From positions 465,833 to 529,832 of the forward strand of contig CP055308.1 in the NCBI GenBank assembly GCA_013374855.1: a DNA stretch of 64,000 nt, in the 5' to 3' direction. The notes under the pieces were generated by a model that made no database searches, was not told the origin of the DNA, and saw only the letters and a list, made by a program, of their open reading frames with translations. How positions within the stretch are numbered: the first letter of the stretch is position 1; each line of letters opens with the position of its first letter. The DNA comes from Candidatus Woesebacteria bacterium (GTDB lineage: Bacteria; Patescibacteriota; Microgenomatia; UBA8517). This document shows positions 1-64,000 of the stretch, piece by piece. Made by a program: the position numbers and the translations under genes.

Positions 1-87
1 TTTTGTTAGTCTATTTGCTTTTTTAATAGTTAATATTCTTTCCATGGAGTAATTTTACTATAGGAAGATGTCTTTGTAAATTAGTGG

Positions 88-291
88 TCAATTATTTTCT
101 GAGTTTTTACCTGCTCTTTGGGCAAGTGAAAGAAGGTTTTTTAGTACTTTTAGATTTCCTTCACTAACAGGTTCACCTTTTTTGAGAAGTCTTTCGGTGT
201 TTGCCACAGCACCTTTTAGAGATTCAACTCCACCTTCTTGTTGTGCTAGATCCTCAGCTCTTTTTATGTATTGTTCTATTCTTCTTTCCAT
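88..291 (-). CDS. small hypothetical protein (67 aa), charged/helical
   Basis: Intact ORF with no recognisable motif; sits at the window edge upstream of xseA on the opposite strand. Confidence 0.35.
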   Translation of the reverse strand: MERRIEQYIKRAEDLAQQEGGVESLKGAVANTERLLKKGEPVSEGNLKVLKNLLSLAQRAGKNSENN

Positions 292-336
292 ATCCTCTTG
301 TATATTCTATAATCTTTTTACCTTTAGGCAAGTGGT

Positions 337-1584
337 ATGGAAAAAATATTTAAAGTTAGTGAGTTTAATGAGTTCATTAATCTTTATTTAGGGAAAATTG
401 GGGAAGTTGTTATTGAAGGTGAAATTGGAGAAATAAAGATAAGAGACAATAAATGGATTTTTGCCAAAGTTAAAGATGAGACTTCAAGTGTTGATGTTTT
501 TGCAATAACTTATCAAATTTCCGGTTACAGTGTTTTAGAACCGGGGATGCTTGTTCACATTTATGGAATTCCTCGTCTTTACCAAAAAACAGGCAGATTT
601 TCGGTCTTTGCTAGCAAGATCGTGCCGGCAGGTGAGGGATCTCTAAGGCTTGCTTTTGAAAAGCTAAAAGAAAAACTTGAAGCAGAGGGTTTGTTTGATC
701 TGTCGCGAAAGAGGAAAATTATTGATTTTCCAGAGCGAATAGGCTTGATTACAGCTTCTGGTTCGGCGGCGTATGGGGATTTTTTAAAAGTGTTGCGAGA
801 AAGAATGGGGGGTATAAAAATTTATTTTTACCCAGTTATGGTTCAAGGAAAGGAATCGGTTGATTCTATAGTTTCTGCTTTTGAGTATTTTAATTCAAGA
901 ATGCCAGATCTTGATGCTTTGGTCTTGGTTCGTGGTGGTGGTTCTTTAGAGGATTTGCAGTCTTTTAATGATGAGAAAATGGCACGGGCGATTTTTTCAA
1001 GTAAAATTCCTGTTGTTTGTGGCGTTGGCCATGAACAGGATTTGACCATTGCGGATTTGGTTGCTGATCTTCGGGCTTCCACGCCATCAAACGCAGCAGA
1101 GCTTTTGGTGAAAAAAAGAGAAGATGTGGCAAAAGATGTTAAAAGCAAAGTCAAGTCGATTAAATATTCGCTTTCCAAAAAAGTTTATTATTTTGATGCC
1201 GAATTAAGGCGAAAGATTTTTTCTCTTGACAGAGTTGTTTCTTGGCAAATTAGCTTGGCGGAAAGAAAAATTCAGATTATTGGCCATTTTTTTGATTTAT
1301 CAGGAGAGAGAGTGGTTAGTTTTTATAAAGAAACTGACTATCTTTCTCAACGGCTTGCCAATTTTTTACATTTACAGCTTGAGAGAACAAATGACAGGGT
1401 TAGAAATATTGAAAAGTATATTTTGAGTTTTGATGTCGATAAGGTTTTGTCGCGTGGTTTTAGTTTAACTTATGATAAGGATGGACAAATTATAAGATCA
1501 GCATTGCAAGTAAAACCCAAAGATCTAATTACAACGGGTTTTTTTGATGGTAAAATAAAATCAGAAGTGAAAGGAATTTTATGA
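337..1584 (+). CDS. xseA: exodeoxyribonuclease VII large subunit
   Basis: 415 aa with an N-terminal OB-fold-like region, the central GIPRLYQKTG and VRGGGSLEDL motifs typical of XseA, and a coiled C-terminus. Overlaps xseB by 4 bp (ATGA). Confidence 0.9.
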   Translation: MEKIFKVSEFNEFINLYLGKIGEVVIEGEIGEIKIRDNKWIFAKVKDETSSVDVFAITYQISGYSVLEPGMLVHIYGIPRLYQKTGRFSVFASKIVPAGEGSLRLAFEKLKEKLEAEGLFDLSRKRKIIDFPERIGLITASGSAAYGDFLKVLRERMGGIKIYFYPVMVQGKESVDSIVSAFEYFNSRMPDLDALVLVRGGGSLEDLQSFNDEKMARAIFSSKIPVVCGVGHEQDLTIADLVADLRASTPSNAAELLVKKREDVAKDVKSKVKSIKYSLSKKVYYFDAELRRKIFSLDRVVSWQISLAERKIQIIGHFFDLSGERVVSFYKETDYLSQRLANFLHLQLERTNDRVRNIEKYILSFDVDKVLSRGFSLTYDKDGQIIRSALQVKPKDLITTGFFDGKIKSEVKGIL

Positions 1585-1841
1585 AAAACAAAAAAACTTC
1601 GCTTCAGGCAGATTTTGAAGAGTTAACAGCACTGGCGGAGGAGTTTGAGTCAGGTAAGCTTGATTTGGAGGAGAGTATTCCAAAGTTTAAAAGGGGGTTG
1701 GAGCTTGCCAGAAGAATAAAAAAAAGACTTTCACAGATTGAAAATGAAATAAAGGAGATAAAGTCGGAGTTCAAGGATCTAGATGAAGAATCTGAATTGG
1801 TTGAAGTTGAGCCAAATGGCGATGAAGATTTTACGTCTTGA
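1581..1841 (+). CDS. xseB: exodeoxyribonuclease VII small subunit
   Basis: 86-aa helical acidic protein immediately downstream of and overlapping xseA; N-terminal FEELTALAEEFESGKLDLEESI is typical of XseB. Confidence 0.85.
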   Translation: MKNKKTSLQADFEELTALAEEFESGKLDLEESIPKFKRGLELARRIKKRLSQIENEIKEIKSEFKDLDEESELVEVEPNGDEDFTS

Positions 1842-1871
1842 TTTTTTTGCCTTGTATATTAACATAGAATT

Positions 1872-2657
1872 ATGGAAGAAAATAATTCTGCTTTATCTTC
1901 AAAGTCTTCACAATATAGTGGCTTTTTAACAAAATTTCTTTTAGCTATTTTTCTTGTAGCTGTTGCTTTGGGTTCTTTTTACTTTTTTCCTTGGAAAGAT
2001 ATTAAATGGGGAAAGGTTGAATTATCTCCGTCTCAAACTATTACTGTAGTTGGTACAGCTAAAACAAGAGAAAAAAATCGGATAGCTACATTTTCTGTTG
2101 GAGTTTCTTATGTTTCTGATAATAAAGATGAAGCAGTCTCGTTAGTTAATAAAAAAGTTGATGAGATAGTAACCTCATTAATTAAATTTGGTATAGATAA
2201 GTCAGATATTAAAACAGAAAACTTGAGTGTTTATCAGCAGGAGGAGCAGTATTGGGAGGAGGGAAGACAAAAGACTCGTCCTGGTCAGTGGAGAGTGAGT
2301 AATAGTATCTCAATTGTTCTAAGGGATGTTGATAAGGCCTCTGATCTTACAAGTCTTTTAGCCAAAAGCGGGGCGACTAATGTTTATGGTCCGAATTTTT
2401 CTTTAGAAGATACAAAGGAAGCTGAAGCTTCTATTTTAAAGGACGCAATTGATGATGCAAGAAAAAAGGCTGAAGGTATTGCCTCTTCTTTTGGTAGAAA
2501 ATTGGGAGACGTTATTAGTATCTCTGAGACAGGAACTCCTGTGTATTACCCTGTTTATAGAGAGGGTTTGGGTGGTGGCGGTGGAGGCGGGGCACCTGTT
2601 GAGCCGGGTAGCGCGACTGTTTATAAGAGCGTGACGGTAGTTTTTGAATTGGATTAG
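1872..2657 (+). CDS. SIMPL-domain (DUF541) periplasmic protein with N-terminal TM and Gly-rich C-terminal tract
   Basis: Signal anchor followed by the ITVVGTAKTREKNRIATFSVGVS ... NLSVYQQEE pattern characteristic of the SIMPL/26-kDa periplasmic immunogenic protein family. A GGGGGGGAP run is encoded at 2573-2600. Confidence 0.7.
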   Translation: MEENNSALSSKSSQYSGFLTKFLLAIFLVAVALGSFYFFPWKDIKWGKVELSPSQTITVVGTAKTREKNRIATFSVGVSYVSDNKDEAVSLVNKKVDEIVTSLIKFGIDKSDIKTENLSVYQQEEQYWEEGRQKTRPGQWRVSNSISIVLRDVDKASDLTSLLAKSGATNVYGPNFSLEDTKEAEASILKDAIDDARKKAEGIASSFGRKLGDVISISETGTPVYYPVYREGLGGGGGGGAPVEPGSATVYKSVTVVFELD

Positions 2658-2664
2658 TTATTTA

Positions 2665-3083
2665 TTATTCTAAAATTCTGTTTTTCTGGAGAGTTTCTAA
2701 TAATTTTTTCATCTTTGATTCTTTTTCGACTGCTTCTTTAATTTGTCTTTTGTACTTTGCAAAAAAATTTTTTACCTCTCCAACGGCATTTATTTTTTCT
2801 ATCTCATCTGGAGAAAACCATCCAATTCCCTGTCCCTCATTTCCCAGCTTTACTCTTTTGTGTTCATTCCCTGACAGTTTGGCAAATTAGATAGCTCGTC
2901 TTGCGTTATCAATTGGTGTTTTGAGAAAACCTAGGAAGTGGTAATTTTCAGGGATTATAGCTATTTCTTCTTTCAGTTCTCTTTCTAAAGCTTGGTTGAA
3001 TGTTTCCCCTTTTTCTACCCTGCCACGGGTATTGTCCATTTATCAGGATCAGGGATGGTTGGTTTATTGTCTCTTTTAATCAT
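2665..3083 (-). pseudogene. Nudix hydrolase, disrupted (frameshift near 3008-3015 plus in-frame TAA at about 2887-2889)
   Basis: Minus-strand translation gives MIKRDNKPTIPDPDKWTIPVAG, then after a 1-nt shift VEKGETFNQALERELKEEIAIIPENYHFLGFLKTPIDNARRAI, a TAA stop, and then FAKLSGNEHKRVKLGNEGQGIGWFSPDEIEKI... The Nudix box (GX5EX7REUXEEXGU) spans the break. No ORF of 60 aa or more survives here in the supplied track. Confidence 0.7.
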
Positions 3084-3166
3084 TAGAATTTTGCCTTTGT
3101 AGAAAATTAAAGCACTGGATGATGCCGGGAGATTGGGTTTTGTATTTCCTTCTTTGGGCACTTTTA

Positions 3167-3772
3167 TTAAAAAAGTCCATGCTGACCTGTTTCTGTTTCT
3201 TTTTCGTAAGAAAAGTTGACTTTTACCTCTTGGATGTTATTCCAGTGATCTTTGAATTTTAAATATCCTTTTTGTAATCCAAAATCATAGATTTTTCTTG
3301 TTATCTCAACATCAGCCTCACAGTATTTTTTAAGAAGAGATAAGCTTCTTGGATCCCCTTTTTGAAAGTAAAGAACAGCGTTTGCACCGTTGTCTGTTTT
3401 GGAAATTCCAAGAGTTTCTTTGGCAATGCTGTCAAGAGATACTCTTTTACCAAAGGAATTTTTGACTTCTTGAAGAATGTCAAAATGGGATAATTTTGGG
3501 AAAAATGGGGGGCTGTATGGCTTCAGGGCTGGTACATCAAAACGGATACTATTGAAACCTATTATTCTCTTTGCATCCAAAAAAAGCGACCACATTTTTT
3601 CAAACTCTTTTTCCCAAAAAGAATACATTTTTCCTTCTATTTCTTTAAAATTTTCGTCAATTGTTCTTTTGTAGAGTGAGACTATAGAAACTCCCAGTTC
3701 TTCTGGTCTTGATGCTCCAGATTCGTCAAAAAACGTTTTAGTCTCAACGTCAAAAAATACTTCTGTGATCAT
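3167..3772 (-). CDS. 3'-5' exonuclease, DnaQ-like DEDDy family
   Basis: FFDVETKT (Exo I), GFNSIRFDVPAL (Exo II) and YCEADVEITRKIYD (Exo III, with Y) motifs. Lies directly upstream of the Nudix pseudogene on the same strand. Confidence 0.65.
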   Translation of the reverse strand: MITEVFFDVETKTFFDESGASRPEELGVSIVSLYKRTIDENFKEIEGKMYSFWEKEFEKMWSLFLDAKRIIGFNSIRFDVPALKPYSPPFFPKLSHFDILQEVKNSFGKRVSLDSIAKETLGISKTDNGANAVLYFQKGDPRSLSLLKKYCEADVEITRKIYDFGLQKGYLKFKDHWNNIQEVKVNFSYEKETETGQHGLF

Positions 3773-3854
3773 AAGGTAGCAGTCATTTTATTCCTTTTTG
3801 TTTTGCTTTTTCAACAGTAATCTCTTTTATCTTGAGTGTGCTAGAATTTAGATT

Positions 3855-4319
3855 GTGAAAAGATCAGCTGGAATTTTGGTTTATAGGAAAAGAAGTGGGT
3901 GTGTAGATGTATTACTTGTTCATCCGGGTGGACCTTTTTGGATAAAGAGAAATGAGGGTGTGTGGAGCATCCCTAAAGGGGAGGTTGAGAAAGGTCAAGA
4001 CCTGCTTGATAATGCCATAAGGGAATTTGAGGAAGAGACGGGATTGGTGATTGAGAATGCTGACAGGAGGAAAATTTTTTATTTGGGGGAAGTTAAGAGT
4101 AAGAATAAAATAGTTTTTGTCTATGCCTTGGAAAAAGATTTTGGGGAGAATTTTATAATTGGGGATAATTTGATTGAAGTTGAGTGGCCTCCAAGATCAG
4201 GTAGAATAGTTAAATTTCCAGAAGTTGATAGAGTTGAATATTTTGATCTTGCCGTGGCTTTTGATAAGCTTGTAGATTATCAAAAGAAGATATTGGAAAT
4301 GCTTAAGAGTTATTGTTAA
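3855..4319 (+). CDS. Nudix hydrolase (intact)
   Basis: Nudix box GEVEKGQDLLDNAIREFEEETGL is present; 154 aa. Confidence 0.85.
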   Translation: MKRSAGILVYRKRSGCVDVLLVHPGGPFWIKRNEGVWSIPKGEVEKGQDLLDNAIREFEEETGLVIENADRRKIFYLGEVKSKNKIVFVYALEKDFGENFIIGDNLIEVEWPPRSGRIVKFPEVDRVEYFDLAVAFDKLVDYQKKILEMLKSYC

Positions 4320-4458
4320 TTAATTGGTTTATTTTTTCTTTCTTCCATCTCTTCTTATATGCTTTTTTTCGCATTCAGGTTTTCTATTAATTTCTACAGG
4401 GCCTGTGCCAGTTGGTGATTTTGGCCTTTCTACCTGTGATTGTGTTCCGTTGTTTTTT

Positions 4459-5655
4459 TTAAATTCGACTGTCATTATCTTTGGCCTGCATATAATACCT
4501 CTTTCCTTTTAATTTGTCAGGAAGGAGTGATTCCTTTGTGTATTTTTGGTACCCTTTCCCGTAGCCAATTTTCTTCATAAGACTTGTTACAGGGTTTCTT
4601 ATCTTAAGAGGTATTGGTAGGTTTCCATATTTTCGCACGTCATCTAAAGCTTTCATATATGCTTCGTATGCAGACCTGTCCTTCTTAGCAGTTGCAAGGT
4701 ATACGGTTGCGGCAGCCAAGTTTTCTTGGCATTCAGGTAGCCCCACCTTATCACAGGCATCAAAAGCTGCGTTTGCTACAACTATTGCTGTTGGACTTGC
4801 CACATCTTCTGCGGCAAACACAATCATTCTTCGGGCAATGTACAGAGGGTCTTGTCCTGATTCAATCATTCTGGCAAGGTAATAAAGAGAGGCATCGATA
4901 TCGGAGGCTCTCATTGATTTAATATAGGCTGAAATTAGGTTGTAATATTCTTCGCCCCTTTTATCAAAGGAAAGTTGTCTTTTTTGTAAAGCTTTTTCTA
5001 TGTCTTTTGTCGATATTTCTTTTTGGTTGGTAATTGATTTTGCAATTTGCAGAGTATTGAGGAGAACTCGCGCATCACCATTTGAACTTTCAATCAAGAA
5101 AGAAAGCCCTTCTTTTGAGATTTTTGCTTTGAGATAGGATATTCCCTTTAGTGTGATTTTCTCCAATTCTTTTTCTTCAAGTTGTTTGAATAAAAGGACT
5201 TTTGTTCTTGACAGAAGTGGAGAAATGATTTCGAAGGAAGGATTTTCGGTTGTTGCTCCGATTAAAATTATTTTCCCTGTTTCAACATATGGCAAAAGCT
5301 TCGACTGCTGTGATTTATTAAAGCGATGAATTTCGTCAATTACGATAACAGGCGGTCTGCTTTTGGGTGAGGATTCTTTAAAGGTATTTTCAATTTCTTT
5401 GATTGAAGTGGAAACTGCTGAAAACTCAAAATATTCTCTTTTTAAATTTTTAGCAATGATTCTTGCTAGTGTTGTTTTTCCAACTCCCGGCGGTCCCCAG
5501 AAAATAAGTGAGGGAAAATATCCGGATACTCCTGACTTTGCAAGTAGTCTTGGTAATATTCCAATTTTGCTGACAAGATGTTCTTGTCCGACGAAATCCT
5601 CTAGAGATTTTGGTCTTAGAATCTCTGCCAGTGGTTTTATATTCATCTTGAGCAA
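4459..5655 (-). CDS. rarA: replication-associated recombination protein A (AAA+ ATPase, MgsA/WRNIP family)
   Basis: Walker A GPPGVGKTT, Walker B VIVIDEIHRFNKSQQ, sensor/arginine finger and the C-terminal MgsA helical domain (SAYIKSMRASD...YLARM) are all recognisable. Confidence 0.9.
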   Translation of the reverse strand: MLKMNIKPLAEILRPKSLEDFVGQEHLVSKIGILPRLLAKSGVSGYFPSLIFWGPPGVGKTTLARIIAKNLKREYFEFSAVSTSIKEIENTFKESSPKSRPPVIVIDEIHRFNKSQQSKLLPYVETGKIILIGATTENPSFEIISPLLSRTKVLLFKQLEEKELEKITLKGISYLKAKISKEGLSFLIESSNGDARVLLNTLQIAKSITNQKEISTKDIEKALQKRQLSFDKRGEEYYNLISAYIKSMRASDIDASLYYLARMIESGQDPLYIARRMIVFAAEDVASPTAIVVANAAFDACDKVGLPECQENLAAATVYLATAKKDRSAYEAYMKALDDVRKYGNLPIPLKIRNPVTSLMKKIGYGKGYQKYTKESLLPDKLKGKRYYMQAKDNDSRI

Positions 5656-5683
5656 TTATAGAACAAAAGTTAAAATCTACTCA

Positions 5684-6313
5684 GTGGGATTTTTAGAAAA
5701 AGTTTTGGAGACTTCTTACTCTCTACTTAGTGGCGAGATTAGAGTTATTAAATCTTTGGCTTGGGGTACTTTTATTCAAATAGGTGGAATTACTCAATCG
5801 GGTGGTGTTGTAGAGCAGATTTGGAAGGATGTGGTAAAAAAGATAAATGGGGAATTTGACAATATTTTGATTTTAGGTTTTGGTGGAGGGTCTGTAGCAA
5901 AAATTCTTCGTAAGAAATTTAAAGACTCCAAGATTGTTGGTGTTGAGATAGATCCTCTAATGGTAAAGATGGGAAAGAAGTATTTGGGAATGTCAGGAAA
6001 AATAGCAAAGGTTTACACAGATGACGCTTTGAACTGGCTTTTGAGAAACAGGGGTAGAAAGTTTGATTTGATTGTAGTTGATGTATACCAAGGCAAGGTT
6101 TTTCCTAAAAAATTCGAGTCTGACAATTTTTTAAATTTGGCAGCGTCGTTTCTTTCCGAAGAGGGAATTTTAATTTTTAACAGGCTTTATACTTCAGATT
6201 TGGGTGTTCGCAAAAGTGCTTTAAGATTTGGAGAGAAGTTGGAAAAAAAATTCAAGAGGGTGGTTCGTCTTTTTCCATGTGCTAATTTAATTTTTCTCTG
6301 CAGCAAAGCCTAG
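5684..6313 (+). CDS. spermidine-synthase-like (PABS fold) SAM-dependent methyltransferase/aminopropyltransferase family protein
   Basis: ILILGFGGGSVAKIL (glycine-rich SAM loop), IVGVEIDPLMV and DLIVVD motifs. The track ORF starts at 5363 but would overlap rarA by about 290 nt, so an in-frame GTG at 5684 is proposed; the true start is uncertain. Confidence 0.55.
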   Translation: MGFLEKVLETSYSLLSGEIRVIKSLAWGTFIQIGGITQSGGVVEQIWKDVVKKINGEFDNILILGFGGGSVAKILRKKFKDSKIVGVEIDPLMVKMGKKYLGMSGKIAKVYTDDALNWLLRNRGRKFDLIVVDVYQGKVFPKKFESDNFLNLAASFLSEEGILIFNRLYTSDLGVRKSALRFGEKLEKKFKRVVRLFPCANLIFLCSKA

Positions 6314-6699
6314 CGATAGAAACTTTGGCACTCTCCAGTTATTGGATCGCACCGGAAGATTTTTCTTTTGCTTTCTTGTTTCACTTTTCCTGGGATTTTG
6401 TTTTTGAACTCTTTCCACTGAGGAATTTGCCTTTCTACCCAGTTGTCAAATGGTTGAGAGACTAGTGTTATTGAGTAGAATATGGAAAAGAACAAAAGTA
6501 TTGTGCTTAAAGTGTAAATTATTGATTTTTCTCCAAATGCAGTTTTAAGTCCAACGGAAATCAAAATAAGCGGCCAGAATTTAAAAAGAACATTCCATAC
6601 GCTCCACGGCAATATTCCAAAGTTGTTAAGAAGAAGTATTATTCCAACAGCAACAAGAATCAAAGCACCCAAGGTGTCTTTTTCTTGATTCTTATTCAT
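6310..6699 (-). CDS. membrane protein (LiaF/PspC-associated type), hypothetical
   Basis: Three predicted TM helices plus a C-terminal soluble tail with two Cys; overlaps the PspC-domain gene by 4 bp, so probably co-transcribed. Confidence 0.5.
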   Translation of the reverse strand: MNKNQEKDTLGALILVAVGIILLLNNFGILPWSVWNVLFKFWPLILISVGLKTAFGEKSIIYTLSTILLFFSIFYSITLVSQPFDNWVERQIPQWKEFKNKIPGKVKQESKRKIFRCDPITGECQSFYR

Positions 6700-7127
6700 T
6701 TTTTAAAGATTATTCCAAATGCAATAATTATTAAAACCAAAGGCCAGAGTTTAAAGAGTTGTTCGATTCTAAAGATTCCGAAGTTTTCGAGAAGAAAGAG
6801 AACCCCAATCAAGGCAAGCATCAGACCAAGAACATACCTGCCTTCATCTTTTTTGGCATAGTATTTTCCTTTTTCAAGAAGACCTTTTGCTTCTTCTTTG
6901 ATTTCCTCTGCATTTTCCTGAACTGATACCTTTTTACTTTTTTCCGAAGGAATAATAAGCCATAGGATAAGGTATAGGAGAATACCCCCGCCGCCAAAAA
7001 GTGCAATTAACAAAAAAACTATTCTTATTACAGTAGGATCAATATTAAAATATTCTCCCAAGCCAGCACAAACACCACCAATTAGGCGATTTGTTTTTGA
7101 CCTGTAAAGAATTTTTTCTTTTGTCAC
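6696..7127 (-). CDS. PspC-domain membrane protein
   Basis: The LYRSKTNRLIGGVCAGLGEYFNIDPTVIRIVFLLIALFGGGGILLYLILWLIIP segment is a canonical PspC domain. The track ORF runs to 7250 but would overlap the divergent VKOR gene. A GTG at 7127 gives the N-terminus MTKEKILYRSK..., which matches the family and is preferred. Confidence 0.7.
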   Translation of the reverse strand: MTKEKILYRSKTNRLIGGVCAGLGEYFNIDPTVIRIVFLLIALFGGGGILLYLILWLIIPSEKSKKVSVQENAEEIKEEAKGLLEKGKYYAKKDEGRYVLGLMLALIGVLFLLENFGIFRIEQLFKLWPLVLIIIAFGIIFKK

Positions 7128-7188
7128 TATAGCTATTTTATTCTTTTCTTTTTTCTCTTGCAAGGAGTTTGTGTTTTGATAAAATGGT

Positions 7189-7623
7189 GTGATGTTGAAA
7201 GGTAAAAAAACTTGGTTTTTTGCAATAAGTATTTTTTCTTTGGTGGGCATTGCTCTTGCTGCTTATCTTCTTTACAGTTTCTATAATCCAAAACCCTCTT
7301 TGATTTGTGATATAAACGATAGGGTAAATTGCCAAGCAGCGGTTACGGGGTCTCTTGCCACTTTTGCCGGAATTCCTGTTTCTTTGGTTGGTCTTATTGG
7401 CTATGCTTTACTTTTGTTTGCAGGATTGACCTACCGCAGTAAACTTGCTTTTGCGGTAAGCGCTTTGGGGATGATTTTTTGCTTGCGGCTTACTATTTTG
7501 GAATTATTTTTTATTAAAGTTATCTGCCCAATTTGTATTGCCTGCCAAGTTATTATGCTTTTTATCTTTATTATTTCTTCTTTCTTGGTCTTTGGAAATA
7601 GATATAAAGTGTTGGAAAAGTGA
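7189..7623 (+). CDS. vitamin K epoxide reductase (VKOR) family protein
   Basis: Four to five TM helices with a loop Cys pair (LICDINDRVNC) and a CPIC (CxxC) active-site motif in a TM helix. Confidence 0.8.
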   Translation: MMLKGKKTWFFAISIFSLVGIALAAYLLYSFYNPKPSLICDINDRVNCQAAVTGSLATFAGIPVSLVGLIGYALLLFAGLTYRSKLAFAVSALGMIFCLRLTILELFFIKVICPICIACQVIMLFIFIISSFLVFGNRYKVLEK

Positions 7624-7722
7624 AGGGTGTGATGAAAGTAAAATTAGACGAAAAAAAGAGGGGGTTTTGAGATAATAATTAGAGATAGCATCTCTCTACC
7701 CCCTTGTTGATGTTTTTTAGTC

Positions 7723-8082
7723 CTAGCTTTGTGGCTCAACTAGTTTAAGGATTATACTAGCGATATACTCCCCCAAGTTAAAGATCAGGCTAAGTCCCCA
7801 AACAACCCAGAACCAATTTCCGATTGGTTCTGCTGAGGAGAGTTGATCAAATTGCAAACCGATGAAGGTTGCCGAAAAAGCAAAAAAATACAGATATAGT
7901 TCAAGAACTTCTGCTATCTTTTTTCTTCTTGATACCCCGCTAATCATCAAGAAGAGACTAATTGAGAAGGTTATTACCAGTATGATTTGAATACCTAACC
8001 GATTTCCTGCTTGGAAATATATTACTGCCATTATAATGGCCAATACTCCTTGGACTAGGTTGGCAACAGTTCTAATCATCAC
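7723..8082 (-). CDS. small integral membrane protein, hypothetical
   Basis: 119 aa with four hydrophobic helices and no recognisable motif. Confidence 0.45.
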   Translation of the reverse strand: MMIRTVANLVQGVLAIIMAVIYFQAGNRLGIQIILVITFSISLFLMISGVSRRKKIAEVLELYLYFFAFSATFIGLQFDQLSSAEPIGNWFWVVWGLSLIFNLGEYIASIILKLVEPQS

Positions 8083-8299
8083 ACACTCTCCTTTTGTTGG
8101 AAAAAATGTAAAAGAGCTTTAACTCTAATGAGATTATACTATATTGCTACCCTATAGTCAAGAATAAAAAAACTACTTTGATTGTTTGTGTTGTGTAAAA
8201 TTTGTTGGTTGAAATTAAAAATTTTCTGGTTGGTTTAGAAAAAATCTTTGCTTTAATTCACTTTTCTTTTAGTTTAAAATGGGTGTAAACTATTGTTTT

Positions 8300-11062
8300 A
8301 TGTTTAGATTTCTTTCCAAGCTTATAGACCTGAATGCTCGTGAAGTGGAACGGCTTTCTCATGTTGTAGAAAAAATTAATTCTTTTGATGCAAAGGTTAA
8401 AAAACTAAAAGACTCCGATTTTGCTAAAAAAACTGCTGAGTTTAAAGAAAGATTAAGAAAAGGCGAGTCTTTTGATTTGATATTACCAGAGGCTTTTGCT
8501 GTTGTCAGAGAGGCTTCATGGCGCGCAATAGGCCTGCGGCATTTTGATGTACAATTGATGGCAGCAGTTGCTCTTTTTGAAGGTAAGGTGGCAGAACAAA
8601 AGACAGGAGAAGGGAAAACGCTTTCTGCAGTTCCTGCTCTTTATCTTCGTTCCCTTTTGGGGCGTGGTGCGCACTTGGTAACAGTTAATGATTATTTGGC
8701 CAGACGTGATGCAGGGTGGAATGGCCCAACATTTAATCTTCTTGGTCTTTCGGTTGGTGTGATTGTTCAGGAGGGAAAGTCTTTTGTTTTTAATCCTTCT
8801 TATTCAGAAAAGACTCATGGGGATGAGCGGCTTGAACATCTAAAACCAGCTGGCCGCAGGGAGGCTTATGAATGCGATATAACCTATGGTACAAACAACG
8901 AGTTTGGTTTTGATTATCTTCGTGATAATATGGCTCAGTCCCTTTCTGAGATTGTTCAGTCCTGCCCTCTTGTCAAAGAAACCGGCGATAAAAAGCATTT
9001 GGGTGAGCATTATTTTGCAGTAGTTGATGAGGTGGATTCTGTTTTGATAGATGAGGCGCGAACCCCCCTTATTATTTCAGCACCAGACACCGAACCTACG
9101 CAGAAGTATTATCAATTTGCTCAAATTGTGGAGAAATTGAATCCAGATACCGATTACAAGATAGACGAAAAGCAAAAAACTGCAACACTTACAGAACATG
9201 GTATTGCTAGAGTGGAGAAAATTTTAGGGGTTCCCAATCTTTATGAGAAAGATTTTGATGCAATACATCACATTGAAAATGCACTCCGGGCAAAAACGCT
9301 TTTTTTGAAAGACCGCGACTACATAGTAAAAGACAATCAGGTAATTATCGTTGATGAATTTACAGGTAGGCTTATGTTTGGTAGGCGATGGAGTGATGGT
9401 CTTCACCAAGCGGTTGAAGCAAAAGAGGGGGTTCCTATACAACAGGAGTCAAAAACACTTGCCACTATTTCTTTTCAGAATTATTTTAGGATGTATGAAG
9501 TGTTATCAGGAATGACAGGAACTGCGGCAACAGAGGCTGAAGAGTTTAGAAAAATTTACAAACTGGATGTTGTGGTTGTTCCGACGCACAAACCGATGAT
9601 CAGAAAAGATTATCCAGACCTTATATACAAAACTCTCCGTGCAAAGTATGGTGCAATAGTTTCTGACATTGAGGAAAAGTATAAAAAGGGGCAACCTGTT
9701 TTGGTTGGTACAACTTCCATTGAAAAAAACGAGATTATAAGCGAGTACTTAAAGAGGAAGAAAATTCCTCATAATGTTTTGAACGCCAAGAACCATGAAA
9801 AAGAAGCTCAAATTATTGCAAATGCTGGAAAACTCAGGGCAGTAACTGTTGCAACAAATATGGCAGGGCGTGGGGTAGATATAGTTTTGGGTGGCGCTGC
9901 TCCTGAGCGACCAAAAGGGGAAGATGTTTCTTCTTGGGAAAAGTCGGTTGAGTTTAAAAAATGGAGGGAGGAACATGATAAGGTTGTTTCTTTGGGGGGT
10001 CTTTATGTAATAGGTACAGAGCGCCATGAGTCAAGGAGGATTGATAATCAACTTCGGGGAAGATCTGGAAGGCAGGGAGATCCCGGCTCTTCAAGATTTT
10101 ATCTTTCGCTTGAGGATGATTTAATGAGAATTTTTGGTGGAGAAAGTATTAAGTCTTTAATGGATAGACTTTCAATTCCCGAAGACCAGCCAATAGAAAA
10201 CAAACTTATCTCAAAGGCGATAGAACAAGCGCAAGTTAAGGTGGAAGGGTTTAATTTTGATATCAGAAAAAGCGTTGTTGAGTACGATGATGTTGCAAAT
10301 CAACAAAGAGAGGTTGTTTATAGACTGAGGCGTAAAGTTTTAGAAGCGGAGGACTTAAAAGAGGAAATAACTAAGAAACTTAAGAAGAAGATTGATAAAA
10401 TTGTCTCTTCATCTCTTGCGGTTGGTGAGATTAAAGAAAAGATTGATTATGATTTTATATTGGCTGGAATTTTGGAAGTTGTTCCTTTTGATGATATTTC
10501 GAAAGGACAGGTTAAGAAGCAACTTTTGGATTTAAAGACAAAGAGTGAAGTTTATGAATTTTTAGAAAAGCTTGTTTTGAGTGTTTATGAGTCAAGGGAG
10601 AAACAATATGGCAAGGAAATTTGTTTACAAATGGATAGATTTGCCTATCTTTCTTCAATTGATCATTTTTGGATAGAGCACATTGATTACCTTGATAGTC
10701 TCAGAGAGAATGTTCGGCTTCAGGCTTATGCTCAAAAGGATCCTTTGGTTGAGTTTAAGAATGAAGCTTATAATTCTTTTGAGACCTTGGTTGAGCGAAT
10801 TGATGATGAGGTGGTGCGGAGAGTTTTTAGAATTGGAGTTGCACAACAGCCTCAAGAAATTCCAGTGGAGAGAATGGAAACCAATGTTGACAGGGGTGAT
10901 ATGATGGGTTTGCTGGGGAATACTTCAGGTTTGGGATCTGTATCAGAAGCCTCTTTATCTTCAACTGGGCAGACAAAATCTAAAAAAGTTGGTCGCAACG
11001 ATCCTTGCCCATGTGGAAGCGGAAAAAAATACAAGAAGTGTTGTTATCCGAAGTATGGGTGA
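8300..11062 (+). CDS. secA: preprotein translocase ATPase SecA
   Basis: DEAD-like motor motifs (GEGKTL Walker A, VDEVDS), preprotein cross-linking, HWD and HSD domains, and the C-terminal zinc finger CPCGSGKKYKKCC. The track ORF starts at 8279; the ATG at 8300 (MFRFLSKLIDLNAREVERL) matches the SecA N-terminus better. Confidence 0.95.
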   Translation: MFRFLSKLIDLNAREVERLSHVVEKINSFDAKVKKLKDSDFAKKTAEFKERLRKGESFDLILPEAFAVVREASWRAIGLRHFDVQLMAAVALFEGKVAEQKTGEGKTLSAVPALYLRSLLGRGAHLVTVNDYLARRDAGWNGPTFNLLGLSVGVIVQEGKSFVFNPSYSEKTHGDERLEHLKPAGRREAYECDITYGTNNEFGFDYLRDNMAQSLSEIVQSCPLVKETGDKKHLGEHYFAVVDEVDSVLIDEARTPLIISAPDTEPTQKYYQFAQIVEKLNPDTDYKIDEKQKTATLTEHGIARVEKILGVPNLYEKDFDAIHHIENALRAKTLFLKDRDYIVKDNQVIIVDEFTGRLMFGRRWSDGLHQAVEAKEGVPIQQESKTLATISFQNYFRMYEVLSGMTGTAATEAEEFRKIYKLDVVVVPTHKPMIRKDYPDLIYKTLRAKYGAIVSDIEEKYKKGQPVLVGTTSIEKNEIISEYLKRKKIPHNVLNAKNHEKEAQIIANAGKLRAVTVATNMAGRGVDIVLGGAAPERPKGEDVSSWEKSVEFKKWREEHDKVVSLGGLYVIGTERHESRRIDNQLRGRSGRQGDPGSSRFYLSLEDDLMRIFGGESIKSLMDRLSIPEDQPIENKLISKAIEQAQVKVEGFNFDIRKSVVEYDDVANQQREVVYRLRRKVLEAEDLKEEITKKLKKKIDKIVSSSLAVGEIKEKIDYDFILAGILEVVPFDDISKGQVKKQLLDLKTKSEVYEFLEKLVLSVYESREKQYGKEICLQMDRFAYLSSIDHFWIEHIDYLDSLRENVRLQAYAQKDPLVEFKNEAYNSFETLVERIDDEVVRRVFRIGVAQQPQEIPVERMETNVDRGDMMGLLGNTSGLGSVSEASLSSTGQTKSKKVGRNDPCPCGSGKKYKKCCYPKYG

Positions 11063-11113
11063 AAAGGAATTTCAAAAGCTCCTTCAAGGGAGATTATTCT
11101 AAAAAAGCTGCTT

Positions 11114-11404
11114 TTAAATTTTAGTAATACCTGAGTTTTTCTCTATTTTCGTAGTTTTGGAAAAACGTTTTTCCAAAAAAGCAAGAAGTTTTCCTTTGTC
11201 CAGATCAAAGCGGTTTAGGTAGAAGACATAAAGGATCTCTAGAATACCTAATGTATTGAATATAAGCATTATTAAAAACCACAGAAGCTGCTTTTTTTGA
11301 CTTGATTTCCATAGTGCCAGTCCTTTCCAGATTATAGTCCAGAAAAAAAGAAAATAGATAAATAAAGGATTGTATAGTATTTGAGTGTAGTCAAAATTAT
11401 TCAC
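11114..11404 (-). CDS. small membrane protein (DUF5652-like), hypothetical
   Basis: 96 aa, two TM helices, W/F-rich. Confidence 0.4.
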   Translation of the reverse strand: MNNFDYTQILYNPLFIYFLFFWTIIWKGLALWKSSQKKQLLWFLIMLIFNTLGILEILYVFYLNRFDLDKGKLLAFLEKRFSKTTKIEKNSGITKI

Positions 11405-11483
11405 TGTTTTATTATTTAACAGTAAAGTTTTCTTGTCAAATCTGAAACTTTTTGACTCCTAATAGTTGATGTTTTACAATTTT

Positions 11484-11511
11484 TGTTTCGATGTATTAAT
11501 ACATCGAAACA
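11484..11511. repeat. perfect 28-bp palindrome TGTTTCGATGTATTAATACATCGAAACA (copy 1, CGATG subtype)
   Basis: Read directly from the sequence; exact reverse-complement symmetry. Lies in the divergent gap between 11404(-) and tgt, 56 bp upstream of the tgt ATG, and is preceded by TTTTT. Confidence 0.9.
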
Positions 11512-11560
11512 TTAGAATGGCATTATGGAGAATGCTTGAATTTGTTAGAATTAGAATTAG

Positions 11561-13305
<1,745 letters not shown>

Positions 13306-13388
13306 CTCTTAACGATTTCTTGTTTGATAACTTTCTTTGAAAAGTTACTTCTTTAATTATAGAATGGATTGGGAAAAATTGTAAACAG

Positions 13389-13859
13389 ATGAAAGTAAAA
13401 GTACTATTTTTTTCTTTATTTGGAGCTTTTTTAGCTGGTGCCATTGGTTCACTTTTTACTTTTCCTGCGATTCCTGTTTGGTATGAATCTTTAAAGAAAC
13501 CTTCTTTTTCCCCACCAAATTTTGTTTTTGGGCCTGTTTGGACAATGCTTTATATGCTTATGGGAATTTCTTTTTATCTTGTCCTTTCTAAAACAAAAGA
13601 TAAAAAGTTAAAGAAGGATTTGGTCTTAATATACACAATTCAGCTTATTTTAAATACTTTTTGGTCGATTGCTTTCTTTGGATTAAGAAGTCCTTTTCTT
13701 GGGGCTGTTGTTATAGTTTCTCTTTGGTTTGCGATAGTGGTGATGATTATTAAGTTTTTCAGAGTATTGCCTCTTGCTGGCGCTTTAAACCTTCCCTATC
13801 TTTTATGGGTTAGTTTTGCCGGGTATCTTAATTTTTGGGTTTATTATTTAAATTTGTAG
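13389..13859 (+). CDS. TspO/MBR family (tryptophan-rich sensory protein)
   Basis: Five TM helices and the W-rich TspO signature (PVWTMLYMLMGIS...NTFWSIAFFGL...LPYLLWVSFAGYLN). Confidence 0.8.
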   Translation: MKVKVLFFSLFGAFLAGAIGSLFTFPAIPVWYESLKKPSFSPPNFVFGPVWTMLYMLMGISFYLVLSKTKDKKLKKDLVLIYTIQLILNTFWSIAFFGLRSPFLGAVVIVSLWFAIVVMIIKFFRVLPLAGALNLPYLLWVSFAGYLNFWVYYLNL

Positions 13860-13860
13860 A

Positions 13861-14424
13861 TTGTTTCGTTTTTCTTTTTGTGGCAGTATAAGTGTTGTGG
13901 AAGAAAGCAAAGTGAGTATTAATTTTGGATTTATTATTTTTTTGTTTTTGTTGTTTGTTGGTTTTATTGTAGTGGTGTTTTCTTTTAGCAAAGAGGATAA
14001 ACTCAGAGCTACACCTACTCCAAATAACGAAATAAAAATTAATTTAGGTGGCGATAGTGAGACTTTGGAGAAAGAATCGCAAAGTAATGTTGCGTCTGAT
14101 CTCCAGATAGAAGATTTGGTGGTAGGTCAAGGAAAAGAAGCGCAAGTTGGAAATAAGGTGACTGTTAATTATAAAGGGATGTTGGCTGATGGTACGGAAT
14201 TTGATAGTTCTTACAAAAGAAGCAAACCTTTTTCTTTTGTTTTGGGCCAGAATCAAGTAATACAAGGATGGGAAAGGGGAATTTTGGGAATGAAAGAAGG
14301 GGGTAAAAGAAAGCTTATTATTCCACCATCACTAGGTTATGGCTCGCAACAAGTGGGTTTGATCCCTCCTAATTCCGTTCTTATTTTTGAGGTAGAACTT
14401 CTTGCTGTAGAACTTGCTGACTGA
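13861..14424 (+). CDS. FKBP-type peptidyl-prolyl cis-trans isomerase, membrane-anchored
   Basis: The C-terminal FKBP domain VTVNYKGMLADGTEFDSSYKRSKPFSFVLGQNQVIQGWERGILGMKEGGKRKLIIPPSLGYG is preceded by a TM helix. The track start is a TTG at 13861; a GTG at 13912 is an alternative. Confidence 0.85.
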   Translation: MFRFSFCGSISVVEESKVSINFGFIIFLFLLFVGFIVVVFSFSKEDKLRATPTPNNEIKINLGGDSETLEKESQSNVASDLQIEDLVVGQGKEAQVGNKVTVNYKGMLADGTEFDSSYKRSKPFSFVLGQNQVIQGWERGILGMKEGGKRKLIIPPSLGYGSQQVGLIPPNSVLIFEVELLAVELAD

Positions 14425-14481
14425 GAATTTTTATCTTTGTCAAGTTAGAGTTTTTGTTATTTTATTGATATTATTTAGTTA

Positions 14482-16923
14482 ATGGGCTATTTTTTTTGGT
14501 ATTACCAAGAGGGTGTTTTTCTTCTTATAAAGAAGTGGATTTTGTTCCTTAAGTCAGTTATTTATTATTTTTCACCTCTTCATCTTTTAAAGAGTCTGTT
14601 TGCCCCCTGGAAAAGAATGGTCATAACCTATGAGGAAGCGGGTTTTAATCTCCAAAAATATATTGAGGTGATAACTTTTAATTTTATATCTCGTTTTATT
14701 GGAGCATTTGTTAGATTTTTCCTTCTTATAACAGGTCTTCTGGTTTTTGTTATCTGTTTTGTGATGGGTGCGTTGCTTATTCCTTTTTATTTATTGCCTT
14801 TTTGGGGAATTCCCGATTATCAAAGATATCATTTGCGACCTGAAGTTTATTTGTCAAAATTTTTTAGAGACAAAAACGAGGAGAATTTTCGTAATTTTTT
14901 TGCAAGGGATGCTGGCAAATTTTTTTTGGATCATATTGGAATTTCACTTGACGATTTTCTGTCCGTGACAAATGTAAATCCTTCTTTATTTGCAGAAATG
15001 CCTGTTGATTCTTTTGAAAAGCTTGTTTCCTACCTTGTCTCAAATAAAGTTTGGAATGATGATTTTTTTATAAAATTAGGGATTTCTCCTGAAGATTTTG
15101 TTAAGGTGGCTGCTTGGTGGGATAATCTGGCAAAGCAGAAGTCTGGTGTAATGGAGAAGCCTTCCTATCCTTCTGGTCTTGCACTTGAGCTTTTGACAGG
15201 TTATACGCCAGAGCTTAATAAATATTCGACAGATCTAACTGCCCCCCTTGATTTTTCGGAAAGATTGATTGGCAGATCCTCTGTTGTTGAGAGAATGGAG
15301 AGATCTCTTAGTGCAGGAAGAAGTATTTTTCTTTCTGGTCCTTCGGGGATTGGCAAAAAAACGATCGTTCTTGAGTTTGCGAGGAAATCTTCCCGCGGCG
15401 AGTTAGGGAGACCGATGGCTTATAAGAGAATTCTAGAGTTTGATTATAATCTCTTGCTAGCAGAATCAATTGATCTTAATGCTAAAAAAGCGAAGCTGGA
15501 TCAGATTTTTCAAGAAGCATCTTATGCGGGGAATGTTATTTTGGTAATAAGGGATATTCATAGGATTACAAACCTTTCTTTTGAGGGATACGATTTTACT
15601 GATGTTTTTGAGAGGTATCTTGAGAAAGGACGTCTTCTTATCATCTCTATCTTAACCACTAAGGATTATGAGAGATTTGTTTCTCAAAACTTAAAATTGA
15701 GGAGGTTTTTTGATTTGATAGAAGCAGAACAACCTACAAAAGAAGAGGCTTTTGAAATAATTATAAATCTTGCTGCGAAATACGAGAAGGAAAAAGGAGT
15801 TGTAATTCCTATTTTTGTTTTAAGAAAGATTCTTGAAGAGTCCGATCGCTACGTTACGGAGACTCCGTTTCCTGAAAAAGTTCTGGAACTTCTTGAGGCT
15901 GTGGTTGTTTATTGCTTGCAGAAAAAGAATTTTGTTATAGGAATAGCGGATGTTGATGTGGTTTTGACAGAAAGAACGGGAATTCCATTTGAGGTTACCA
16001 GGTCGCAAAAAGATAAACTATCGAATTTGGAGGAGATAATTCACGAGCGCTTAGTTGATCAGGAACTTGCAGTTTCATTGATTGCTAAAACTTTAAGGTC
16101 TAAGACATTAAAAGTAGTTGATGATAGAAGGCCAATAGGGTCTTTTCTTTTTCTTGGACCAACTGGTGTTGGTAAAACTGAAGTGGCTAAAATTTTATCC
16201 AGAGTTTATTTTGGTTCAGAGAGTGAAATAATCAGGTTTGATATGGCAGAATTTGCGGGAAGAGAGGGCTTGGAAAGATTAATTGGCTCACTTTCATTAA
16301 ACCAGCCTGGACTTCTTGCTACCAGCATAAAGAAAAACCCTGCCTCTCTTTTGCTTCTTGATGAAATAGAAAAGTCGTCAAGAGAGATAATGAATGTTTT
16401 TCTTTCAGTTCTTGATGAAGGTTCATTTACAGATGTGTTTGGCAATAAAATTGTCTGTAGAAACCTTTTTATCATAGGAACTTCAAACGCGGGTGCTGAA
16501 TATATAAGACAATTGGTTTCTTCTGGTGTGCCAAAGGAAAAGATGCAAAAGCAGGTTGTAGATTATGTTTTAAAAGAGAACATTTTTTCTCCTGAATTTT
16601 TGAATAGATTTGATGGGGTAGTGGTTTTTAATCCACTTTCTCCTTCTGATTTGGAAAAAATTGCTTCCCTGATGCTTTCTGAGCTGGCTGATAACTTAAA
16701 AAATAAAGGTTTGGGGGTTGAAATTGCTCCTGAGGCAGTCAAGAAACTTGCCTTGGAAGGTTATCAACCTGAATTCGGCGCAAGACCTATGAAAAGAATA
16801 ATAAACTTGGTACTTGGAGATCTTTTTGGAAAAGCTTTACTTAATGGAGAGATAAAGTCTGGTGATAGGATAAGGCTTACCGCTAGAGAGGCTCATGAAG
16901 AGTTTGTTATAGAGAAGATATAA
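14482..16923 (+). CDS. Clp/Hsp100-family AAA+ ATPase (ClpA/ClpB-like, two AAA modules) with N-terminal membrane anchor
   Basis: First AAA module has LSGPSGIGKKT; second has FLFLGPTGVGKTEVAKIL, LLLLDEIEK and the sensor-2/C-terminal D2-small domain (ARPMKRII). About 130 N-terminal residues are hydrophobic with two or three TM helices. No ClpB-type long middle-domain coiled coil is evident. Confidence 0.75.
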   Translation: MGYFFWYYQEGVFLLIKKWILFLKSVIYYFSPLHLLKSLFAPWKRMVITYEEAGFNLQKYIEVITFNFISRFIGAFVRFFLLITGLLVFVICFVMGALLIPFYLLPFWGIPDYQRYHLRPEVYLSKFFRDKNEENFRNFFARDAGKFFLDHIGISLDDFLSVTNVNPSLFAEMPVDSFEKLVSYLVSNKVWNDDFFIKLGISPEDFVKVAAWWDNLAKQKSGVMEKPSYPSGLALELLTGYTPELNKYSTDLTAPLDFSERLIGRSSVVERMERSLSAGRSIFLSGPSGIGKKTIVLEFARKSSRGELGRPMAYKRILEFDYNLLLAESIDLNAKKAKLDQIFQEASYAGNVILVIRDIHRITNLSFEGYDFTDVFERYLEKGRLLIISILTTKDYERFVSQNLKLRRFFDLIEAEQPTKEEAFEIIINLAAKYEKEKGVVIPIFVLRKILEESDRYVTETPFPEKVLELLEAVVVYCLQKKNFVIGIADVDVVLTERTGIPFEVTRSQKDKLSNLEEIIHERLVDQELAVSLIAKTLRSKTLKVVDDRRPIGSFLFLGPTGVGKTEVAKILSRVYFGSESEIIRFDMAEFAGREGLERLIGSLSLNQPGLLATSIKKNPASLLLLDEIEKSSREIMNVFLSVLDEGSFTDVFGNKIVCRNLFIIGTSNAGAEYIRQLVSSGVPKEKMQKQVVDYVLKENIFSPEFLNRFDGVVVFNPLSPSDLEKIASLMLSELADNLKNKGLGVEIAPEAVKKLALEGYQPEFGARPMKRIINLVLGDLFGKALLNGEIKSGDRIRLTAREAHEEFVIEKI

Positions 16924-16929
16924 GTTTTC

Positions 16930-17640
16930 TTGACAAAGTGTATCTTTCTTTGTATATTTGCCATTACTATGGACAGCATCCCTTTAGAGGAACAACAGCA
17001 AGTTACTTCTCCTGTTTCTCCTGTTTCAACAAGACCTGATTATCCAAGGCAAAAAGGCAAAAAAACTATTGGTCTTGTGTTGTTTCTTATATCGCTGGTT
17101 ATAATTGGTGGAGCTGTCTTTTATTTTGTTTCCCTCCAGAAAGGAGCGGAGAAAAGTGAGGAGAAAAAAACTCCTGAACCTTTTGTGGTTCAGCAGGATG
17201 AAATTATACCAACTCCGACTGAAGAAGCAAAGAAAGAGGAAGAAGAAGTTGTGGATAAGAAGTCTATTTCTATTTTCGTACTGAATGGAACAGGTATTAC
17301 GGGTGAAGCAGCTTATTTGCAGGACAAACTTGAAAATTTAGGTTATACCAATGTAAAGGTAGGTAATGCCTCAAAACAGGATTATGAGGAAACTTTGGTT
17401 AAATTTTCTTCTACTCTTTCAAAGTCTTCGGTTGAGGAGATAACGAAAGAATTAAACAAAATTTACAAAAGTGTAAAAACACAAACTGGAGGTACAGGAT
17501 CTTTTGATGTAGAGATAACTACAGGATTAAGGTCAGGGCAAACACCTAAACCAACTGCATTACCAACAACCAGTCCAACTTCTACGCCAAAGGCAACTAC
17601 TACCCCTGTGCCAACTAAATCCCCTTCACCCACTCCCTAA
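16930..17640 (+). CDS. LytR_C (LytR/CpsA/Psr C-terminal) domain protein, membrane-anchored, with Pro/Thr-rich tail
   Basis: TM helix, acidic linker, then ISIFVLNGTGITGEAAYLQDKLENLGYTNVKVGNASKQDYEETLV, which matches the LytR_C fold signature. The C-terminus is PT-rich (PTALPTTSPTSTPKATTTPVPTKSPSPTP). Confidence 0.65.
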   Translation: MTKCIFLCIFAITMDSIPLEEQQQVTSPVSPVSTRPDYPRQKGKKTIGLVLFLISLVIIGGAVFYFVSLQKGAEKSEEKKTPEPFVVQQDEIIPTPTEEAKKEEEEVVDKKSISIFVLNGTGITGEAAYLQDKLENLGYTNVKVGNASKQDYEETLVKFSSTLSKSSVEEITKELNKIYKSVKTQTGGTGSFDVEITTGLRSGQTPKPTALPTTSPTSTPKATTTPVPTKSPSPTP

Positions 17641-17666
17641 ACTTGTTTTTATGCTAATATTTTAGT

Positions 17667-18137
17667 ATGGACTTGGATAGGTTAAGGTCTTTTCTCCAAA
17701 CACAGTCATTGCATTATAAAGTAGGAAAGTTTGAGATCTCACCTTCTTATTCTCAGGCGGCAATTGTTCTCGTGCTTACTTTTTTATTTTTGCTTTCCTT
17801 AGCACGAGTTCGAAGGATGTTTATTCATTGGAGCCTTGGCAGACATTCTATTGCAATTTTTGTGTGGGGTTTTATAGTAGCTCTTATTGTAGAAGGATTC
17901 TTTATTTTAGCAGGCAGAACTATGTTTACCGAAGTTCTAGGATTGAAAAATGTTCCCAAACCAATATCCTCTTTTATTGAATTGGGAAGAAATAGAGTAT
18001 ATCAGGTGCTTGGGGAAAGTGTTGAGATAAAAGAATCTTCAGCTGTAGGAGGGCAGAATGCTGAATCTTTAATAAAAACATTTTTCCTTCTTGATAAGAA
18101 TGAACAGAAAGAAGTGAAAGACAGAATTTGCAGGTAA
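17667..18137 (+). CDS. membrane protein, hypothetical
   Basis: 156 aa with three TM helices; overlaps the prfB start. Confidence 0.4.
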   Translation: MDLDRLRSFLQTQSLHYKVGKFEISPSYSQAAIVLVLTFLFLLSLARVRRMFIHWSLGRHSIAIFVWGFIVALIVEGFFILAGRTMFTEVLGLKNVPKPISSFIELGRNRVYQVLGESVEIKESSAVGGQNAESLIKTFFLLDKNEQKEVKDRICR

Positions 18138-19228
18138 TTTTAAATAAGATGCCGGAGATAAAGTCAAGACTTGAAGAAATAAACTCTCTACTTTCTCAGA
18201 TTAAGAGAAACCTTAATATTGAGGAGAAAAAAGTAAGAATTAGGCAACTGCATGCGGAATCAATTTCTCCTGAATTTTGGAGTGATCAGGAAAAAGCTAA
18301 GTCCGTAATGCAGGAAATAGGCAATCTGACTGATCTTGTTGAAAAGATAGAAAAACTTGAAGGGGAAACAAAGACTTTGCTTGAGTTTGTTCGCGAAAGC
18401 AAAGATGATGATGAATTTGAGGCTGATGTTGCTGCCCTTGAGAAGAAAGTGAAAGAGCTTAAAATTGCTTCTTTTTTAAGTGGTCCCTACGATGCGGGCA
18501 ATGCAATTGTTAGTATCCATGCGGGACAAGGTGGAACGGAAGCTATGGATTGGGCAAGTATGCTTTATCGTATGTATCTTCGCTACGCGGAAAGAAAGGG
18601 TTTTTCAGTTGAGACTCTTGATATAACAGAAGGAGAAGGGGCAGGGATTAAAAGTGTAACTTTTAAGGTTTTAGGACCATTTGCTTTTGGATATTTGAGA
18701 GGTGAAAGTGGCACACATCGATTGGTTCGACAGTCTCCTTTTAATGCAGATAACCTTCGCCAGACTTCCTTTGCTTTGGTTGGGGTTTTACCGGAGATTA
18801 AAGATGTGGACAGCTCTGATATTGTTGTAAAAGATGAAGATTTAGAGTGGCAATTCTTTCGTTCTTCAAGTCAAGGTGGGCAGAATGTTCAAAAGGTTTC
18901 AACTGCTGTAAGGCTTCGTCATGTTCCAACAGGGATTGTGGTAACCTGTCAGACGGAGCGGTTCCAAGAGCAGAATAGAAAAATTGCTTTAGAGCTTTTG
19001 CGTGCTAAGCTTTGGGCGTTTGAGGAGGAAAAGAAAAATCAGAAAGTTCAGGAGATTCGCGGAGAGTATAGACCGGCTTCGTGGGGTAATCAAATAAGAA
19101 GTTATGTTCTTCATCCTTATAAAATGGTGAAGGATTTGAGAACTCAAGTTGAAGCCTCAGATCCGGATGCGGTATTAAATGGAGAAATTGATGAGTTTGT
19201 TGAGGCAGAGATTATAAACAGAAAGTGA
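18128..19228 (+). CDS. prfB: peptide chain release factor 2
   Basis: SPF tripeptide (RQSPFNADNLRQTSFA) and GGQ motif (SSSQGGQNVQKVSTAVRLRHVPTG). Reads as a single continuous ORF with no programmed +1 frameshift site. The true start is possibly the ATG at 18149 (MPEIKSRLEE). Confidence 0.9.
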   Translation: MQVILNKMPEIKSRLEEINSLLSQIKRNLNIEEKKVRIRQLHAESISPEFWSDQEKAKSVMQEIGNLTDLVEKIEKLEGETKTLLEFVRESKDDDEFEADVAALEKKVKELKIASFLSGPYDAGNAIVSIHAGQGGTEAMDWASMLYRMYLRYAERKGFSVETLDITEGEGAGIKSVTFKVLGPFAFGYLRGESGTHRLVRQSPFNADNLRQTSFALVGVLPEIKDVDSSDIVVKDEDLEWQFFRSSSQGGQNVQKVSTAVRLRHVPTGIVVTCQTERFQEQNRKIALELLRAKLWAFEEEKKNQKVQEIRGEYRPASWGNQIRSYVLHPYKMVKDLRTQVEASDPDAVLNGEIDEFVEAEIINRK

Positions 19229-19274
19229 TTTTCTTATTGAAATTTATTTACTATTAGTTTAAAGTGTTTTTGCA

Positions 19275-19760
19275 ATGGAAGAAAACCAGACGCCACCAGT
19301 TCAGCAATCAACTTCTCCATCATCTATCTCAGGCCAAAATTTGGTTAAGAAAGTGAGCCTTGCTAAATTTTCCACCAATTTACCTATTGTAATAGGATCT
19401 GTATTGGTAGTGGTTGCAGGAGTAATCACTGGTTGGTTCTTATCAGGTGGAATAAAAGGCAAAAAGCAAGGGGAAGCAAAGGTTCCTGTTTCTGTTCAGA
19501 CAGAAAAAGAGGCAGGTATTAAGGATGAGTCTGCTTTTCGCGATTCAGCAGAAGGTACTTTGAGACAGGGTGGAATAAATGGAGAGGGGACGCATCATCT
19601 AGAAAGAGAAGGCGGTCCATCACAAAATGTTTATTTAACCTCTTCAGTTATTGATTTGAGCGCTTTTGAAGGGAAAAGGGTCAAAGTTTGGGGGGAAACA
19701 ATTTCTGCGGCTAAGGCTGGCTGGTTTATGGATGTTGGGAGAATAAAAGTTGTGGAGTAA
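19275..19760 (+). CDS. membrane-anchored hypothetical protein
   Basis: 161 aa; N-terminal S/Q-rich stretch, one TM helix, C-terminal extracytoplasmic domain. Confidence 0.45.
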   Translation: MEENQTPPVQQSTSPSSISGQNLVKKVSLAKFSTNLPIVIGSVLVVVAGVITGWFLSGGIKGKKQGEAKVPVSVQTEKEAGIKDESAFRDSAEGTLRQGGINGEGTHHLEREGGPSQNVYLTSSVIDLSAFEGKRVKVWGETISAAKAGWFMDVGRIKVVE

Positions 19761-19809
19761 AAAAGTTTCTTCTTGTCAGACTTCTTTAAATTTAGTATCT
19801 TAAAAGATA

Positions 19810-20469
19810 ATGCTTGTAGTAGAAAATGTTAGCAAGACTTATGGTGATATAGTTGCTTTAAAACCTGTTTCTTTTCGGGCAGACGAGGGCGAGCTTGTTT
19901 TTGTTACTGGTAAATCTGGGTCGGGCAAAACTACTCTTTTAAGGCTCATATTAAGGGAAATCCTTCCTACTACTGGAAAAATAGTTTTTAAAGATGCTGA
20001 TATTTTAACGCTGAAGGGTTCAGCTCTTTCTTCCTATCGCCAAAAAATTGGGGTGGTTTTTCAAGATTTTAAGGTGTTGCCGGAAAAGACGCTTCGGGAA
20101 AATGTTGAAATAGCTTTAGCCGTAGTTGGTGTTCCTTCATCTGAGTGGCAGAAAAGGGTTGATGATGTGCTAAAAATGGTCGGTCTTTTGGAGCGAAGTG
20201 AGCTTTTTCCTGTTCAGCTATCAGGTGGTGAGTTGCAGAGAGTTTCTTTAGCGCGTGCTTTGGTGGTTAATCCTGATATGATTTTGGCAGACGAGCCAAC
20301 AGGAAATCTTGATTGGCAGACATCAGATGAAATAATGAATCTTTTTATAAAAATAGTCCAATCAGGAAAATTGGTAATTATGGCTACGCACAACCTGTCT
20401 TTAGTTGAGAAATGTACTAAAATGGAGAAGGATAAGCTTAAGACAAAAGTTGTAAGTTTAGAGGAATAG
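19810..20469 (+). CDS. ftsE: cell-division ABC ATPase FtsE
   Basis: Walker A GKSGSGKTT, ABC signature LSGGELQRVSLARAL, Walker [12 protein letters not shown]; 219 aa. ftsX follows 4 bp downstream. Confidence 0.9.
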   Translation: MLVVENVSKTYGDIVALKPVSFRADEGELVFVTGKSGSGKTTLLRLILREILPTTGKIVFKDADILTLKGSALSSYRQKIGVVFQDFKVLPEKTLRENVEIALAVVGVPSSEWQKRVDDVLKMVGLLERSELFPVQLSGGELQRVSLARALVVNPDMILADEPTGNLDWQTSDEIMNLFIKIVQSGKLVIMATHNLSLVEKCTKMEKDKLKTKVVSLEE

Positions 20470-20473
20470 TTTT

Positions 20474-21391
20474 ATGGGAATACATTTTAAGACAGCGGTA
20501 AGGAATATAATAAGATCTCCTTTTCAGGCTTTTGCTGCGCTTTTTGTTTTAATGGTTACTTTTTTTATAATTAGTTTACTTTCTGTTGTTCTTTATTCGT
20601 CTGGAAAAGTTTTGTCTTATCTTGAGACTAGGCCTCAAGTTATAGCTTTTTTGAAAGCTGATGCCAAAGAGGGCGATATTTTTAATCTTCAGCAAAGGCT
20701 ATCTTCTGACAAGCGAGTTAAGGATGCCAAATATGTGACTAAAGAAGAAGCTTTAAAGATTTACAAAGATGCAACTTCTGACAACCCTCTTTTAGCGGAG
20801 CTTGTAAGTCCTACTGCTTTTCCGGCAAGTTTGGAACTTTCTTTGGTAAGTTTGGATTATGCCAATGAATTTATTACGGAGCTAAAAAAAGAGCCGATTG
20901 TGGATCAGGTTGGGTTTACAGCAAATCTTGGTGGTGAGGCAACTTTGGAAACAACTATTAATCGTATAAGATCAGTAATAAACAATATTCGTTTGGGGGG
21001 AGTTATTTTTGCTCTAGTTTTGTCTTTGACTTCTCTTTTTGTCTTACTTGTGATTATCAGTTTAAGGCTTATGTCAAGAAAGCAGGAAGTTGATATTTTG
21101 AATCTGATTGGGGCAACTCCCTTGTTTGTGGCAATTCCTGTTTTCCTTGAGGCATTAATTTATGTTTTGGCTGGTGTTTTTTTGGGTTGGCTTTTGGCGT
21201 TTGTTTTGGTATTGTATTTTGCTCCTGCTTTGACTTCTTATTTTGGAGAAATAGAAATTTTGCCAAGGGAAGCCATTTCTCTTTTTAAACAATCTCTTAT
21301 TTTATTGGTTCTGGAATGGATTGTTGGTTCTTTTCTGGCAGTTTTAGGCAGCTTTCTTGCTATTTCTCGCTTGTCTAAGAAGAAGTCTTAG
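20474..21391 (+). CDS. ftsX: cell-division permease-like protein FtsX
   Basis: One N-terminal TM helix, an extracytoplasmic domain of about 100 aa, and three C-terminal TM helices (the FtsX topology); immediately follows ftsE. Confidence 0.85.
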   Translation: MGIHFKTAVRNIIRSPFQAFAALFVLMVTFFIISLLSVVLYSSGKVLSYLETRPQVIAFLKADAKEGDIFNLQQRLSSDKRVKDAKYVTKEEALKIYKDATSDNPLLAELVSPTAFPASLELSLVSLDYANEFITELKKEPIVDQVGFTANLGGEATLETTINRIRSVINNIRLGGVIFALVLSLTSLFVLLVIISLRLMSRKQEVDILNLIGATPLFVAIPVFLEALIYVLAGVFLGWLLAFVLVLYFAPALTSYFGEIEILPREAISLFKQSLILLVLEWIVGSFLAVLGSFLAISRLSKKKS

Positions 21392-22566
21392 TGTGTCTAA
21401 AGATGAAGTTTTTAAAAAGAGCAGCTATTTTTTTAATTGTTTTTTTGGTCTTTCTGTCTTTTTTTCTGCCTGTCTTAGCCCAAAGTGAATTTGACAGAGA
21501 TGCGAGGCTTAAGGAACTGGAAGTGCAGATTAAGCAATATGAGGAAGAGCTTTCTAGATTACGGAGTCAATCTGCTACCCTGACTAATCAGATAGCACAA
21601 TACGATGCTCAAATTAGGCTAGCCGAGCTTCAGATTGAGGAAACTCAAAGAAAAATAGAGCTTTTGACGGGTCGCATAGATCAACTTGAGGTTTCCCTTG
21701 TTGCTTTGACTAAAGCTTTTTCTGAAAGAGCAGTAGAAACTTATAAAATGGCTCGTTTGGGGGATCCTCTTTTTTATGTTGTTGCCTCGCCAAATCTTTC
21801 TGTTGCGGTTTCAAGGTTTCATTATTTAAAGCTAATCCAGCGTTCGGATCAGGAGCTTTTATTAAGGCTTCAATCAGCGCAAAATAATTATCAGGACCAA
21901 AAGCAGGATCAGGAGTCTCTTCAAAAACAGCTTGAAAAACAGAAAGCAAATTTAGATGCGCAAAAGGCAGCTAAAGCTAATCTTCTTGCAATAACAAAAA
22001 ATGATGAAAGATATTATCAACGGCTTTTGTCTCAAGCTAAGAGTCAGCTTGCAGCTTTGAGGCGGTTTGTTGTCAGTCAAGGTGGGGCAACTATTTTGCA
22101 AAATCAAACTAAATGTGATTCTTGGGGTTGCTATTACAACCAGCGGGATAGCCAGTGGGGAACGATAGGAATTGGTGGTTCTTCTTATTCTGTGGCAGAA
22201 TATGGCTGTCTTATTTCTTCAATTGCAATGATTGCCACCCATTATGGAAGGAAGATGACGCCGGCAGATATTGCAACAAACCCAAATTTTTTTGTTCCCG
22301 GCACAGGTTATATTTATCATCAAGCAGAGGGAATGCCTTTTACCATTAGTACTGCTTCTAAAGGACAGCTTGACAGCCTTCTTGCGTCAGGGCCTGTGAT
22401 AGCCGGCCTTTATTCAGGGCCGGATCATTTTATAGTTATCTTGAAAAAAGAGGGGGATAACTACAGAATGCACGATCCTTTTATGCCAGATGGGGCGAAT
22501 CGTCTTTTGACTGAAAAATATAGTGTTTCTGATATTTCCAGCCTTCGTTTGGTTAGTTTTAAGTAG
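21391..22566 (+). CDS. secreted coiled-coil protein with C-terminal C39-like cysteine peptidase domain (PcsB/EnvC-analogous candidate)
   Basis: Signal peptide, then about 200 aa of heptad-rich Q/E/L/R sequence, then AEYGCLISSIAMIATHYG (C39 Cys motif) and GPDHFIVILK (His motif). Abuts or overlaps the ftsX stop. Confidence 0.65.
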   Translation: MCLKMKFLKRAAIFLIVFLVFLSFFLPVLAQSEFDRDARLKELEVQIKQYEEELSRLRSQSATLTNQIAQYDAQIRLAELQIEETQRKIELLTGRIDQLEVSLVALTKAFSERAVETYKMARLGDPLFYVVASPNLSVAVSRFHYLKLIQRSDQELLLRLQSAQNNYQDQKQDQESLQKQLEKQKANLDAQKAAKANLLAITKNDERYYQRLLSQAKSQLAALRRFVVSQGGATILQNQTKCDSWGCYYNQRDSQWGTIGIGGSSYSVAEYGCLISSIAMIATHYGRKMTPADIATNPNFFVPGTGYIYHQAEGMPFTISTASKGQLDSLLASGPVIAGLYSGPDHFIVILKKEGDNYRMHDPFMPDGANRLLTEKYSVSDISSLRLVSFK

Positions 22567-22663
22567 GGTATTTATTCTCTAGAAATAGTTGTTTTTGGTT
22601 TTCTAACAATTGTGATCCTTTTATCTTTTTTATTTTTGTCTGTCCTGTTGTAAACTTGTTAAT

Positions 22664-22695
22664 TTTGTATCAATGTATTAATACATTGATACAAA
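22664..22695. repeat. perfect 32-bp palindrome TTTGTATCAATGTATTAATACATTGATACAAA (copy 2, CAATG subtype)
   Basis: Exact dyad; 67 bp upstream of the 22762 HTH gene; preceded by a T-tract. Confidence 0.9.
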
Positions 22696-22761
22696 TAGAA
22701 TGTCTGGAAGGTTTGTTTAACTTTGTGGTATAAATAAAATAGGTTTTGATGACTTTTTAAA

Positions 22762-23208
22762 ATGGCGCAGGTCTCTAAAGTTCCTGTAAGAAAAGAAGTA
22801 TACCTTAGGGTATTTGAAGTTTTTGTGAGTACTATTTCGCGTCTTAAAGATAAAAAAGATATTGTTGTTTTTTTAAATGAATTTTTTACTCCAACAGAAA
22901 AGATTATGTTTGTCAAAAGATTTGCTATACCTATTCTTTATGAGAAAGGCTATACCTATCGTGATATTTCAAGTGTTTTGAAAGTTAGCACAGCCACTGT
23001 TAGTCGGGTTATTATTTTTTACAACTTGAGTGACGAATTTAGAGAATTAATTAAAAAATTTTTGGAGGAGGAGAAAACAAAGAAATTTTTACTTGATCTG
23101 GGTGATATTATTGCATCTGCTGCAGGAGTGAGTGGAGCTAAAGCCTCCTCCTGGTTTGCTTTGAAGAAGGAAATTAAAAAGAAAAAGGCAAGAAATAATG
23201 TTTTTTGA
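22762..23208 (+). CDS. TrpR-like / YerC-YecD family helix-turn-helix DNA-binding protein
   Basis: The N-terminal half matches the YerC/YecD (TrpR-related) pattern FLNEFFTPTEKIMFVKRFAI...LYEKGYTYRDISSVLKVSTATVSRV, with the HTH at YRDISSVLKVSTATVSRV. The C-terminal 50 aa are K/E-rich. Confidence 0.6.
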   Translation: MAQVSKVPVRKEVYLRVFEVFVSTISRLKDKKDIVVFLNEFFTPTEKIMFVKRFAIPILYEKGYTYRDISSVLKVSTATVSRVIIFYNLSDEFRELIKKFLEEEKTKKFLLDLGDIIASAAGVSGAKASSWFALKKEIKKKKARNNVF

Positions 23209-23248
23209 TTTTGTTATGTTGCTGATTTTAGAGTTTGATGTTTTTTTC

Positions 23249-23278
23249 TTGTATCAATGTATTAATACATTGATACAA
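23249..23278. repeat. perfect 30-bp palindrome TTGTATCAATGTATTAATACATTGATACAA (copy 3, CAATG subtype)
   Basis: Exact dyad; 40 bp downstream of the HTH gene stop and 22 bp upstream of the 23301 ORF; preceded by TTTTTTT. Confidence 0.9.
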
Positions 23279-23300
23279 ACAAGCTTAGATGTCTTAGGAT

Positions 23301-24527
23301 TTGCCTTTGAAATTTAATATTTTATTTAATTCTTTTAATATTAAACATATAATGAAAAAAAATTTTTTGTTTTTTGTTTTTGGGGGTCTGTTTTTTGTTT
23401 TTCTTGTCTTTGAGTTTTGTTCTCCCGTTTCGGCTGCTTTTAATTTTTATATTTCAGATGTAAATCCTAAAGAGGTTTTTTCGAAAGAACAGGAAATTGA
23501 AGTAAAAGTGGTTGTAGAATCTTTGCCTATTTCGAGCGATTCTTTTTTTAGGGTTTCTATTAAAAAAGGGAACTCGTTTGTTGGTTATATGATGATTAAT
23601 AATGAGTGGGTGAAGATGGGTTCTTTATCGTCTGATAAAGAAAATAATTTGTGTACTCGTTATTATAAGGTTAATTCTGATGGAGTTTATGATTTTAGGT
23701 TGAAAATAGGTAGTGATGTTGAGATTGCTAATGGGGAATATATAGTTAAAGTTCATAGATTTCCTTATAATTATAATGGTAGTGGCAAGTGTGGCGATTA
23801 TGATTCTTCTGAAGAACAAGTGGAGTTTAAGGTAAATGTTATTCTTCCTACTCCTTCTCCCACTCCAGCACCTACTCAAAGTTCAACTTCTTATCCAAGT
23901 GCATCTTCTGCTACAGTCAAAATTTCTCAACCTAAAGATCAAAATGGTGGAGATATTCTTGGATCACTGAAAATTTATATTGATGGTAGTTATGTTGATA
24001 AATCTGCACCGAAAACTTATACTTTTGGTGATGGTAAGACTTGTGGATCAAACAATGTTCCTTGTGGTTTTGGAACACATACTTTTAAAGTAGAAAAGAC
24101 AGGCTATCTTCCTTGGGTTAAGACTGCAGATATAACTGTCGGTAGTAATTATGAATTTGATCCAGTATTGATTTTAGCCTCTCCTTCTCCTACGCCAACA
24201 ATTAAATCATCTCCTACTGCTACCGCTTCAGCAACTCCAAAATCAACCCCGGTTGACATTTCCACATCGACAGCATCCGGAATTTTGGCAGAAGATGTTT
24301 TTTCAAATGAATCAGTATTGGGTGCAGAAAGCATAGAAAAAACTCCTCAACCTGAAGAAAATATATCAGCTGATCCAAAACTGAAAGCAGCAGCCTTGTT
24401 TTTTATAACAGCTGGTGTTTCTTTTTTGGGGTCTGCTGTGTATGCTTATATAAGGTCTAAAAATAAAAAAGGGAAGAATGAAGAGAAATCAGACGAGGTT
24501 GAAGAAGAAAGTGACGAAAATCATTAG
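23301..24527 (+). CDS. cell-surface protein, hypothetical (signal peptide, PSPTP linkers, C-terminal TM anchor)
   Basis: N-terminal hydrophobic signal, two PT-rich linkers (LPTPSPTPAPTQ, SPSPTPTIKSSPTATASATPKSTP), and a C-terminal TM helix with an acidic tail. Confidence 0.55.
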   Translation: MPLKFNILFNSFNIKHIMKKNFLFFVFGGLFFVFLVFEFCSPVSAAFNFYISDVNPKEVFSKEQEIEVKVVVESLPISSDSFFRVSIKKGNSFVGYMMINNEWVKMGSLSSDKENNLCTRYYKVNSDGVYDFRLKIGSDVEIANGEYIVKVHRFPYNYNGSGKCGDYDSSEEQVEFKVNVILPTPSPTPAPTQSSTSYPSASSATVKISQPKDQNGGDILGSLKIYIDGSYVDKSAPKTYTFGDGKTCGSNNVPCGFGTHTFKVEKTGYLPWVKTADITVGSNYEFDPVLILASPSPTPTIKSSPTATASATPKSTPVDISTSTASGILAEDVFSNESVLGAESIEKTPQPEENISADPKLKAAALFFITAGVSFLGSAVYAYIRSKNKKGKNEEKSDEVEEESDENH

Positions 24528-24939
24528 CCTTTGGTTGCCCCCAATTTTATGGATGGGGATTATTTTCTTTTTAAGCTCTCGCCCAACCATTAAGACTACT
24601 CAAATCTACTGGCAGGATTTTTTAATTAAGAAAACGGCTCATTTTGTTGAATATGCAATTTTATCTTTTCTTTATATTCGTGCTTTCTTGGGAAGCAGTA
24701 TGTCACAAAAAAAATCTTTTATTCTTGCATTTTTGATAAGTCTTGTTTATGCGATAAGTGATGAATATCACCAATCTTTTGTGCCGGGAAGAGAACCGAG
24801 AATAAGAGATGTGGTGATTGATTCAATGGGTGCTCTTTTTGCAATTTATCTTGTCGCTTTTAGGCCTTCTTGGGCGAGAAAGCTGGTTGGAAAGTTGATA
24901 CCTTATAAAGTATTAGGAGAATTGAAGAGTAAAAATTAG
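24478..24939 (+). CDS. VanZ-like family membrane protein
   Basis: LWLPPILWMGIIFFLSSRP ... AISDEYHQSFVPGREPRIRDVVIDSMGALFAIYLV matches the VanZ family. The start overlaps the upstream gene by up to 50 nt, so an internal GTG start is possible. Confidence 0.75.
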   Translation: MKRNQTRLKKKVTKIISLWLPPILWMGIIFFLSSRPTIKTTQIYWQDFLIKKTAHFVEYAILSFLYIRAFLGSSMSQKKSFILAFLISLVYAISDEYHQSFVPGREPRIRDVVIDSMGALFAIYLVAFRPSWARKLVGKLIPYKVLGELKSKN

Positions 24940-25086
24940 TTAAGAATTAAAATTAGATTGTGGATTATAATAGATTAGTGGGTTTGAGGGCAACTCAAAA
25001 GGTGGAAGTAAAATTAAAAAATCATTGCTAAGGTTTTGGGTTATTCTTGTTGAATTTTTGCTTTGTTTGTTCTAAATTAAAAAAGG

Positions 25087-25722
25087 ATGGAAAAAAGAAA
25101 AGCTTACGCTTTCTATCTTGATGTAGCGGGTGAGGTCTTAATTATATTTTCTTTTCTTATTCTGTTTTTCACCTACGGTCCTGTCGCTAAAGAAGAGGTT
25201 GCTTATCAGGTAAGGCAGACTTTAGATAAGTCAATCAAGACAAAAGAAATAGAGCCTCCCAATTATGAGTTTTCTATAGTTGTTCCCAAACTCTCTGTTT
25301 CTGCACCTGTTTTTGCGTCGGTTAATCCTTTTGACGAGAAGGAATATCTGCCTGTTTTACAAAAGGGTGTTGCGCATGCTAAAGGTTCAGCACTTCCCGG
25401 TCGGTTTGGTAATACTTATCTTTTTGCTCATTCAACTGATGCCTTTTACAATGTGGGCAGATACAATGCTGTTTTTTATCTTTTGGGTAAACTTGAAAAA
25501 GGAGACAAGGTATACATTTACTATAATAACCAAAAGTACACGTACGAAGTAACCGATAAAAAAGTGGTTCCTCCCACTGAGGTTTCTTATCTTGGCAAAT
25601 CTGGCAGGGGTAACACCTTAACTCTTCAGACTTGTTATCCTCCAGGAACCACGCTGAAGCGTCTTGTGGTATTGGCAGAGATGGAAGGAGATGTTAGTTT
25701 TGATTTTCCCTTAAAATATTAA
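25087..25722 (+). CDS. sortase (transpeptidase) family protein
   Basis: N-terminal TM anchor, catalytic His in LFAHSTDAF, TLQTCYPPGT (TLXTC active-site Cys) and a downstream Arg (KRLVVLAE). Confidence 0.85.
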   Translation: MEKRKAYAFYLDVAGEVLIIFSFLILFFTYGPVAKEEVAYQVRQTLDKSIKTKEIEPPNYEFSIVVPKLSVSAPVFASVNPFDEKEYLPVLQKGVAHAKGSALPGRFGNTYLFAHSTDAFYNVGRYNAVFYLLGKLEKGDKVYIYYNNQKYTYEVTDKKVVPPTEVSYLGKSGRGNTLTLQTCYPPGTTLKRLVVLAEMEGDVSFDFPLKY

Positions 25723-25744
25723 AAAGGGATATAAAATTAAGTAG

Positions 25745-25773
25745 TTGACAAAACCCATAAGAGAGTATATCAT
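25745..25773 (+). promoter_or_regulatory. candidate sigma70-type promoter (TTGACA, about 16-17 bp, TATATC/TATCAT) for the giant surface-protein gene
   Basis: TTGACA at 25745-25750 with a -10-like TATAT(C) about 16 bp downstream, 45 bp upstream of the ATG at 25794. Spacing is imperfect. Confidence 0.3.
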
Positions 25774-25793
25774 TCGCTTAACTGCTCATATCA

Positions 25794-28700
25794 ATGAATA
25801 AAAAAATAGTCTTTAAGCTGTTTTCTTTAGTTTCTGCCTTTTCTATTCTTTTTAACTTGTTTTATACGCCTCTTTATGTTTTAGCTCAAGAAACAGGCTC
25901 TCAAACTGATCAATCAACACCCGCACCAACATTGGCAGTAGAGACTAATCCAACACCGGAAGTTACTTTTACTCCAGAACCAAATCAAACACCAGAGGCA
26001 ACCTCAACACCAGAGTCAACTCCAACACCAGAAGAAGTTTCAACTCCCACTGCAACACCAACATCAGAACCTACAATAGAACCTACTCCTACTTTGCTTC
26101 CAGGCCCGGAGGTTGTTTTAGGAGAGAAAACAGAAAGTTCTTCTTCTCCAACAAATTTACCAACTAGCTTTGATACAAGTGATAGTGACAAAGTTTTTGA
26201 ATCTTCCGCACAGCTTTTCTTAACTGACGCTTCTGTTGAGAAAGAGTGTCTTGCAGATCAAAATGTAATTGATAGTCAGGATGTTGATTGGTATATTTCG
26301 ACTGATAGTGGGTATGCACAAACGAAATCTAATGTTCAGATTGGAGTAAGATATGTTTTTCCATTGGAGAATAAGGTAACCTTAACTTTTAAATGTCTTC
26401 CTAAAGATGAGTCTTTAAGAAGTTCTTTAAAGATCCAAAAGGTTAAGGTCTCAGATTTGAATCTTCCTGAAGGGTTAAATCCTTACGGCGAATGGGCTTA
26501 TGATATTACCACTGGTATGAAAGATGGTACTTTTGAGTATGATATCACCCTTCCTAAACCAGAAAATCAAGAAGCGAAAGTTTTCTATATGGAAGATGTT
26601 AGTGGGGAAGTTAAGAATGTTGAAGATGAAAAGATAAATCAGGAAGGAGATAAGATTAGAGTTGAAAGTTTGGATCATTTTTCTGTTTTTTATTTAGTAA
26701 CAGTTTCTCCGGGTGGGGTAAATAGTTTAGAGAAGTTTGATAGTCTTAGTGATTGGATCACATCTAATTCTTCTGTTGCTTCTGGTTCAGGTGATGATTC
26801 ACCTTTAGATGGCAATTTTGCCAAGATTGACGCTGGAGGATATATTTGTCGTGATGTGGATGCTCTTGGTTTTCAAAATCTTTTGCTTCAGTTTTACTGG
26901 AAAGGAGATAAAGATGCAGGGTCACATGATAATGGCTATGTTTATGTTAAAAAAGGTGGCAATTGTTCAGACGATGATGGTTGGACTAAGGTTTATAAAG
27001 CAGACTTAGATACCAACAGAGATAAAAATGGTTATCCTCAATGGAGTTCTCAAATTTCTATTAATTTAAATTCCAGTTTTTCTAATTCCAATTTTAAAAT
27101 TAAATTTAAAAATTCCTCAAACGACGCATCAGATGAGTTTTTTAGAGTTGACAACTTTAAGATTACAGGAACGAAAATAAACTGGCCAGATGATTGGACT
27201 GTTCCAAGTTGCTATCTGGATCCAACCGGGGAATCGGGTGTAGGCAATACAAGAGTTGATTTGGATGGGACTTCTACAAGCAAGCCTGCGGCTTCTTATA
27301 AGTGGACAAATGACTATTTATACTTGCGTTTCAGAGTAGATGGTAATCCTGGTACTGCGTCAAATCCAGATAATTTTGCTTGGTCAGTTTTGGTCCAAAA
27401 TACACCTCCTAAATATCAATATTTGATTACTCTTGACGGACTGAACAATCAGCTAAAGATTTTAGAAAACAATCAGTCAACTGCTTCTAATGTTACCTGG
27501 AATCCAATTTTAAATGATCCTGCAGAGACTTTGCTTTGGTCAGGTCCAAGCTCAATGTATGCCAATATTGTTCATGACAGCTCGACAGTTGACGATCATT
27601 ATATTATTTTAGCTGTGCCTATAAGTGCTTTGCCTAGTTCGGTAACTAGCTCCTCAATTTTTTATTTTGCTACAGCTGCCGATATCAATAATTTTAATAA
27701 AGATCACCTGAATTGTTATGAACAGCCACAAACGGGTTTGATTAGGGTTGAGAAGAGCGTTAAGGAAGGAAACACTTGGACTAACCAAGCTGAAAGTATC
27801 AGTCTTTTTAAATGGCGGGTTGATGATGAGACACAGTGGCGAGATATGGGGACTAGTGTTGAACTTTCAGCTGGTTCTCATTCTATAACAGAAAATAGTG
27901 TTATTGGTTATCAATTTGATGGTTGGTATTATGCTGGCAGTGGAAATGGTTCCTGTATTAGCCCAGAGGGGACCATCTTACCTATTAATTTGAATATTGT
28001 TGCTGGTCAACAAAAAGAGATTGTTTTATGTAACTCCCGTTTGCCTTATTGTGGAGATGGAATTAAAAATGGGGAAGAACAGTGTGATGGAACTGATGGA
28101 GTGACCCCAGGGCAAAACTTCTGCACTAAAAGTTGTACTTTAGTTCCAATTTATGATGGAGAAGATAGTTGTCCTGCAGGGACTGTTAAAAGCCAGACTC
28201 CGATTTTATCTAAAGTAATTTCGGCAACCGATCCTGACGGAGAAACATTTAATTTGGATATCGGAGGAAAATATATTTTTGAGGTAAGTGGTACTTATAG
28301 TTATGATAAAAATAATAGTGGTAAGTTAGCTGATGCGGCTTATGGAACAAAAGATAATTGGTCCTCTACAAGAACCGATATTGGTATTTGGGGAACAAAT
28401 AGAGGGGTAACTTCTTTATTGGCTGATTTAGGGAGTGGTGTGGGAGTAGTTGAATGGGATAATAATCAAATGTTTAATCCTGATCATACCTACCAGAAAT
28501 ATTATTCTCCAACCAAAAATTCAGTCCAATTTTTAATCAGTGATTGGTATGATAACTGGTTTAATTCTTCTTACAACAATCAATCTGCTATGTCAGATAA
28601 TTCCGGAAGTTTGACTTTAAATGTTTATAAATGCGAGCCAGTATCTGAGGTCAAAATTTGCAAGTATGACAACAACCAACAGCCACTTTCTGGTTGGCGG

Positions 28701-31700
28701 GTTTATTTATTGGGAGAAAAATTAAACAGTTTTTCTATTCCTTCAGACGGAAGTGTTGTCAACGCGGGTAATTATTCTTCCGGTAGTTATGCTCTGATTG
28801 CCTCGGGTGTTTATAACTATGGAGATCCTCGGATGAATGCTGATGCGGCTAATTCATATCGTTATGTTGGTCTTCCTTGCGCCGGTTCAACTGATGGTTG
28901 GGTTAACGGCGAAGCCTCAAGTTGTATGAGCAACTATTTGTCTTTAAATTTATCAACAAGTGGCGGGCCAACTGCTCCGGGTTGGGGACTGTACTACAAT
29001 CCTGAGCATATATATGCAAAAGCATTTACGGGTGGAAATTTGCAGGCAAAAATTTGGGATACTTGTAGTTTAAGTCAGCCAGAAGGCTGTTATGGTGATA
29101 ACGAAGGAAAATTGAAACTTGATGTTTATAAAGGTTATGTTGGCGATACTGGGAATGACGGATGTGTCACCTTTAATAATGTCCCTTATGGCAGTTATCA
29201 ATTGGACGAAGTGTTAAAAGAAGGATGGAGAAAAGAGTCTGGCCAAGGAGAAGTTGTGGTAGATGGTTCTTCAGAAGTTTTCAGTTTAATTAACGCTTTA
29301 AATTATGGTTCAATTTCAGGAAAGAAATATGATGGTTCGGAGGAAGGAACGGTACTTTCCGGTTGGTCAATAGTTTTGACAGGTAACTCTCATGTTTCTT
29401 CTTTAAATGTTCCTGCTAATGGGGAAGTTGTTAATTCTGCTCCTTTAGAATCAGGCAAGAAATATTTAGTAAAAGTTTCTGGCGCAGCTCAAGCGGGTGA
29501 CAATATTCACTTTGACGCTGAGTGTGCCAGTGATGGCGGAGTGACGCCTTGGATTAATGGTGTTCCACGATATTTATCCTATGGCGAAAATCTCTTAGAC
29601 CTAAAAATTAATGACAATTTTGTTGATTGGGGCAGTTGTGAGCCGGTAAATCATACTTATTATTATTTGCTTAATGGTAATGGCAGTCCGGTATCTTTTA
29701 AGGTTTATGATATTTATTACCCAAATAACACTGGAAGTTTAACGGTTGAAATTTATGAAGTGGTGAAAGAGGATGTTACTGACAGTACTGGTTATGGTTG
29801 GAATGATGTTTTAGCTGGAGATTATCAACTTTGCGAGATTATTCAGACAGGTTGGAATCAAACTAAACCGGGAACATTTGGTGCTCCAACTTGTTATTCT
29901 GTAAAAGTTACCCCTGGTTCTAATCAAACTTTTGATTTTGTTAATTTTAAGCTTGGAACTATTCAGGGTAGAAAGTATGAAGATTTAAATGGTAATGGTT
30001 CAGAAAACAGTGGTGAACCATATCTTAATGGATGGACAATTAGGCTTTATAAAGAGGGTGAGGGTTGGGATTTAGTTGATTCAAAGACCACAGGACACAC
30101 TGGCGTGTTGGGCGAGTATAAATTTGAGAATCTTGAACCTGGCAGGTATAGGGTTTGTGAAGTTCTTAAAGATGGTTGGGTTCAAACTTCGCCAACTGGA
30201 GTAACTAACAACATTGCTTCTGATGAGGCACCAAGCTGTCGGGTTGTTAATATTAATACTTCAGCTCAGATTTTAACTGATGAGAACTTTGGCAACTTTA
30301 AGCTAGGTAGAATTTATGGCTATAAGTATGATGAAGATGGGGAAACTGGGATTGGAGGTTGGAAGATATTTATAGATAATGATGGGGATAAAAGCTTTGA
30401 CGAAGGTGAAGTGTCGGTTCAGACTGGAAATGATGGCTATTTTGAATTTACAGGATTGACTTCTGGTACTTACAATGTGTGCGAGGTTGAACAAAGTGGT
30501 TGGCAGAGGATGTATCCTGTGGGAACTAACTGTCAGTCTATTGACATAAAATCAGGATCAGAAAAAGAAATTTATTTCCAAAACAGAAAGGTTGTTTTGG
30601 GATTGACTCTTACCAAGTTAAACGACGCTGTTTTGGGTTTGTCAGCAGGAGGGCAGATTAATTATAAGTTAGTAATTAAAAACACGGGTAATCAATCCTT
30701 GAGTGGTGTTACTATTAAAGACGCCCCAGCTGGTGGTTTTACATTTGTCGCAGGAAGTGGTTTTTTGGGTAGTGACCCAATAACGCCAACATTTAGCGGT
30801 GGTTATATTGAATGGTATATTGGCGTCTTAGCTGCAGGGGAAGAGAAAACTTTAACCTACAAGATGCAGACAGGTTCTGATCTTGTTAATGGAGTTTATC
30901 CAAATATTGCAATAGCGACAGGTATTTATACTCCTTCTGAATATGTTCCAGAGGAAGTTGTGGGGATATTTAGTCCAATTGTGGTTGAGGCTTTGGCAGT
31001 AGACGATAATGCAGAAGAAGGACAAAGAATAGAAAGTAATGAAGGAACACCTGTTAATTCTGAGGTAAGGATTGCCTCTAGCCTCTCTTATTCAACCGGA
31101 GTTGGCTCAACAGGGCAAGTTCTGGGTGCTTCAACTGAAGTGGGAGGCCAAGTATTGCCTGCTGCTGGTTCTTCTACTTGGAATCTTGCGCTTGCGCTTT
31201 TGTCTTTGATATTTGGTTTTGGGTTAAAAGCGTTAGGTATTGCAGTTGAAAGAGGGAAAATCGACACAAGAAGAGTTAGAAGGGGTCTTAAAAAAGCAAG
31301 CTTATTCTTGTCATCTTTGGCTTTGTTTTTGGTTTTGGCTTCTACAACTAAGGCTTTTTCTGATTATGTTTATATAACAAAACTTGATTCTTATCTAAAT
31401 AAAGAAAACTTTTACCTTTCCTACTCAGCTTTGTCTGAAAATCCGATTTCGGCGCAATTTTATGTAAGAAGAGATGGAGATGCTACATGGAGAACTGTGG
31501 GTAGCTTGCTAAATGGCGCTTCAGGACAGGTTGAAGTAAAGTCTGGTGATATTTACGGCGGTGATGGAAAATACTTCTTTAAGGTAGTTATAAATAGTGG
31601 AACAGCATCAGACGAAACCTCAACAACAATAGACAGAAGCAGCCCAGATCCAGTTCGGGATTATAGAAAAGAGAAGATTTCAGATGGGCATTATAAGCTT

Positions 31701-32225
31701 CATTGGAGAAATCCTGATAATATTGATTTTGATAAAGTAAAGATTTATCGTTCAGAAAACACTAATTTTACTGCTGATTCTTCAACTGAAGTTGGCACTG
31801 TTTGGGGGACAGCTGGGTCTGAGATGACTTGGGAGAATGCTGCAGCGCCTGGGAAAGAATACTATTTTGCTATAAGAGCAATAGACAAAGCAGGCAATGC
31901 TTCTTCTGTTGTTGCAGATCCAGAAACGCAAGTGGTAGCTGGTGCTGTCTTGGGTGAATCAACTAAAGCTCCAGAAACAGAAGAGGTAAAGATTTTGCCA
32001 AAAGAAAAGAAAGGCGAAGTTTTAGGAGAAGAAAAAGATGCTAGCAAAGGGGAAGCTACCACAGAAAGCACCCCTTCTCCAGAGAGTGAAAAAGAAGAGA
32101 CTGGTGGAGTTTTGGGACAGGCTGTTAAATTTGCCAAGGAGAAAACAAAACTGACTCTTGTTATTGCTCTTCTTTTGGGTCTTGCTTCTTACTTTGCCTC
32201 AAAGTTTTTAAGGAGAAGAGGTTAA
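25794..32225 (+). CDS. giant (2143 aa) cell-surface protein with Cna-B/SdrD-B-like and DUF11-like repeats, FN3-like domain, Pro/Thr/Glu-rich linker, internal LPAAG sorting-signal-like segment and C-terminal TM anchor
   Basis: Signal peptide, then a PT-rich low-complexity tract (aa 40-110, nt about 25910-26120). At least five repeats carry the G.Y.(V/L)CE....GW motif (GRYRVCEVLKDGW, GTYNVCEVEQSGW, GDYQLCEIIQTGW, GSYQLDEVLKEGW). A DUF11-like block spans nt about 30594-30930. LPAAG at 31155-31169 is followed by a hydrophobic stretch, RRVRRGLKK, and a second signal-like segment. An FN3-like block follows (YKLHWRNPDN...YYFAIRAIDKAGN), then the final hydrophobic segment plus RRRG. Confidence 0.8.
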   Translation: MNKKIVFKLFSLVSAFSILFNLFYTPLYVLAQETGSQTDQSTPAPTLAVETNPTPEVTFTPEPNQTPEATSTPESTPTPEEVSTPTATPTSEPTIEPTPTLLPGPEVVLGEKTESSSSPTNLPTSFDTSDSDKVFESSAQLFLTDASVEKECLADQNVIDSQDVDWYISTDSGYAQTKSNVQIGVRYVFPLENKVTLTFKCLPKDESLRSSLKIQKVKVSDLNLPEGLNPYGEWAYDITTGMKDGTFEYDITLPKPENQEAKVFYMEDVSGEVKNVEDEKINQEGDKIRVESLDHFSVFYLVTVSPGGVNSLEKFDSLSDWITSNSSVASGSGDDSPLDGNFAKIDAGGYICRDVDALGFQNLLLQFYWKGDKDAGSHDNGYVYVKKGGNCSDDDGWTKVYKADLDTNRDKNGYPQWSSQISINLNSSFSNSNFKIKFKNSSNDASDEFFRVDNFKITGTKINWPDDWTVPSCYLDPTGESGVGNTRVDLDGTSTSKPAASYKWTNDYLYLRFRVDGNPGTASNPDNFAWSVLVQNTPPKYQYLITLDGLNNQLKILENNQSTASNVTWNPILNDPAETLLWSGPSSMYANIVHDSSTVDDHYIILAVPISALPSSVTSSSIFYFATAADINNFNKDHLNCYEQPQTGLIRVEKSVKEGNTWTNQAESISLFKWRVDDETQWRDMGTSVELSAGSHSITENSVIGYQFDGWYYAGSGNGSCISPEGTILPINLNIVAGQQKEIVLCNSRLPYCGDGIKNGEEQCDGTDGVTPGQNFCTKSCTLVPIYDGEDSCPAGTVKSQTPILSKVISATDPDGETFNLDIGGKYIFEVSGTYSYDKNNSGKLADAAYGTKDNWSSTRTDIGIWGTNRGVTSLLADLGSGVGVVEWDNNQMFNPDHTYQKYYSPTKNSVQFLISDWYDNWFNSSYNNQSAMSDNSGSLTLNVYKCEPVSEVKICKYDNNQQPLSGWRVYLLGEKLNSFSIPSDGSVVNAGNYSSGSYALIASGVYNYGDPRMNADAANSYRYVGLPCAGSTDGWVNGEASSCMSNYLSLNLSTSGGPTAPGWGLYYNPEHIYAKAFTGGNLQAKIWDTCSLSQPEGCYGDNEGKLKLDVYKGYVGDTGNDGCVTFNNVPYGSYQLDEVLKEGWRKESGQGEVVVDGSSEVFSLINALNYGSISGKKYDGSEEGTVLSGWSIVLTGNSHVSSLNVPANGEVVNSAPLESGKKYLVKVSGAAQAGDNIHFDAECASDGGVTPWINGVPRYLSYGENLLDLKINDNFVDWGSCEPVNHTYYYLLNGNGSPVSFKVYDIYYPNNTGSLTVEIYEVVKEDVTDSTGYGWNDVLAGDYQLCEIIQTGWNQTKPGTFGAPTCYSVKVTPGSNQTFDFVNFKLGTIQGRKYEDLNGNGSENSGEPYLNGWTIRLYKEGEGWDLVDSKTTGHTGVLGEYKFENLEPGRYRVCEVLKDGWVQTSPTGVTNNIASDEAPSCRVVNINTSAQILTDENFGNFKLGRIYGYKYDEDGETGIGGWKIFIDNDGDKSFDEGEVSVQTGNDGYFEFTGLTSGTYNVCEVEQSGWQRMYPVGTNCQSIDIKSGSEKEIYFQNRKVVLGLTLTKLNDAVLGLSAGGQINYKLVIKNTGNQSLSGVTIKDAPAGGFTFVAGSGFLGSDPITPTFSGGYIEWYIGVLAAGEEKTLTYKMQTGSDLVNGVYPNIAIATGIYTPSEYVPEEVVGIFSPIVVEALAVDDNAEEGQRIESNEGTPVNSEVRIASSLSYSTGVGSTGQVLGASTEVGGQVLPAAGSSTWNLALALLSLIFGFGLKALGIAVERGKIDTRRVRRGLKKASLFLSSLALFLVLASTTKAFSDYVYITKLDSYLNKENFYLSYSALSENPISAQFYVRRDGDATWRTVGSLLNGASGQVEVKSGDIYGGDGKYFFKVVINSGTASDETSTTIDRSSPDPVRDYRKEKISDGHYKLHWRNPDNIDFDKVKIYRSENTNFTADSSTEVGTVWGTAGSEMTWENAAAPGKEYYFAIRAIDKAGNASSVVADPETQVVAGAVLGESTKAPETEEVKILPKEKKGEVLGEEKDASKGEATTESTPSPESEKEETGGVLGQAVKFAKEKTKLTLVIALLLGLASYFASKFLRRRG

Positions 32226-32238
32226 AGATTTACCACCC

Positions 32239-32263
32239 TTGGACAGGATCCGACCCTGTCCAG
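32239..32263. terminator. GC-rich hairpin between convergent genes (possible bidirectional terminator)
   Basis: TTGGACAGG atccgac CCTGTCCAG: a 9-bp stem with a 7-nt loop, lying between the 32225(+) and 32270(-) stops. The flanking U-tracts are weak. Confidence 0.35.
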
Positions 32264-32269
32264 AAATTA

Positions 32270-33730
32270 TCATTCTATTTTAAAAAGCATTAGTGAGTCT
32301 GAAGGTGTTTCTTTCCAAGGAGGTTTATTGATTTCTTTAATTAAACTAATATTTGGATTTTGAACAAAATTTGATTTGTGGATTATAAAGTAGGTCTCTT
32401 TTTCTTTCGCAGCTTCATATACATAAGGCTCAAGGTATGAGTTGCTATACCAGATTTCAACACTGGGGTTATTAAAAAGATAAATTCCAATTCCATCAGG
32501 GAGTGTTCCGAAAGCGCCTGCCGTGACCAGTAAAATACTTTTTTCTTTTGCTTTCTCTTCTATAAATTCTGCCATTTCTTTGAGCCCATATCCGGCAGTC
32601 CATCCTTCAAAGTAACCTTCTTTTTCTTTTGCGGGTAGATTTGCATTTTGTGGATCTTTCAATAAATGAAAATCAAAAATTAAAGCTGGTATTAACAAAG
32701 TAATTGTGATTGCGACAACAATAAGCTTATTTTTAATGTTTTCTGTTATTTTGGAAAGGGAATAACTGGCAATGAAAATGAATGGTACTACGCTTGGTAG
32801 AATGTATCTTGCTGTATATACCTTAAGTAGGGAGGTTAAAGCAAGAAATGGTATAAGACCCCACAGTAAGATAACAATGTTTGTTCTTTCCCTTTTATAT
32901 AGAGAATAAAAGACGCCGAATATGAAAAGTATAAAAGCTGGCCAAGTCATCATTTTAGTCATAAAATCAAAGCTTAGTTTTATATTTCCTAGGAAAGGGT
33001 CAAATGGAACTTCCCAAAGTCGGCTTATTTGAAAGTGATAGTATTGGTCTCTTTCTGAAAGTTTTTCAAAATTTGAACTTATTCTAAGCAAGTTGATAAT
33101 TCCAAATCCAATAAAAGCTGCTATTGCAAGATTTTTTATAGATTTTTTAACTTCTTTTTTCTTTGCTGTAATTAAGGCTGTGGGTAAAGCGATGAAGTTA
33201 AAAATGCCGGGGGTTTTTGTAAGGTAAGATAATCCAAGTAGTACTCCCAGTAAGATAGTTTTTTTGATTGAACCTGTGTTTACTACTTCTAGAGTCATAA
33301 TAAGTGACCAGAAAGAAAGACCAGCAAGAAGAGAATCAACTAATGCCATTCTGTCAAAGAATACCAAAAACGGAATAATTGCAAATAATATTCCGGCGAT
33401 AATGGTGGTTTGTTGGTTAAAAAATCTTTTTCCAATGTAGATCGAACCTAGGATTGAAATTAACCCAAAAATAACTGATGTAATTCTTCCAGCAATTAAG
33501 GGATCTTTTATTGTTTTAAGAAAAGGTATCATAAGCCACATAAAAAGTGGGGTTTTGCCATCTGTTAGCGGGATGAATAGGTTTTCTTTTGGAGATTGAA
33601 TTATTTTTTGTGTCCAGCGTATGTATATTCCTTCATCACAAAACACTGGTTGGAGGTCTAGATTTATTGTTCGTAGAACAAGGTATAAAGCTAAAAAAAT
33701 AATGAGTATAAAATTATTTTTGTTTCTCAT
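32270..33730 (-). CDS. GT-C membrane glycosyltransferase, GT39/GT83 (PMT/ArnT-like) family
   Basis: More than ten TM helices, a conserved first-loop DE motif (PVFCDEGIYIRW), and a C-terminal extracytoplasmic domain. Confidence 0.75.
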   Translation of the reverse strand: MRNKNNFILIIFLALYLVLRTINLDLQPVFCDEGIYIRWTQKIIQSPKENLFIPLTDGKTPLFMWLMIPFLKTIKDPLIAGRITSVIFGLISILGSIYIGKRFFNQQTTIIAGILFAIIPFLVFFDRMALVDSLLAGLSFWSLIMTLEVVNTGSIKKTILLGVLLGLSYLTKTPGIFNFIALPTALITAKKKEVKKSIKNLAIAAFIGFGIINLLRISSNFEKLSERDQYYHFQISRLWEVPFDPFLGNIKLSFDFMTKMMTWPAFILFIFGVFYSLYKRERTNIVILLWGLIPFLALTSLLKVYTARYILPSVVPFIFIASYSLSKITENIKNKLIVVAITITLLIPALIFDFHLLKDPQNANLPAKEKEGYFEGWTAGYGLKEMAEFIEEKAKEKSILLVTAGAFGTLPDGIGIYLFNNPSVEIWYSNSYLEPYVYEAAKEKETYFIIHKSNFVQNPNISLIKEINKPPWKETPSDSLMLFKIE

Positions 33731-33787
33731 ATGATTAAATTATAACTTTATAGAAGAAGGTTTCTATTTTGTATTTTGTGAAAGATT

Positions 33788-33858
33788 GTGGACTTACCGA
33801 GAATCGAACTCGGATCTCACCCATGCGAAGGGTGCGTTTTACCATTAAACTATAAGCC
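33788..33858 (-). tRNA. tRNA-Ala (anticodon CGC)
   Basis: The reverse complement GGGCTTATAGTTTAATGGTAAAACGCACCCTTCGCATGGGTGAGATCCGAGTTCGATTCTCGGTAAGTCCA folds as a cloverleaf with the G3:U70 Ala identity pair, anticodon loop TTCGCAT and T-loop TTCGATT. CCA is not encoded. Confidence 0.9.
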
Positions 33859-33942
33859 CTAATCGTATTTTATTATATTCTAGAATGTCTTTCCAATGAA
33901 ATTGCTTGATAATAATTAGATTTTCATTGTCTTTTTTTTATA

Positions 33943-34983
33943 TTGTTGAAGTTATTTTTAGTTAAGGTTATCATTTATGTAATGACTGGTTTTGATTTTT
34001 TCAATCATCTTTTTTTGCCTCATCATTCTAACAACCAAAAGCCTCGTATTCTGCACCCCCCTGCTATTTTAATAGTTGTTTTTATTCTTCTTGGTTTCCA
34101 GATTTTTCTTCATCTTTTAAAACAAAGTAAACCTGATATTTTAGGATATGCATCAAAAATTTCACTGGAGGAAGTTTTGAGGCTAACCAATGAAAAAAGA
34201 CGTGAAGCTGGTCTGTCTCCACTAAAACTTGATCCAACCTTGTCGCAGGCTGCCAAAAACAAAGGGGAGGATATGTTGAACAAGGATTATTGGGCCCATG
34301 TTTCTCCTGATGGTATTGAACCTTGGAAATTTTTTCTTGATGCAGGTTATAAATATCGCTACGCAGGGGAAAATTTGGCGCGGGATTTTTCTGATTCTGC
34401 TTCTATTGTCTCGGCTTGGATGGCTTCCCCCACCCACAGAGATAATATACTTTCACCAAAGTATGAGGATATTGGGCTTGCTGTTGTAGAAGGAGATTTA
34501 GCTGGAACCGATACTACTATAGTGGTTCAGCTTTTTGGAACAAGGCTTTCTACAACTGGAGAGGTTTCTCCTGTCGCACGGGCCAGATCAACTTCCTCGC
34601 CGAATAAGAATACAACAGCAGAGGCAAAGAATATCGAAAATACTTTGGTTCAAAAACCTCAACCAACTTTAATTCCAACTCCACAACCAGCTCAGTCTGT
34701 TAATTTGACAGACAGCAACTCTGTAGTACTTGAGGCAGGTACTTCACTTGAAAAAACAGGCTTTGGGAGTATTATTCCAAATATTTCTTTTGATCCTTTT
34801 GCTGTTTTTAAAGGTACATCTTTGTTTTTTCTCTTTCTTTTTCTTTTTGTCTTTATTCTTGATTTCTTTATTGTTAAAAAAAGAAATATTGTAAGAATTT
34901 CAGGCCGTACTTGGGCACATGTTTTGTTTTTATTGACATCTTTAATATTAGTGATGATAGTAAAAGCGGGTGAGATTTTATGA
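33943..34983 (+). CDS. CAP/SCP/PR1-like (YkwD-type) secreted domain protein with C-terminal TM anchor
   Basis: CAP-domain block NEKRREAGLSPLKLDPTLSQAAKNKGEDMLNKDYWAHVSPDG ... AWMASPTHRDNILSPKYEDIGLAV, followed by an S/T/P-rich linker and a C-terminal hydrophobic segment. Confidence 0.75.
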   Translation: MLKLFLVKVIIYVMTGFDFFNHLFLPHHSNNQKPRILHPPAILIVVFILLGFQIFLHLLKQSKPDILGYASKISLEEVLRLTNEKRREAGLSPLKLDPTLSQAAKNKGEDMLNKDYWAHVSPDGIEPWKFFLDAGYKYRYAGENLARDFSDSASIVSAWMASPTHRDNILSPKYEDIGLAVVEGDLAGTDTTIVVQLFGTRLSTTGEVSPVARARSTSSPNKNTTAEAKNIENTLVQKPQPTLIPTPQPAQSVNLTDSNSVVLEAGTSLEKTGFGSIIPNISFDPFAVFKGTSLFFLFLFLFVFILDFFIVKKRNIVRISGRTWAHVLFLLTSLILVMIVKAGEIL

Positions 34984-35240
34984 TAAATAGAATTAAGCAT
35001 TTACCACACTATTTTTCTTTGGTTGGGATTCTTTTGTCTTGTATTTTTGGATTTTTGTTTTTTTCTTATGATAAAGATTTTCAGGTTGCGATACTTTTAT
35101 CAACAGCTATTTCTTATGTTACTTGGGGAGTTGTCCATCACAAGCTAAATGATGATTTTTACCCTTCTGTTTTGTTTGAATATTTAGCAGTTGCATTTCT
35201 TGGGGTGGCTGTAGTTTTATCTTTGTTACTTGGTTTTTAG
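34980..35240 (+). CDS. small membrane protein, hypothetical
   Basis: 86 aa, three TM helices; overlaps the upstream stop by 4 bp. Confidence 0.45.
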   Translation: MINRIKHLPHYFSLVGILLSCIFGFLFFSYDKDFQVAILLSTAISYVTWGVVHHKLNDDFYPSVLFEYLAVAFLGVAVVLSLLLGF

Positions 35241-35278
35241 TTTGCTTCGGCAAGTGTTCGGGTAGTATAATAGAGAAT

Positions 35279-35785
35279 ATGATTTTGCCTAAAGAACTTG
35301 TTTTTTACAGTCCTTCTTTTGGAAGGATTAACTCAAGACAGATGGTTGAGAACATATCTGATTTTGTGAGAGAAGACCCTGTAGCTTTCTATAGATTGGT
35401 TATAGGGACTGATTCTCAAGTTCACAGAATCAATGGTAAATCTGAGGTTGATTTTGTTACAGCCGTAGTGGTTCATAGGCAAGGTAGGGGGGCACGATAT
35501 TTTTGGAGGAAGGAGAAAACTTTTGTGAAACAGCCTGTTTTGAGGGACAGAATTTACAATGAGACTTTGATTTCCTTGTCGGTAGCTCAGGAAATTGTGC
35601 CACTTTTGAGAAAGACTGTTTCTGCAGCTAAATATGATTTGGAAATTCATATTGACGTTGGGGCACTTGGTCCAACGCGGGAGATGATAAAAGAAGTTGT
35701 TGGGATGGTTAATGGAAATGGTTTTGTGGCGAAGACAAAACCGGAAAGTTGGGGTGCATCTTCTGTTGCAGATAAACACACTTAA
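35279..35785 (+). CDS. YkuK-like (DUF458, predicted RNase-H-like fold) protein
   Basis: The FYRLVIGTDSQVH ... AVVVHRQGRGARYFW ... IHIDVG pattern resembles the YkuK/DUF458 family; the assignment is from memory. Confidence 0.45.
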   Translation: MILPKELVFYSPSFGRINSRQMVENISDFVREDPVAFYRLVIGTDSQVHRINGKSEVDFVTAVVVHRQGRGARYFWRKEKTFVKQPVLRDRIYNETLISLSVAQEIVPLLRKTVSAAKYDLEIHIDVGALGPTREMIKEVVGMVNGNGFVAKTKPESWGASSVADKHT

Positions 35786-35800
35786 GGTATAATAGCTTTT

Positions 35801-35908
35801 ATGAAAGGCGTGGTTTTAGCCGGAGGTCTGGGGACAAGGCTTTATCCTCTGACTTATGCCACCAATAAATATCTTCTTCCTGTTTATGATAAACCAATGG
35901 TTTTTTAA
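35801..35908 (+). pseudogene. relic of glucose-1-phosphate thymidylyltransferase (rmlA/rfbA): first 35 codons only
   Basis: ATG plus [35 protein letters not shown], then TAA. This matches the RmlA N-terminus (GxGTRLxPxT nucleotide-binding loop, KQLLPIYDKPMIYY). No continuation appears in any frame downstream, and TATAAT lies just upstream. Confidence 0.7.
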
Positions 35909-36020
35909 GAAAGCTTTTATCTCAGATAGGGATTTGTCGTTAGATTTTGTCGAATTTAAAAGTGTGTTGAAAATATATTTTGCAGAGCATAATAATTTGA
36001 TAGAGTGGGGTATTTGGAGG

Positions 36021-36689
36021 CTAAATTTCTGTTTTTTGTTCTTTTTCAGTTGATTTTTGATGTCTCCACTCCTCTATTTTTTTATGATCTCCGCTTCTTA
36101 GCACTTCAGGAACTTCCCATCCTTTGTAATTTACTGGTCTTGTGTATTGAGGATAGTCAAAATTATCTCCTTTGGAGAATGTTTCATTTTCTGTTACTTC
36201 TTTTTCCAAAACTCCAGGAATGAGTCTCGTGACAGAATCAACAATTACCATTGCGGGAATCTCGCCACCTGTTAGGATATATTTTCCTATTGATATTTCT
36301 TCATCAATCAAATAGTCTATTATTCTTTGATCTACACCTTCATAATGTCCTGCAATAAGAATTAGATGGTCAATTTTAGACAATTCTTTGGCTTTATCTT
36401 GGTTGAAAATTTTGCCTTGTGGGCTAAGAAGAATAATTTTTCTTGATTTTGCTTTTGTTTTTTTCTTTATACTAGTAATGGCTTTGTCTATTGGTTCTAC
36501 TTTAAGAATCATTCCAGGACCACCGCCGAAAGGTCTGTCATCCGTGGTTTTGTGTTTATCAGTTGCCCAATCTCTTATGTTGTGGATGTTAATCTTAACT
36601 AGTTTTTTATCCTTTGCCTTTTTAATCATTGACACCTCAAAAGGCCCAGAAAACATTTCAGGGAATAGTGTTAGAATGTCTATAATCAT
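36021..36689 (-). CDS. trmD: tRNA (guanine37-N1)-methyltransferase
   Basis: MIIDILTLFPEMF N-terminus, LILIAGHYEGVDQR and GGEIPAMVIVDSVTRLIPGVL (SPOUT knot motifs). Confidence 0.9.
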   Translation of the reverse strand: MIIDILTLFPEMFSGPFEVSMIKKAKDKKLVKINIHNIRDWATDKHKTTDDRPFGGGPGMILKVEPIDKAITSIKKKTKAKSRKIILLSPQGKIFNQDKAKELSKIDHLILIAGHYEGVDQRIIDYLIDEEISIGKYILTGGEIPAMVIVDSVTRLIPGVLEKEVTENETFSKGDNFDYPQYTRPVNYKGWEVPEVLRSGDHKKIEEWRHQKSTEKEQKTEI

Positions 36690-36858
36690 TGAGTTATTTT
36701 AACATAAAACATTTTCCTAGATTTATTTGTTCGCGGTCATATCGGTATTAAAATGAAAGAAGAAGATTATAGCTGGTGTATTTTAGGGGCAAGTTTTTAG
36801 GAATGGTCTGTTTGGTTTGGGTGAGTGTATGGGTTATTTCCTTTGCTTAAGATAAATT

Positions 36859-38514
36859 ATGGTCAAAAGAAGAATTTTTGATTTGAACTATTTTTTCCTT
36901 GAGGGGAAAAGGCCTTATTTTTGGATTGTTTTTTTAATCCTTTTTGTTTATGGTAGGAGCATCTTTTTTGGATTTTCATACTTTGATGATAATGTGTTGA
37001 TTTTAGACAATCTGTTTTTTCTCCGCGATATTTCTAATTTATTCAAATCATTTACAATGGAGGTATTTCATGTTTTGCATTTTTCAGCTGCTTATTACAG
37101 ACCCATGTTGACTGTTTCTTATATGTTTGATGCTTTGATTTCTGGCGATAGCCCTTTTGTTTATCATCTAACGAGTCTAATAGTTCATGTTCTTGTTTCT
37201 TTTTCTCTTTTCTATTTTCTTTCGATACTTGGATTTAGGAAGGAGTTTTCTTTTTTTGCCGCGGTGTTTTTTTCAATTCATCCAGTTCTATCTCAGGCAG
37301 TTGTTTGGATTCCGGGAAGAAATGATTCTCTTCTTGCCCTTTTTGTACTTTTAAGTTCTATTTTCTTAATAAAATTTGCAGATGAGAAAGAGTTAAAATT
37401 TTTTTGGCTTTCATCTTTATTTTTTTTCCTAGCTCTTTTTACAAAGGAATCGGCTCTTTTATTTCCCTTTCTTCTTGCTTTTTATTTCCTACTTTTGGCA
37501 GACAAAGATAAAAAGAAGTCTTTTGTTAAAATTTCTCCGCTTTTGTTTCTTGTATGGGGGGCGATTTTTTTCTTATGGTTTTATCTAAGAAGCATTGCCT
37601 TGTCTGATAATCCTCTTCGTTATTCTTTCTTTGATTCTATAAATCAGATTTATAGAAATCTACCAGCGGTTTTGCTTTTTTTGGGTAAGGTGTTTTTACC
37701 ATTTAATCTTTCTGTTTTACCAACTTTAGTTGATTCTGGTCTTTTCTATGGCTATATCTCTTTTGTGTTTTTTGTTTTATTGATTATTTTTTCCAAAAAC
37801 AAAAATTGGAAATGGATACTTTTTGGTATTCTTTGGTTTTTGGTTTTTCTTCTTCCTTCTTTTGTGAGACCCTCTGATTTTATGCCTGATTTCTTAGAAC
37901 ACAGAATTTATCTTCCTATAATTGGTCTGTTTTTTATTTTTTCTCAAATATCTTTTGTTTATAATATTTCTTTTTCTGGAGGGAAAAGCTTTGTATTATT
38001 GGGTATTATATTGTCTTTTTCGTTTATTAACTTTTTTCATATAGGTAATTTTAAGGATAGGATTTCTTTTTGGGAGTCGGCAGTTAAAACTTCTCCTTCT
38101 CATCCTCTAGCACATAGAAACTTGGGAGCCGTGTATTACCTTGAGGGGGATTTAGACAGAGCTTATAAAGAGTTTCAAAAAACTTTAGAGATTAATTCCA
38201 ACGAACCAATGGTACACAATAATTTAGGTCTGATCTATTTAAGAATGGGTGATTATGATAGGGCGGAGGAAGAGTTTAATCAAGAATTAAAAATTAATCC
38301 GCTTTATGATAATTCTCTTTTTAACTTAGGGCTTTTGTATTGGAAAAGGGGTGAAAAAGAAAAAGCTGCTCAGATGTGGTTGAAAACAGTTTCAGTTAAC
38401 CCTGATCATAAGGACGCTTTGGCGGCTTTGTCCGTTTATTATAAGGAGGTGGGTGATATCACAAAAGCTGAGTATTATTATAATCAGGCAGTTTTGCGGG
38501 GATCTTCTTTCTAG
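36859..38514 (+). CDS. TMTC-like polytopic membrane protein (GT-C-type, DUF1736-like) with C-terminal TPR repeats
   Basis: About 370 aa with more than ten TM helices and an early FDDNVLILDN loop motif, followed by four or five TPR repeats (AHRNLGAVYYLEGDLDRAYKEFQKTLEIN, HNNLGLIYLRMGDYDRAEEEF, FNLGLLYWKRGEKEKAAQMW). Confidence 0.6.
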   Translation: MVKRRIFDLNYFFLEGKRPYFWIVFLILFVYGRSIFFGFSYFDDNVLILDNLFFLRDISNLFKSFTMEVFHVLHFSAAYYRPMLTVSYMFDALISGDSPFVYHLTSLIVHVLVSFSLFYFLSILGFRKEFSFFAAVFFSIHPVLSQAVVWIPGRNDSLLALFVLLSSIFLIKFADEKELKFFWLSSLFFFLALFTKESALLFPFLLAFYFLLLADKDKKKSFVKISPLLFLVWGAIFFLWFYLRSIALSDNPLRYSFFDSINQIYRNLPAVLLFLGKVFLPFNLSVLPTLVDSGLFYGYISFVFFVLLIIFSKNKNWKWILFGILWFLVFLLPSFVRPSDFMPDFLEHRIYLPIIGLFFIFSQISFVYNISFSGGKSFVLLGIILSFSFINFFHIGNFKDRISFWESAVKTSPSHPLAHRNLGAVYYLEGDLDRAYKEFQKTLEINSNEPMVHNNLGLIYLRMGDYDRAEEEFNQELKINPLYDNSLFNLGLLYWKRGEKEKAAQMWLKTVSVNPDHKDALAALSVYYKEVGDITKAEYYYNQAVLRGSSF

Positions 38515-38565
38515 ATTGTTTTTTATTATAAAACTTTATCAATGAAGTTTCTTAATTTTGGTTAT

Positions 38566-39753
38566 TTATTCATACCTTATTGCCTCAATTGGAGAAAGTT
38601 TTGCTGCGCGACGGGCTGGAAAGACCCCAAAGAAAATTCCGATAAACGATGAGACACCAACAGCAACAATAACAGCTATTAGATTAATGGAAAGAGGAAA
38701 GAAAGGTCTTACAATCACTACAATTCCAATTGCTATTAGAAGCCCCATAATTCCACCAAAAGCAGAAAGAAGAACAGACTCTGCCATAAATTGGACCAGT
38801 ATATCCTTTTCAGTGGCACCAATCGCTCGCCTTATACCAATTTCTTTGATTCTTTCGGTTACTGAGGCATACATTATATTCATAATACCAACTCCTCCTA
38901 CAATAAGTGAAATAGAACCTATTGCCACAAGAACAATGTTTAGGACATTAAATATCTGATTTATTGTGGAAAGAATTTCTGCTTGTTCGCTTACAGTGAA
39001 TTTGTCTTCGTCGTATCTTTTTAAAAGTGTATCTTTTACTTTTTTCTTGGCTACTTGAATATCTTTTTCTGATTCAACTCCTAAGTTTATTCCCCAAAAA
39101 GTTTTGTCTGGATTTATTGCTCCATAAGTTGATCTAAAAGGAACAACAATGCTTAAGTCTTCTTCGCTATTTCCTTTTTTTTCGGATACCCCTATTACTT
39201 TAAATCTTTGTTTTTCTATTCTTACAGTTTTTTCTAGGGCGTTTTCGGGGCTTTCAAATAATTTTTCTGCTATAGAATAACCCAATACTGCTACTTTAGC
39301 TTTTGACTGATTGTCTGAAGAGTTAAATTGCTTTCCGACTAGAGTTTTGACATTTCTTAGTTTGAAGAAATCTTCATTTACTCCTCGAATGTATGCAAAC
39401 TCTTTCTTGTTATTTGCCTCTACACTTGTGGCCTTAAAGAAAACAGGAACTACATATTTAAGCTCGTTTATTTTCTCAAGTGCTTTTATGTCTTTTTCGT
39501 CAAATTTAGTATTGTTTATTAATCCTGCCCCAAAACCTTGTCCAAATCCACTTCCAGGAAGAACTGTTATCAAGTTTGCTCCCAAGCTTTCAAATTGTTG
39601 TTTAATATAGTTTTTTATTCCAAGACCAAGCGCAATAAGCAAAACTACAGCCAAAACCCCAATGGTTATTCCAAGCGAGGTAAGGAAAGTTCGTATTTTA
39701 TTCCGTCCAAAGTCTGAAATTGCTGCTTTTATTATGTCTTTGTACCCATTCAT
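38566..39753 (-). CDS. ABC transporter permease, MacB/FtsX-domain family (module 1)
   Basis: N-terminal TM, periplasmic domain of about 200 aa, and three C-terminal TM helices with an FtsX-type motif (ASVTERIKEIGIRRAIGA). Confidence 0.85.
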   Translation of the reverse strand: MNGYKDIIKAAISDFGRNKIRTFLTSLGITIGVLAVVLLIALGLGIKNYIKQQFESLGANLITVLPGSGFGQGFGAGLINNTKFDEKDIKALEKINELKYVVPVFFKATSVEANNKKEFAYIRGVNEDFFKLRNVKTLVGKQFNSSDNQSKAKVAVLGYSIAEKLFESPENALEKTVRIEKQRFKVIGVSEKKGNSEEDLSIVVPFRSTYGAINPDKTFWGINLGVESEKDIQVAKKKVKDTLLKRYDEDKFTVSEQAEILSTINQIFNVLNIVLVAIGSISLIVGGVGIMNIMYASVTERIKEIGIRRAIGATEKDILVQFMAESVLLSAFGGIMGLLIAIGIVVIVRPFFPLSINLIAVIVAVGVSSFIGIFFGVFPARRAAKLSPIEAIRYE

Positions 39754-39754
39754 A

Positions 39755-40444
39755 TTAAAGATATTTTTTCACTATTTGTCCGTCTTTTATGAAAATCTGC
39801 CTTTTTGTTTTCTTTGCTACCTCTCTTTCGTGGGTAACAATAACTACAGTGACTCCAAAATCTTTATTTAATTCTTTTAATAAATTTAGAATTTCCTCTC
39901 CAGTTTTAGAGTCAAGATTTCCTGTCGGCTCGTCGGCTAGGATTAGTTTGGGTTTGGTAATTAAGGCTCGTGCGATAGCTACCCGCTGTTGTTGTCCGCC
40001 TGAAATTTTGTTGGGGAAGAAGTTTCTTCTTTCGTAAATTCCAAACCTTTTCATTAAGTAGTCAGCTCTTTCTTCAGGGTCGAATTCAATTTTTGTTTTT
40101 GAATACTTAATTGGCAAGAGTATGTTTTCTTTTACAGTATACCTGTTTATTAGATTAAACGATTGAAAAACAAAACCAATGTACCTGTTTCTTAGATGAG
40201 AAAGCTCGTTGTCATCTAGTTTGGATACATCTTTACCATCAATTATAATTTTTCCTTTGGTTGGTTTTTCCAAAAGTCCCATTAAGTACATTAGAGTAGA
40301 TTTGCCCGATCCTGAAGACCCCAAAATAGAAAGAAATTCTTTTTCTTTTATTTCAAGATTTATATTGCAAACTGCTTTTACTTCCTCATTCCCAAGTTGA
40401 TAGCTTTTGCAGACATTTACTAGTTTAATCATAGAGGATTTCAC
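39755..40444 (-). CDS. ABC transporter ATP-binding protein, MacB/LolD-type (module 1)
   Basis: Walker A GSSGSGKST, signature [15 protein letters not shown], Walker [12 protein letters not shown]. Confidence 0.9.
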   Translation of the reverse strand: MKSSMIKLVNVCKSYQLGNEEVKAVCNINLEIKEKEFLSILGSSGSGKSTLMYLMGLLEKPTKGKIIIDGKDVSKLDDNELSHLRNRYIGFVFQSFNLINRYTVKENILLPIKYSKTKIEFDPEERADYLMKRFGIYERRNFFPNKISGGQQQRVAIARALITKPKLILADEPTGNLDSKTGEEILNLLKELNKDFGVTVVIVTHEREVAKKTKRQIFIKDGQIVKKYL

Positions 40445-41453
40445 CTTCTTTTAAGCCTTCTTCTATTTCTGTAAATTCTTCTCCTTCAAGCCCTGTTTTT
40501 ATGTAAGTTTTGTTTTTAATTGAGCCCACATGAACATATTTACCTTTGTTGTCTGCTTTGATAAATGCCGATGGGGCATATAAAACATTTTCTTTTTTGG
40601 CAAGGGATATTCTCAAATCTCCTGTCATTCCAATTTTGACTGTGTCTTTTAATTCTTCCTTGTTTTCTAACTTAACTTTAATTTTATAAACCGCTCCTTG
40701 TTCTTCAATTGAAGGTGTGAGACTAACAAAACTTATTTTTCCAACTATTTTTTTGTCAGGAAATGAGTCAAGAACAATTTCTACATTTTCGTCCTTTTTG
40801 ATTTTTATAATCTCGTCTTGATCTGCAGTTGCTTCAAAGTAAATTGTTTCAGGGTTTATGATTTCTACTTGGAGTTCTCCTACTGGAATATTTACAAGCG
40901 GATATGGGTGTGCTACATAGGTTACAATTCCAGAAAACGGAGCAATAAGAGTTGCGTTATCCAGATTGTATTTAGCAATCCTTAATGAGTCATAAGCATT
41001 GTCTTTTGCAACTTCACTTGAAGTTCTTGTTGCCTTTTGAGCAAAAGTTTCTGTTGTATCTTTTCCTTGTAGTGAATCATAAGTTGCTTCAAGATTTGCT
41101 TCGTAAAGTCTGATGTTATTGAGCGCTTGCTGGTATGCGGCAGCAAGCGGTGTCTTGTCAAGAGAGGCTAAAGCTTGTCCTTTTCTAACAAAATCTCCCT
41201 CTTTAACACCAATCCATGCAAGTTTTCCTGATGTTGGAAAAAATAATTTTGCATCTTCCTCGGCTTTTATTTGTCCTGAAAGTACTAAATCTTGGCTTAC
41301 AGTTCCTCTCTTGACTTCAAATTTTTCAGCTGACAGTTCTTTTTTCTTTGATTGGAAGAAATTTATTCCAATAACAAGCCCAATAACCAACAAGGATAAA
41401 GCTAAAAATATTCTAATTATTTTTCTTTTGAAAATTTTACCTGCCGTTTTCAT
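40425..41453 (-). CDS. HlyD/MacA-family periplasmic adaptor subunit (module 1)
   Basis: TM anchor, coiled-coil hairpin, lipoyl and beta-barrel regions. The track ORF extends to 41540, but the ATG at 41453 (MKTAGKIF) is preferred because the extension covers a terminator hairpin. Confidence 0.8.
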   Translation of the reverse strand: MKTAGKIFKRKIIRIFLALSLLVIGLVIGINFFQSKKKELSAEKFEVKRGTVSQDLVLSGQIKAEEDAKLFFPTSGKLAWIGVKEGDFVRKGQALASLDKTPLAAAYQQALNNIRLYEANLEATYDSLQGKDTTETFAQKATRTSSEVAKDNAYDSLRIAKYNLDNATLIAPFSGIVTYVAHPYPLVNIPVGELQVEIINPETIYFEATADQDEIIKIKKDENVEIVLDSFPDKKIVGKISFVSLTPSIEEQGAVYKIKVKLENKEELKDTVKIGMTGDLRISLAKKENVLYAPSAFIKADNKGKYVHVGSIKNKTYIKTGLEGEEFTEIEEGLKEGEILYD

Positions 41454-41477
41454 AACGCCAAGTATTTTATTACTTTT

Positions 41478-41545
41478 GAAGATAAAAATAAAGAAGCGGG
41501 TGTTGAATTGATAGGCAAAGTCGGTTCTACCAACCAACACCCGCT
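41478..41545 (-). terminator. intrinsic terminator candidate downstream of 41558..41950
   Basis: On the minus strand, AGCGGGTGTTG ...29 nt... CAACACCCGCT forms an 11-bp GC-rich stem and is followed by TTCTTTATTTTTATCTT. Confidence 0.45.
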
Positions 41546-41557
41546 AAAATTCTTGCC

Positions 41558-41950
41558 TTAATAGGTTCTTGTAATGCCTATTAAGAACAAGACTTCTTCT
41601 TGAAATGCCAACCGCGTTGCTTTAAGTAAGGACTCGCCCCCGCCATTATCGTACCGAGCTAGCCCCAAAGATATTAGCCTTTGGCTGGGACAACCCTGTT
41701 GAGGTTTTCCCCATTTTAGGCCATTACAATCACTTCTTAGCTTTTGAAGGAGTTGGACACAATCTTGGCCTAAATATCTTCTTAGGGTATCTTTTATTTT
41801 TCTTTCTTCTTCTAGGCTGATGTGATCTCTGTCTGTACTAATGGCCTCCTCTACAATTTCTTGGATTTTTTTCCGGATTGGTCCTTCTTGCATTGATTCG
41901 ATCCATAATTGCAGAAGGGTGATACTGATTAATTTTTGTCTTATAATCAT
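41558..41950 (-). CDS. hypothetical protein (130 aa), locally GC-richer
   Basis: Intact ORF with a protein-like sequence including a Cys pair; no motif recognised. Confidence 0.4.
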   Translation of the reverse strand: MIIRQKLISITLLQLWIESMQEGPIRKKIQEIVEEAISTDRDHISLEEERKIKDTLRRYLGQDCVQLLQKLRSDCNGLKWGKPQQGCPSQRLISLGLARYDNGGGESLLKATRLAFQEEVLFLIGITRTY

Positions 41951-42043
41951 GGAATCCTCCTTAGATAAAGATTTAAGGTGCGAGTACGAAGGATTTTATC
42001 ATTATTTTGATTTTTTTCAATAGGTTTGTTTAAATTAGGTTGT

Positions 42044-42724
42044 ATGTTTTTGCTGATAGATAAACCAAAGGGTTTAACTTCTTTTGAAGTTGTTGCTAGT
42101 TTAAGAAAAATAATAGGTGAAAAAAAGATTGGCCATTCTGGAACTTTGGACCCTCTAGCCACAGGTCTTTTGATAGTTGGTGTTGGCAAAGATTCAACTA
42201 AAAAATTAAGTTCTTTTCTGAAAGAGGATAAAGAGTATGAGGCGCTTATTGTTCTTGGAGAAGAAAGAGATACAGATGATGTGTTGGGGCAAAGGAGAAA
42301 TATTGTTTTTAAAAGCGAAATACCCTCAGAAGAAGAATTATTAGTGGCTTTGAATAGTTTCTTGGGGAAGATAAAACAAGTTCCTCCTTTGTTTTCCGCT
42401 ATTAAGATATCTGGTAAAAAAGCTTATGATTTGGCAAGAGTAGGTAAAGAAATTAGTCTTAAACCAAGGGAAGTGGTGATTTATTCAATAAAACTGCTTG
42501 ATTATAGATATCCGGAGGTATTTATTTATTGCAAAGTATCTTCTGGTGCCTATATTCGCTCTTTAGCTCGTGATTTAGGAAGAGTGCTGAAGACAGGAGC
42601 TTATGTGAAAGAATTAAGAAGATTAGCGATTGGGAAATGTAAGGTTTCAGAAGCAGTTGGTCTGGATGAAATTAGTTCTTCTAACTGGAAAAGCTTTACT
42701 AAAAAATATTCGGATTTGTGTTAA
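42044..42724 (+). CDS. truB: tRNA pseudouridine(55) synthase
   Basis: LLIDKPKGLTSFEVVASLRKI...GHSGTLDPLATGLLIVGVG (catalytic Asp motif). The track start is 42026; the ATG at 42044 is preferred. Confidence 0.9.
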   Translation: MFLLIDKPKGLTSFEVVASLRKIIGEKKIGHSGTLDPLATGLLIVGVGKDSTKKLSSFLKEDKEYEALIVLGEERDTDDVLGQRRNIVFKSEIPSEEELLVALNSFLGKIKQVPPLFSAIKISGKKAYDLARVGKEISLKPREVVIYSIKLLDYRYPEVFIYCKVSSGAYIRSLARDLGRVLKTGAYVKELRRLAIGKCKVSEAVGLDEISSSNWKSFTKKYSDLC

Positions 42725-42739
42725 TATTTGGTTTAGCTT

Positions 42740-43480
42740 ATGAATTACCTGGAAGTCTTTATTCTTGGCTTGGTTCAAGGTTTAACAGAATTTTTACCTG
42801 TTTCTTCTTCGGCACATCTTGCCATACTGCAGTCCTTTTTTCCTCAGTTTTCACAGCCTGGGGTTTTGCTCGATGCACTTCTTCATTTGGGAACTCTTTT
42901 TGCAATTATTTTTTATTTTAAGAAGGATATATTTAAACTAAAAATTTCTTATATATTTTTTTTGGTTTTGGGAACCCTACCTGCTGTAGTGGTGGGTTTT
43001 CTATTTTCTGATTTTATAGAATCTCTTTTTTCAAACATTAAACTTATTGGTTTTGCGCTTCTTTTAACTGCTTTGTTTAATTTTTATTCAGATAAATTGC
43101 CTTATGGTGAAAAAGATCTAGATAAAAAAAACTCGGTTTTTATTGGTATTTTTCAGGCTTTGGCAATAATCCCGGGTGTGTCTCGATCTGGTTCTACTAT
43201 TTTTGCTGGTATTTTATCTGGTATTTCCAAAAGTGAGGCAGCAAGGTTTTCTTTTTTGCTTTCGGTGCCTGCGGTTCTTGGAGCAAATTTGCTACAATTT
43301 TTAAAGTACGGATTAAATTCTGATTACAATTTTGGTCTTTACTTTTTCGGTTTTTTAATGAGCTTTGTTTTTGGGCTTTTGGGGATTTATCTTGCTTTTC
43401 GATTTTTGCTTTCAAGGAATTTTAAGGTTTTTTCCTTTTATTGCTTTATTCTTGGAATTTTAGCAATATTTTTTCTCTAG
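42740..43480 (+). CDS. uppP: undecaprenyl-diphosphate phosphatase
   Basis: GLVQGLTEFLPVSSSAHL and GVSRSGSTIFAGILSG motifs; eight TM helices. Confidence 0.9.
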   Translation: MNYLEVFILGLVQGLTEFLPVSSSAHLAILQSFFPQFSQPGVLLDALLHLGTLFAIIFYFKKDIFKLKISYIFFLVLGTLPAVVVGFLFSDFIESLFSNIKLIGFALLLTALFNFYSDKLPYGEKDLDKKNSVFIGIFQALAIIPGVSRSGSTIFAGILSGISKSEAARFSFLLSVPAVLGANLLQFLKYGLNSDYNFGLYFFGFLMSFVFGLLGIYLAFRFLLSRNFKVFSFYCFILGILAIFFL

Positions 43481-43842
43481 AGTATAGATTGTAATTTTGG
43501 AAGAAATATCATAAGCCCCACGATAGCAGCAGTAATAGCTGACACTAGTACCGCGCTTGCAGCAACATCTTTGGCCAGTTTGGCAGTTGGTTTTATTTCA
43601 GGACTTACTAAATCTACAAGTGCTTCAAGCATTGTGTTTATAAGCTCAAGTGTTATGACAAGGGATATTGTTAGAATGATGATGGCAAATTCTAGGGTTT
43701 TTAGTTTCAGGATTATTCCTAAAGAAACAGCAATAATGGCAAATAACAAATGAATTCTTAAATTTGGTTCATTCTTGAAAGCAGATCTTAGCCCTTCAAA
43801 GGCAAAAGAAAAACTTTTTGAAGTTGAGTGTTTTTTGCTCAT
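43477..43842 (-). CDS. dgkA: diacylglycerol kinase family (DgkA / undecaprenol kinase-like)
   Basis: 121 aa, three TM helices, conserved SFSFAFEGLRSAFKNEPNLRIH and LEALVDL motifs. Confidence 0.8.
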   Translation of the reverse strand: MSKKHSTSKSFSFAFEGLRSAFKNEPNLRIHLLFAIIAVSLGIILKLKTLEFAIIILTISLVITLELINTMLEALVDLVSPEIKPTAKLAKDVAASAVLVSAITAAIVGLMIFLPKLQSIL

Positions 43843-43885
43843 CTTATTGAAATCACATTGTTTTTTAGTTTATCATTTGTTTATT

Positions 43886-44560
43886 ATGTATTCAAAGAGA
43901 ATCTTGCTGTTTTTTTTACCTCTTTTGTTTTTGGTTTTTACTATTATTGCTTTGAGACAGAATGAAGGAAGGCTCTATGAATTTGGATGCTGTAGGCAAA
44001 TTAATTATTCGGGGCAGATTAATCCTAATGAAAACACAGGAATATTTGATGGCAAGGAGGTTGAAGTTCCTCAGATTGTTTTGCAAGAAGACGATTTTCG
44101 AGTAGCTAGTGTTCTTGGGGTAACGAGTGGTGAGAAAAGGATTGAGGTAAGCCTTCTTGAGCAAAAACTTAGGGCCTGGGAGGGGGACAAGTTATTTCTG
44201 GAAACACCTGTTTCTACGGGTTTGAGTTGGTGGCCAACACCGAAGGGTGAGTTTAGAATTTGGATTAAACTTCGCGCAACCAAGATGGAAGGAGGTTCTG
44301 GCAGGAATTATTACAATCTCCCCAATGTTCCATATACAATGTTTTTTGAGAACGATAAGATTCCTCGGTGGAAGGGTTATGGAATTCATGGTGCTTATTG
44401 GCACAATGATTTTGGGAGACCCAGGAGCCATGGGTGTGTGAATTTGCCTGTAGATGCTGCAAGGAAGCTTTATTATTGGGCAGACCCCAAATTGCCTGAA
44501 GGTAAAAATTCAGTTCTGGCAACGAGTGATAACCCTGGCACAAGAATAATTATTTACTAG
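43886..44560 (+). CDS. L,D-transpeptidase (YkuD domain) with N-terminal signal anchor
   Basis: Catalytic block GIHGAYWHNDFGRPRSHGCVNLP (His...SHGC). The track start is 43775, but the ATG at 43886 avoids overlap with dgkA and gives a clean signal peptide. Confidence 0.8.
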   Translation: MYSKRILLFFLPLLFLVFTIIALRQNEGRLYEFGCCRQINYSGQINPNENTGIFDGKEVEVPQIVLQEDDFRVASVLGVTSGEKRIEVSLLEQKLRAWEGDKLFLETPVSTGLSWWPTPKGEFRIWIKLRATKMEGGSGRNYYNLPNVPYTMFFENDKIPRWKGYGIHGAYWHNDFGRPRSHGCVNLPVDAARKLYYWADPKLPEGKNSVLATSDNPGTRIIIY

Positions 44561-44568
44561 CTTAATGA

Positions 44569-45042
44569 TTGCCTGTTTGCATGTTATATAGACTTTTTGT
44601 TACATTCTTGGCGAGCTTTTTGATATGGATTATGTTTTTGATCATTTTTTTGTTTTTTTTGAGGAAAAAAAGGGTAAGAGCTAAAGTTTATTTTTTTGTT
44701 TTCTTTTCTGTTGTCTTAAGTTGGATAGTTTCACAGATGGTTAAAGATCTTTTTTTTACTATCCGTCCTTTTAAGATAAATGGCTTCCCGCCTCTTACTA
44801 TAACTAACCCCTCTGATAATTCTTTTCCGTCAGGGCACACTGCTTCCGCCTTTGCTCTCGCCACAGCCATTTTTCTTATCAACAAAAAATTGGGAGTTTT
44901 AATGTTTGTGCTTTCTTCTTTGGTAGGTTTGGGTAGAGTACTGAGCAATGTTCACTATCCTCTAGATGTTTTAGGTGGATTGGTGCTTGGTATTTTTGTT
45001 CCTCTGTTTTTGGAGGATTTATTTTTAAAAATAAGGAAGTAA
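44569..45042 (+). CDS. PAP2-family membrane phosphatase (PgpB/undecaprenyl-diphosphatase-like)
   Basis: PAP2 motifs KDLFFTIRP, PSGHTASAF and SNVHYPLDVLGG. Confidence 0.8.
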   Translation: MPVCMLYRLFVTFLASFLIWIMFLIIFLFFLRKKRVRAKVYFFVFFSVVLSWIVSQMVKDLFFTIRPFKINGFPPLTITNPSDNSFPSGHTASAFALATAIFLINKKLGVLMFVLSSLVGLGRVLSNVHYPLDVLGGLVLGIFVPLFLEDLFLKIRK

Positions 45043-45088
45043 ATAACCCTTGACTTTTAGCAGACAATAGTTTAGACTGCTAAAACAC

Positions 45089-47500
45089 ATGGAAAAAAGC
45101 ATAAGTAAATTAAAGTTGTTTAAGGATATCCCCGTTGTTGCAATTAGGGATTCTGTTGTTTTCCCCCATACCGACAACATTCTTAGTTTCGGACGTCCGA
45201 AATCTGTTTTAGCTGTTAATGCTGCTTTCCAGTCTAATCGAATAATTGCTATCTTTACTCAAAAAGATCCGGAAGTTCTTGATCCAAAATTGGAAGATCT
45301 TTATCCTGTTGGGACAGTTGCTACTATAAATCAAATGATGTCTTCTGAAGAAGAAGTCCATGCTCTTGTTAAGGGACAGGCAAGGGTTAGAATACAAAAT
45401 TTGAACAAAGCAGATCCCTTTATGTCTGCTGACATTGTTGAGATCGAAGATTTAATTGAAAAAGGCCCAGAGGTGGAAGCTTTATCAAGAAAAATTGTTC
45501 AATTATTCAAAAGAGCAGTAAAGCTTGGAAAACAAGCCGAGATCATTACTGTTATGAAAGTGGTATCAGGTCAGTCTACTCCTCTTGAACTTGCTGATCA
45601 AGTTGCATCCTTGCTTGAGGTAACAACTGAAGAAAAACAAATGTTTCTTGAAGATACATCTTTACTTTCACGGTTAAATAGAGTTTTTGAGGCTCTTTTG
45701 AGAGAAATTAATGTTCTGGAGATAGAGAGAAACATTAGTTCCAAGACTCAAAAGAAATTTGAAGATCAGATAAGGAAGGCAATGTTACGAGAAAAGAAGA
45801 GAGCGATTGAAGAAGAATTGGGCGAGGAGGAAAGTGGTGAATTGGATTCGGATGATCTTAAAATGTACAGAAGAAGAATAAAGGAAGCAAAAATGCCAAA
45901 GAATGTTCAAGAAAAAGCTGAGAAAGAACTAAAGCGCTTAATGCAGATGCCTGCCCAGAATCCTGAAAGCGGGTATATTAGGAATTATCTTGATTGGCTT
46001 TGCGATATGCCTTGGAGTGTTGAATCTCCAAATGATATTTCTATAAAAGAGGCAGCTCGGGTTTTGAAGAAAGAGCATTATGGTTTGGAGAAAGCAAAAG
46101 AAAGAATCTTGGAATATTTGGCTGTTATGAAACTTAAAAAAGGTAAAAAAGATGATGATGCTCAGCCTACTATTCTTTGTTTTGTTGGTCCACCTGGAGT
46201 AGGCAAAACATCAATTGGTCGTTCTATTGCCAAAGCTTTGGGTAGAAAGTTTGTACGCGTCTCCTTGGGCGGTATTAGGGATGAAGCGGAAATTAGGGGG
46301 CATCGTAGGACGTATGTTGGCGCTTTGCCTGGAAGGATTATTCAAGGCATAAAGAATGCAGGCACTAAAAACCCTGTTTTTATGCTTGATGAAATAGACA
46401 AACTTGGTGTTGATTTTAGAGGAGATCCATCTTCTGCATTGCTTGAGGCACTAGATCCGGAGCAGAACAAAGAGTTTTCTGACCATTATTTGGAGGTTCC
46501 TTTTGATCTTTCGAAGGTAATGTTCATTGCGACTGGAAATGTTGCAGAAAATATAATAGAGCCTCTAAGAGACAGGATGGAGATTATCCGTTTTCCCGGT
46601 TATACTCAAGACGAAAAACAAAAGATTGGCAAGAATTTTCTTTGGCCCAAACAGATTAAGCTTCACGGTCTTGAGGGTAAGAAAATTGATATATCAGATG
46701 AAGCGTTAAATGAAATAATTGAGAAGTATACCAGAGAATCTGGGGTGAGGGAGTTGGAAAGACTTCTTGCTTCGATTTGTAGGAAGATTGCCAAGAATGT
46801 GGCTGAGAGAAGAAAGTACCCGAAGGTTGTTGGAGTTTCTGAAGTAAGAAAACTCTTGGGCCCTCGAAAGTATTCGTCCCTGTTAGCTGAGAAGAAAGAC
46901 GAGGTGGGGGTAGTGACAGGTCTTGCAGTTACAGCGGCAGGTGGCGAAATACTTTTTGTAGAGGTAGTGTTAATGCCTGGTAAAGGTAAGCTATATCTAA
47001 CAGGTCAGTTGGGTGAGGTTATGAAAGAATCAGCGAAAGCTGCGTTTAGTTGGGCGCGTTCTCATTGGAAAGATTTTGGCTTGGAGAAAGATTTTGGTAG
47101 CAAGACTGATGTGCATATTCATGTCCCCGAAGGGGCTGTTCCCAAAGATGGCCCATCTGCTGGTGTTGCTTTAACTACAGCTTTAATTTCAGCTTTGACA
47201 GGCATCCCGGTTCGCAAAGATGTTGGAATGACGGGAGAAATTACTCTGCGTGGCAAAGTTATGGAAATAGGTGGGGTAAAAGAAAAAACAATAGCGGGTT
47301 ACAGAGCAGGATTAAAAATTATTATCTTGCCTTATGATAACAAAAAGGACTTGGAGGAAATCCCCTCTGAGGTAAAAAAGGGAGTTAAGTTTGTTTTTGT
47401 TAAAAGTATAGAGGAGGTTTTAAATATTGCTCTTAAAGAAAATCCATTTAAAGTTCCTAAGGTTAAGCCCCAAATACAATCTTTTCCCGCTTTAGCTTGA
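45089..47500 (+). CDS. lon: ATP-dependent Lon protease
   Basis: LON N-domain, AAA+ module (GPPGVGKTS, FMLDEIDK) and the S16 protease domain with the catalytic Ser in DGPSAGVALTTALISALTG and a Lys in the following segment. Confidence 0.95.
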   Translation: MEKSISKLKLFKDIPVVAIRDSVVFPHTDNILSFGRPKSVLAVNAAFQSNRIIAIFTQKDPEVLDPKLEDLYPVGTVATINQMMSSEEEVHALVKGQARVRIQNLNKADPFMSADIVEIEDLIEKGPEVEALSRKIVQLFKRAVKLGKQAEIITVMKVVSGQSTPLELADQVASLLEVTTEEKQMFLEDTSLLSRLNRVFEALLREINVLEIERNISSKTQKKFEDQIRKAMLREKKRAIEEELGEEESGELDSDDLKMYRRRIKEAKMPKNVQEKAEKELKRLMQMPAQNPESGYIRNYLDWLCDMPWSVESPNDISIKEAARVLKKEHYGLEKAKERILEYLAVMKLKKGKKDDDAQPTILCFVGPPGVGKTSIGRSIAKALGRKFVRVSLGGIRDEAEIRGHRRTYVGALPGRIIQGIKNAGTKNPVFMLDEIDKLGVDFRGDPSSALLEALDPEQNKEFSDHYLEVPFDLSKVMFIATGNVAENIIEPLRDRMEIIRFPGYTQDEKQKIGKNFLWPKQIKLHGLEGKKIDISDEALNEIIEKYTRESGVRELERLLASICRKIAKNVAERRKYPKVVGVSEVRKLLGPRKYSSLLAEKKDEVGVVTGLAVTAAGGEILFVEVVLMPGKGKLYLTGQLGEVMKESAKAAFSWARSHWKDFGLEKDFGSKTDVHIHVPEGAVPKDGPSAGVALTTALISALTGIPVRKDVGMTGEITLRGKVMEIGGVKEKTIAGYRAGLKIIILPYDNKKDLEEIPSEVKKGVKFVFVKSIEEVLNIALKENPFKVPKVKPQIQSFPALA

Positions 47501-47520
47501 TTTTCCAATGAATTGAATCT

Positions 47521-47597
47521 TGGTGCCGCCAGGGAGACTCGAACTCCCGATTTTCTGGTTGAGAACCAGACGTCCTAGACCACTAGACGATGGCGGC
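47521..47597 (-). tRNA. tRNA-Glu (anticodon CUC), CCA encoded
   Basis: The reverse complement GCCGCCATCGTCTAGTGGTCTAGGACGTCTGGTTCTCAACCAGAAAATCGGGAGTTCGAGTCTCCCTGGCGGCACCA has a 7-bp acceptor stem, anticodon loop TTCTCAA, T-loop TTCGAGT and a terminal ACCA. Confidence 0.9.
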
Positions 47598-47682
47598 TTA
47601 AGGCCTATTTTAGCATAATTTTGCTTTTTGTGATACAATTGCATCCTCAGGATTGAATTCTCTTTTAATGTTTTCTGGTTTA

Positions 47683-47711
47683 TTGACAAAGCTTACTACC
47701 GAAAATAAAAT
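47683..47711 (+). promoter_or_regulatory. candidate sigma70 promoter for greA (TTGACA-17 bp-TAAAAT)
   Basis: TTGACA at 47683-47688, a 17-nt spacer, TAAAAT at 47706-47711; about 55 bp upstream of the greA ATG. Confidence 0.45.
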
Positions 47712-47765
47712 TGTTTTTATTGACTTAAGTTAAGCCGTGTCAGACGGCGTTATTTTTTTAGAGGT

Positions 47766-48224
47766 ATGAATACGCAAGTTACCAAAGAAGGTTTGGAGGC
47801 TCTTAAAAAAGAGCTTGAGTTTTTGTTGGTTGAAAAAAGACCTAGTCTTGTTGAAAGATTGGCAGCTGCGCGTTCTCAGGGAGATTTGTCTGAAAATAGT
47901 GATTATCAAAATGCTAGAGAGGAGCTTGAGTTTTTAGATGGTAGAATTTCTGAACTTCAAGAAATTATTAAAAATGCTAAAGTTATTGATAATAATGCAA
48001 CTGCAAATTTAGCTGTTTGCCCGGGAAATTCAGTCAAGGTAAGGGTTGGAAGTCAAGAGGTTGTTTTTTGTTTAGTTGGCGATTGGGAGGCGAACCCCGC
48101 AGAGAAGAAGATTTCTGTTACTTCTCCTTTGGGTAAAGCTCTTCTGGGGAAAAAGAAAGGTGATAAGGTCGAAGTTGATGCTCCGGCAGGAAGGGTTATT
48201 TATGAAATTGTTGACATACTTTAG
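47766..48224 (+). CDS. greA: transcription elongation factor GreA
   Basis: N-terminal coiled coil with acidic tip residues (SENSDYQ) and the C-terminal FKBP-like domain; 152 aa. Confidence 0.9.
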   Translation: MNTQVTKEGLEALKKELEFLLVEKRPSLVERLAAARSQGDLSENSDYQNAREELEFLDGRISELQEIIKNAKVIDNNATANLAVCPGNSVKVRVGSQEVVFCLVGDWEANPAEKKISVTSPLGKALLGKKKGDKVEVDAPAGRVIYEIVDIL

Positions 48225-48290
48225 AGTTTTACTTGGTCCTAGCTTTGAAGGTTTCGTTTGAGTTTTTGAGCTTTTTCTTTTATACTTTCC

Positions 48291-49760
48291 TTGATGAAAA
48301 GGCGGTTAGAAAAGGTTAGAAAAGAACGTTTGGAAAAAATAAAAAAGTTGGAAAAATTGGGTGTTTCTCCTTATCCTACTTCAATTACTCTAATTGGAGA
48401 AAGAATCACAGCAGAAAAGGCTAAGAATTCTTTAGGTAAAGAAGTTTTAGTAGCAGGAAGAATAATGTCTTTGAGAAGTCATGGTGCTATTGTGTTTTTG
48501 GATTTGAAAGATTTTTCAGACTCAGTACAAGTTTTTTTTCAAAAAAGGGTTCTTGGTGATCGATATTCTCAAATTTTTCTTTTTGATATTGGTGACTTTA
48601 TTGCTGTCAAGGGAAGGGTTGATAAAACACAGGCTGGGGAGATTACTGTTTTTGTTTCGGATTTTCAATTTTTGTCAAAAGCTATAAGACCTCTTCCTTC
48701 TTCTTGGTATGGTTTAAAAGATGTTGAGGAAAGGTACCGAAAAAGATACCTTGATATCTTGTTTAACAAGGAAGTTAAGGAGAGGTTTTTGTTAAGAACA
48801 AAACTTGTTAGGGAAATAAGGAACTATCTTGATAATCTTGGTTTTCAGGAGGTTGAAACCCCTACACTACAGCCTCTTTATGGTGGGGCAAACGCTAAAC
48901 CATTCAAAACCCATCTTAATGCTTTGGATTGCGATATGTACTTAAGGATTGCTGATGAGCTTTATTTAAAACGGCTTTTGGTGGGTGGGTATGAGAAGGT
49001 GTATGAAATTTGTAAAGATTTTAGGAACGAGGGAATGGATTTAACTCATAACCCTGAGTTTACTATGATTGAATATTATGAGGCTTATGCCGATTATCAT
49101 AGAGTAATGGATGTAACGGAAGGTCTTTTTAAGCATTTGGCTAAGTCTATCTTTGGGAAGATGGAGATTGAGGTTGGGGAAAAGAAAATTGATATTTCTA
49201 GAAGATGGCCTCGGGTTAAGATGGTTGATGTTATAAGGGAAAAGCTTGGTATTAATGTCTTGCAAGAATCTAAGGAAAGTTTAATTAAGTTTTGCGAGGA
49301 TAATTCAATAGAACTGATTGGTGGGGAGGAGAAAGGGCAGTTGATTTATACCATCTTTGAGCATAAGGTTACAGACCTATTGGTTGATCCTATTTGGGTT
49401 ATTGATTACCCGGAGTCTGTTAGCCCTCTTTCTAAGGGCAAAAAAGATGAGCCTGGTTGGGTAGAAAGATTTGAAGGTTATATTGGAGGGAAAGAAATTT
49501 GTGATGGTTGGAGTGAGCTTAATGATCCTTTGGTGCAGCGTGCTCGTTTTGAATCAGATAAAAAAGCTGCGAGAAAGGACAAAGAGGAGGCTCAACAGGT
49601 GGATGAGGATTTTTTGGAAGCGATGGAATATGGTATGCCTCCTATTGGTGGTATAGGTATAGGTATAGACAGGCTAACAATGTTTTTTACTAATACCTGG
49701 AGCATTAAGGAAGTTATAATTTTCCCTACTATGCGTCCTTTAAGGGGTAAAAAGAGTTAA
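48291..49760 (+). CDS. lysS: lysine--tRNA ligase (class II)
   Basis: N-terminal OB anticodon-binding domain and class II motifs 1-3 (FRNEG, GGIGIGIDRL). Confidence 0.95.
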   Translation: MMKRRLEKVRKERLEKIKKLEKLGVSPYPTSITLIGERITAEKAKNSLGKEVLVAGRIMSLRSHGAIVFLDLKDFSDSVQVFFQKRVLGDRYSQIFLFDIGDFIAVKGRVDKTQAGEITVFVSDFQFLSKAIRPLPSSWYGLKDVEERYRKRYLDILFNKEVKERFLLRTKLVREIRNYLDNLGFQEVETPTLQPLYGGANAKPFKTHLNALDCDMYLRIADELYLKRLLVGGYEKVYEICKDFRNEGMDLTHNPEFTMIEYYEAYADYHRVMDVTEGLFKHLAKSIFGKMEIEVGEKKIDISRRWPRVKMVDVIREKLGINVLQESKESLIKFCEDNSIELIGGEEKGQLIYTIFEHKVTDLLVDPIWVIDYPESVSPLSKGKKDEPGWVERFEGYIGGKEICDGWSELNDPLVQRARFESDKKAARKDKEEAQQVDEDFLEAMEYGMPPIGGIGIGIDRLTMFFTNTWSIKEVIIFPTMRPLRGKKS

Positions 49761-49763
49761 GTT

Positions 49764-50351
49764 ATGCAGGATTTGGGTATTCCCTACGATAAAGCACTAA
49801 GCCTTCTTGATGAGTATGTTAAGAATAAGATAACCCGTCTTCATTTGATTGAATCAGAAATAATAATGCGTGCTGTAGCCAAAAGATTGGGGGAAGATGA
49901 GGAAGAATGGGGGATCATCGGTCTTTTGCATGATATAGATTGGGATCTAACTAAAGAGAAACCAGATGAGCATTGCATAAAAGCAGCAGAAATTCTAAAG
50001 AGAGAAGGAGCTAGTGATTTTTTGATAGAAACAATTCAATCACACGCTTGGGGAAAATGGGGAGTACCTCATTTTGCCAACAAGGAAAGGCAAACTCCTC
50101 TTCAGCATTTGTTGGCAGCTTCAGAGACTCTAACAGGACTTATTGTGGCTTGTGCTTTGGTAATGCCTGATAAAAAATTGGCAAGTGTAAGTCTTTCTTC
50201 TCTTGAGAAAAAGTTCAGGTCACCTAGTTTTGCCAGAAATTGTCGGCGAGAAATTATAGCTGAATGTGAACTTGCAGGAATTCCTTTGAATGAATTTTTA
50301 TCATTGTCTTTGAATGCCATGAAAGCAAATGCCGAAAGATTGGGTTTGTAG
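49764..50351 (+). CDS. HD-domain phosphohydrolase
   Basis: H...HD motif (GLLHDIDW) plus a downstream His; 195 aa. Confidence 0.7.
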   Translation: MQDLGIPYDKALSLLDEYVKNKITRLHLIESEIIMRAVAKRLGEDEEEWGIIGLLHDIDWDLTKEKPDEHCIKAAEILKREGASDFLIETIQSHAWGKWGVPHFANKERQTPLQHLLAASETLTGLIVACALVMPDKKLASVSLSSLEKKFRSPSFARNCRREIIAECELAGIPLNEFLSLSLNAMKANAERLGL

Positions 50352-50362
50352 TATAATAGGTT

Positions 50363-51601
50363 ATGATAGATATTAATTTATTGCGTCAAGACCCTGATTT
50401 TTTTAAGAAAACAACCCGTGATAAAGGTTTTGATGAGTTGGTTGTAGATAATTTGTTGAGAGTTGATAAAAAAAGAAGAGAGCTGCTTTCTGATATAGGA
50501 TCCCTTAGGGCTAGAAAGAATAAGCTTACAGAAAAAGATAGAGACGAAGGTAAAAAAATTAAGCTTGAGATTAAAAATAAAGAATTAGAATTTGAGGGAA
50601 TTGATAGACAATATAAAGAATTAATGCTAAAGATTCCCAATCCTTCAGCTCCTGATGTGAAGGTTGGTTCTCCTGAGGAAAATGAAGTTTTGCGCCAGGT
50701 GGGCAAAAAACCGCAATTTGATTTTGAAGTTAAGGATCACTTAGAAATAGGGGAGTTAACAGATACAATTGACATTAAACGCGGAGCAAAAGTAGCTCAA
50801 TCTGGTTTTTATTATCTTAAAGGTGATGGGGCTTTACTTGAGCTTGCTTTGATTAGGTTTGCTTTTGACAAGCTGGTTAAGCATGGTTTTCTGCCTGTGA
50901 TAACCCCAAATGTAGCTAAAGAAAGAAATATTGTGGGATGTGGTTTTCAGGCGCGTAGCGAGAAAGAAAGACAAATTTATCATGTTGAGGGAGAAGATTT
51001 AGATTTAATAGCAACTGCAGAAATTACACTTGTTGGAATGCACACAGATGAAGTGTTTGAGGAAAAAGATTTACCCAAAACTTATGTTGGTTTTTCTTCT
51101 TGCTATAGGACAGAAGCTGGCAGTTATGGGAAAGATGTTAGGGGAATAATGAGAGTGCATGAGTTTAGAAAAATAGAGATGGTTGTTTTTTGTCTGCCGG
51201 AAGAGTCGGATAAGTGGCATGATAAACTCCTTTCTATTGAAGAGGAGATATGGAAGGATCTGGAGATTCCCTATCGGGTGGTGAAGATGGCAACAGGAGA
51301 CTTGGGAAATGCTGCGGCAAGAAAATACGATATTGAAGCTTGGATTCCTTCGCAGAATAAGTATCGTGAGGTAACTTCAACAAGCAATACTACCGATTTT
51401 CAAGCAAGAAGACTTAATATAAAGTTTCGAAGAAAAGGTTCTCTTGAGTATGTTCATACTCTAAACGGTACAGTTTTGGCATTTGGTAGGGCAATGGTTG
51501 CGCTTTATGAGAATTATCAAAATGAAGATGGGTCGGTTAATATTCCTTCTGTTTTAAGACCTTATTTTAACAAGGAAAAGATAGACATTTCTTCTAAGTA
51601 G
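50363..51601 (+). CDS. serS: serine--tRNA ligase
   Basis: N-terminal coiled-coil arm and class II core (motif 2 FRTEAGSYGKDVRGIMRVHEF; motif 3 GRAMVALYENYQ). Confidence 0.95.
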   Translation: MIDINLLRQDPDFFKKTTRDKGFDELVVDNLLRVDKKRRELLSDIGSLRARKNKLTEKDRDEGKKIKLEIKNKELEFEGIDRQYKELMLKIPNPSAPDVKVGSPEENEVLRQVGKKPQFDFEVKDHLEIGELTDTIDIKRGAKVAQSGFYYLKGDGALLELALIRFAFDKLVKHGFLPVITPNVAKERNIVGCGFQARSEKERQIYHVEGEDLDLIATAEITLVGMHTDEVFEEKDLPKTYVGFSSCYRTEAGSYGKDVRGIMRVHEFRKIEMVVFCLPEESDKWHDKLLSIEEEIWKDLEIPYRVVKMATGDLGNAAARKYDIEAWIPSQNKYREVTSTSNTTDFQARRLNIKFRRKGSLEYVHTLNGTVLAFGRAMVALYENYQNEDGSVNIPSVLRPYFNKEKIDISSK

Positions 51602-52163
51602 CTACCTAATATATTTTAGAAGTTTTAGATAGGAAGTTTTATCTAGTATCATTTAGCAATAAAAGCATCGAAAACAAGGGGTGATTCTTGAATACTCTCA
51701 ATTTTTTGGAAAACTTATGATCCACAGTGTTATGGTCTATCCTTGGGAAATACTGGAATATGAATAAAATGAATTTGAAGTAAAAATCTCAAAAAATATA
51801 ATGACAATTATTATACTTGTTGAATATAAGTGGATAAAAAAAATTTTAAGCAAGAACAATCCTTCTTGATTTTTCCACACGCTGTAGCCCAATCTACACT
51901 TATTAAAAAGTATTTGAAAATAAATAAGAACTCTAAATAGGTTAATTAAGAAATATACTTAATAGAAAATAATAAAGTGCAAGCTTTTCCCCAAACTTGA
52001 TTCACTATATCTAACATTTTTGATAACAAATTGATTGAACATCTGCTATTCAAAAACAGCTATAAAGCCTATGATCCTATTATCCTTAGATTACCTGATT
52101 GAAAAATTATCAGTTTCTTGGCAATTTGCGGTATTTTTATGACTTCTTGACTTTTTCTACCTT

Positions 52164-52838
52164 TTGTTTATCATTAACTTAATGAGGAAATTTTCTTTAT
52201 TGGTGTTATTTATTTTATTTTTTGTTTTGGCAAAATCCTCTTTTGCTCTTCCTATAAATGCACGTCCTTATGTTAATAAAAACGTGGTTGAATCAGTTGA
52301 CGTTTCACCAACTCCTTCTTCTAAAATTGCCCCTCAACAAATAAGGGTTAACACCAGAGAGAAAGTTCAGGAAAGGGTAAAAGCTATGCTTGATGGCGAG
52401 AGACTCCGTGCTTGCCAGGCAAGACAGGAAGCGATTAAAAATAGGCAGCAATCTCTTGTGAAGCTTGCAACAGGGCATCTTAGGAGAATTGATGATTGGG
52501 TGAATCTCTTGAAGATCTTTTATGAAGAGAAGCTTGTTCCACAGGGGGTAGAAATTGAAAATTATGATGAAATTTTGTCAGAAATTGACGAAGCAAGACA
52601 GAATGTTGTTTCTTCTTTAGATGAAGCTTCAGGATTGGCAGATGAGTTTAGTTGCGAAAGTGATGATCCGAAAGGTCTCTATAATCAGTTTAGGGAGTCT
52701 ATGCAGGAGGTAAAAATGAATTTGCAAGAATACAGGAAAGCTGTTAAAGATTTGCTTGTGGCAATAAGAAAAGTTGCTGGTGAAGCAAAATCTTCACCAA
52801 AGCCAACAGCAACGGTAATTCCAACCCAAGAAGATTAA
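52164..52838 (+). CDS. secreted hypothetical protein (signal peptide, helical/coiled)
   Basis: N-terminal signal MRKFSLLVLFILFFVLAKSSFA, then charged helical sequence; no motif. Confidence 0.45.
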   Translation: MFIINLMRKFSLLVLFILFFVLAKSSFALPINARPYVNKNVVESVDVSPTPSSKIAPQQIRVNTREKVQERVKAMLDGERLRACQARQEAIKNRQQSLVKLATGHLRRIDDWVNLLKIFYEEKLVPQGVEIENYDEILSEIDEARQNVVSSLDEASGLADEFSCESDDPKGLYNQFRESMQEVKMNLQEYRKAVKDLLVAIRKVAGEAKSSPKPTATVIPTQED

Positions 52839-52841
52839 AGT

Positions 52842-53135
52842 ATGAAAGATAAAAGAAACTTAATAATTTTATTATCAGTTGCTTTTGTTTTAGCTTTTGT
52901 GGTTGTTCTGATAACCAGAGCAGGGTTTTTAAGAAAATCCCCCAAACAGGAAAAACCAGGTACAGGCCTGCCTGAGAGCGTTGAGAGGTATTACCAAGAG
53001 TCAGCCCCAAAAGAGCCCACTTCTCCTATAAAAGACGACTCTGATTTAGAAGCGCTTTCTGATGAAATTGATTCTACCTCTTTTGATTTTGACTCTGACC
53101 TTCGACAGCTTGATAAGGATTTTGCTTCTTTCTAA
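52842..53135 (+). CDS. small membrane-anchored acidic protein, hypothetical
   Basis: 97 aa; one TM helix, acidic D/S-rich tail. Confidence 0.4.
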   Translation: MKDKRNLIILLSVAFVLAFVVVLITRAGFLRKSPKQEKPGTGLPESVERYYQESAPKEPTSPIKDDSDLEALSDEIDSTSFDFDSDLRQLDKDFASF

Positions 53136-53188
53136 TTTCTCACTTTCCCTTTTGTCTTTTTGCTAGTTTAACTTCATCTTTCTTTTGT

Positions 53189-53220
53189 TTTGTTTCGATG
53201 TATTAATACATCGAAACAAA
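53189..53220. repeat. perfect 32-bp palindrome TTTGTTTCGATGTATTAATACATCGAAACAAA (copy 4, CGATG subtype)
   Basis: Exact dyad; in the gap between 53135 and the operon starting at 53233/53326. Confidence 0.9.
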
Positions 53221-53325
53221 GTTAGCTAATAATTGCGGGTTTTTAAAAATTTTTCTAGTGCGATCCTTCAGTTGTTTTTCAGGATTTGGTTTTATATTTG
53301 TTTTAACAAGAAGGGAGGTGAGAGT

Positions 53326-53718
53326 ATGAAAAATTTGATTGTTGTTTTGCTTGTCGTGCTGGGAGTTTTGTTTGTCTTATCTATTGGTTTTTTGATGGGG
53401 AAAAAATTTAATTTAATGAGTTACCGTTTTAATAATTCTCCTGCTTATGGGTTTGGAGGTAGATTTGGAATATACAAAAGAGGTTTTGAAAGACCTATGA
53501 GGATTGCTAGAGGGGGATATGCAGAAGTAGTAAAGAGGAATGGTAATAAGTTAACTCTCAGATTTTCCAACGGCTTTGAAAAAGAGGTAGAATTATCACA
53601 AGATACTACCGTTTATGTGCAAACTAGGGGTAGTTTAGATGATCTAACTGAAGGAAGCAAAATTTTAGTGAAAGGTATTGAAGGATTAGACCAGGTGATT
53701 GTAGTTGAAAAACAATGA
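53326..53718 (+). CDS. small membrane-anchored beta-rich protein (paralog of 58614..59030)
   Basis: Strong RBS GGGAGGTGAGAGT before the ATG at 53326 (track ORF 53233 extended upstream). One TM helix, then NGNKLTLRFSNGFEKEVELSQDTTVYV...LTEGSKILVKG...VIVVE, which aligns by eye with KSITVKLPDGSSKIVFLTDSTVISK...LKAGEKISAFG...TVVASNIQ of the 58614 protein. Confidence 0.55.
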   Translation: MKNLIVVLLVVLGVLFVLSIGFLMGKKFNLMSYRFNNSPAYGFGGRFGIYKRGFERPMRIARGGYAEVVKRNGNKLTLRFSNGFEKEVELSQDTTVYVQTRGSLDDLTEGSKILVKGIEGLDQVIVVEKQ

Positions 53719-54380
53719 AAGTCTTGATTGTAGAGGATGAGCACAGAATTGCCTCTTCTATTAAGAAGGGGCTGGAGATGGAGAATTTTGTGGTAGATGT
53801 GGCCTATGACGGTGTAGAAGGTTTGGATTTAGCATCAACTGGAGATTATGATTGTGTACTTCTTGATTTGATGCTGCCTGGAATGAATGGTTTGGAAGTA
53901 TGTCGCCGCTTGCGAGAAGAAAGAATTCATACACCTGTTCTTATGTTAACTGCCAAAGGGGAGTTGGATGATAAGATAAAAGGTTTTGATGTGGGAGCTG
54001 ATGACTATCTGACTAAACCTTTTTCTTTTGAAGAATTGCTGGCAAGAGTTCGTGCGTTGACTCGACGATCGCAAACAGTATTTCATCCAGTTTTGGAAGT
54101 CGATGACTTAAGATTGGATAGCCGTTCTTTTGAGGTAATCAGACAAGGTGTGAAGATTTTGTTATCCAGAAAGGAGTATGCAGTACTTGAGTATCTTATG
54201 CGAAACAGAGGGAGAGTAGTTAGTAAAGACGAGATTATCAGTCATGTGTGGGAGTATGATGCTGACATCTTACCCAATACGGTAGAAGTTTTTATTAAAA
54301 ATCTGCGTCGTAAGATAGATAGACCCTTTGAGAGAAATCTGATTAAGACTGTAAGAGGTTTTGGTTATAAGATTGATTGA
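53715..54380 (+). CDS. OmpR-family response regulator
   Basis: Receiver domain (VLIVEDE, phospho-Asp in LLDLMLPGMNG, KP loop) and winged-helix output (VRGFGYKI). Confidence 0.9.
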   Translation: MKVLIVEDEHRIASSIKKGLEMENFVVDVAYDGVEGLDLASTGDYDCVLLDLMLPGMNGLEVCRRLREERIHTPVLMLTAKGELDDKIKGFDVGADDYLTKPFSFEELLARVRALTRRSQTVFHPVLEVDDLRLDSRSFEVIRQGVKILLSRKEYAVLEYLMRNRGRVVSKDEIISHVWEYDADILPNTVEVFIKNLRRKIDRPFERNLIKTVRGFGYKID

Positions 54381-54383
54381 TAT

Positions 54384-55406
54384 ATGTTTAATGAAGCTCG
54401 TCTGAAACTTACCCTTTGGTATCTTTTAATTCTGATGCTTATCAGTTTTGGTTTTAGTGTGGTTATTTACAAAGTCTTGGATTCAGAGTTGAATAGATTT
54501 TCGTTTGCTCAACGGATGCGTTTGGAAAACCGTTTCAGAGAGTTTCGTAATCCTAATTTTGAATATTCACCTCGTTTATTTATGACCCCCGATTTGGTAG
54601 ATGAAACAAGGAAGAGAATAGTTCTTTTTTTGTTTTTGATAAATGGAGGGATCTTGGTTGCAGGTGGTACTCTTTCATATTTTCTTGCTGGTAAGACTTT
54701 GAAGCCGATCGAAGAAATGGTGAGTCAGCAAAAACAGTTTATTTCTGATGCTTCTCATGAATTTAAGACCCCACTTGCTTCTCTTAAGACATCTTTAGAA
54801 GTGGCTTTGAGAGACAAGAATTTAGATTTGGCTGAATCTAAAAGAGTGTTAAAAGATAATCTTGTTGAGGTGGAGAGGTTGCAAAAGTTAACAGAAAATC
54901 TTCTTGTTCTTTCTCGTTACGAGGCTGAAGGGAAAGGAAAAAGGAACTTATCAAGAGTAAATTTTTCTTTGATTTTTGATGAGGCCTTAAGGCGAGTAAA
55001 GCCGTTGCTGAAGGCAAAGGGGATAAGACTAAAAAAAGATATTAGGGATGTTGAGTTTTTGGTGGACGCTGAAAGTATGGTGGAACTTTTGGTTGTTCTG
55101 CTGGATAATGCGATAAAGTATAGCTACAAAAAGGGAATAGTGGAAGTTGTTTCTTATGCTAAGAGAAATTTTTTGTTTTTTGAAGTTAAAGATTATGGAA
55201 TTGGTATTAAGCCCGAAGATCAAAAACATATTTTCGATCGCTTTTACAGAGCTGACAGTTCTCGTCAGAGCAATGAACGGCAAGGTTTTGGAATTGGTCT
55301 TTCTCTAGCAAAAAGAATAGTTGAAAAGCACAAAGGAGAGATATTTGTGAAAAGCAAGTTTGGGAAAGGAAGTGTTTTTGTGGTAAAAATACCACTCTCC
55401 TCTTAG
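54384..55406 (+). CDS. sensor histidine kinase (two TM helices with a loop of about 55 aa)
   Basis: H-box SDASHEFKTPL, N box (LDNAIKYS), G1 (VKDYGIGI), G2 (GFGIGLSLAKRIVEKHKGEI). Confidence 0.9.
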   Translation: MFNEARLKLTLWYLLILMLISFGFSVVIYKVLDSELNRFSFAQRMRLENRFREFRNPNFEYSPRLFMTPDLVDETRKRIVLFLFLINGGILVAGGTLSYFLAGKTLKPIEEMVSQQKQFISDASHEFKTPLASLKTSLEVALRDKNLDLAESKRVLKDNLVEVERLQKLTENLLVLSRYEAEGKGKRNLSRVNFSLIFDEALRRVKPLLKAKGIRLKKDIRDVEFLVDAESMVELLVVLLDNAIKYSYKKGIVEVVSYAKRNFLFFEVKDYGIGIKPEDQKHIFDRFYRADSSRQSNERQGFGIGLSLAKRIVEKHKGEIFVKSKFGKGSVFVVKIPLSS

Positions 55407-55456
55407 ATTTTCAGGTTTTTTTCAGCAAATTTATTTAATCTTATAATTAAGGTAAG

Positions 55457-56674
55457 ATGAACGTCTTAGTTAAATTAAAGAAGCTACTAAGAACAAGATC
55501 TTTATTAGTTGCAGTCTTGTTTTTGGTGGTGGTTGGTGTGTTTTGGTTTATAAGGTATAAGAGTTCTAAAAACGGTAAGGTTGTTTATCAAACAGCGAGG
55601 GTAGAAAGAGGAACAGTGGTGTCTTCTATTTCTGCGTCAGGTAGTATTATTTCTTCTAACTTTATTTCGATTGATACAACAGCCAGTGGCGTGGTAAAAG
55701 AAGTTTTTGTTAAGGAAGGTCAGAAAGTTTATAAAGGTCAAAGAATTGCTAGGATTGAGCTTGATATGGAGGGAGAGCAAAGGCTAGCCTCTGCTTATTC
55801 TAGCTTAATTTCGGCAGATAATGCTTTAGCCTCAGCTAATAATAGCCTACGTCAAGCTCAGGCTTCTTTGGAGAAAGTTTATGATGAAATAAAAGGACAC
55901 GACAGTGATGAAACTTTTGCAATGAAGGAGACAAGAACTAAAGCAGAAGTAGCAAAAGATAATGCCTACAACAGTTTAAGAAGCGCCCAAGCTAGTTTGT
56001 CGGTTGCTTCCTATAATTATCGTCTTGCCTCACCTGATATTTTAGCTCCTGTCTCGGGTGTCGTGGGGAGTATAAATATTGTTCCTGGGATGGTTTTGGG
56101 AAGTGTTTCAAGTCAGTCGGGTTCTTCATCAACCAGAGTTGGAGTTATAAAGTTTGAAGGTCTGCCTGTGGCTTCTTTTAACGTATCTGAAGTTGATATC
56201 TCGAAGGTTAAAGAAGGACAAAAGGCGACAATTACGATAGATTCTATATTTGGCAAGACTTTTACAGGAAAGGTCGTGGCAGTAGACAGAGTTGGTATAA
56301 GCTCAAGTGGCGTTACCAACTATCCAGTTTTAGTTCAATTTGATAATAGTGTTCCTGAAATTCTGCCTAATATGTCAGCTTCGGTTAATATAATTTTAGA
56401 CACTAAAGCTGATGTTCTTGTAATTCCTAATTCAGCTCTAGTTACAGCAGGTGATGGAAGCACGAGTGTTAGAGTGCTGAAAAATGGTAAAGAAGAGACC
56501 TTGTCTGTGGTAGTAGGTATTTCTTCTGATACGAATACAGAAATAGTTTCTGGATTAAGCGAGGGTGATACAGTTGTTACTGGAACAGTTTCTTCTAGTT
56601 CTACGCAAGGTGGTGCTAACAGGTCTGTTTCTCCATTTAGTTCTTTTGGTGGTGGGGGATTTAGGATGAGGTAA
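55457..56674 (+). CDS. HlyD/MacA-family periplasmic adaptor subunit (module 2)
   Basis: TM anchor, coiled-coil hairpin and beta-barrel. Paralogous to 40425..41453 (shared TRT.AEVAKDNAY.SLR ... AP.SG.V block). Confidence 0.85.
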   Translation: MNVLVKLKKLLRTRSLLVAVLFLVVVGVFWFIRYKSSKNGKVVYQTARVERGTVVSSISASGSIISSNFISIDTTASGVVKEVFVKEGQKVYKGQRIARIELDMEGEQRLASAYSSLISADNALASANNSLRQAQASLEKVYDEIKGHDSDETFAMKETRTKAEVAKDNAYNSLRSAQASLSVASYNYRLASPDILAPVSGVVGSINIVPGMVLGSVSSQSGSSSTRVGVIKFEGLPVASFNVSEVDISKVKEGQKATITIDSIFGKTFTGKVVAVDRVGISSSGVTNYPVLVQFDNSVPEILPNMSASVNIILDTKADVLVIPNSALVTAGDGSTSVRVLKNGKEETLSVVVGISSDTNTEIVSGLSEGDTVVTGTVSSSSTQGGANRSVSPFSSFGGGGFRMR

Positions 56675-56675
56675 T

Positions 56676-57383
56676 ATGCCTACTATTATTGAAGTTTCGA
56701 ATGTCAGGAAAGTTTACAAGAATGATTCTGTGGAAACAATCGCTTTAGAGGGGATTTCTTTTAAGGTGCAAAAAGGAGAATTTGTAGCTATTATGGGACC
56801 TTCTGGTTCTGGTAAATCTACTCTTATGCATATTTTAGGGCTGCTTGACAAACCAACCAGTGGTAAATATTTTCTTGAGGAGGAGGATGTGTCTTTGTTG
56901 AATGAAGATAGATTGGCGGAGTTAAGAAATAGGAAGATAGGTTTTGTTTTTCAGGCTTACAACCTTCTTCCTCGTATATCGGCTTTAAAAAATGTGGCGC
57001 TACCAATGATTTATGGTGGGCTTGAAGAAGAGGAAGGGTTGATAAAAGCAAAACGTTTGTTAGAAATGGTTGGTATGGGGGATAGATTACTTTATACTCC
57101 TAGTCAGCTTTCGGGTGGCCAACAGCAAAGAGTAGCTATCGCTCGCAGTCTAACAATGAATCCTTCTCTAATTCTTGCTGATGAACCAACTGGAAATATT
57201 GCCACAAGTCAGGCAGAGGAAATTATGAAAATTTTTGTTGATCTAAACAAAAAAGGGCACACAATAGTAATTATTACCCATGAAGAAGATATTGCCTCAT
57301 ATGCTCAGCGGATTATTTATCTAAGAGACGGAAAAATAGTAAAAGAGTCCAAGAGTAAGAGGATTGTTAAGAAACTTGTCTAA
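56676..57383 (+). CDS. ABC transporter ATP-binding protein, MacB/LolD-type (module 2)
   Basis: Walker [10 protein letters not shown], signature [15 protein letters not shown], Walker [11 protein letters not shown]. Confidence 0.9.
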
Positions 57384-58608
57384 TATGGATTACAAAGAAA
57401 TTATATCTGAGGCAATATCTTCTTTACTTTTAAATAAAACAAGAACAGGGCTTGCTGCCCTTGGGGTAATTATTGGGATAGGGAGCGTGATAGCTCTAAT
57501 ATCATTGGGGCAGGCAAGCCAAAAAGCTGTGGAGAATCAAATTCAGTCTTTGGGTTCTAATCTACTCACGATTAGCCCAAGAGGTGCAAGTGTGGGTGGA
57601 GTACAAAGAGCGGGAGGGACAGGAACTACTTTAACTTTGGATGACGCGCTTGCGATATTAAAACAGTTTAGAGGTAGTTTAGTGAATGATGTTTCTCCTG
57701 AATTTTCCGGTCGTCGGCAAGTAACTGCTGGTCGCAAAAATATTAACACTCAAGTAATAGGAGTCTACCCCCAATATGCTCAAATTAGGAAAATTCAGAT
57801 AGACAAAGGTTATTTTATTAGCACCAGAGATGTTGAAGGAATGACTAGGGTGGCAGTAGTTGGCCCTCAGGTGGCAATTGATTTATTTGGAGAGGGGACA
57901 AATCCCGTGGGTAAGAGCATAAGAATAGAAGGGATTGCTTTTAAAATAATAGGACAGACTCTTGCTAAGGGGGGACAAGGTTTTGGTAATCCAGATGATT
58001 CTATTTATATTCCTTTATCAACAGCTCAGAAACAAATTTTTGGTGCTAATTATTTAACCAGTATTGCGGTTGAGGTAAAAGATGATAACATTATGACCGA
58101 TGCTCAAAATCAAATAGGCTATTTTCTTCTAGAGAGACATCGTCTTACAAGTCCTGAAAATGCAGATTTTAGTATATTTTCTCAAGCGGATGTTTTATCC
58201 ACAGCTTCTTCGGTAACTTCTACATTTACCACTTTATTGGCAGGTATTGCGGCGATTTCACTTTTGGTGGGGGGTATAGGAATTATGAATATAATGCTTG
58301 TGACAGTTACTGAGAGAACTCGCGAAATTGGACTACGCAAGGCTTTGGGTGCAAAAAACAAGCTTATCATAATTCAGTTCTTGCTTGAGGCGGTTATTTT
58401 GACTTTGAGTGGTGGAGTTTTGGGAATAGTACTTGGAATAACTGTTTCTTTTTTCCTTTCGCACAGTATGGGTTTGCCTTTTACTGTTTCTTTGTTGTCT
58501 ATTTTGCTTTCTTTTGGTGTTTCGGTGTTGGTGGGTATAATCTTTGGGATATATCCTGCTCGTAAGGCTTCTAAGCTTGAGCCTATTGAGGCTTTGAGAT
58601 ATGAATAA
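57364..58608 (+). CDS. ABC transporter permease, MacB/FtsX-domain family (module 2)
   Basis: Same architecture as 38566..39753 (VTERTREIGLRKALGA motif). Confidence 0.85.
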   Translation: MLRNLSNMDYKEIISEAISSLLLNKTRTGLAALGVIIGIGSVIALISLGQASQKAVENQIQSLGSNLLTISPRGASVGGVQRAGGTGTTLTLDDALAILKQFRGSLVNDVSPEFSGRRQVTAGRKNINTQVIGVYPQYAQIRKIQIDKGYFISTRDVEGMTRVAVVGPQVAIDLFGEGTNPVGKSIRIEGIAFKIIGQTLAKGGQGFGNPDDSIYIPLSTAQKQIFGANYLTSIAVEVKDDNIMTDAQNQIGYFLLERHRLTSPENADFSIFSQADVLSTASSVTSTFTTLLAGIAAISLLVGGIGIMNIMLVTVTERTREIGLRKALGAKNKLIIIQFLLEAVILTLSGGVLGIVLGITVSFFLSHSMGLPFTVSLLSILLSFGVSVLVGIIFGIYPARKASKLEPIEALRYE

Positions 58609-58613
58609 AGGAG

Positions 58614-59030
58614 GTGATTAATATGAAAAATAAGTTTTTGTTAGTAGTGATGGCTTTTTCTTTGGTGTTTGGGGTTTTGGGTTTTTGGGGAGGAATAAAG
58701 TATCAACAATCCAAAAACCCACGTTTTCCGGTGCGGAATTTTGCTGGGAATGGTAATTTTCCTGGTCAGAACCAGAATAATTTTCGGCCGGTTAGTGGGG
58801 AAATAATATCAGTTGATGACAAGAGCATTACGGTTAAATTACCTGATGGCTCAAGTAAGATAGTTTTCTTAACTGATTCAACAGTAATTAGCAAATCGGA
58901 TTCTGCCACTAAAGAAGATCTTAAGGCTGGAGAAAAAATCTCTGCTTTTGGAACAGTAAATCAAGACGGTACGGTTGTTGCATCTAATATTCAACTTAAT
59001 TCTGTTTTTCGAACCGGACCACAGCGATAG
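58614..59030 (+). CDS. small membrane-anchored beta-rich secreted protein (paralog of 53326..53718)
   Basis: Signal/TM segment, N/Q/G-rich linker, then the KSITVKLPDGSSKIVFLTDSTVISK...GTVVASNIQL domain. Confidence 0.55.
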   Translation: MINMKNKFLLVVMAFSLVFGVLGFWGGIKYQQSKNPRFPVRNFAGNGNFPGQNQNNFRPVSGEIISVDDKSITVKLPDGSSKIVFLTDSTVISKSDSATKEDLKAGEKISAFGTVNQDGTVVASNIQLNSVFRTGPQR

Positions 59031-59051
59031 ATAATATCGTATGATTACTTT

Positions 59052-59081
59052 TTGTTTCGATGTATTAATACATCGAAACAA
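59052..59081. repeat. perfect 30-bp palindrome TTGTTTCGATGTATTAATACATCGAAACAA (copy 5, CGATG subtype)
   Basis: Exact dyad; 22 bp downstream of the 59030 stop and preceded by a T-tract. Confidence 0.9.
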
Positions 59082-59492
59082 TGGCAAGGTTTATAATGTT
59101 TGTAATTGGGTTTGATGATAATTTAGAAAAAGGATTGAAGAGTTCTAAGACTTCTTTTTTGAAGAAAATGACTTCGGAGAAGGCAATTGAAATGGGTGAG
59201 TAGAGCTGTCTTATCCTTCGACTTTTCCCAGGTGGCATTGGTTGACGAAATGTTTTCAATTTCAATATATAATAAGGGGTATTAAAAACAAGCTTGGTTG
59301 TCTGAGAATTCAGTTGGACAGAGATTAATAATGTTTTGAATTTTAGTTCGAAGACCCATCTTACAGAAGCACTAAGAAATATTTGGATTTAGCTTAAAAG
59401 ATTTGATGAAGATGAACAATGACTTTATTTGGATTATGTTGAATGATGATCTCTTGTTTACTTTAACCATTCTCTTGTTATAACATTAAAGT

Positions 59493-60635
59493 ATGGACAG
59501 AGTGGTAATAGTGATGCCTACTTTTAATGAAGCCGAGAACATTGGCTTTATGATTGAGGAGTTATTGGGTAAGGAGTTTCCGAAGATTAATGCTGATATG
59601 CATCTTCTTGTTGTTGATGCTAACTCTCCAGATGGCACAGCTAAAATAGTTGAAGGAAAGATGAAAAGGTATAAGAATCTTCATCTTTTGAGTAAAAAAA
59701 AGGAAGGCTTGGGAGCTGATTATGTGGCTGGTTTTAAGTATGCAGTTGAAAAGCTGTCAGCGGATGCTGTTGTCGAAATGGATGCTGATGGTCAACATCC
59801 TCCCAGTAATGTTAGTCGGATGGTTGATGCATATTTAGCGGGAGCTGATTATGTAATAGGTAGCCGTTATGTACCGGGTGGTTCTGTCCCTCGTGAATGG
59901 GCTTTTTCAAGGAAAGCAATCAGTTATCTTGGTAACTTATTTATAAGGCTTGTCTGGCTTAAATTTTGGCTACATGATGTAACAACAGGCTTTCGCTTAA
60001 CTCGAGTTAAGGGGGTGCTTGATAAAATTGATCTTGACAATCTAATGGCAAAGGAAAGATTTGCCTATAAGGTTGATTTATTGTACCAGAGCGTAAAAAA
60101 TGCGAAAGTGATTAAAGAAGTACCACTTGAATTTAAACCTCGGCTTAAGGAAAAATCGAAGTTTAATCCCAAAGAGATGGTTGTTACCTTTAAGGTAGCT
60201 ATAATTTTGGGTATAAGGGATAAGCAAAGATTTATTAAATTTGGCACCGTTGGTTTTATGGGTTATTTGGTTAACGCGTTTTCATTAAAGTTGATGACAA
60301 CTTTGGGAGTGCCTGGAATTTTGGCTTGGAGCATACCTGTTGAACTTGCAATAATTAGCAATTTTACGCTTAACAATATCTGGACTTTCAAGAAGGAAAA
60401 AATAATCGGAGCTAGAAGAATTGTTTATAAGTTCTTTCAGTTTAACTTGACAAGTATGGGGGCTTTGGTAATTCAGACTGTTTCAGGTAATATTGCAGAT
60501 GCTGTTTTTGGAGTTGGTGCTCGACAGATTGTTTTGCCGTTTATTATTTTGTTCTTGGTTCTTCCTTACAACTATTTTATGTATAATGCTGTTATTTGGA
60601 AAACTTGGAAGCTGCCTTGGTTTAAAAGCAAATGA
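59493..60635 (+). CDS. GT2 polyprenyl-phosphate sugar synthase (Dpm1/Ppm1-like) fused to a C-terminal GtrA-like membrane domain
   Basis: GT-A motifs VIVMPTFNEAENIG, VVDANSPDGT and MDADGQHPP (DxD). The C-terminal 130 aa have four TM helices with a GtrA-family pattern (FIKFGTVGFMGYLVNAFSL...NFTLNNIWTF). Confidence 0.8.
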   Translation: MDRVVIVMPTFNEAENIGFMIEELLGKEFPKINADMHLLVVDANSPDGTAKIVEGKMKRYKNLHLLSKKKEGLGADYVAGFKYAVEKLSADAVVEMDADGQHPPSNVSRMVDAYLAGADYVIGSRYVPGGSVPREWAFSRKAISYLGNLFIRLVWLKFWLHDVTTGFRLTRVKGVLDKIDLDNLMAKERFAYKVDLLYQSVKNAKVIKEVPLEFKPRLKEKSKFNPKEMVVTFKVAIILGIRDKQRFIKFGTVGFMGYLVNAFSLKLMTTLGVPGILAWSIPVELAIISNFTLNNIWTFKKEKIIGARRIVYKFFQFNLTSMGALVIQTVSGNIADAVFGVGARQIVLPFIILFLVLPYNYFMYNAVIWKTWKLPWFKSK

Positions 60636-61501
60636 TTAGTTTTCCCCGCAAGGAACCTGATTTTAGTCAGTTTTTAGTGCGAGAATACTTCCGTTTGGGT
60701 TCAGTTGATGAGGTTTTAAGACATTATAAATTTTCTCTTCCTGTTTCTTACGCTACCTATCAGAGAATACTCGACAAATATGGAGTAATTAAGAAGGCTT
60801 CAGCTTCTGGTAAGTTAAGTGAAGCTATAGATTTTTTTGAACACTTAGTTAAAGATAATATGAAAATAGAAGAACTTTATAAGAAAACACCTCATTCTTT
60901 TAGAACATCAATTAAAACTTTGTATAGGATTTATTCTTATATGAGAGAAGGATTAACAAGAAGAATGGGTGTTGCTTTAGTTATTAGTCCATATAATAAG
61001 CCAAATAAGGTTCTATTAGGAAGGGATATTTCAACTCCGTCTTTAGAACTTGGTAAGAAGTATGGCGCTTGGTCTTTGCCAATGGGTTTTACTCGTAAAA
61101 GAGATTCAAGGAAAACTGGGGTTATAAGAGTACTTCAGAATGAGGTTTTTACTTTGATGGTTTGTAATAGAACTTTTCCCTATTCTGTTATCCCGGATAA
61201 GCTTGAGCCATTTATGTATCTTGATATAGCTGATGTTAGGGTTGTAGTTTATAATTTGATTTTACCTCAAGATTTATCTGAATTAAGTCAATTTTCAAGC
61301 TATAAGCTTAGATCTTACAGATTTTTTAGCCTCGAGGAAGCTTCTAGCCTTAAAAATACTAGAGTGGGTGTTGCCGATATTATTTCTGGCTACAGGAAGC
61401 ATCTTAAATATTTAAGTAAAAAACTAACGGTGAATCCCTTTCAGTCTGTTTCAATTCTAAACAAAGAAATTATCGAGCTTGCTTTTGAGATTGATAAATA
61501 G
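60632..61501 (+). CDS. hypothetical protein (289 aa)
   Basis: Intact ORF overlapping the upstream stop by 4 bp; no secure motif (weak Nudix-fold-like middle region). Confidence 0.4.
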   Translation: MISFPRKEPDFSQFLVREYFRLGSVDEVLRHYKFSLPVSYATYQRILDKYGVIKKASASGKLSEAIDFFEHLVKDNMKIEELYKKTPHSFRTSIKTLYRIYSYMREGLTRRMGVALVISPYNKPNKVLLGRDISTPSLELGKKYGAWSLPMGFTRKRDSRKTGVIRVLQNEVFTLMVCNRTFPYSVIPDKLEPFMYLDIADVRVVVYNLILPQDLSELSQFSSYKLRSYRFFSLEEASSLKNTRVGVADIISGYRKHLKYLSKKLTVNPFQSVSILNKEIIELAFEIDK

Positions 61502-61714
61502 TCTTTGCTTCTACCTGTTTTCCTTGAGAGCTTTGACTATCGTATTCACAATCGGGGCAAATTCTTCTTGGGGGGAAGTGAGGCGTTTTACAACCTGGGC
61601 AGTTTGATCCCTCAAGTCTTAGTAACTGCCCTCTTAATCTCCAGAATCTTGGAACTTCCATGGTTTTTTGATTTTAATGTTTGTTTTTTCTCAAAAACTC
61701 TCAACTTTGGTTTT

Positions 61715-62872
61715 CTAAAGAAGTGGCCCCCAATCGGCTATGGGCATTTTGTTTTGGGAGATAAAAGCAAGTGTAAAAAGATAAATTGGGATAGCAATTA
61801 GGGCAAGTATGATTTTAAATTCCTTTTTGGTTATGGTTTTCTCGTAGGCTATCAAAAGAAAAGGTACAGCAGGCAGAAAGTATCTTCCAATATCGCGATG
61901 AGAAACAAAAAGTATTGAGATAAAGAAAAAGCCACTGACTAAAGCCATTGTTATTCTCTTTTGTTTGAATAAGTTTATTATTCCCCAACCGCCAAAGATA
62001 TATATTAAGATAATTTCCTCAAGCCAAAATGTTCCTACCCAAGTAGCTGAATAATTAAAAACTTGAAATGGAGGGAAAAATAGGTGAATATTGTCTCCAG
62101 AATTGAAATATGCCATATAGTCATTGAATCTTAGTCCGTAAAAGAAAAATAGACAAATTAGAGAAATTGGGATTAATAAAATCCATAAGCTTTTCTGTTC
62201 GATAACTTTTGTGTTTTTTTGAATTTTTATCTTTGAAGTTTTTTTTATTGTTTGGTAGGCTAGTGATCCTGCAAGTGATAGGAACAAGAGTATTCCAGGA
62301 GATTTTGTGAGTTGGGAAAGAACGCCCCAAATTCCTGATTTAAAGTACTCTTTTCTATTGAAGTAATAAACTGAAGCTATAATTGAAGTCATAAATAGAG
62401 GTTCTGGAGAAGCAATTGATCTGGTTATAAGCCAACGGGCAGGAAATATGGAAAAAATTATAAGTAAAATTTTTGCTTTTTTCTCTCCCAGTTCATCTTT
62501 TGTTAACTTAAAGAAGAAGTATAAACACAAGATTGAAGATAATAATGTTACAAGTAAAGAGGCGTAGGGAAATCCAACTAAAAATGAAAAAAATCTTATT
62601 AAGATTGGATATAAGGGAAAGTGCGCAGCATAATATTCTACAGGTAAGGGAAAGGAAACCATTTGTTTAATCAACTCTGTGTTGTACAAGGTTTTTGCTA
62701 CAACTATGTAAAGCGGCCCGTCGTAGTTGGAAATAACTGTTGCCATCCCTTCTTTACCAAGTGGGATAGTCCAAAATTTTTCTATTTTTAAAAAAAAAGG
62801 AAGCCAGACAAAAATTGTTGGCACTATAGCAAGCACGAAAATTAATGCAAAATCCTTAAAAAACTTTCTCAT
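61715..62872 (-). CDS. polytopic membrane protein, putative GT-C-type glycosyltransferase
   Basis: 385 aa with more than nine TM helices and a short conserved first loop (NYDGPLY). Sits between two Dpm1-like GT2 genes. Confidence 0.45.
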   Translation of the reverse strand: MRKFFKDFALIFVLAIVPTIFVWLPFFLKIEKFWTIPLGKEGMATVISNYDGPLYIVVAKTLYNTELIKQMVSFPLPVEYYAAHFPLYPILIRFFSFLVGFPYASLLVTLLSSILCLYFFFKLTKDELGEKKAKILLIIFSIFPARWLITRSIASPEPLFMTSIIASVYYFNRKEYFKSGIWGVLSQLTKSPGILLFLSLAGSLAYQTIKKTSKIKIQKNTKVIEQKSLWILLIPISLICLFFFYGLRFNDYMAYFNSGDNIHLFFPPFQVFNYSATWVGTFWLEEIILIYIFGGWGIINLFKQKRITMALVSGFFFISILFVSHRDIGRYFLPAVPFLLIAYEKTITKKEFKIILALIAIPIYLFTLAFISQNKMPIADWGPLL

Positions 62873-62947
62873 TTAACGAAATGATACATTTTTTAGTATT
62901 TTTAGGCAAGATGGATGATAAGTCTTTTATTTTTTGTTAGACTACTA

Positions 62948-63652
62948 ATGATGAAAGAAATTTCTGTATTTTTTCCTGCTTATAATGAGGAGGGCAATAT
63001 AAAGAATGTAATTGAAAAGGCGTGTTCGGTGTTAGAAAAGTTGGGTTTTAAAAATTGGGAGATTATAGTAGTAAATGACGGGTCAGTTGATAAAACATCC
63101 GAAATTGTAAGAAAGATTTCTGATAAAGATTCACGGATTAGGCTTATTAATCACGAAACAAATAGAGGTTATGGGGCGGCTTTGAAAACTGGGTTTTATA
63201 ACTCTTCTTATTCCTGGATAGCATTTACCGACTCTGATGGTCAATTTGATTTTTCTGAGATTAATAATTTTATAAGAAAGCAAAAAGAGACAAATGCCGA
63301 TCTTGTTATAGGGTTTTATAAAAAAAGACAGGAATCAAAGTTTAAGATAATTACCAGCAAAATTTGGGAACTTGTTGTTTTTGTCTTATTTGGACTTAAG
63401 GTAAAAGATATTGATTGTGGTTTTAAATTAATTTCCAAGAAAGTTATTGATTCAATTCCAAAACTTGAATCAGAAAGAGGCGCTTTTATATCAAGTGAGC
63501 TTCTTATTAAAGCAAAAAAGAAGGGTTTTAAAATAGTGGAGATTCCCGTTTCTCACTTTCCAAGGAGAAAAGGTAAGGCTACAGGTAGAGACATTAGGGT
63601 TATAGTTAGAAGCTTCTATGATCTTTTTAGATTATGGTTTAAGATGTTATGA
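62948..63652 (+). CDS. GT2 glycosyltransferase, Dpm1-like (polyprenyl-phosphate sugar synthase family)
   Basis: VFFPAYNEEGNI, VVNDGSVDKT and TDSDGQFD (DxD) motifs. The track start is 62915; the ATG at 62948 is preferred. Confidence 0.8.
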   Translation: MMKEISVFFPAYNEEGNIKNVIEKACSVLEKLGFKNWEIIVVNDGSVDKTSEIVRKISDKDSRIRLINHETNRGYGAALKTGFYNSSYSWIAFTDSDGQFDFSEINNFIRKQKETNADLVIGFYKKRQESKFKIITSKIWELVVFVLFGLKVKDIDCGFKLISKKVIDSIPKLESERGAFISSELLIKAKKKGFKIVEIPVSHFPRRKGKATGRDIRVIVRSFYDLFRLWFKML

Positions 63653-64000
63653 TTATTTTTTTGAGAAAGATAAGGCTTTGGGTTTCTAATAATAAATTAG
63701 AAACGTTTTTTCTCTCTGCCACCTTGGTATTGGGTGGCTTTTTAAGACTTTATAAAATTTCCCATTATATGACTTTTTTGGGAGATGAGGGTAGAGACGC
63801 CTTGATTGTCAAGCGATTGCTTGAGGGTGATCTTGTTTTTGTGGGTCCTGGGACTTCTGTGGGAAATATGTATCTTGGACCATTTTACTATTATTTTATG
63901 GCTCCTTTTCTTTGGCTTTTTCGCTTTAATCCAACTGGGCCTGCTGTTGGTGTTGCTCTGCTTGGTGTGGCTACTATATTTTTAGTTTGGTTTATGACAC
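63649..64000 (+). CDS. GT-C membrane glycosyltransferase, GT83/ArnT-PMT_2-like, 5' part (runs off the window)
   Basis: Start overlaps the upstream stop (ATGA). The LRLYKISHYMTFLGDEGRDALIVKRLLEGD loop motif (DE.RY-like) is followed by TM helices. No stop before position 64000. Confidence 0.65.
   Translation, partial: MIIFLRKIRLWVSNNKLETFFLSATLVLGGFLRLYKISHYMTFLGDEGRDALIVKRLLEGDLVFVGPGTSVGNMYLGPFYYYFMAPFLWLFRFNPTGPAVGVALLGVATIFLVWFMT

Follow-up and report, generated by a model that had tools for sequence, protein, structure and literature searches.

A TrpR/HisR-like gene bracketed by palindromic dyads in Microgenomates: a predicted autoregulatory protein-DNA pair

The locus and its dyads

The window, by which we mean the whole 64-kb stretch of DNA that was analysed (the host genome has 802 kb), contains a gene for a helix-turn-helix (HTH) protein that lies between two palindromic dyads, and three solitary dyads elsewhere (Table 1). 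The initial annotation had described the gene as flanked in this way and had placed the other three dyads upstream of tgt and around a TCS-MacAB operon; the coordinates and the sequences were as it stated.

The upstream dyad belongs to the TGTATCAATG subtype and its end is separated by 66 nt from the ATG at 22762. The downstream dyad begins 41 nt past the stop codon (23206-23208), and the two have a 28-bp core in common. For the surface-protein gene that comes after the regulator, a start at ATG 23352 (signal peptide MKKNFLFF) is more likely than one at TTG 23301. The operon bracketed by the last two solitary dyads consists of a small ORF, a response regulator, a histidine kinase, an MFP, an ABC ATPase, a MacB-type permease and DUF5666.

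Table 1. Coordinates of the regulator gene, its putative promoter element and the five dyads in the window
Feature	Position	Strand	Remarks
Solitary dyad, TGTTTCGATG subtype	11484-11511	.	56 bp upstream of tgt (11567)
Upstream dyad, TTTGTATCAATGTATT-AATACATTGATACAAA	22664-22695	.	32 bp, 100% self-complementary; predicted binding site of the 22762 product
Putative extended -10 of the regulator gene, TGTGGTATAAAT	22724-22735	+	read from the sequence, with TATAAA at 22729-22734; presumed function
Gene for a 148-aa TrpR/HisR-like helix-turn-helix protein	22762-23208	+	Pfam PF01371, PDB profile matches, AF2/Foldseek
Downstream dyad, TTGTATCAATGTATT-AATACATTGATACAA	23249-23278	.	30-bp perfect palindrome
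Solitary dyad, TGTTTCGATG subtype	53189-53220	.	upstream of the TCS / MacAB-type efflux operon
Solitary dyad, TGTTTCGATG subtype	59052-59081	.	22 bp past DUF5666, the last gene of the TCS-MacAB operon

All five dyads are perfect palindromes and they are spread over 48 kb of chromosome. The 28-mer that flanks the gene occurs twice in the window, as compared to no occurrence in 100 shuffles, and a degenerate 28-mer that spans both subtypes matches exactly five sites (0 expected). Searching with the 14-bp core ATGTATTAATACAT and allowing up to 2 mismatches, we see the same five sites only (0.34 expected). Half-sites with up to 2 mismatches are limited to the 10 arms of the five dyads and 1 match at chance level; that is, we were not able to find any degenerate copies or stray half-sites beyond chance with the core and half-site scans of the window. 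An Rfam search of the window returned two tRNAs and no other known RNA family.

The protein is a TrpR/HisR-like regulator, but not HisR

The 22762 product matches the Pfam family Trp_repressor (PF01371) with 46.1 bits (cut-off 27, residues 19-84), and all 120 homologs listed carry the same domain. It had been claimed that this is the sole TrpR/YerC-type gene of the window, and the Pfam score and a tblastn search of the window, in which the protein matches its own gene only, agree with this. Profile matches in the PDB are 3FRW, 3KOR and 3G1C. The same three entries, together with 1TRR and 1TRO, are the top Foldseek matches (prob ~1.0) of the AF2 model (pLDDT 81), and the alignments to TrpR/HisR structures extend over ~95 residues with a target TM of 0.69-0.78 and an rmsd of 2.4-3.8 A. 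The model predicts a TrpR-type all-helical fold in which helices D-E would form the HTH.

In addition, the protein has a C-terminal helical region of ~45 aa with two additional helices (105-145); the matches to the PDB and to the NCBIfam model TIGR02531 (YerC/YecD, which is HisR) stop near residue 100-105. Against TIGR02531, which has a cut-off of 42.2 bits, the protein scores 31.5 bits and is thus below it. Among the homologs, L004 scores 36.1 and L080 scores 42.8, which is borderline. HisR proteins have ~100 aa or less and no extra domains, as compared to 148 aa here. The E. coli-type TrpR equivalog model (TIGR01321, cut-off 67.25) gives 20.7 bits. An arginine (R53) and a TPTE motif are invariant in the family, and R53 appears to align with R54 of TrpR, in whose family DNA binding depends on a small-molecule corepressor. 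The family is large. At 90% identity it falls into more than 900 protein clusters; with a threshold of E <= 1e-30, the number of representative clusters is 119. In summary, the protein is a member of a Microgenomates-wide TrpR/HisR subfamily of ~147 aa and is not a HisR ortholog.

The dyads accompany the gene across homologs

For the flank test we used the 93 nt upstream and the 93 nt downstream of the gene in 67 non-redundant homolog loci (35-80% identity), with random window pairs as controls. An identical word of at least 12 nt occurs both before the ATG and after the stop in 51 of the 67 loci, and 5 of the 909 controls have such a shared word; in 25 of the 67 loci an identical word of at least 20 nt is common to both flanks. 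By eye, most of the loci below the 12-mer threshold still show the core, and nearly all loci have a lineage-specific version of the composite motif TGyTnynATGATTT/AAATCATnrnArCA (the slash marks the centre). The comparison strongly supports a link between gene and dyad. As the arrangement of dyad, gene and dyad is kept in homologs down to ~35% identity, we predict that these palindromes are very probably the binding sites of the protein, which would regulate the gene that encodes it. That protein and dyads belong together, with autoregulation of the gene, had been proposed before, and the proposal gains support from the bracketing in homologs of 35-80% identity, from the unrelated neighbourhoods in which it occurs and from the upstream copy, which usually appears to lie on the -10 or start. 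These neighbourhoods are FtsEX-PcsB-like (L107 and many others), RecJ/CCA (L004) or others (L108, L109).

An independent scan that started from the DNA, with the 20-bp core in 185,579 genomes, pointed to the same association: it returned CPR contigs, four with a homolog within 250 bp. Four matches outside the CPR (Ferruginibacter, Desulfosporosinus, Pirellulaceae and Nitrososphaerales) were judged to be chance hits of a self-complementary pattern. At L001, L002, L003 and L027 a dyad is retained at the orthologous upstream position despite diverged intergenic DNA. Note that, in orthologs of 77-80% identity, we find the CGATG subtype or a hybrid on either side of the gene. The CAATG subtype is therefore not special to the regulator gene, and we rejected a division of labour between the subtypes (CAATG for the gene, CGATG for the regulon).

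There are trends between the recognition helix and the core of the dyad: VST-T tends to be found with ATGTATTAATACAT/ATGAATTAATTCAT, and VS[LFSA][PT]T with ATGATTyrAATCAT. We did not accept this covariation as proof, because there are many exceptions and phylogeny is a confounding factor. There are also homologs with a ATGATTTAAATCAT-type site, and at L042 two different dyad centres are found around one gene.

The family-wide half-site reads T1 G2 y T n y n A8 T9 G10 A T T T, and most of the information lies in arm positions 1-4 and 8-14. With such a half-site, the 28-mer reads as two overlapping 20-bp TGnT-N12-AnCA units with an offset of 8 bp.

Position of the two sites relative to promoter and stop codon

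A sigma-70-like match was found in 35 loci, and in 26 of these the -10 box or the predicted start falls inside the upstream dyad. In the loci with such an overlap, a TTGACA (6/6) is frequent outside the dyad at 17-18 nt. Judging by these predicted promoters, the upstream dyad in most lineages is in the layout of autorepression, over the -10 box or the transcription start; L083 and L090 are examples with the dyad over the -10. The lineage of the window is different: its upstream dyad is off the likely promoter and precedes a conserved extended -10 by ~50-70 bp. This element, TGTGgTATAAA(A)T, is kept in L001, L003 and L027 at a variable distance of 48-66 bp downstream of the dyad centre. With the dyad off the promoter, autoregulation in this lineage would need looping between both sites or an upstream contact.

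Relative to the stop codon of the regulator gene, the downstream copy stays between -11 and +8 nt, also where the next gene is convergent. Since it is kept at the stop codon even before convergent genes, it belongs to the regulator gene; the idea that it is primarily an operator of the next gene was rejected because of the same observation. We were not able to find any helical phasing in the spacing between the upstream and the downstream dyad (R < 0.19). Phasing was thus discarded as evidence for looping, which is left without positive support.

A model of autoregulation

We consider it probable, on the strength of these sequence patterns, that the protein reads the 28-bp composite dyad as double-stranded DNA, that the two flanking sites serve to autoregulate the gene and that the three other dyads are further targets. 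Since 20-bp units with an 8-bp offset correspond to a TrpR/HisR operator in the tandem layout of TrpR, two dimers per dyad are likely. The site on the 5' side would, in most lineages, lead to direct autorepression. The 3' site would most likely be an auxiliary operator, which acts by cooperative binding or by looping over ~480-580 bp, or, as a protein roadblock, it may shield the gene from neighbouring ones. The three other dyads of the window may constitute a small, fast-evolving set of targets that includes tgt and the envelope-stress/efflux operon. While the sites, their conservation, their overlap with promoters and the fold come directly from the analysis, we infer the binding, its stoichiometry, the sign of regulation, the looping and any ligand.

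Several points can be raised against a regulator. The link between gene and dyad is one of co-localisation, and the upstream dyad of the window does not overlap its likely promoter. For a regulon, it is unusual to see only perfect copies in the window and no degenerate ones. The turnover of the solitary sites and their location inside genes fit classical promoter control poorly, and a regulator with no conserved targets other than the start and the end of its own gene is puzzling in functional terms.

Solitary sites: regulon or landmarks?

According to the initial annotation, the dyads elsewhere would form a regulon. We could not substantiate this: there are few solitary sites, relatives of 67-71% identity do not share them at the orthologous TCS-MacAB operon, and in other genomes some are found in frame within genes. 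Extra copies in other loci amount to ~2 in ~270 kb of flanks, or about 1 per 100 kb. The dyad at 53189 is not kept at the orthologous position in L114 and L110, where we find a different 28-bp palindrome, ACTATCAATACATC-GATGTATTGATAGT, without the invariant ATG; L111 and L112 have GC-rich palindromes (GGACAGGGTCGGACCCTGTCC) at the boundaries of the orthologous operon. The dyad at 59052 is absent from the orthologous position in all four (L110, L111, L112 and L114). Conservation of the solitary sites at this operon is thereby refuted. Solitary sites that lie in frame within coding sequences were seen in genomes that have the flanked gene as well, namely in uvrA and recX and in genes for a Mur ligase, a FemAB-like protein and an NTP-transferase; L005 and L022, for instance, belong to the same MAG. 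There are no histidine genes among the targets; the genes near the dyads in the window are tgt, those for the surface protein/sortase and those of the TCS-efflux operon.

Potentially, the dyads and the gene between them are more than an autoregulated repressor and form a class-wide, so far undescribed system of site-specific DNA marking in Microgenomates, a tentative idea that we regard as rather unlikely. A tetramer-forming TrpR-like protein would occupy few perfect 28-bp sites as a boundary, roadblock or chromosome organiser, with the sites at its own gene providing nucleation and feedback. Some of the sites would be at promoters, some at the ends of genes and others in frame within essential genes (uvrA or recX, for example), and rapid symmetric co-evolution of protein and site would give each lineage its own perfect palindrome.

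It is unlikely, in our opinion, that the protein is a site-specific DNA binder with a mainly non-transcriptional role, that is, one that uses few perfect scattered sites, with its own gene beside them, as a landmark, boundary or roadblock (as in ParB-parS, Tus-Ter/RTP, Noc or MatP). Such a role would agree with sites that are few, perfect and all-or-none, with the sites inside the five genes named above and with the lack of a conserved regulon; the 3' site that is retained before convergent genes points in the same direction, and so do ftsE-ftsX and a PcsB/EnvC-like division gene, with which the gene is often syntenic. However, several lineages do not show this synteny with division genes, and the promoter overlap in most lineages is already a sufficient transcriptional reason for the upstream site. 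Furthermore, we found no ParB, Tus or RTP fold in the protein with Foldseek.

Protein binding sites or hairpins?

As RNA, the dyads of the window fold into hairpins of 13-14 bp with -14.7 and -15.9 kcal/mol. One could thus see in them structural RNA or DNA hairpins at the ends of transcription units (a terminator, a stabiliser or a REP-like element) that the HTH product does not bind, which we believe to be improbable. The dyads do bracket the regulator gene and the TCS-MacAB operon alike, and relatives have other palindromes, such as the GC-rich ones, at the same operon boundaries. In the lineage of the window, moreover, changes at the variable arm positions 4 and 7 are always symmetric (three variants, 11 sites, at most 1 mismatch). 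A dimer that reads a non-contacted spacer does not require this, which suggests selection on a hairpin or cruciform, or symmetrisation by template switching.

On the other hand, the stems are A+T-rich (2-4 G-C pairs per 14-nt arm) and are followed by ACAAATAGAA and ACAAACAAGC; there is neither the G+C-rich stem nor the U-tract of an intrinsic (Rho-independent) terminator, and the terminator scan made no call. The mismatches, which cluster at arm positions 5, 7 and 14, are of the sense G.U type in 18 cases, of the antisense type in 22 and non-wobble in 49, so that their pattern, without a G.U bias and with mismatches in mid-stem, has no signature of an RNA hairpin. Asymmetric versions are conserved as such, with the same orientation in both copies, and the upstream copy lies on predicted -10/start elements. 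Finally, the dyads track one gene family across contexts with only the ~2 extra copies mentioned above, which is a poor fit to a general boundary element. We have therefore rejected an RNA hairpin or terminator on account of the missing U-tract, the missing G.U bias and the mid-stem mismatches; the anatomy of the sites, as read from their sequences, fits a protein reading rather than pairing.

Mobility and coincidence

The flanking copies are in direct orientation and, in 11 of 34 loci, are identical over 28 of 28 positions. Together with the solitary copies, which turn over quickly and occur also inside genes, this could indicate a mobile or selfish cassette (similar to REP/RAYT, to an 11-6-11 Xer/dif module or to an IS with palindromic ends), whose empty or relic sites would be the solitary dyads. 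The length of 28 bp and the variable 6-bp centre are also like those of Xer sites. We nevertheless think that a cassette is very improbable. The synteny with RF2, FtsE, FtsX and the PcsB-like gene extends down to ~40% identity, which argues for vertical inheritance of the regulator gene; the protein has no catalytic domain according to Pfam and Foldseek, and there is no transposase or recombinase in or beside the module. The copy number is very low. There are multiple sites per 64 kb, as compared to one dif per chromosome. In viral contigs (IMG/VR) we found neither dyads nor homologs, and with the synteny conserved, we rejected a phage or mobile origin.

The alternative given in the initial annotation, that the dyads bind a different global factor and flank the gene by chance, might appeal to the fact that just two of the five window copies adjoin the gene, but it is effectively refuted by the flank test (51/67 versus 5/909) and by the same flanking, with differing dyad sequences, in dozens of independent lineages and contexts, and has hardly any probability left.

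Relation to known systems

CPR/Patescibacteria cannot be cultivated on their own, and to our knowledge their gene regulation is almost entirely unexplored. The protein and its dyads offer a concrete, predicted protein-DNA pair that is conserved across a whole class, with a defined 28-bp motif per lineage. If the sites inside genes and at convergent ends are functional, they may point to a mechanism by which minimal genomes set up roadblocks or boundaries.

The arrangement resembles REP/RAYT systems in that a gene is flanked by a palindromic repeat that is found elsewhere in the genome. Unlike in a REPtron, the gene encodes an HTH protein and no HUH/Y1 transposase, inheritance is vertical with conserved synteny, and the copy number (5 per 64 kb, ~2 extra in ~270 kb of flanks) is tens to hundreds of times lower. 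As for Xer, dif is a single 11-6-11 site per chromosome, and dif-module sites are found on plasmids, in alternating orientation and with an Xer recombinase; here, five fully symmetric copies within 48 kb track an HTH gene and not a recombinase. ParB-parS, Tus-TerB and RTP-TerI/II of B. subtilis also have few near-perfect sites, coding or non-coding, and an adjacent gene that is autoregulated through one site, but their folds are unrelated to that of the 22762 product and Ter sites are asymmetric.

Repressors that act by looping (lac O1-O2, gal OE-OI, deo) likewise combine an operator at the promoter with a second, identical site a few hundred bp downstream. The difference is that here the second dyad is found shortly after the stop codon of the gene for the repressor itself, so that the pair encloses the whole gene, and that we see no sign of tetramerisation or phasing. 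Identical composite operators at the start and the stop of its own gene would be an unusual architecture among bacterial repressors.

E. coli TrpR (1TRO, 1TRR; trp, aroH and trpR operators) has the same fold (TM ~0.7) and a 20-bp operator frame of the form TG...CA. It is autoregulated, and tandem TrpR dimers (1TRR) are offset by 8 bp, the same distance as between the two TGnT quarter-sites within a dyad arm. In contrast to TrpR, the window dyads have no CTAG boxes, the host provides no context of an amino-acid regulon and a second operator is located behind the gene.

The best relative in both sequence and structure is HisR (YerC) of Firmicutes (3G1C, 3FRW, 3KOR), also a small all-helical HTH protein that acts on palindromes. 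HisR binds 20-bp palindromes with a lineage-specific consensus, cacTTTAnnnnnnTAAAgtg or TGTAnTArnnnnyTnTTACA, upstream of genes for histidine biosynthesis and transport, and a candidate site is found before hisR in about half of the genomes studied (PMC9413887). The 22762 product differs by its ~45 extra residues with two more C-terminal helices, by a site of 28 instead of 20 bp with another consensus and no adjoining his genes, and by having sites at its start as well as its end. Members of the TrpR/HisR family have so far been known as amino-acid repressors; the family would be extended here to organisms from which those pathways are mostly absent.

The regulator gene and its flanking dyads

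The initial annotation had placed two dyads around a TrpR-like gene, and both are borne out (see table). The three solitary dyads differ from this flanking pair at two mirrored positions per arm, and all five lie between genes. The 14-bp core, allowing two mismatches, matches exactly five times in the window, compared with 0.34 times in shuffles, and the 28-mer finds no match in shuffled sequence; neither degenerate copies (core scan) nor isolated half-sites (half-site scan) were found in the window. The G+C content is 33-40%, and one strand carries nearly all genes. For the surface protein behind the regulator, the mechanical ORF start at 23301 is probably too early, and an ATG at 23352, with a signal peptide, is the likely one.

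Features of the window and of loci in related genomes (L handles)
Feature	Position	Strand	Remark
Upstream dyad	22664-22695		32-bp perfect palindrome TTTGTATCAATGTATT-AATACATTGATACAAA, 5' of regulator gene
Putative extended -10	22724-22735		TGTGGTATAAAT; conserved in window lineage
Regulator ORF	22762-23208	+	148 aa; sole ORF between the flanking dyads
Downstream dyad	23249-23278		30-bp copy, core as in upstream dyad, 3' of regulator gene
Solitary perfect dyads	11484-11511, 53189-53220, 59052-59081		TGTTTCGATGTATT-AATACATCGAAACA
Conserved synteny around regulator	18128-25722; L107 5464-10444		also at many other loci
Stretches adjoining solitary dyads	11063-11483, 59082-59492		~410-420 bp each
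Putative 97-codon ORF	11114-11404	-	within 11063-11483
Palindrome near TCS operon of relatives	L114 130-157; L110 1-21 (cut copy)		ACTATCAATACATC-GATGTATTGATAGT
G+C-rich palindromes	32240-32262; L111 5718, 5777, 11608, 11667; L112 3961		GGACAGGATCCGACCCTGTCC / ACAGGGTCSGACCCTGT
In-frame dyad, uvrA	L026 6896-6923
In-frame dyad, recX	L005 7188-7215
In-frame dyad, Mur ligase gene	L011 6402-6429
In-frame dyad, NTP-transferase gene	L013 1290-1317
In-frame dyad, FemAB-like gene	L007 884-911

Conservation of the link between gene and dyads

Orthologs with 77-80% identity (loci L001, L002, L003 and L027) have the same neighbours as in the window, in the order FtsE, FtsX, coiled-coil peptidase, regulator, surface protein, VanZ and sortase. 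A perfect dyad is kept on each side of the regulator while the remaining intergenic DNA has diverged. These dyads belong to the CGATG subtype or are hybrids; therefore the CAATG subtype is not a property of the regulator gene.

Scanning 185,579 genomes, one per species, with the 20-bp core gave 23 loci, mostly in CPR MAGs, and in four of them a homolog (43-48% identity) is found at most 250 bp from the dyad. At locus L022 the homolog is bracketed as in the window, and at L004 it lies in another neighbourhood (RecJ, CCA-adding enzyme, GatB/YqeY). When metagenome contigs were scanned protein-first, homologs of 35-51% identity turned up at 80 loci. Most have a palindrome of ~28 bp 0-20 bp upstream of the ATG; a second one is found at -11 to +8 nt relative to the last base of the stop codon. 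Relatives are labelled Woesebacteria, Shapirobacteria, Gottesmanbacteria, Levyibacteriota and Patescibacteria, which makes the host a CPR bacterium of Microgenomates type.

In a model-free test we compared the 93 nt upstream of the start with the 93 nt downstream of the stop. An identical stretch of at least 12 nt is common to both flanks in 51 of 67 non-redundant loci (at least 20 nt in 25 of 67), against 5 of 909 comparisons for pairs of control windows drawn from these loci; in most of the 16 loci that fail, the core is still visible by eye. The link between gene and dyads is conserved well outside the window genome. Since only about two dyad copies beyond the flanks occur in ~270 kb, the dyads are not a general intergenic repeat. 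Neither dyad nor regulator protein was found in viral contigs.

RF2, FtsE, FtsX and the PcsB/EnvC-like gene are kept around the regulator down to ~40% identity, and dyads flank the regulator also outside this context; the regulator is a vertically inherited core gene and not a cassette. The full synteny runs from RF2 through two small ORFs, FtsE, FtsX and the coiled-coil PcsB/EnvC-like peptidase to the TrpR-like gene, behind which genes for a surface protein, VanZ and sortase are common; it may hint at a role of the regulator in division or at the envelope. The public labels of several MAGs disagree with their content: they are called uncultured Gammaproteobacteria (L004, L006, L010-L014), Saccharibacteria (L009, L015, L017, L021) or Melioribacter roseus (L018), yet all have a gene order of Microgenomates type (FtsX, peptidase, TrpR-like gene, LTD surface protein, VanZ) together with dyads of this family. 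Mis-binning or automatic mislabelling is the probable reason.

The regulator protein

The protein scores 46.1 bits against Pfam Trp_repressor, above the threshold of 27, and does not reach the cut-offs of the NCBIfam models YerC/YecD (31.5 bits, cut-off 42.2) and TrpR (20.7 bits, cut-off 67.25). A family profile search matches the YerC/HisR-type structural genomics entries 3FRW, 3KOR and 3G1C (E 3e-11 to 6e-10), limited to residues ~12-105. An AlphaFold2 model built from 122 sequences (pLDDT 81) has eight helices, and its first ~100 residues superpose on HisR-type and E. coli TrpR structures with a target-normalised TM of 0.69-0.78, including the DNA complexes 1TRO and 1TRR. The two C-terminal helices (~105-145), with the conserved tail GGxKxxxW...E.KKK, have no counterpart there. 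Thus, the regulator is a TrpR family member in the sense of Pfam and fold; it is not an ortholog of HisR/YerC or TrpR, because cut-offs, length, operator and targets all fail. The subfamily comprises 916 clusters at E <= 1e-5 in an indexed search; an exhaustive search of 50%-identity representatives gave 119 clusters at <= 1e-30 and 1345 at <= 1e-10, and almost all clusters have members of 145-152 aa. Our literature search found no paper on this CPR subfamily.

Anatomy of the site

The dyad comes in lineage-specific versions, with centres such as ATGTATTAATACAT, ATGAATTAATTCAT, ATGATTCGAATCAT, ATGATTTAAATCAT, ATGATATATATCAT and ATGATACGTATCAT. The pooled consensus of 194 arms is T1 G2 y3 T4 n5 y6 n7 A8 T9 G10 A11 T12 T13 T14, with information close to 2 bits at each of A8-T9-G10 and little at positions 5-7. 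TG occurs at arm positions 1-2 and again at 9-10, which allows a reading of the 28-mer as two 20-bp TGnT-N12-AnCA units that overlap with an offset of 8 bp. The tandem-binding register of TrpR is an offset of 8 bp as well (1TRR). Operators of TrpR and proteobacterial HisR are 20-bp TGTA-N12-TACA palindromes (PMC9413887). From operator form and register we infer that each dyad would bind two regulator dimers, which may contact each other through their extra C-terminal helices. Around the L042 homolog, the centre is ATGAATCAATTCAT upstream and ATGTATTAATACAT downstream with identical outer arms, which suggests that recognition does not depend critically on the central 8 bp.

Potentially, the dyads could act as hairpins when transcribed, and their RNA form does fold at -15 to -16 kcal/mol. 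However, they lack a trailing U-tract and were not called by the terminator scan of the window, so that a terminator can be dismissed. The arm mismatches in 97 flanking dyads (18 sense G.U-type, 22 antisense, 49 non-wobble) also argue against a hairpin. They sit at positions 5, 7 and 14, which would be mid-stem or loop-closing in a hairpin but fall into the uninformative spacer or centre of a protein site. Several lineages keep asymmetric versions, e.g. TGTTATCATGATTTAAATCATTAGAACA, as such, with both flanking copies oriented alike. Mismatches and asymmetry together favour a sequence-specific reading of duplex DNA. In the window lineage, the two variable arm positions always change jointly on both arms (three variants, 11 sites). 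This suggests that a further force keeps the arms symmetric, for which template switching, gene conversion among the copies and some selection for cruciform-prone perfection are candidates.

Upstream and downstream sites

In many lineages the left arm or the centre of the upstream dyad provides a -10 box, and a TTGACA is found 17-18 nt from it, immediately beyond the dyad. Examples are TTGACA-N18-TAAAAT (L075, L081, L108) and TTGACA-N17-TATCAT-N7-ATG (L083, L090), the latter implying a leaderless or near-leaderless mRNA. A promoter-like match was found in 35 loci, with the -10 inside the dyad in 20 and the predicted start in the dyad in 6 more. Binding there would repress the gene by promoter occlusion, the geometry of autorepression known from TrpR and HisR. 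In the window lineage the upstream dyad lies 55-85 bp 5' of the ATG, and direct occlusion appears unlikely in the window genome because the extended -10 lies between dyad and ATG. Regulation might instead involve looping between the two sites, upstream contact or blocked read-through from the ftsEX-peptidase operon. Overall, we consider it likely that the protein binds the dyads and that binding feeds back on its own gene.

The downstream dyad cannot be explained as operator of the next gene, because it is kept where that gene is convergent (by our own ORFs in L015, L081, L082, L086, L092, L096, L097, L102 and L105, by the depositor's gene calls in L107). Two roles seem most likely: it may be an auxiliary operator that raises local occupancy by cooperative binding or looping, or a protein roadblock that would isolate the gene from read-through in these packed, co-directional genomes. 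The dyads are 471-584 bp apart (median 482) and we found no helical phasing of this spacing, so looping is proposed only tentatively.

Solitary sites and the regulon question

The initial annotation proposed that the solitary dyads would form a regulon. The sites themselves are real, one of them 56 bp 5' of tgt and the other two bracketing the TCS-MacAB operon (small ORF, OmpR-type response regulator, histidine kinase, YknX-type membrane-fusion protein, ABC ATPase, MacB-type permease, DUF5666 protein). They are only putative regulatory targets. The orthologous TCS-efflux operon of relatives with 67-71% protein identity (L110, L111, L112, L114) lacks the same sites. In L110 and L114 a different perfect 28-bp palindrome lies ~160 bp 5' of the operon, with nothing comparable 3' of it. 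It shares the outer TATCAAT with the window dyad but misses the family-invariant ATG, its inner block being inverted (ATACAT vs ATGTAT), and may be either a diverged site of the regulator protein or the site of another factor. In L111 and L112, both ends of the operon carry G+C-rich palindromes (GGACAGGGTCGGACCCTGTCC).

These belong to a second family, paired in the relatives where the window has A+T-rich dyads; the window copy fills a 44-bp gap between two convergent genes. It looks like a family of terminators or REP-like hairpins. Intergenic regions of the orthologous operon (L110 5860-6260, L114 1-320 and 6010-6375) are full of short direct repeats, CCCATAATTCATAATTCAT and CTTTCTACTTTCTACTTT. 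For the first gene of the TCS operon, the mechanical start at 53233 is probably too early; the likely ATG at 53323 yields a protein of 131 aa, the length found in L110, L111 and L114. The stretches adjoining two solitary dyads have no long plus-strand ORF and no Rfam or tRNA match.

The ATGTATTAATACAT dyad family is also found in frame inside coding genes of other CPR genomes, where it translates to ..YRCINTSIQ.. or ..IDVLIHRY.., with no obvious change of protein length in uvrA and recX. The recX dyad and the bracketed regulator of L022 come from one MAG. Sites that are few, perfect, fast-moving and partly intragenic are unlike a classical metabolic regulon, and we regard a conventional regulon of the solitary dyads as rather doubtful. 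This leaves room for a role of protein and sites as roadblock, boundary or chromosome mark. Neighbouring genes are often related to envelope or division (sortase, surface proteins, Alr, Mur ligase, FemAB, acyltransferase, the FtsEX synteny), which is only a hint.

Comparison with known systems

REP/RAYT elements and Xer/dif sites were both rejected as the identity of the dyads. In mechanism, TrpR and HisR come closest, as small helical HTH repressors that use palindromic operators and tandem dimers and control their own genes, which is predicted here. B. subtilis YerC is now known to be the histidine-dependent repressor HisR. It recognises palindromes of 20 bp, and roughly half of the genomes examined have a candidate HisR site 5' of hisR itself (PMC9413887). 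Looping repressors feature an auxiliary operator, and the present system adds a putative one to the TrpR/HisR scheme. What appears to be new relative to TrpR/HisR is the C-terminal extension, the predicted double operator of 28 bp and the presence of a copy on each side of nearly every regulator gene.

Follow-up and report, generated by a model that had tools for sequence, protein, structure and literature searches.

The window analysed here, a 64,000-nucleotide stretch of a Candidatus Woesebacteria genome, contains a giant ORF (25794..32225, + strand; 2143 aa plus stop) in which an adhesin-like sortase substrate is fused in frame to a tandem-FN3 membrane module. This ORF probably reflects a true fusion, kept by selection, between two parts of a conserved Patescibacterial surface cassette, and would yield a precursor cut by both sortase and signal peptidase. 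Judging from their sequences, the first component would be a giant LPxTG-type adhesin, the putative substrate of the adjacent sortase, and the second its obligate neighbour, a protein of about 300 aa whose predicted layout runs from a signal peptide through a pair of FN3-like domains and a disordered linker to a C-terminal transmembrane segment (TM).

The giant ORF and the integrity of its frame

Translation of positions 25794-32225 gave an uninterrupted frame of 2143 aa, as had been noticed initially, and the stretch GQVLPAAGSSTWNLALALLSLIFGFGLKALGIAVERGKIDTRRVRRGLKKASLFLSSLALFLVLASTTKAFSDYV is found within it. In a Kyte-Doolittle scan of the entire protein, no more than four segments stood out as hydrophobic: the N-terminal signal peptide, two internal segments (TM1 and TM2) and a C-terminal TM. 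The charge distribution around them obeys the positive-inside rule (hydropathy/charge scan). The N-terminal signal peptide (25794..25886, +; aa 1-31, MNKK...YVLA|QE) peaks in hydropathy at aa 5-30 and has three Lys in its n-region. Further along, Pfam identified a stalk (29973..30914, +) of SdrD_B (aa 1394-1484, E 1.1e-15), SpaA prealbumin-like (aa 1507-1567, E 1.3e-14) and DUF11/CLIPPER (aa 1617-1707, E 4.6e-9) domains, a set typical of Gram-positive adhesins.

The sortase gene (25087..25722, +; 211 aa; Pfam PF04203, E 1.4e-26) lies 71 nt upstream of the giant ORF, so that a substrate with an N-terminal signal peptide and its cognate sortase occur in the same genome. Read from its sequence, the enzyme has an N-terminal TM and the residues His (in LFAHS), catalytic Cys (in LTLQTC) and, further downstream, Arg. 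Among the sortase models, only the general one, TIGR01076, passes its cutoff (63 bits, cutoff 39); none of the class models does, the best being class C. Downstream, a gene for a CAP-family secreted protein (33943..34983, +; Pfam PF00188, E 7e-19) provides a synteny marker. The junction between the two halves of the ORF contains no RNA element (Rfam) and no repeat (tandem-repeat scan).

Could the fusion have arisen in sequencing or assembly, or through a recent pseudogenising frameshift that merged two genes in one assembly? The initial annotation had raised the first of these concerns, and in relatives where the two components are separate genes (hereafter split), a single base change or a 1-nt indel suffices to fuse them, in junctions that are A-rich. 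However, the identical protein was recovered from two assemblies, the 802,554-bp NCBI contig and the Logan assembly of SRR6186653. Moreover, the window and six independent metagenome contigs share a fused junction of exactly 73 codons without indels, at a dN/dS of 0.16-0.30 (thus <0.31), both other frames being full of stops, and the second half lacks its own start codon. The identical sequence in two assemblies, together with an indel-free junction under purifying selection in seven contigs, excludes an assembly artefact; this explanation is effectively refuted and we give it almost no credence.

A predicted internal sorting signal followed by a putative second signal peptide

The segments pointed out in the initial annotation as elements of a cell-wall sorting signal were recovered inside the giant ORF by translation and hydropathy, as was the second signal-peptide-like segment behind it; only the residue numbering was off by one, V being aa 1787 and LPAAG starting at aa 1788. 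LPAAG (aa 1788-1792, nt 31155-31169) terminates an extended sorting motif, STGQVLGASTEVGGQV-LPAAG (31107..31169, +; sequence reading). Sortase is predicted to cut between A1791 and G1792, and the GGQVLPAAGSST peptide would be a substrate of the cognate enzyme. A pattern scan gave only one other match, and that one falls in a short ORF overlapped, on the opposite strand, by a longer one. An (E/Q)VLGA(S/T)T extension stands before LPxTG in fused and split relatives alike. The window has LPAAG rather than LPxTG, while its relatives mostly have LPATG; LPxAG is a documented, but rare, natural variant of the sortase motif (PMC3436756, PMC2657157).

The motif is directly followed by a hydrophobic segment and a positive cluster. 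TM1 (31179..31247, +; aa 1796-1818, 23 aa; Kyte-Doolittle mean 2.16 over 19 aa) may be the stretch of the sorting signal that is hydrophobic and stops transfer; its equivalent measures 18-27 aa in all 43 fused loci and ends the upstream protein in split loci. The basic loop ERGKIDTRRVRRGLKK (31248..31295, +; aa 1819-1834) holds eight K/R and two D/E. It is predicted to be cytoplasmic and could play a double role there, closing the sorting signal as its charged tail and opening the second signal peptide as its n-region. Corresponding loops in fused relatives have 3-23 aa with 2-11 K/R. As the loop that leads into TM2 contains neither ATG nor GTG in the window, the module can be produced there only within the long polypeptide.

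TM2, the putative internal signal peptide (31296..31355, +; aa 1835-1854, ASLFLSSLALFLVLASTTKA), corresponds column for column, in alignment A1, to the signal peptides with which 33 standalone homologs begin, and has a predicted signal peptidase I site at TKA|FS. The Ala at -1 is kept in 90% of 188 modules and an (A/V)-x-A-type site in 42 of 43 fused loci, where a Pro at -4 to -6 of the TM2 end is also frequent, a geometry characteristic of cleavable signal peptides. In 43/43 fused loci examined, the motif is followed in the same order by TM1, a loop with K/R and a TM2 whose end is of the (A/V)-x-A type. Among 80 fused cluster representatives, an LPxTG-type motif precedes the module in 58 and VLGAATG replaces it in the other 22. 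Such recurrence argues that the order from motif to TM2 is not due to chance.

This sorting signal is far from the extreme C-terminus, with 309 aa after its charged cluster, whereas it is C-terminal in two split orthologs (loci L001 and L003). In an NCBIfam scan of junction and module, the LPXTG-anchor model TIGR01167 was not detected at E <= 0.1 and no curated model matched either region.

Alternatively, the LPAAG may be a decayed relic and the TM1-loop-TM2 region a permanent helical hairpin, the protein staying whole on three TM helices with the giant ectodomain and the FN3 module both outside. Such a topology is self-consistent without any cleavage, and the T-to-A change in the motif and the VLGAATG variants devoid of LP are in its favour. 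However, VLPAAGS is invariant in the seven contigs while the remaining junction is only 47-77% identical, and substrates with LPxAG have been described (PMC3436756). In 46 of 53 related loci a sortase homolog lies adjacent, the contig ending close to the module in the other seven, and this adjacency is retained at fused loci, including two with variant motifs (L011 and L043). TM2 itself has not drifted towards a generic TM: its h-region is still short, and both the Pro of the c-region and the (A/V)-x-A signature persist, as in a cleaved signal peptide. An unprocessed anchor is therefore an unlikely reading of the locus.

A family of tandem-FN3 membrane modules

The last ~310 aa of the giant protein match about 45 standalone proteins of 292-323 aa, with E-values down to 1e-129 and, for most of the top 30 matches, 83-100% coverage of the query. 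These homologs open with M-K-K and a signal peptide that aligns with the internal segment, V-x-A site included. The count of 310 further residues given initially is correct from K1834; after the S of KAFS, 287 remain.

The FN3-like region and final TM with RRRG proposed initially are both borne out, and the region is predicted to consist of two FN3-like beta-sandwich domains (31365..31940, +; aa 1858-2049; AlphaFold2 and Foldseek). The AlphaFold2 model of the module has a mean pLDDT of 82.3, exceeding 90 across these domains, and its top Foldseek matches in the PDB are tandem FN3 pairs (E 4e-8); all are generic and give no clue to function. Lys1959 (module K126, nt 31668-31670), within a Y-x-K-E motif, is near-invariant: across 188 modules K126 is conserved at 97% and P118 at 100%. 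An acidic, presumably disordered linker follows (31956..32120, +; pLDDT <50 at module residues 222-276), with G-x-VLG-E-E type motifs whose GxVLGEE column is conserved in alignment A1. The C-terminal anchor, TM3 (aa 2118-2136 by hydropathy) and the tail KFLRRRG (together 32145..32222, +), coincides with a helix that AlphaFold2 predicts confidently (module residues 274-309), and all standalone homologs of that alignment end in such a TM anchor.

The fused module thus displays all features of the full-length family: signal peptide, two beta-sandwiches, linker, C-terminal TM and basic tail. A profile search with the module retrieved 607 cluster representatives at E <= 1e-30. The standalone module gene (~300 aa) comes directly behind, and often overlaps, the gene of an LPxTG protein, a sortase gene being adjacent, and the fused module has the same neighbourhood. 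Four loci (L062-L065) and five representative hits were unrelated FN3-repeat proteins and were excluded from the family.

One gene or two

The initial annotation read the ORF as two surface-protein genes joined without a stop or as a polyprotein cut by sortase. Homologs are not uniformly single ORFs: both one-gene and two-gene loci were found, which bears out the joining of two genes, and cleavage by sortase is suggested by motif conservation and sortase adjacency. Among the best 150 cluster representatives, 79 are fused and 66 standalone, so that the two arrangements are roughly equally common in related genomes; fused forms also occur in 39 genome or assembly loci and in all six junction-covering contigs at 70-87% identity. 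The fusion is not a one-off accident, since 79 of these 150 representatives are fused and fused forms are the rule in one whole major clade.

The split loci L001 and L003 present, in the same synteny as the window, a big SpaA/SdrD_B/DUF11 protein, an overlapping module gene and, directly behind it, the CAP gene; the three stalk families of the giant ORF are thus also found on the upstream gene of L003. The upstream protein ends in LPGTG or LPATG, a TM, K/R and a stop, and the ATG of the separate module gene (298-306 aa) overlaps this stop. A sortase gene lies directly upstream in L003, while the L001 contig ends inside the big gene. Relatives closer to the window than these two loci are single ORFs.

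In one clade, the junction codons read AAG TAA ATG in split forms and AAA TAT ATG, AAT ATG or ACT ATG in fused forms. A sense codon (TAT, AAT or ACT) in the fused forms stands at the place of the TAA of the split forms, and the flip between one and two genes apparently required only this single-codon change. Fitch parsimony on a neighbour-joining tree counted at least five changes between fused and split, with an ambiguous root. On this tree, which is not robust, the subclade of the window appears as a fused group embedded in split relatives. Many fused relatives still have a Met, in frame, where TM2 begins, preceded by a poor Shine-Dalgarno sequence (2-4/6 matches) that is equally poor in several split loci; internal initiation is conceivable in these relatives. 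The window sequence GAAAGAGGGAAAATC resembles GAAAGGAAAAATG of L003 and could be a relic start altered by an ATG-to-ATC change and a 1-nt deletion, although at loci so highly diverged the resemblance is suggestive only.

A model for processing

How might such a precursor be handled? The N-terminal signal peptide would start Sec export of about 1,760 aa, until TM1 halts transfer and leaves the K/R loop in the cytoplasm. TM2 would then serve as an internal signal peptide that sets translocation going again and brings out the FN3 module, and TM3 would halt transfer once more with RRRG left inside. Sortase would cut LPAA|G and move the adhesin onto an acceptor, presumably a peptidoglycan precursor, while signal peptidase I would cut after TKA. 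The expected products are an adhesin linked to the wall, an FN3 module anchored in the membrane and, as waste, a TM hairpin of ~60 aa; fused and split versions are predicted to give identical mature products.

The constant neighbourhood of substrate and module is left unexplained by a pure co-expression view. One could imagine that the module itself is the acceptor, with sortase joining the LPAA-carboxyl of the adhesin to Lys1959 in Y-x-K-E, or to the N-terminus made by signal peptidase. The adhesin would be covalently tethered to a membrane-anchored base, and fused forms would in effect splice out the TM hairpin. The linkage of substrate, module and sortase is obligate across hundreds of lineages, K126 and P118 are conserved as described above, and the best-scoring class model is that of class C enzymes, pilin polymerases that use Lys acceptors. 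PamR, a membrane-anchored protein with two FnIII domains proposed as the tether of a CPR pilus, offers an analogy (bioRxiv 10.64898/2026.03.03.709456). However, the class C score is far under its cutoff (NF033745; 69.6 versus 160 bits), and sequence reading shows an enzyme with ~63 aa before the catalytic domain and neither the class C lid nor a C-terminal TM. The conserved Lys may be structural, and nothing links it directly to sortase. This variant is therefore quite improbable. If true, it would amount to sortase-driven protein splicing, with TM1-loop-TM2 excised and the two halves re-joined, and to a membrane-tethered, not wall-linked, adhesin in ultrasmall episymbiotic bacteria.

The locus defines a conserved three-part cassette of sortase, giant LPxTG adhesin and tandem-FN3 membrane module, in a group of ultrasmall bacteria attached to hosts, the Microgenomates, where sortase is near-ubiquitous (PMC6744442). 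It would be a natural example of a stop-transfer segment, an internal signal peptide and a sortase motif rendering a gene fusion harmless. Such cassettes provide natural constructs for asking whether sortases process internal sorting signals and what role the always-linked FN3 partner plays. Sorting-signal detectors that demand a C-terminal position will overlook fused substrates.

Comparison with known systems

Our literature search found no match for an internal LPXTG or LPAAG together with sortase, and the CPR-plus-sortase literature that it returned does not describe the fused architecture. The closest precedent is the streptococcal IgA1 protease, ZmpB and ZmpC, in which two TM segments come after LPXTG; the latter of them has been proposed to serve as another signal peptide, with a signal peptidase site of its own (PMC3518915, citing Bender and Weiser 2006 on the secretion model). 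Their surface retention is SrtA-dependent, a srtA knockout being depleted of them (PMC13604702). Like the giant ORF, Zmps have a non-C-terminal LPXTG motif and two hydrophobic segments, with topogenic elements in the same order. However, their element is near the N-terminus, with a short fragment before it and the large catalytic part after it, whereas ours is at aa 1788 of 2143. Zmps also show no homology to the giant protein and have no TM anchor in their C-terminal part. The literature searched described no two-gene Zmp versions. As Pfam and NCBIfam scans found no M26/Zmp domain in the giant ORF, and its element is not N-terminal, the resemblance is one of analogy, not membership.

Classical sortase substrates share with the giant protein an LPxTG-like motif, the hydrophobic segment and K/R cluster, an adjacent sortase with the catalytic residues His, Cys and Arg, and a stalk of SdrD_B, SpaA and DUF11 domains. 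Here, in contrast, the signal lies 352 aa from the C-terminus, the motif is LPAAG and the (E/Q)VLGA(S/T)T extension precedes it.

Some polyproteins, such as the structural ones of flaviviruses, contain internal signal peptides that are cut by signal peptidase, releasing separate mature proteins. As proposed for the giant ORF, stop-transfer and internal signals alternate in them, determining both the topology and the places of cleavage. These polyproteins are, however, viral or eukaryotic and act at the ER, whereas one of the two cuts proposed here would fall to a transpeptidase, an enzyme that attaches the product as well.

Finally, PamR, a two-FnIII protein with a C-terminal TM from the CPR 'Pam' pilus operon, is a proposed tether (bioRxiv 10.64898/2026.03.03.709456). 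Both proteins are membrane-anchored tandem FnIII proteins encoded beside surface-filament or adhesin genes in a CPR bacterium. The Pam system is chaperone-usher-like rather than sortase-based, and we liken PamR to the module by its architecture.

An adhesin and a C-terminal module in one frame

The giant ORF (window 25794-32225, + strand) is an uninterrupted frame of 2143 codons. Its translation contains an LPAAG motif (nt 31155-31169), then a hydrophobic segment of 23 residues, TM1 (aa 1796-1818), a K/R loop, ERGKIDTRRVRRGLKK, with eight K/R and two acidic residues, and a second hydrophobic stretch, TM2 (ASLFLSSLALFLVLASTTKA), with FSDYV next. Over the full length, hydropathy scanning gave only four hydrophobic segments, the other two being an N-terminal signal peptide (aa 5-30) and TM3 (aa 2118-2136), which precedes KFLRRRG. 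The initial annotation had described this continuous frame and its series of sorting motif, hydrophobic segment, basic residues and second signal peptide; all these elements are present, with a residue numbering that was off by one. Just N-terminal to the motif, Pfam identifies SdrD_B, SpaA-type and DUF11 domains, as in the stalks of Gram-positive adhesins.

The N-terminal region at aa ~39-118 is of low complexity and rich in Pro, Thr and Glu. It contains an 18-nt tandem repeat (2.5 copies, window 25988-26032) and gave rise to a TonB-like NCBIfam match, which we rejected as spurious. A weak match to the cysteine-rich acidic repeat TIGR02232 (E 0.011, below cutoff) lies at window 28044-28139 (aa 751-782, CGDGIKNGEEQCDG...).

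The fusion is real and maintained. An identical giant protein is found in an 802,554-bp NCBI contig and in the Logan assembly of SRR6186653. From VLPAAG to AFSDYV, the window and six related contigs all span exactly 73 codons, with no indel and a dN/dS of 0.16-0.30; the other two frames hold 2-6 stops. VLPAAGS is invariant in these contigs, the rest of the segment falling to 47% identity. There is no ATG or GTG ahead of TM2 in the window's giant ORF, which leaves no way for the module to be made separately there.

The module as a gene of its own

Of the 50 proteins matched in a search with the last 311 aa of the giant ORF, about 45 are standalone (292-323 aa), each starting with M-(F/K)-K-K and a signal peptide. 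The window's TM2 aligns column for column with these N-terminal signal peptides, as do a V-x-A cleavage motif and a conserved mature N-terminus. In the AlphaFold2 prediction (mean pLDDT 82.3), an N-terminal helix is followed by two beta-sandwich domains, a disordered linker and a C-terminal TM helix, and Foldseek returned only tandem FN3 pairs. At the start of the second FN3 domain, Lys1959 (window 31668-31670) lies in a P-x-P-V-x-x-Y-x-K-E motif and is shared by 97% of 188 modules; this Lys is loosely reminiscent of a pilin-motif lysine.

One gene or two in related loci

The fused form is a widespread alternative gene architecture and not a single event. Locus L003 has, in order, a sortase, a 1276-aa SpaA/SdrD_B/DUF11 protein, a 298-aa module and CAP; L001 follows this order from the large protein on, its contig starting inside the large gene so that no sortase is visible. 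Synteny in the window agrees with both. The upstream proteins of this pair end in ...VLGAATELPATG, a TM segment and EKKERKNV-stop, or in ...VLGASTELPGTG, a TM segment and ERKGKNAKN-stop, and the upstream stop and the module ATG overlap, by 8 nt in one case and 14 nt in the other. The two closest database matches are fused.

A scan limited to a single genome for each species yielded 59 loci, from which four unrelated FN3 matches were removed and to which L001-L005 and the window were added. Thirty-eight loci are fused, in a single frame with the internal element, and 22 were scored as unfused. In 19 of these 22 the upstream ORF is readable and ends with LPxTG (one an LPSSG variant), TM, K/R and stop; contig ends truncate the remaining three. 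The initial annotation had proposed comparing relatives for one gene or two, and both forms occur: homologs are not uniformly single long ORFs, since split loci with a separate module gene exist. A metagenome scan for close relatives yielded contigs from other samples at 71-87% identity, and the five that span the junction are without exception fused. When 1.84 billion cluster representatives were searched with a profile, 607 matched at E <= 1e-30. Among the best 150 of these, 79 are proteins of 400-3000 aa that end in the module and 66 are standalone; five were rejected as unrelated FN3 repeats. Almost all related loci belong to Patescibacteria, chiefly Microgenomates lineages.

The junction suggests how the two forms may interconvert. 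Within one clade, split loci have ...AAA AAG TAA ATG AAA..., and fused loci ...AAA AAA TAT ATG..., ...AAA AAT ATG... or ...AAA ACT ATG..., with a sense codon exactly at the position of the stop; TAA to TAT takes one substitution. Other split loci have a 4-nt ATGA overlap, or overlaps of 8-14 nt in another frame, where gain or loss of 1 nt would join the two genes. A neighbour-joining tree of 107 modules, itself only approximate, requires at least five changes under parsimony and has an ambiguous root. On this approximate tree the window belongs to a subclade of fused forms nested among split relatives, and a second major clade consists of fused forms bar one split subclade.

Genomic neighbourhood

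A sortase gene (25087-25722; Pfam PF04203, E 1.4e-26; TIGR01076 above cutoff) lies directly upstream of the giant ORF. Its TM segment, His, LTLQTC cysteine and Arg can all be read in the sequence, and no sortase class model reached its cutoff in the NCBIfam scan. A sortase homolog adjoins 46 of 53 related loci, the remaining seven being cut by a contig end close to the module. In the window, L003, L008, L010 and L011 the sortase gene immediately precedes the giant gene; in most other loci it comes straight after the module.

GC content is ~37%, and the neighbours are chromosomal housekeeping genes (FtsE/FtsX, SecA, a ClpB-like ATPase, Lon, TrmD). Two PMT_2-family (Dol-P-Man-type) glycosyltransferase genes flank the locus (32270-33730, - strand; 36859-38514, + strand) and may hint at surface-protein glycosylation. 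The first, in opposite orientation, has been inserted after the giant ORF and before the CAP gene; in L001 and L003 the large-protein/module and CAP genes are direct neighbours. The gene after FtsX (21391-22566, +) has a C39-like peptidase domain, whereas its syntenic L003 counterpart is annotated PcsB/M23-like, which looks like an exchange of FtsEX's hydrolase partner. A 408-aa ORF (23301-24527, +; weak PEGA match, uncertain TTG start) overlaps a VanZ-like gene (24478-24939, +) by 50 nt. At gathering threshold, Rfam matches nothing in the window except two tRNA genes (33789-33859 and 47524-47597, both -). In the fused locus L005 (Patescibacteria GCA_042570525.1), Peptidase_M73 (camelysin/TasA-like) and Peptidase_S24-like genes, the latter possibly a SipW-type signal peptidase, lie at 1932-3510, ~0.7 kb downstream of the module and beyond two small ORFs.

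Topogenic elements and proposed processing

Across 43 fused loci, [LM]PxTG or LPAAG is found in 41, TM1 measures 18-27 aa, and the K/R-rich loop 3-23 aa (median 10). TM2 spans ~20 aa, with an (A/V)-x-A-type end in 42 of 43 and often a Pro at -4 to -6 of the site; the -1 Ala is kept in 90% of 188 modules. Judged from sequence, this geometry is that of a cleavable signal peptide, not of a permanent TM helix. LPxAG occurs in nature as a recognised form of the sorting motif (PMC3436756, PMC2657157). In 22 of 80 fused cluster representatives (for example P0090 and P0092), and in L011 and L043, VLGAATG(S/A)xT followed by a TM segment replaces LPxTG and the adjacent sortase is kept. This may be a candidate non-canonical sorting motif, its xAxTG resembling the class E motif LAXTG.

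A short (E/Q/G)-VLG-(A/E)-(S/E)-T motif also recurs in linkers (window 31107-31154; aa 108, 2052, 2076 and 2106, nt ~26115, 31947, 32019 and 32109). Nearly all relatives have a motif of this type directly before LPxTG, and the module retains a conserved G-x-VLG-E-E copy N-terminal to the last TM. The motif might extend the sortase recognition element, mark a site for a protease or for glycosylation, or be the relic of a sorting signal.

The charge pattern of the giant protein fits an out-in-out-in topology, in which the large ectodomain would lie outside, the K/R loop inside, the FN3 module outside and RRRG inside. Sortase would cut at LPAA|G and signal peptidase after TKA, and both cuts together would release mature products identical to those of two-gene loci. 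Such processing would account for the frequent tolerance of fusion and fission. Fused and split relatives and the conserved elements support the initial proposal, taken jointly, of a gene fusion or sortase-cut polyprotein, with the cleavages themselves putative. The module might instead be the sortase acceptor, given its constant linkage to a sortase substrate and the lysine of Y-x-K-E, conserved at 97%; we consider this role quite improbable.

The closest described precedent for the arrangement of a motif and two TM segments is found in the streptococcal IgA1 protease, ZmpB and ZmpC. There, LPXTG is followed by two TM segments, the latter of which has been proposed to work as a second signal peptide (PMC3518915), and surface levels depend on SrtA (PMC13604702). 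The Zmp-type element lies near the N-terminus and has no sequence relationship to the giant ORF, which makes this an analogy rather than membership of the same family.

Follow-up and report, generated by a model that had tools for sequence, protein, structure and literature searches.

A sensor-linked MacAB-type export operon in an ultrasmall CPR bacterium and a dispersed palindrome family associated with a TrpR-like gene

Seven co-directional genes begin and end with genes for small membrane-anchored proteins and have a palindrome just beyond each end. Is this a single designed layout, or a familiar kind of operon beside elements that belong to something else? We examined the locus in its window, the whole 64-kb stretch of DNA analysed, and in relatives. 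The operon reads as an ordinary MacAB-type export pump under sensor control, from an ultrasmall CPR bacterium, and carries two related membrane-anchored helpers.

Gene content of the operon

ORF calls between 53326 and 59030 gave seven genes, all on the + strand:

53326–53718, + strand: g1, a divergent protein of DUF5666 type (130 aa), built of an N-terminal TM helix, disordered linker and beta barrel; its ribosome-binding site, GGGAGGTGAG, lies ahead of the ATG
53715–54380, + strand: OmpR/PhoB-family response regulator (RR), receiver domain and winged helix (Pfam/NCBIfam)
54384–55406, + strand: histidine kinase (HK), two TM segments, HisKA and HATPase_c (Pfam/NCBIfam, hydropathy)
55457–56674, + strand: membrane-fusion adaptor (MFP) of HlyD/YknX/MacA type, N-terminal TM anchor (Pfam/NCBIfam, hydropathy)
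56676–57383, + strand: ABC ATPase of the MacB nucleotide-binding-domain type (Pfam/NCBIfam)
57385–58608, + strand: MacB-type permease (MacB_PCD and FtsX), four TM segments and a large extracytoplasmic MacB_PCD domain (Pfam/NCBIfam, hydropathy)
58623–59030, + strand: g7, a 135-aa DUF5666 protein with a TM helix (2–31), a disordered linker and an OB-like five-strand barrel (57–125)

Every gene assignment was backed by Pfam, NCBIfam and hydropathy, with strong Pfam and NCBIfam assignments throughout, confirming the content proposed by a sequence-only reading of the locus: a two-component system, a MacA/MacB-like exporter and two paralogous small anchored proteins. The permease was taken to start with the 57385 ATG; the resulting length of 407 aa matches relatives. 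The same reading had described overlaps or gaps of no more than 4 bp throughout; the actual gaps between successive genes are −4, 3, 50, 1, 1 and 14 bp, so that two exceed this value, the larger lying between HK and MFP. The kinase has an extracytoplasmic loop of ~45 aa between hydrophobic spans 6–34 and 77–101, and no HAMP domain was matched in it by the Pfam/NCBIfam scan. This combination of a short outer loop and no HAMP suggests that sensing probably needs partners.

Putative regulator-dependent promoters

Two copies of a direct repeat, each followed by candidate −10 elements, precede the sensor genes and the pump genes:

53267–53282, + strand: P1 regulator box, a TTCAG-N6-TTCAG direct repeat with an 11-bp period, in the −35 place (exact match)
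53293–53298, + strand: P1 candidate −10 element TATATT, 10 nt past the box (proposed from its sequence and like geometry in relatives)
55410–55425, + strand: P2 regulator box, TTCAG-N6-TTCAG, inside the 50-bp HK–MFP gap (exact match)
55436–55447, + strand: P2 candidate −10 elements, TAATCT (10 nt past the box) and, directly after it, TATAAT

Both boxes, ahead of g1 and of the adaptor gene respectively, read as TTTCAG-N5-TTTCAG. They are the only exact matches in 64 kb (0.35 expected), both on the + strand and at the expected places; two or more matches arose in 7 of 100 shuffles, so that the window count by itself is weakly significant. Across relatives, the box occupies both positions in L001–L007 and is absent from all 103 other loci compared alongside these. 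It is also found at P1 in L112, L114 and L116 (a variant in L115) and is kept at P2 in L005, L006 and L114 (variants in L112, L113, L115 and L116), recurring at the P1/P2 positions in up to seven lineages. The spacing from box to −10 element is 8–10 nt in the window and relatives at both promoters.

These features fit two OmpR-type regulator-dependent promoters, P1 for g1, RR and HK, and P2 for the adaptor, ATPase, MacB permease and g7. The earlier likeness drawn to sense-and-export modules gains from this arrangement, with a conserved regulator box ahead of both sensor and pump genes, whereas the proposal of one tightly packed transcription unit is not supported, given the conserved putative regulator-type promoter in the 50-bp gap. 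A consensus scan found no terminator-like site in that gap, which, with seven co-directional genes, makes read-through from P1 likely. The best NCBIfam match of the RR is the heavy-metal CopR/CusR (CopR/CztR/SilR) subfamily, with a score of 255 bits, below the cut-off of 279. Boxes of the CopR/CusR type are inverted repeats, and this kinship is an observation that runs against the explanation we favour below.

Relationship and synteny of g1 and g7

The claim that the first and last genes are paralogous was borne out, as a distant relationship, by several comparisons. BLASTP aligned g1 and g7 with 24% identity (E = 3e-6); a profile of 120 g7 homologues gave scores of 27 bits for g1 (E = 1e-10, single comparison) and 41 bits for the g1 orthologue of L005. 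An HMM check for DUF membership, suggested earlier, assigned g7 to DUF5666, and an exhaustive phmmer search with g1 as query returned DUF5666 proteins. AF2 models of both proteins share the layout of TM helix, disordered linker and five-strand barrel, and the TM helix carries positive charges at both flanks in each. The motif block said to align the two also holds, except at its leading K, which is N in g1.

Homologues of g7 number at least 943. In 7 of 9 independent lineages its gene comes right after that of the MacB permease, and in L115 it follows one gene later, closing the pump unit in 8 of 9; an RR–HK pair is found upstream in 7 of 9. By comparison, g1 is missing from 6 of 9 lineages, and the operon layout is retained in the near relatives L002–L004. 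In this comparison g7 (DUF5666) stands as the pump unit's conserved fourth component, and g1 is a rare, divergent paralogue limited to the window's lineage. The symmetry of two bookend genes does not survive this survey, in which g7 alone is conserved; g1 is an additional, lineage-specific copy, a recent, fast-diverging duplicate standing among the sensor genes.

Palindromes and the TrpR/YerC-like gene

Palindromes occur five times in the window, two of the copies bracketing a regulator-like gene far from the operon (no strand is assigned to the palindromes):

11483–11512, no strand: palindrome, CGATG subtype, 29/30, located where the promoters of a DUF5652 gene (−) and tgt (+) diverge; TAGAAT follows directly
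22664–22695, no strand: palindrome, CAATG subtype, 67 bp upstream of the TrpR-like gene
22762–23208, + strand: gene for a TrpR/YerC-like HTH protein of 148 aa, candidate palindrome binder
23249–23278, no strand: palindrome, CAATG subtype, 41 bp past the TrpR-like stop; a gene for a PEGA-domain membrane protein follows closely
53189–53220, no strand: perfect palindrome, CGATG subtype, upstream of the operon, 54 bp past the stop of the preceding gene
59052–59081, no strand: perfect palindrome downstream of the operon, 21 bp past the g7 stop; a conserved TATAAT (59092–59097) comes 10 nt further on

The dyads reported at the operon ends are real, TTGTTTCGATGTATTAATACATCGAAACAA being exact at 53190–53219 and 59052–59081 and matched in no shuffle, but the three further copies show that they are not special to the operon. 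Operon homologues from six other lineages have no palindrome at either end. Dispersed over 64 kb, absent in these lineages and tracking the TrpR-like gene, the dyads do not form the operon bracket that had been proposed.

A palindrome also adjoins the TrpR-like gene in L008, L010, L019 and L026. In a metagenome survey of 69 distinct TrpR-like homologues from CPR, scoring palindromes of at least 16 bp, one was found upstream in 62 of 68 cases, downstream in 48 of 66 and on both sides in 46 of 65, against a background expectation of 0.08 per 125 bp. In 38 of 47 loci the core upstream matches the one downstream; the cores are lineage-specific, and the upstream palindromes overlap or directly follow clear TTGACA-17-TATAAT promoters. 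The window's protein passes the Pfam Trp_repressor threshold and falls under the YerC/YecD cut-off. TrpR-family proteins, including HisR (YerC), bind lineage-specific 20-bp palindromes and autoregulate (PMC9413887). The symmetry passes through the exact centre of each palindrome and leaves no loop, which suggests that a symmetric oligomer recognises the palindromes as duplex DNA. Their most probable role is that of sites bound by the TrpR/YerC-like protein, and their distribution suggests a dispersed, genome-wide site family, outside the operon, that travels with this protein across CPR. The pairing is unusual, and we found no description of it in the literature.

The palindromes are all-or-none, with five perfect copies symmetric to ~15 bp each side and no graded weaker sites found in the window; both traits are atypical for an ordinary transcription-factor regulon and count against this explanation. 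So does the place of the upstream operon copy at about −100 (its centre is ~88 bp ahead of the P1 −10 box), too distant to occlude P1.

Alternative explanations

The palindromes might instead be transcribed RNA hairpins, either factor-independent terminators or 3′-end stabilisers, that show where transcription units stop; in that case the operon would truly be bracketed, by the upstream unit's terminator and its own. We consider this unlikely. Four of the five copies do lie 21–98 bp past a + strand stop codon, as expected of terminator hairpins and contrary to our preferred explanation, folding predictions give stable hairpins (−17 to −18 kcal/mol, with −18.4 for the copy at 53189; z-scores −2.8 to −4.7), and the consensus scan gave no terminator-like site in the intergenic stretch past g7. 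However, the hairpins have AT-rich stems, no U-tract and no bases to spare for a loop, and a weak hairpin with T6 lies further downstream (~59133–59156). Moreover, genes start divergently on either side of the copy at 11483, the upstream copy at TrpR-like loci lies between, or over, a clear −35/−10 promoter and the ATG, and relatives with the operon have no such hairpin.

Slightly less probable still is a self-propagating or recombinogenic repeat, akin to REP elements or paired recombination sites, with the HTH gene as partner and the 5.9-kb operon potentially invertible or excisable. The proposed partner is a TrpR-family HTH protein without a nuclease or transposase domain, the repeat is just 30–32 bp with no larger common body, and the L005 operon occupies the same genomic neighbourhood without the downstream copy. 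These points outweigh, in our view, the identity of copies over 29–32 bp, their two symmetric subtypes without degenerate sites, the frequent flanking of the partner gene on both sides and the convergent gene past the downstream copy in L019, where that copy is not obviously an operator. Assemblies also break exactly at palindrome copies, but contig breaks would be expected at any repeat this long in short-read assemblies.

We find it improbable that paired bookend proteins and paired dyads make up a single designed layout around one seven-gene transcription unit, as first proposed. Co-directional genes, likely read-through from P1 and the layout kept in near relatives speak for it; the conserved internal box and −10 element, the absence of g1 from most lineages, and dyads that six lineages lack and that recur at three further sites in the window speak against it. 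Least credible is that the palindrome is the site of the operon's own CopR/CusR-like RR, acting in autoregulation from the upstream dyad, an idea encouraged by the subfamily score, the inverted-repeat boxes of CusR-type regulators and the one dyad upstream, but countered by homologues in six lineages that lack the palindrome yet keep TTTCAG repeats at both promoters, by the palindrome's association with the TrpR-like gene in 62 of 68 loci without such an operon nearby, and by the distance to the P1 −10 box.

A model of operon control

Our preferred explanation, which we regard as moderately probable on sequence evidence, is an inducible pump under two-component control through the P1 and P2 boxes, with the palindromes as putative TrpR-like sites that belong elsewhere. 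The operon would serve in export or detoxification, as an inducible ABC module of MacAB/YknXYZ type in a monoderm-like CPR bacterium (Microgenomates-type), run by its own OmpR-family system. Phosphorylated RR may bind the TTTCAG repeats as a −35 substitute, in the manner of PhoB at the pho box, and activate both P1 (g1, RR and HK), in positive autoregulation, and P2 (adaptor, ATPase, permease and g7). Candidate sensing partners of HK are the pump, the membrane-anchored OB-fold proteins or both, and g1 may serve as a co-sensor or modulator. Our best guess at the substrate, by analogy, is an antimicrobial peptide or other membrane-active compound. The upstream palindrome could contribute a further level of control, or mark where the preceding unit ends; its downstream counterpart adjoins the putative promoter of the following unit.

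Comparison with known systems

In B. subtilis, YknXYZ is accompanied by YknW, whereas the window's operon ends in a conserved DUF5666 OB-fold protein; its pump is also wired to an adjacent two-component system, unlike YknXYZ or Spr0693-0695. Otherwise the operon resembles these Gram-positive MacAB-like pumps of Bacillus and S. pneumoniae, in which the ATPase is separate, the four-TM permease of MacB type carries a large outer domain, the adaptor is membrane-anchored and of MacA/YknX type, and the operon has no outer-membrane duct gene (PMC5985334).

As in BceRS–BceAB of Firmicutes, a regulator box stands ahead of the transporter genes, but the window's permease has 4 TM segments, not 10, and comes with an adaptor and DUF5666 accessory proteins. 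The Bce-type kinase loop is shorter than 25 aa, compared with ~45 aa here. Shared with BceRS–BceAB are a two-component system encoded beside a type VII (FtsX/MacB-fold) ABC transporter and a kinase whose sensing region is minimal and which may depend on the transporter for sensing (PMC5985334).

Both putative promoters resemble PhoB/OmpR class II activation in their two direct repeats with an 11-bp period, 8–10 nt before the −10 element. In that class, the pho box stands in for the −35 element. The TTTCAG repeat unit of the putative box is specific to the window's CPR system.

Like TrpR and HisR (YerC) repressors, the TrpR-like protein is associated with lineage-specific palindromic sites, commonly at its own promoter, and the outer TGTA...TACA ends of the window's palindromes resemble the TrpR motif TGTAcTnGTnnACnAgTACA (PMC9413887). 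It differs in its length of 148 aa, with a ~60-aa C-terminal extension, in palindromes of 28–34 bp rather than 20 bp that lie on both sides of the gene, in window copies that are identical rather than degenerate, and in neighbouring genes that are not trp or his. REP elements and RAYT offer a further likeness, being short dispersed intergenic palindromes that also bracket a small dedicated gene; the palindromes described here give no sign of mobility. RAYT, the gene tied to REP elements, encodes an HUH/Y1 transposase, whereas the gene bracketed here encodes an HTH protein.

An exporter operon under probable two-component control

The window has a G+C content of about 36%, carries nearly all of its genes on the + strand and includes families typical of CPR bacteria, such as DUF5652; homologues of its proteins were found in Woesebacteria and Microgenomates MAGs and on one 802-kb contig. 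Seven co-directional open reading frames form the operon considered here, and copies of one palindrome family (dyads) lie at both of its ends and elsewhere in the window.

Features of the window discussed in the text
53326-59030 (+): operon; in order, g1 (130 aa), OmpR-type response regulator, histidine kinase, HlyD/YknX-type adaptor, ABC ATPase, MacB-type permease and g7 (135 aa with an ATG start at 58623, preceded by AGGAGGTGA)
53267 (+): TTCAG-N6-TTCAG box before g1
55410 (+): second such box, in the 50-bp kinase-adaptor gap
53190 and 59052: exact copies of the 30-mer TTGTTTCGATGTATTAATACATCGAAACAA, at the operon ends
11483: 29/30 match to this 30-mer, between the divergently transcribed DUF5652 gene and tgt
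22664 and 23249: symmetric variant TTGTATCAATGTATTAATACATTGATACAA
22762-23208 (+): TrpR-like gene (148 aa), bracketed by the variant copies (span 22664-23278)

The five large operon proteins have strong support from Pfam and NCBIfam, which bears out the gene content proposed in the sequence-only reading (an OmpR-type regulator, a kinase and MacA-MacB-like efflux). The permease matches MacB_PCD (2.7e-42), a C-terminal FtsX domain (4.8e-23) and PRK10535 MacB (1.6e-74), and its four hydrophobic spans indicate four transmembrane (TM) segments; the ATPase matches ABC_tran (1.8e-32), and the adaptor matches HlyD_D23, HlyD_3 and RND_mfp (122 bits, cut-off 94.9) as well as the YknX beta-barrel and C-terminal families. 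The pump thus has the MacB_PCD-FtsX permease, cognate ATPase and membrane-fusion adaptor of a MacB-type (type VII) exporter. Likewise, the regulator (Response_reg, 9.7e-34; winged-helix Trans_reg_C, 9.2e-27) and the kinase (HisKA, 2.1e-14; HATPase_c, 2.2e-24) have the domain sets of an OmpR/PhoB-family two-component system, with a direct-repeat box found in silico at the predicted target promoters. Hydropathy places two hydrophobic spans in the kinase (residues 6-34 and 77-101) with a loop of about 45 aa between them, and one N-terminal TM helix in each of g1, g7 and the adaptor; the domain search found no HAMP match in the kinase. No gene for an outer-membrane exit duct (TolC) lies within or beside the operon; the general view is that CPR bacteria have no outer membrane.

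In parts and topology the pump corresponds to YknXYZ and Spr0693-0695, MacAB-like systems of Gram-positive bacteria (PMC5985334). The operon's wiring to an adjacent two-component system recalls Bce-type modules and HssRS-HrtAB, and the kinase is Bce-like in its lack of a HAMP match. However, BceB-type permeases have ten TM segments and no adaptor, whereas the permease here has four and is accompanied by an adaptor gene, and the outer loop of Bce-type kinases is shorter than about 25 aa. By permease topology, presence of an adaptor and kinase loop length, the operon falls outside the Bce definition. With its MacAB/YknXYZ-like pump, two-component control and predicted regulator box, the operon itself holds little novelty; what is new in the pump is a DUF5666 protein as a fourth component and the duplicate of that protein beside the sensor genes.

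A divergent duplicate of the DUF5666 component

The small membrane-anchored proteins g1 and g7 had been described as paralogous 'bookends' of the operon, and the paralogy holds. The last protein, g7, passes the Pfam cut-off for DUF5666 (PF18914; 32.3 bits, cut-off 27). Its homologues number more than 900; nearly all are 130-150 aa long, and most carry PF18914. The HMM search proposed for both small proteins succeeded directly only for g7, as g1 has no Pfam DUF5666 match, but g1 reaches 27 bits (E=1e-10, single comparison) against a profile of 120 g7 homologues, and its orthologue in L005, a 71%-identical relative, reaches 41 bits. BLASTP aligns g1 and g7 with E=3e-6, and the motif block quoted as common to them is there except for its first K. 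When used as a query, g1 retrieves its own cluster only from an index of 5.8 billion proteins; an exhaustive phmmer search of 1.84 billion representatives gave only two close relatives, followed in rank by small TM-plus-beta proteins and multi-repeat DUF5666 proteins, bona fide members included. In the AF2 model of g7 (pLDDT 78), a disordered linker joins a TM helix (2-31) to a five-strand barrel (57-125); the g1 model shows the same architecture at lower confidence (pLDDT 68). Foldseek returned generic OB folds only (the LysRS N-domain, the PAN OB domain, IF1, S1 and the SilB C-terminal domain). Collectively, these comparisons indicate that g1 is a real but divergent relative of g7. Our literature search found nothing on DUF5666 function, and the pump context makes this domain of unknown function concretely testable.

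To assess the conservation of the operon, we read its synteny in nine independent lineages. A DUF5666 gene directly follows the MacB permease gene in seven of the nine (the window group, L005, L006, L112, L113, L114 and L116); it lies one gene further downstream in L115 and is detached in L111. The regulator-kinase pair was found upstream, also in seven of nine lineages, with no adjacent two-component system in L113. By contrast with the bookend layout, g1 is present only in the window group (the window and L002-L004) and L005. On the synteny of these nine lineages, the conserved module comprises regulator, kinase, adaptor, ATPase, permease and DUF5666, ending in DUF5666 without g1, and the 'bookend' symmetry is a lineage-specific addition. 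Directly after the operon homologue of L116, on the opposite strand (6939-11352), we observed a gene for a 1323-aa reverse-transcriptase-domain protein and a bAvd gene, a pair that resembles a diversity-generating retroelement.

Two predicted regulator-dependent promoters

The sequence-only reading had taken the seven genes for a single transcription unit with gaps of 4 bp or less. Distances along the operon are -4, 3, 50, 1, 1 and 14 bp, so this spacing applies to all but the 50- and 14-bp gaps, and a conserved regulator box with a -10-like hexamer before the adaptor gene points to a second promoter.

Phylogenetic footprinting of the region upstream of g1 (window, L002 and L005) gave one conserved island, CCTTCAGTTnTTTTTCAG. 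The TTCAG-N6-TTCAG box occurs exactly twice in the window, before g1 and in the kinase-adaptor gap, and L001-L007 carry it at both positions, with no occurrence in the 103 other loci compared. In further loci, the box before g1 has counterparts in L112, L114 and L116, with the variant TCTCAG in L115, and that in the gap, or its variant AAGCTTTTTCTCAG, was found in L112-L116, including L113, which has no adjacent two-component system. In every case, 8-10 nt separate the end of the second repeat from a -10-like hexamer (TATATT, TAATCT/TATAAT, TATAAT, TAATAT, TAGACT or TATACT). The count of boxes in the window is weak by itself, as at least two matches arose in 7 of 100 shuffles, and with one mismatch allowed it is uninformative (9 matches versus 8.5 expected); the weight lies in the exact form of the box and its positional conservation. 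A consensus promoter and terminator scan, whose counts were at chance level, flagged TTTTCA-17-TATAAT in the kinase-adaptor gap.

Tandem repeats of 11-bp period in place of a -35 element are the standard geometry for activators of the OmpR/PhoB family. From this geometry and the conserved 11-bp-period repeats at fixed -10 spacing, we infer two regulator-dependent promoters: P1 would drive g1, the regulator and the kinase, and P2 the adaptor, ATPase, permease and g7. Read-through from P1 into the pump genes is likely, since the scan reported no terminator-like site in the kinase-adaptor gap.

Palindromes at and beyond the operon ends

The two dyads that had been read as brackets of the operon are indeed exact copies, but they are not operon brackets: the family has five copies in the window, and no such palindrome lies within 400 bp of either end of the operon homologues in L006 and L112-L116, so the dyads are not a feature of the operon. 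In L005 there is an upstream palindrome only, of 28 bp (ACTATCAATACATCGATGTATTGATAGT), before g1, in which the inner half-site is inverted compared with the window type. Taken as a whole, the observations of the earlier reading stood in part to large part and its interpretation was partly supported.

The two subtypes in the window differ by mirrored changes, and identity between copies ends at 30-32 bp, so that there is no larger element. A looser palindrome search of the window found no graded weaker sites beyond chance; copies are all-or-none. From the centre of the upstream operon copy to the P1 -10 box is about 88 bp, too far for this copy to occlude P1. At the other end, 21 bp separate the g7 stop from the downstream copy, and a TATAAT (59092-59097) that L002 keeps (it reads TGGTATAAT) follows that copy by 10 nt. 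TAGAAT, a good -10-like hexamer, follows two copies by 0-1 nt (11483-11518 and 22665-22701), and the remaining window copies have a -10-like hexamer 6-10 nt downstream; a putative promoter so placed would have the dyad centre near positions -28 to -38.

Between the downstream copy and a GT2/GtrA gene lies a 412-bp non-coding spacer (59082-59492), of which the first ~250 bp are conserved with L002; it holds a weak hairpin with T6 at about 59133-59156 and may be the source of a small transcript or of a long leader. Across the whole window, Rfam matched two tRNAs only, with nothing at the dyads or in this spacer. Three Logan contigs of 5884-5888 bp (L001, L003 and L004) each start and end inside the two palindromes, and several independent short-read assemblies give such palindrome-ended contigs, one of them seen in 17 samples; these repeats thus break assemblies exactly at the operon borders. 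Two further perfect palindromes are unrelated to the dyad family: one of 24 bp (TTTTGGAAAAACGTTTTTCCAAAA; window 11155-11178), in the 3' part of the DUF5652 open reading frame and downstream of secA, and one of 38 bp in L113 (CACCTTGAAGGTGTAGCTATATCTACACCTTCAAGGTG; 11104-11141).

A TrpR-like gene flanked by palindromes across CPR

The gene bracketed by the variant copies encodes a protein that passes Pfam Trp_repressor (PF01371; 46.1 bits, cut-off 27), falls below the equivalog cut-offs for YerC/YecD (TIGR02531; 31.5 versus 42.2) and TrpR (TIGR01321; 20.7 versus 67.25), and has a C-terminal extension of about 60 aa. A scan with a 20-bp core, taking one genome per species, gave 23 loci in MAGs of Woesebacteria, Microgenomatus, Roizmanbacteria, Saccharibacteria and Parcubacteria, as well as some otherwise labelled; a TrpR-like homologue sits right beside the palindrome in 4 of the 23, with a copy on each side in L026.

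For the reverse comparison, 80 metagenome loci encoding TrpR-like homologues were fetched, 69 of them distinct. Palindromes of 16 bp or more, allowing one mismatched pair, were present upstream (within 120 bp of the start) in 62 of 68 loci, downstream (within 110 bp of the stop) in 48 of 66 and on both sides in 46 of 65, against a background expectation of 0.08 per 125 bp. Their cores are lineage-specific (most commonly ATGATTTAAATCAT; others are ATGATTCGAATCAT, ATGAATTAATTCAT and ATGATATATATCAT, with ATGTATTAATACAT the window type), and upstream and downstream cores agree within the locus in 38 of 47 cases. Many loci have a clear TTGACA-17-TATAAT promoter overlapping or directly before the upstream copy, and this copy stops 1-25 bp short of the TrpR-like gene's ATG; the downstream copy is often likewise just before the ATG of the next gene. 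TrpR-family proteins, including HisR (YerC), bind lineage-specific 20-bp palindromes and often autoregulate (PMC9413887). By position the upstream copies (62 of 68) overlap or follow the core promoter, as would be expected of palindromic operators. A table of recognition helix against core type showed some correspondence, weak as support since it is confounded by phylogeny. Genes next to the palindromes are not trp or his genes: they include tgt, DUF5652, a PEGA protein, the present operon, GT2, YqeY, an M23 peptidase and alanine racemase, among others.

These observations suggest that the dyads are most likely sites of the TrpR-like protein. The palindromes are symmetric through their exact centre, and this favours a symmetric oligomer that recognizes duplex DNA over selection for an RNA hairpin; in many loci the symmetry reaches 15-17 bp on each side. 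Knowledge of how transcription is controlled in CPR/Patescibacteria is very scant, and the literature searched held no link of the TrpR family to CPR and nothing relevant on CPR promoter palindromes. In dozens of lineages, sequence alone now allows a candidate DNA-binding protein to be matched with its likely site, and site and protein co-vary. This pairing is the more useful result, mostly outside the stretch described in the earlier reading, and would account for the breaks that short-read assemblies of these genomes show at such sites.

Roles of the palindromes

A terminator role has non-trivial weight, as four of the five window copies could act as 3' hairpins (-17 to -18 kcal/mol). However, the stems are AT-rich, with neither a U-tract nor a T-run, and so differ from the G+C-rich stem and U-tract of intrinsic terminators, and the terminator scan did not report the copies. 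Similar weight, also non-trivial, goes to a REP-like element. Several odd features of the copies keep both alternatives in play: the lack of graded weaker sites, the mirrored subtypes, the long symmetry, the flanking of the partner gene by two copies even with a convergent gene next to it (L019), the distance of the upstream operon copy from P1, and the position of the downstream copy between the g7 stop and TATAAT. Against REP/RAYT or IS/MITE elements, the associated protein has an HTH only, with no HUH/Y1 or other transposase, and there is no repeat body beyond 30-32 bp. We rejected a mobile cassette because the repeat has no such body and because the downstream neighbours are unchanged in L005, which lacks the downstream dyad.

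Beyond the proposed binding by the TrpR-like protein, it is possible, if doubtful, that the palindromes belong to a CPR-wide system, for which we found no description, in which a C-terminally extended TrpR-fold protein is encoded between co-evolving 28-34-bp palindromes of its own and identical copies are scattered between transcription units. Such copies could act as a protein-dependent boundary, a roadblock or sites of a global repressor in genomes with few regulators, or could form a REP-like palindrome family maintained by its HTH partner; under such a system the operon would be one delimited unit.

Minor observations concern relatives of the protein, its sites and its surroundings. Two TrpR-like paralogues (L057 and L077) lie 46 kb apart on one 173-kb contig (Ga0082335_1000175), one with flanking palindromes and the other with none. 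The intergenic DNA of L005 (1-330 and 6022-6369) is full of CATAATTCAT / TTAATTCAT repeats, which are like half-sites of the ATGAATTAATTCAT core type. Downstream of the TrpR-like gene, the window contains a single 2143-aa open reading frame (25794-32225, + strand).
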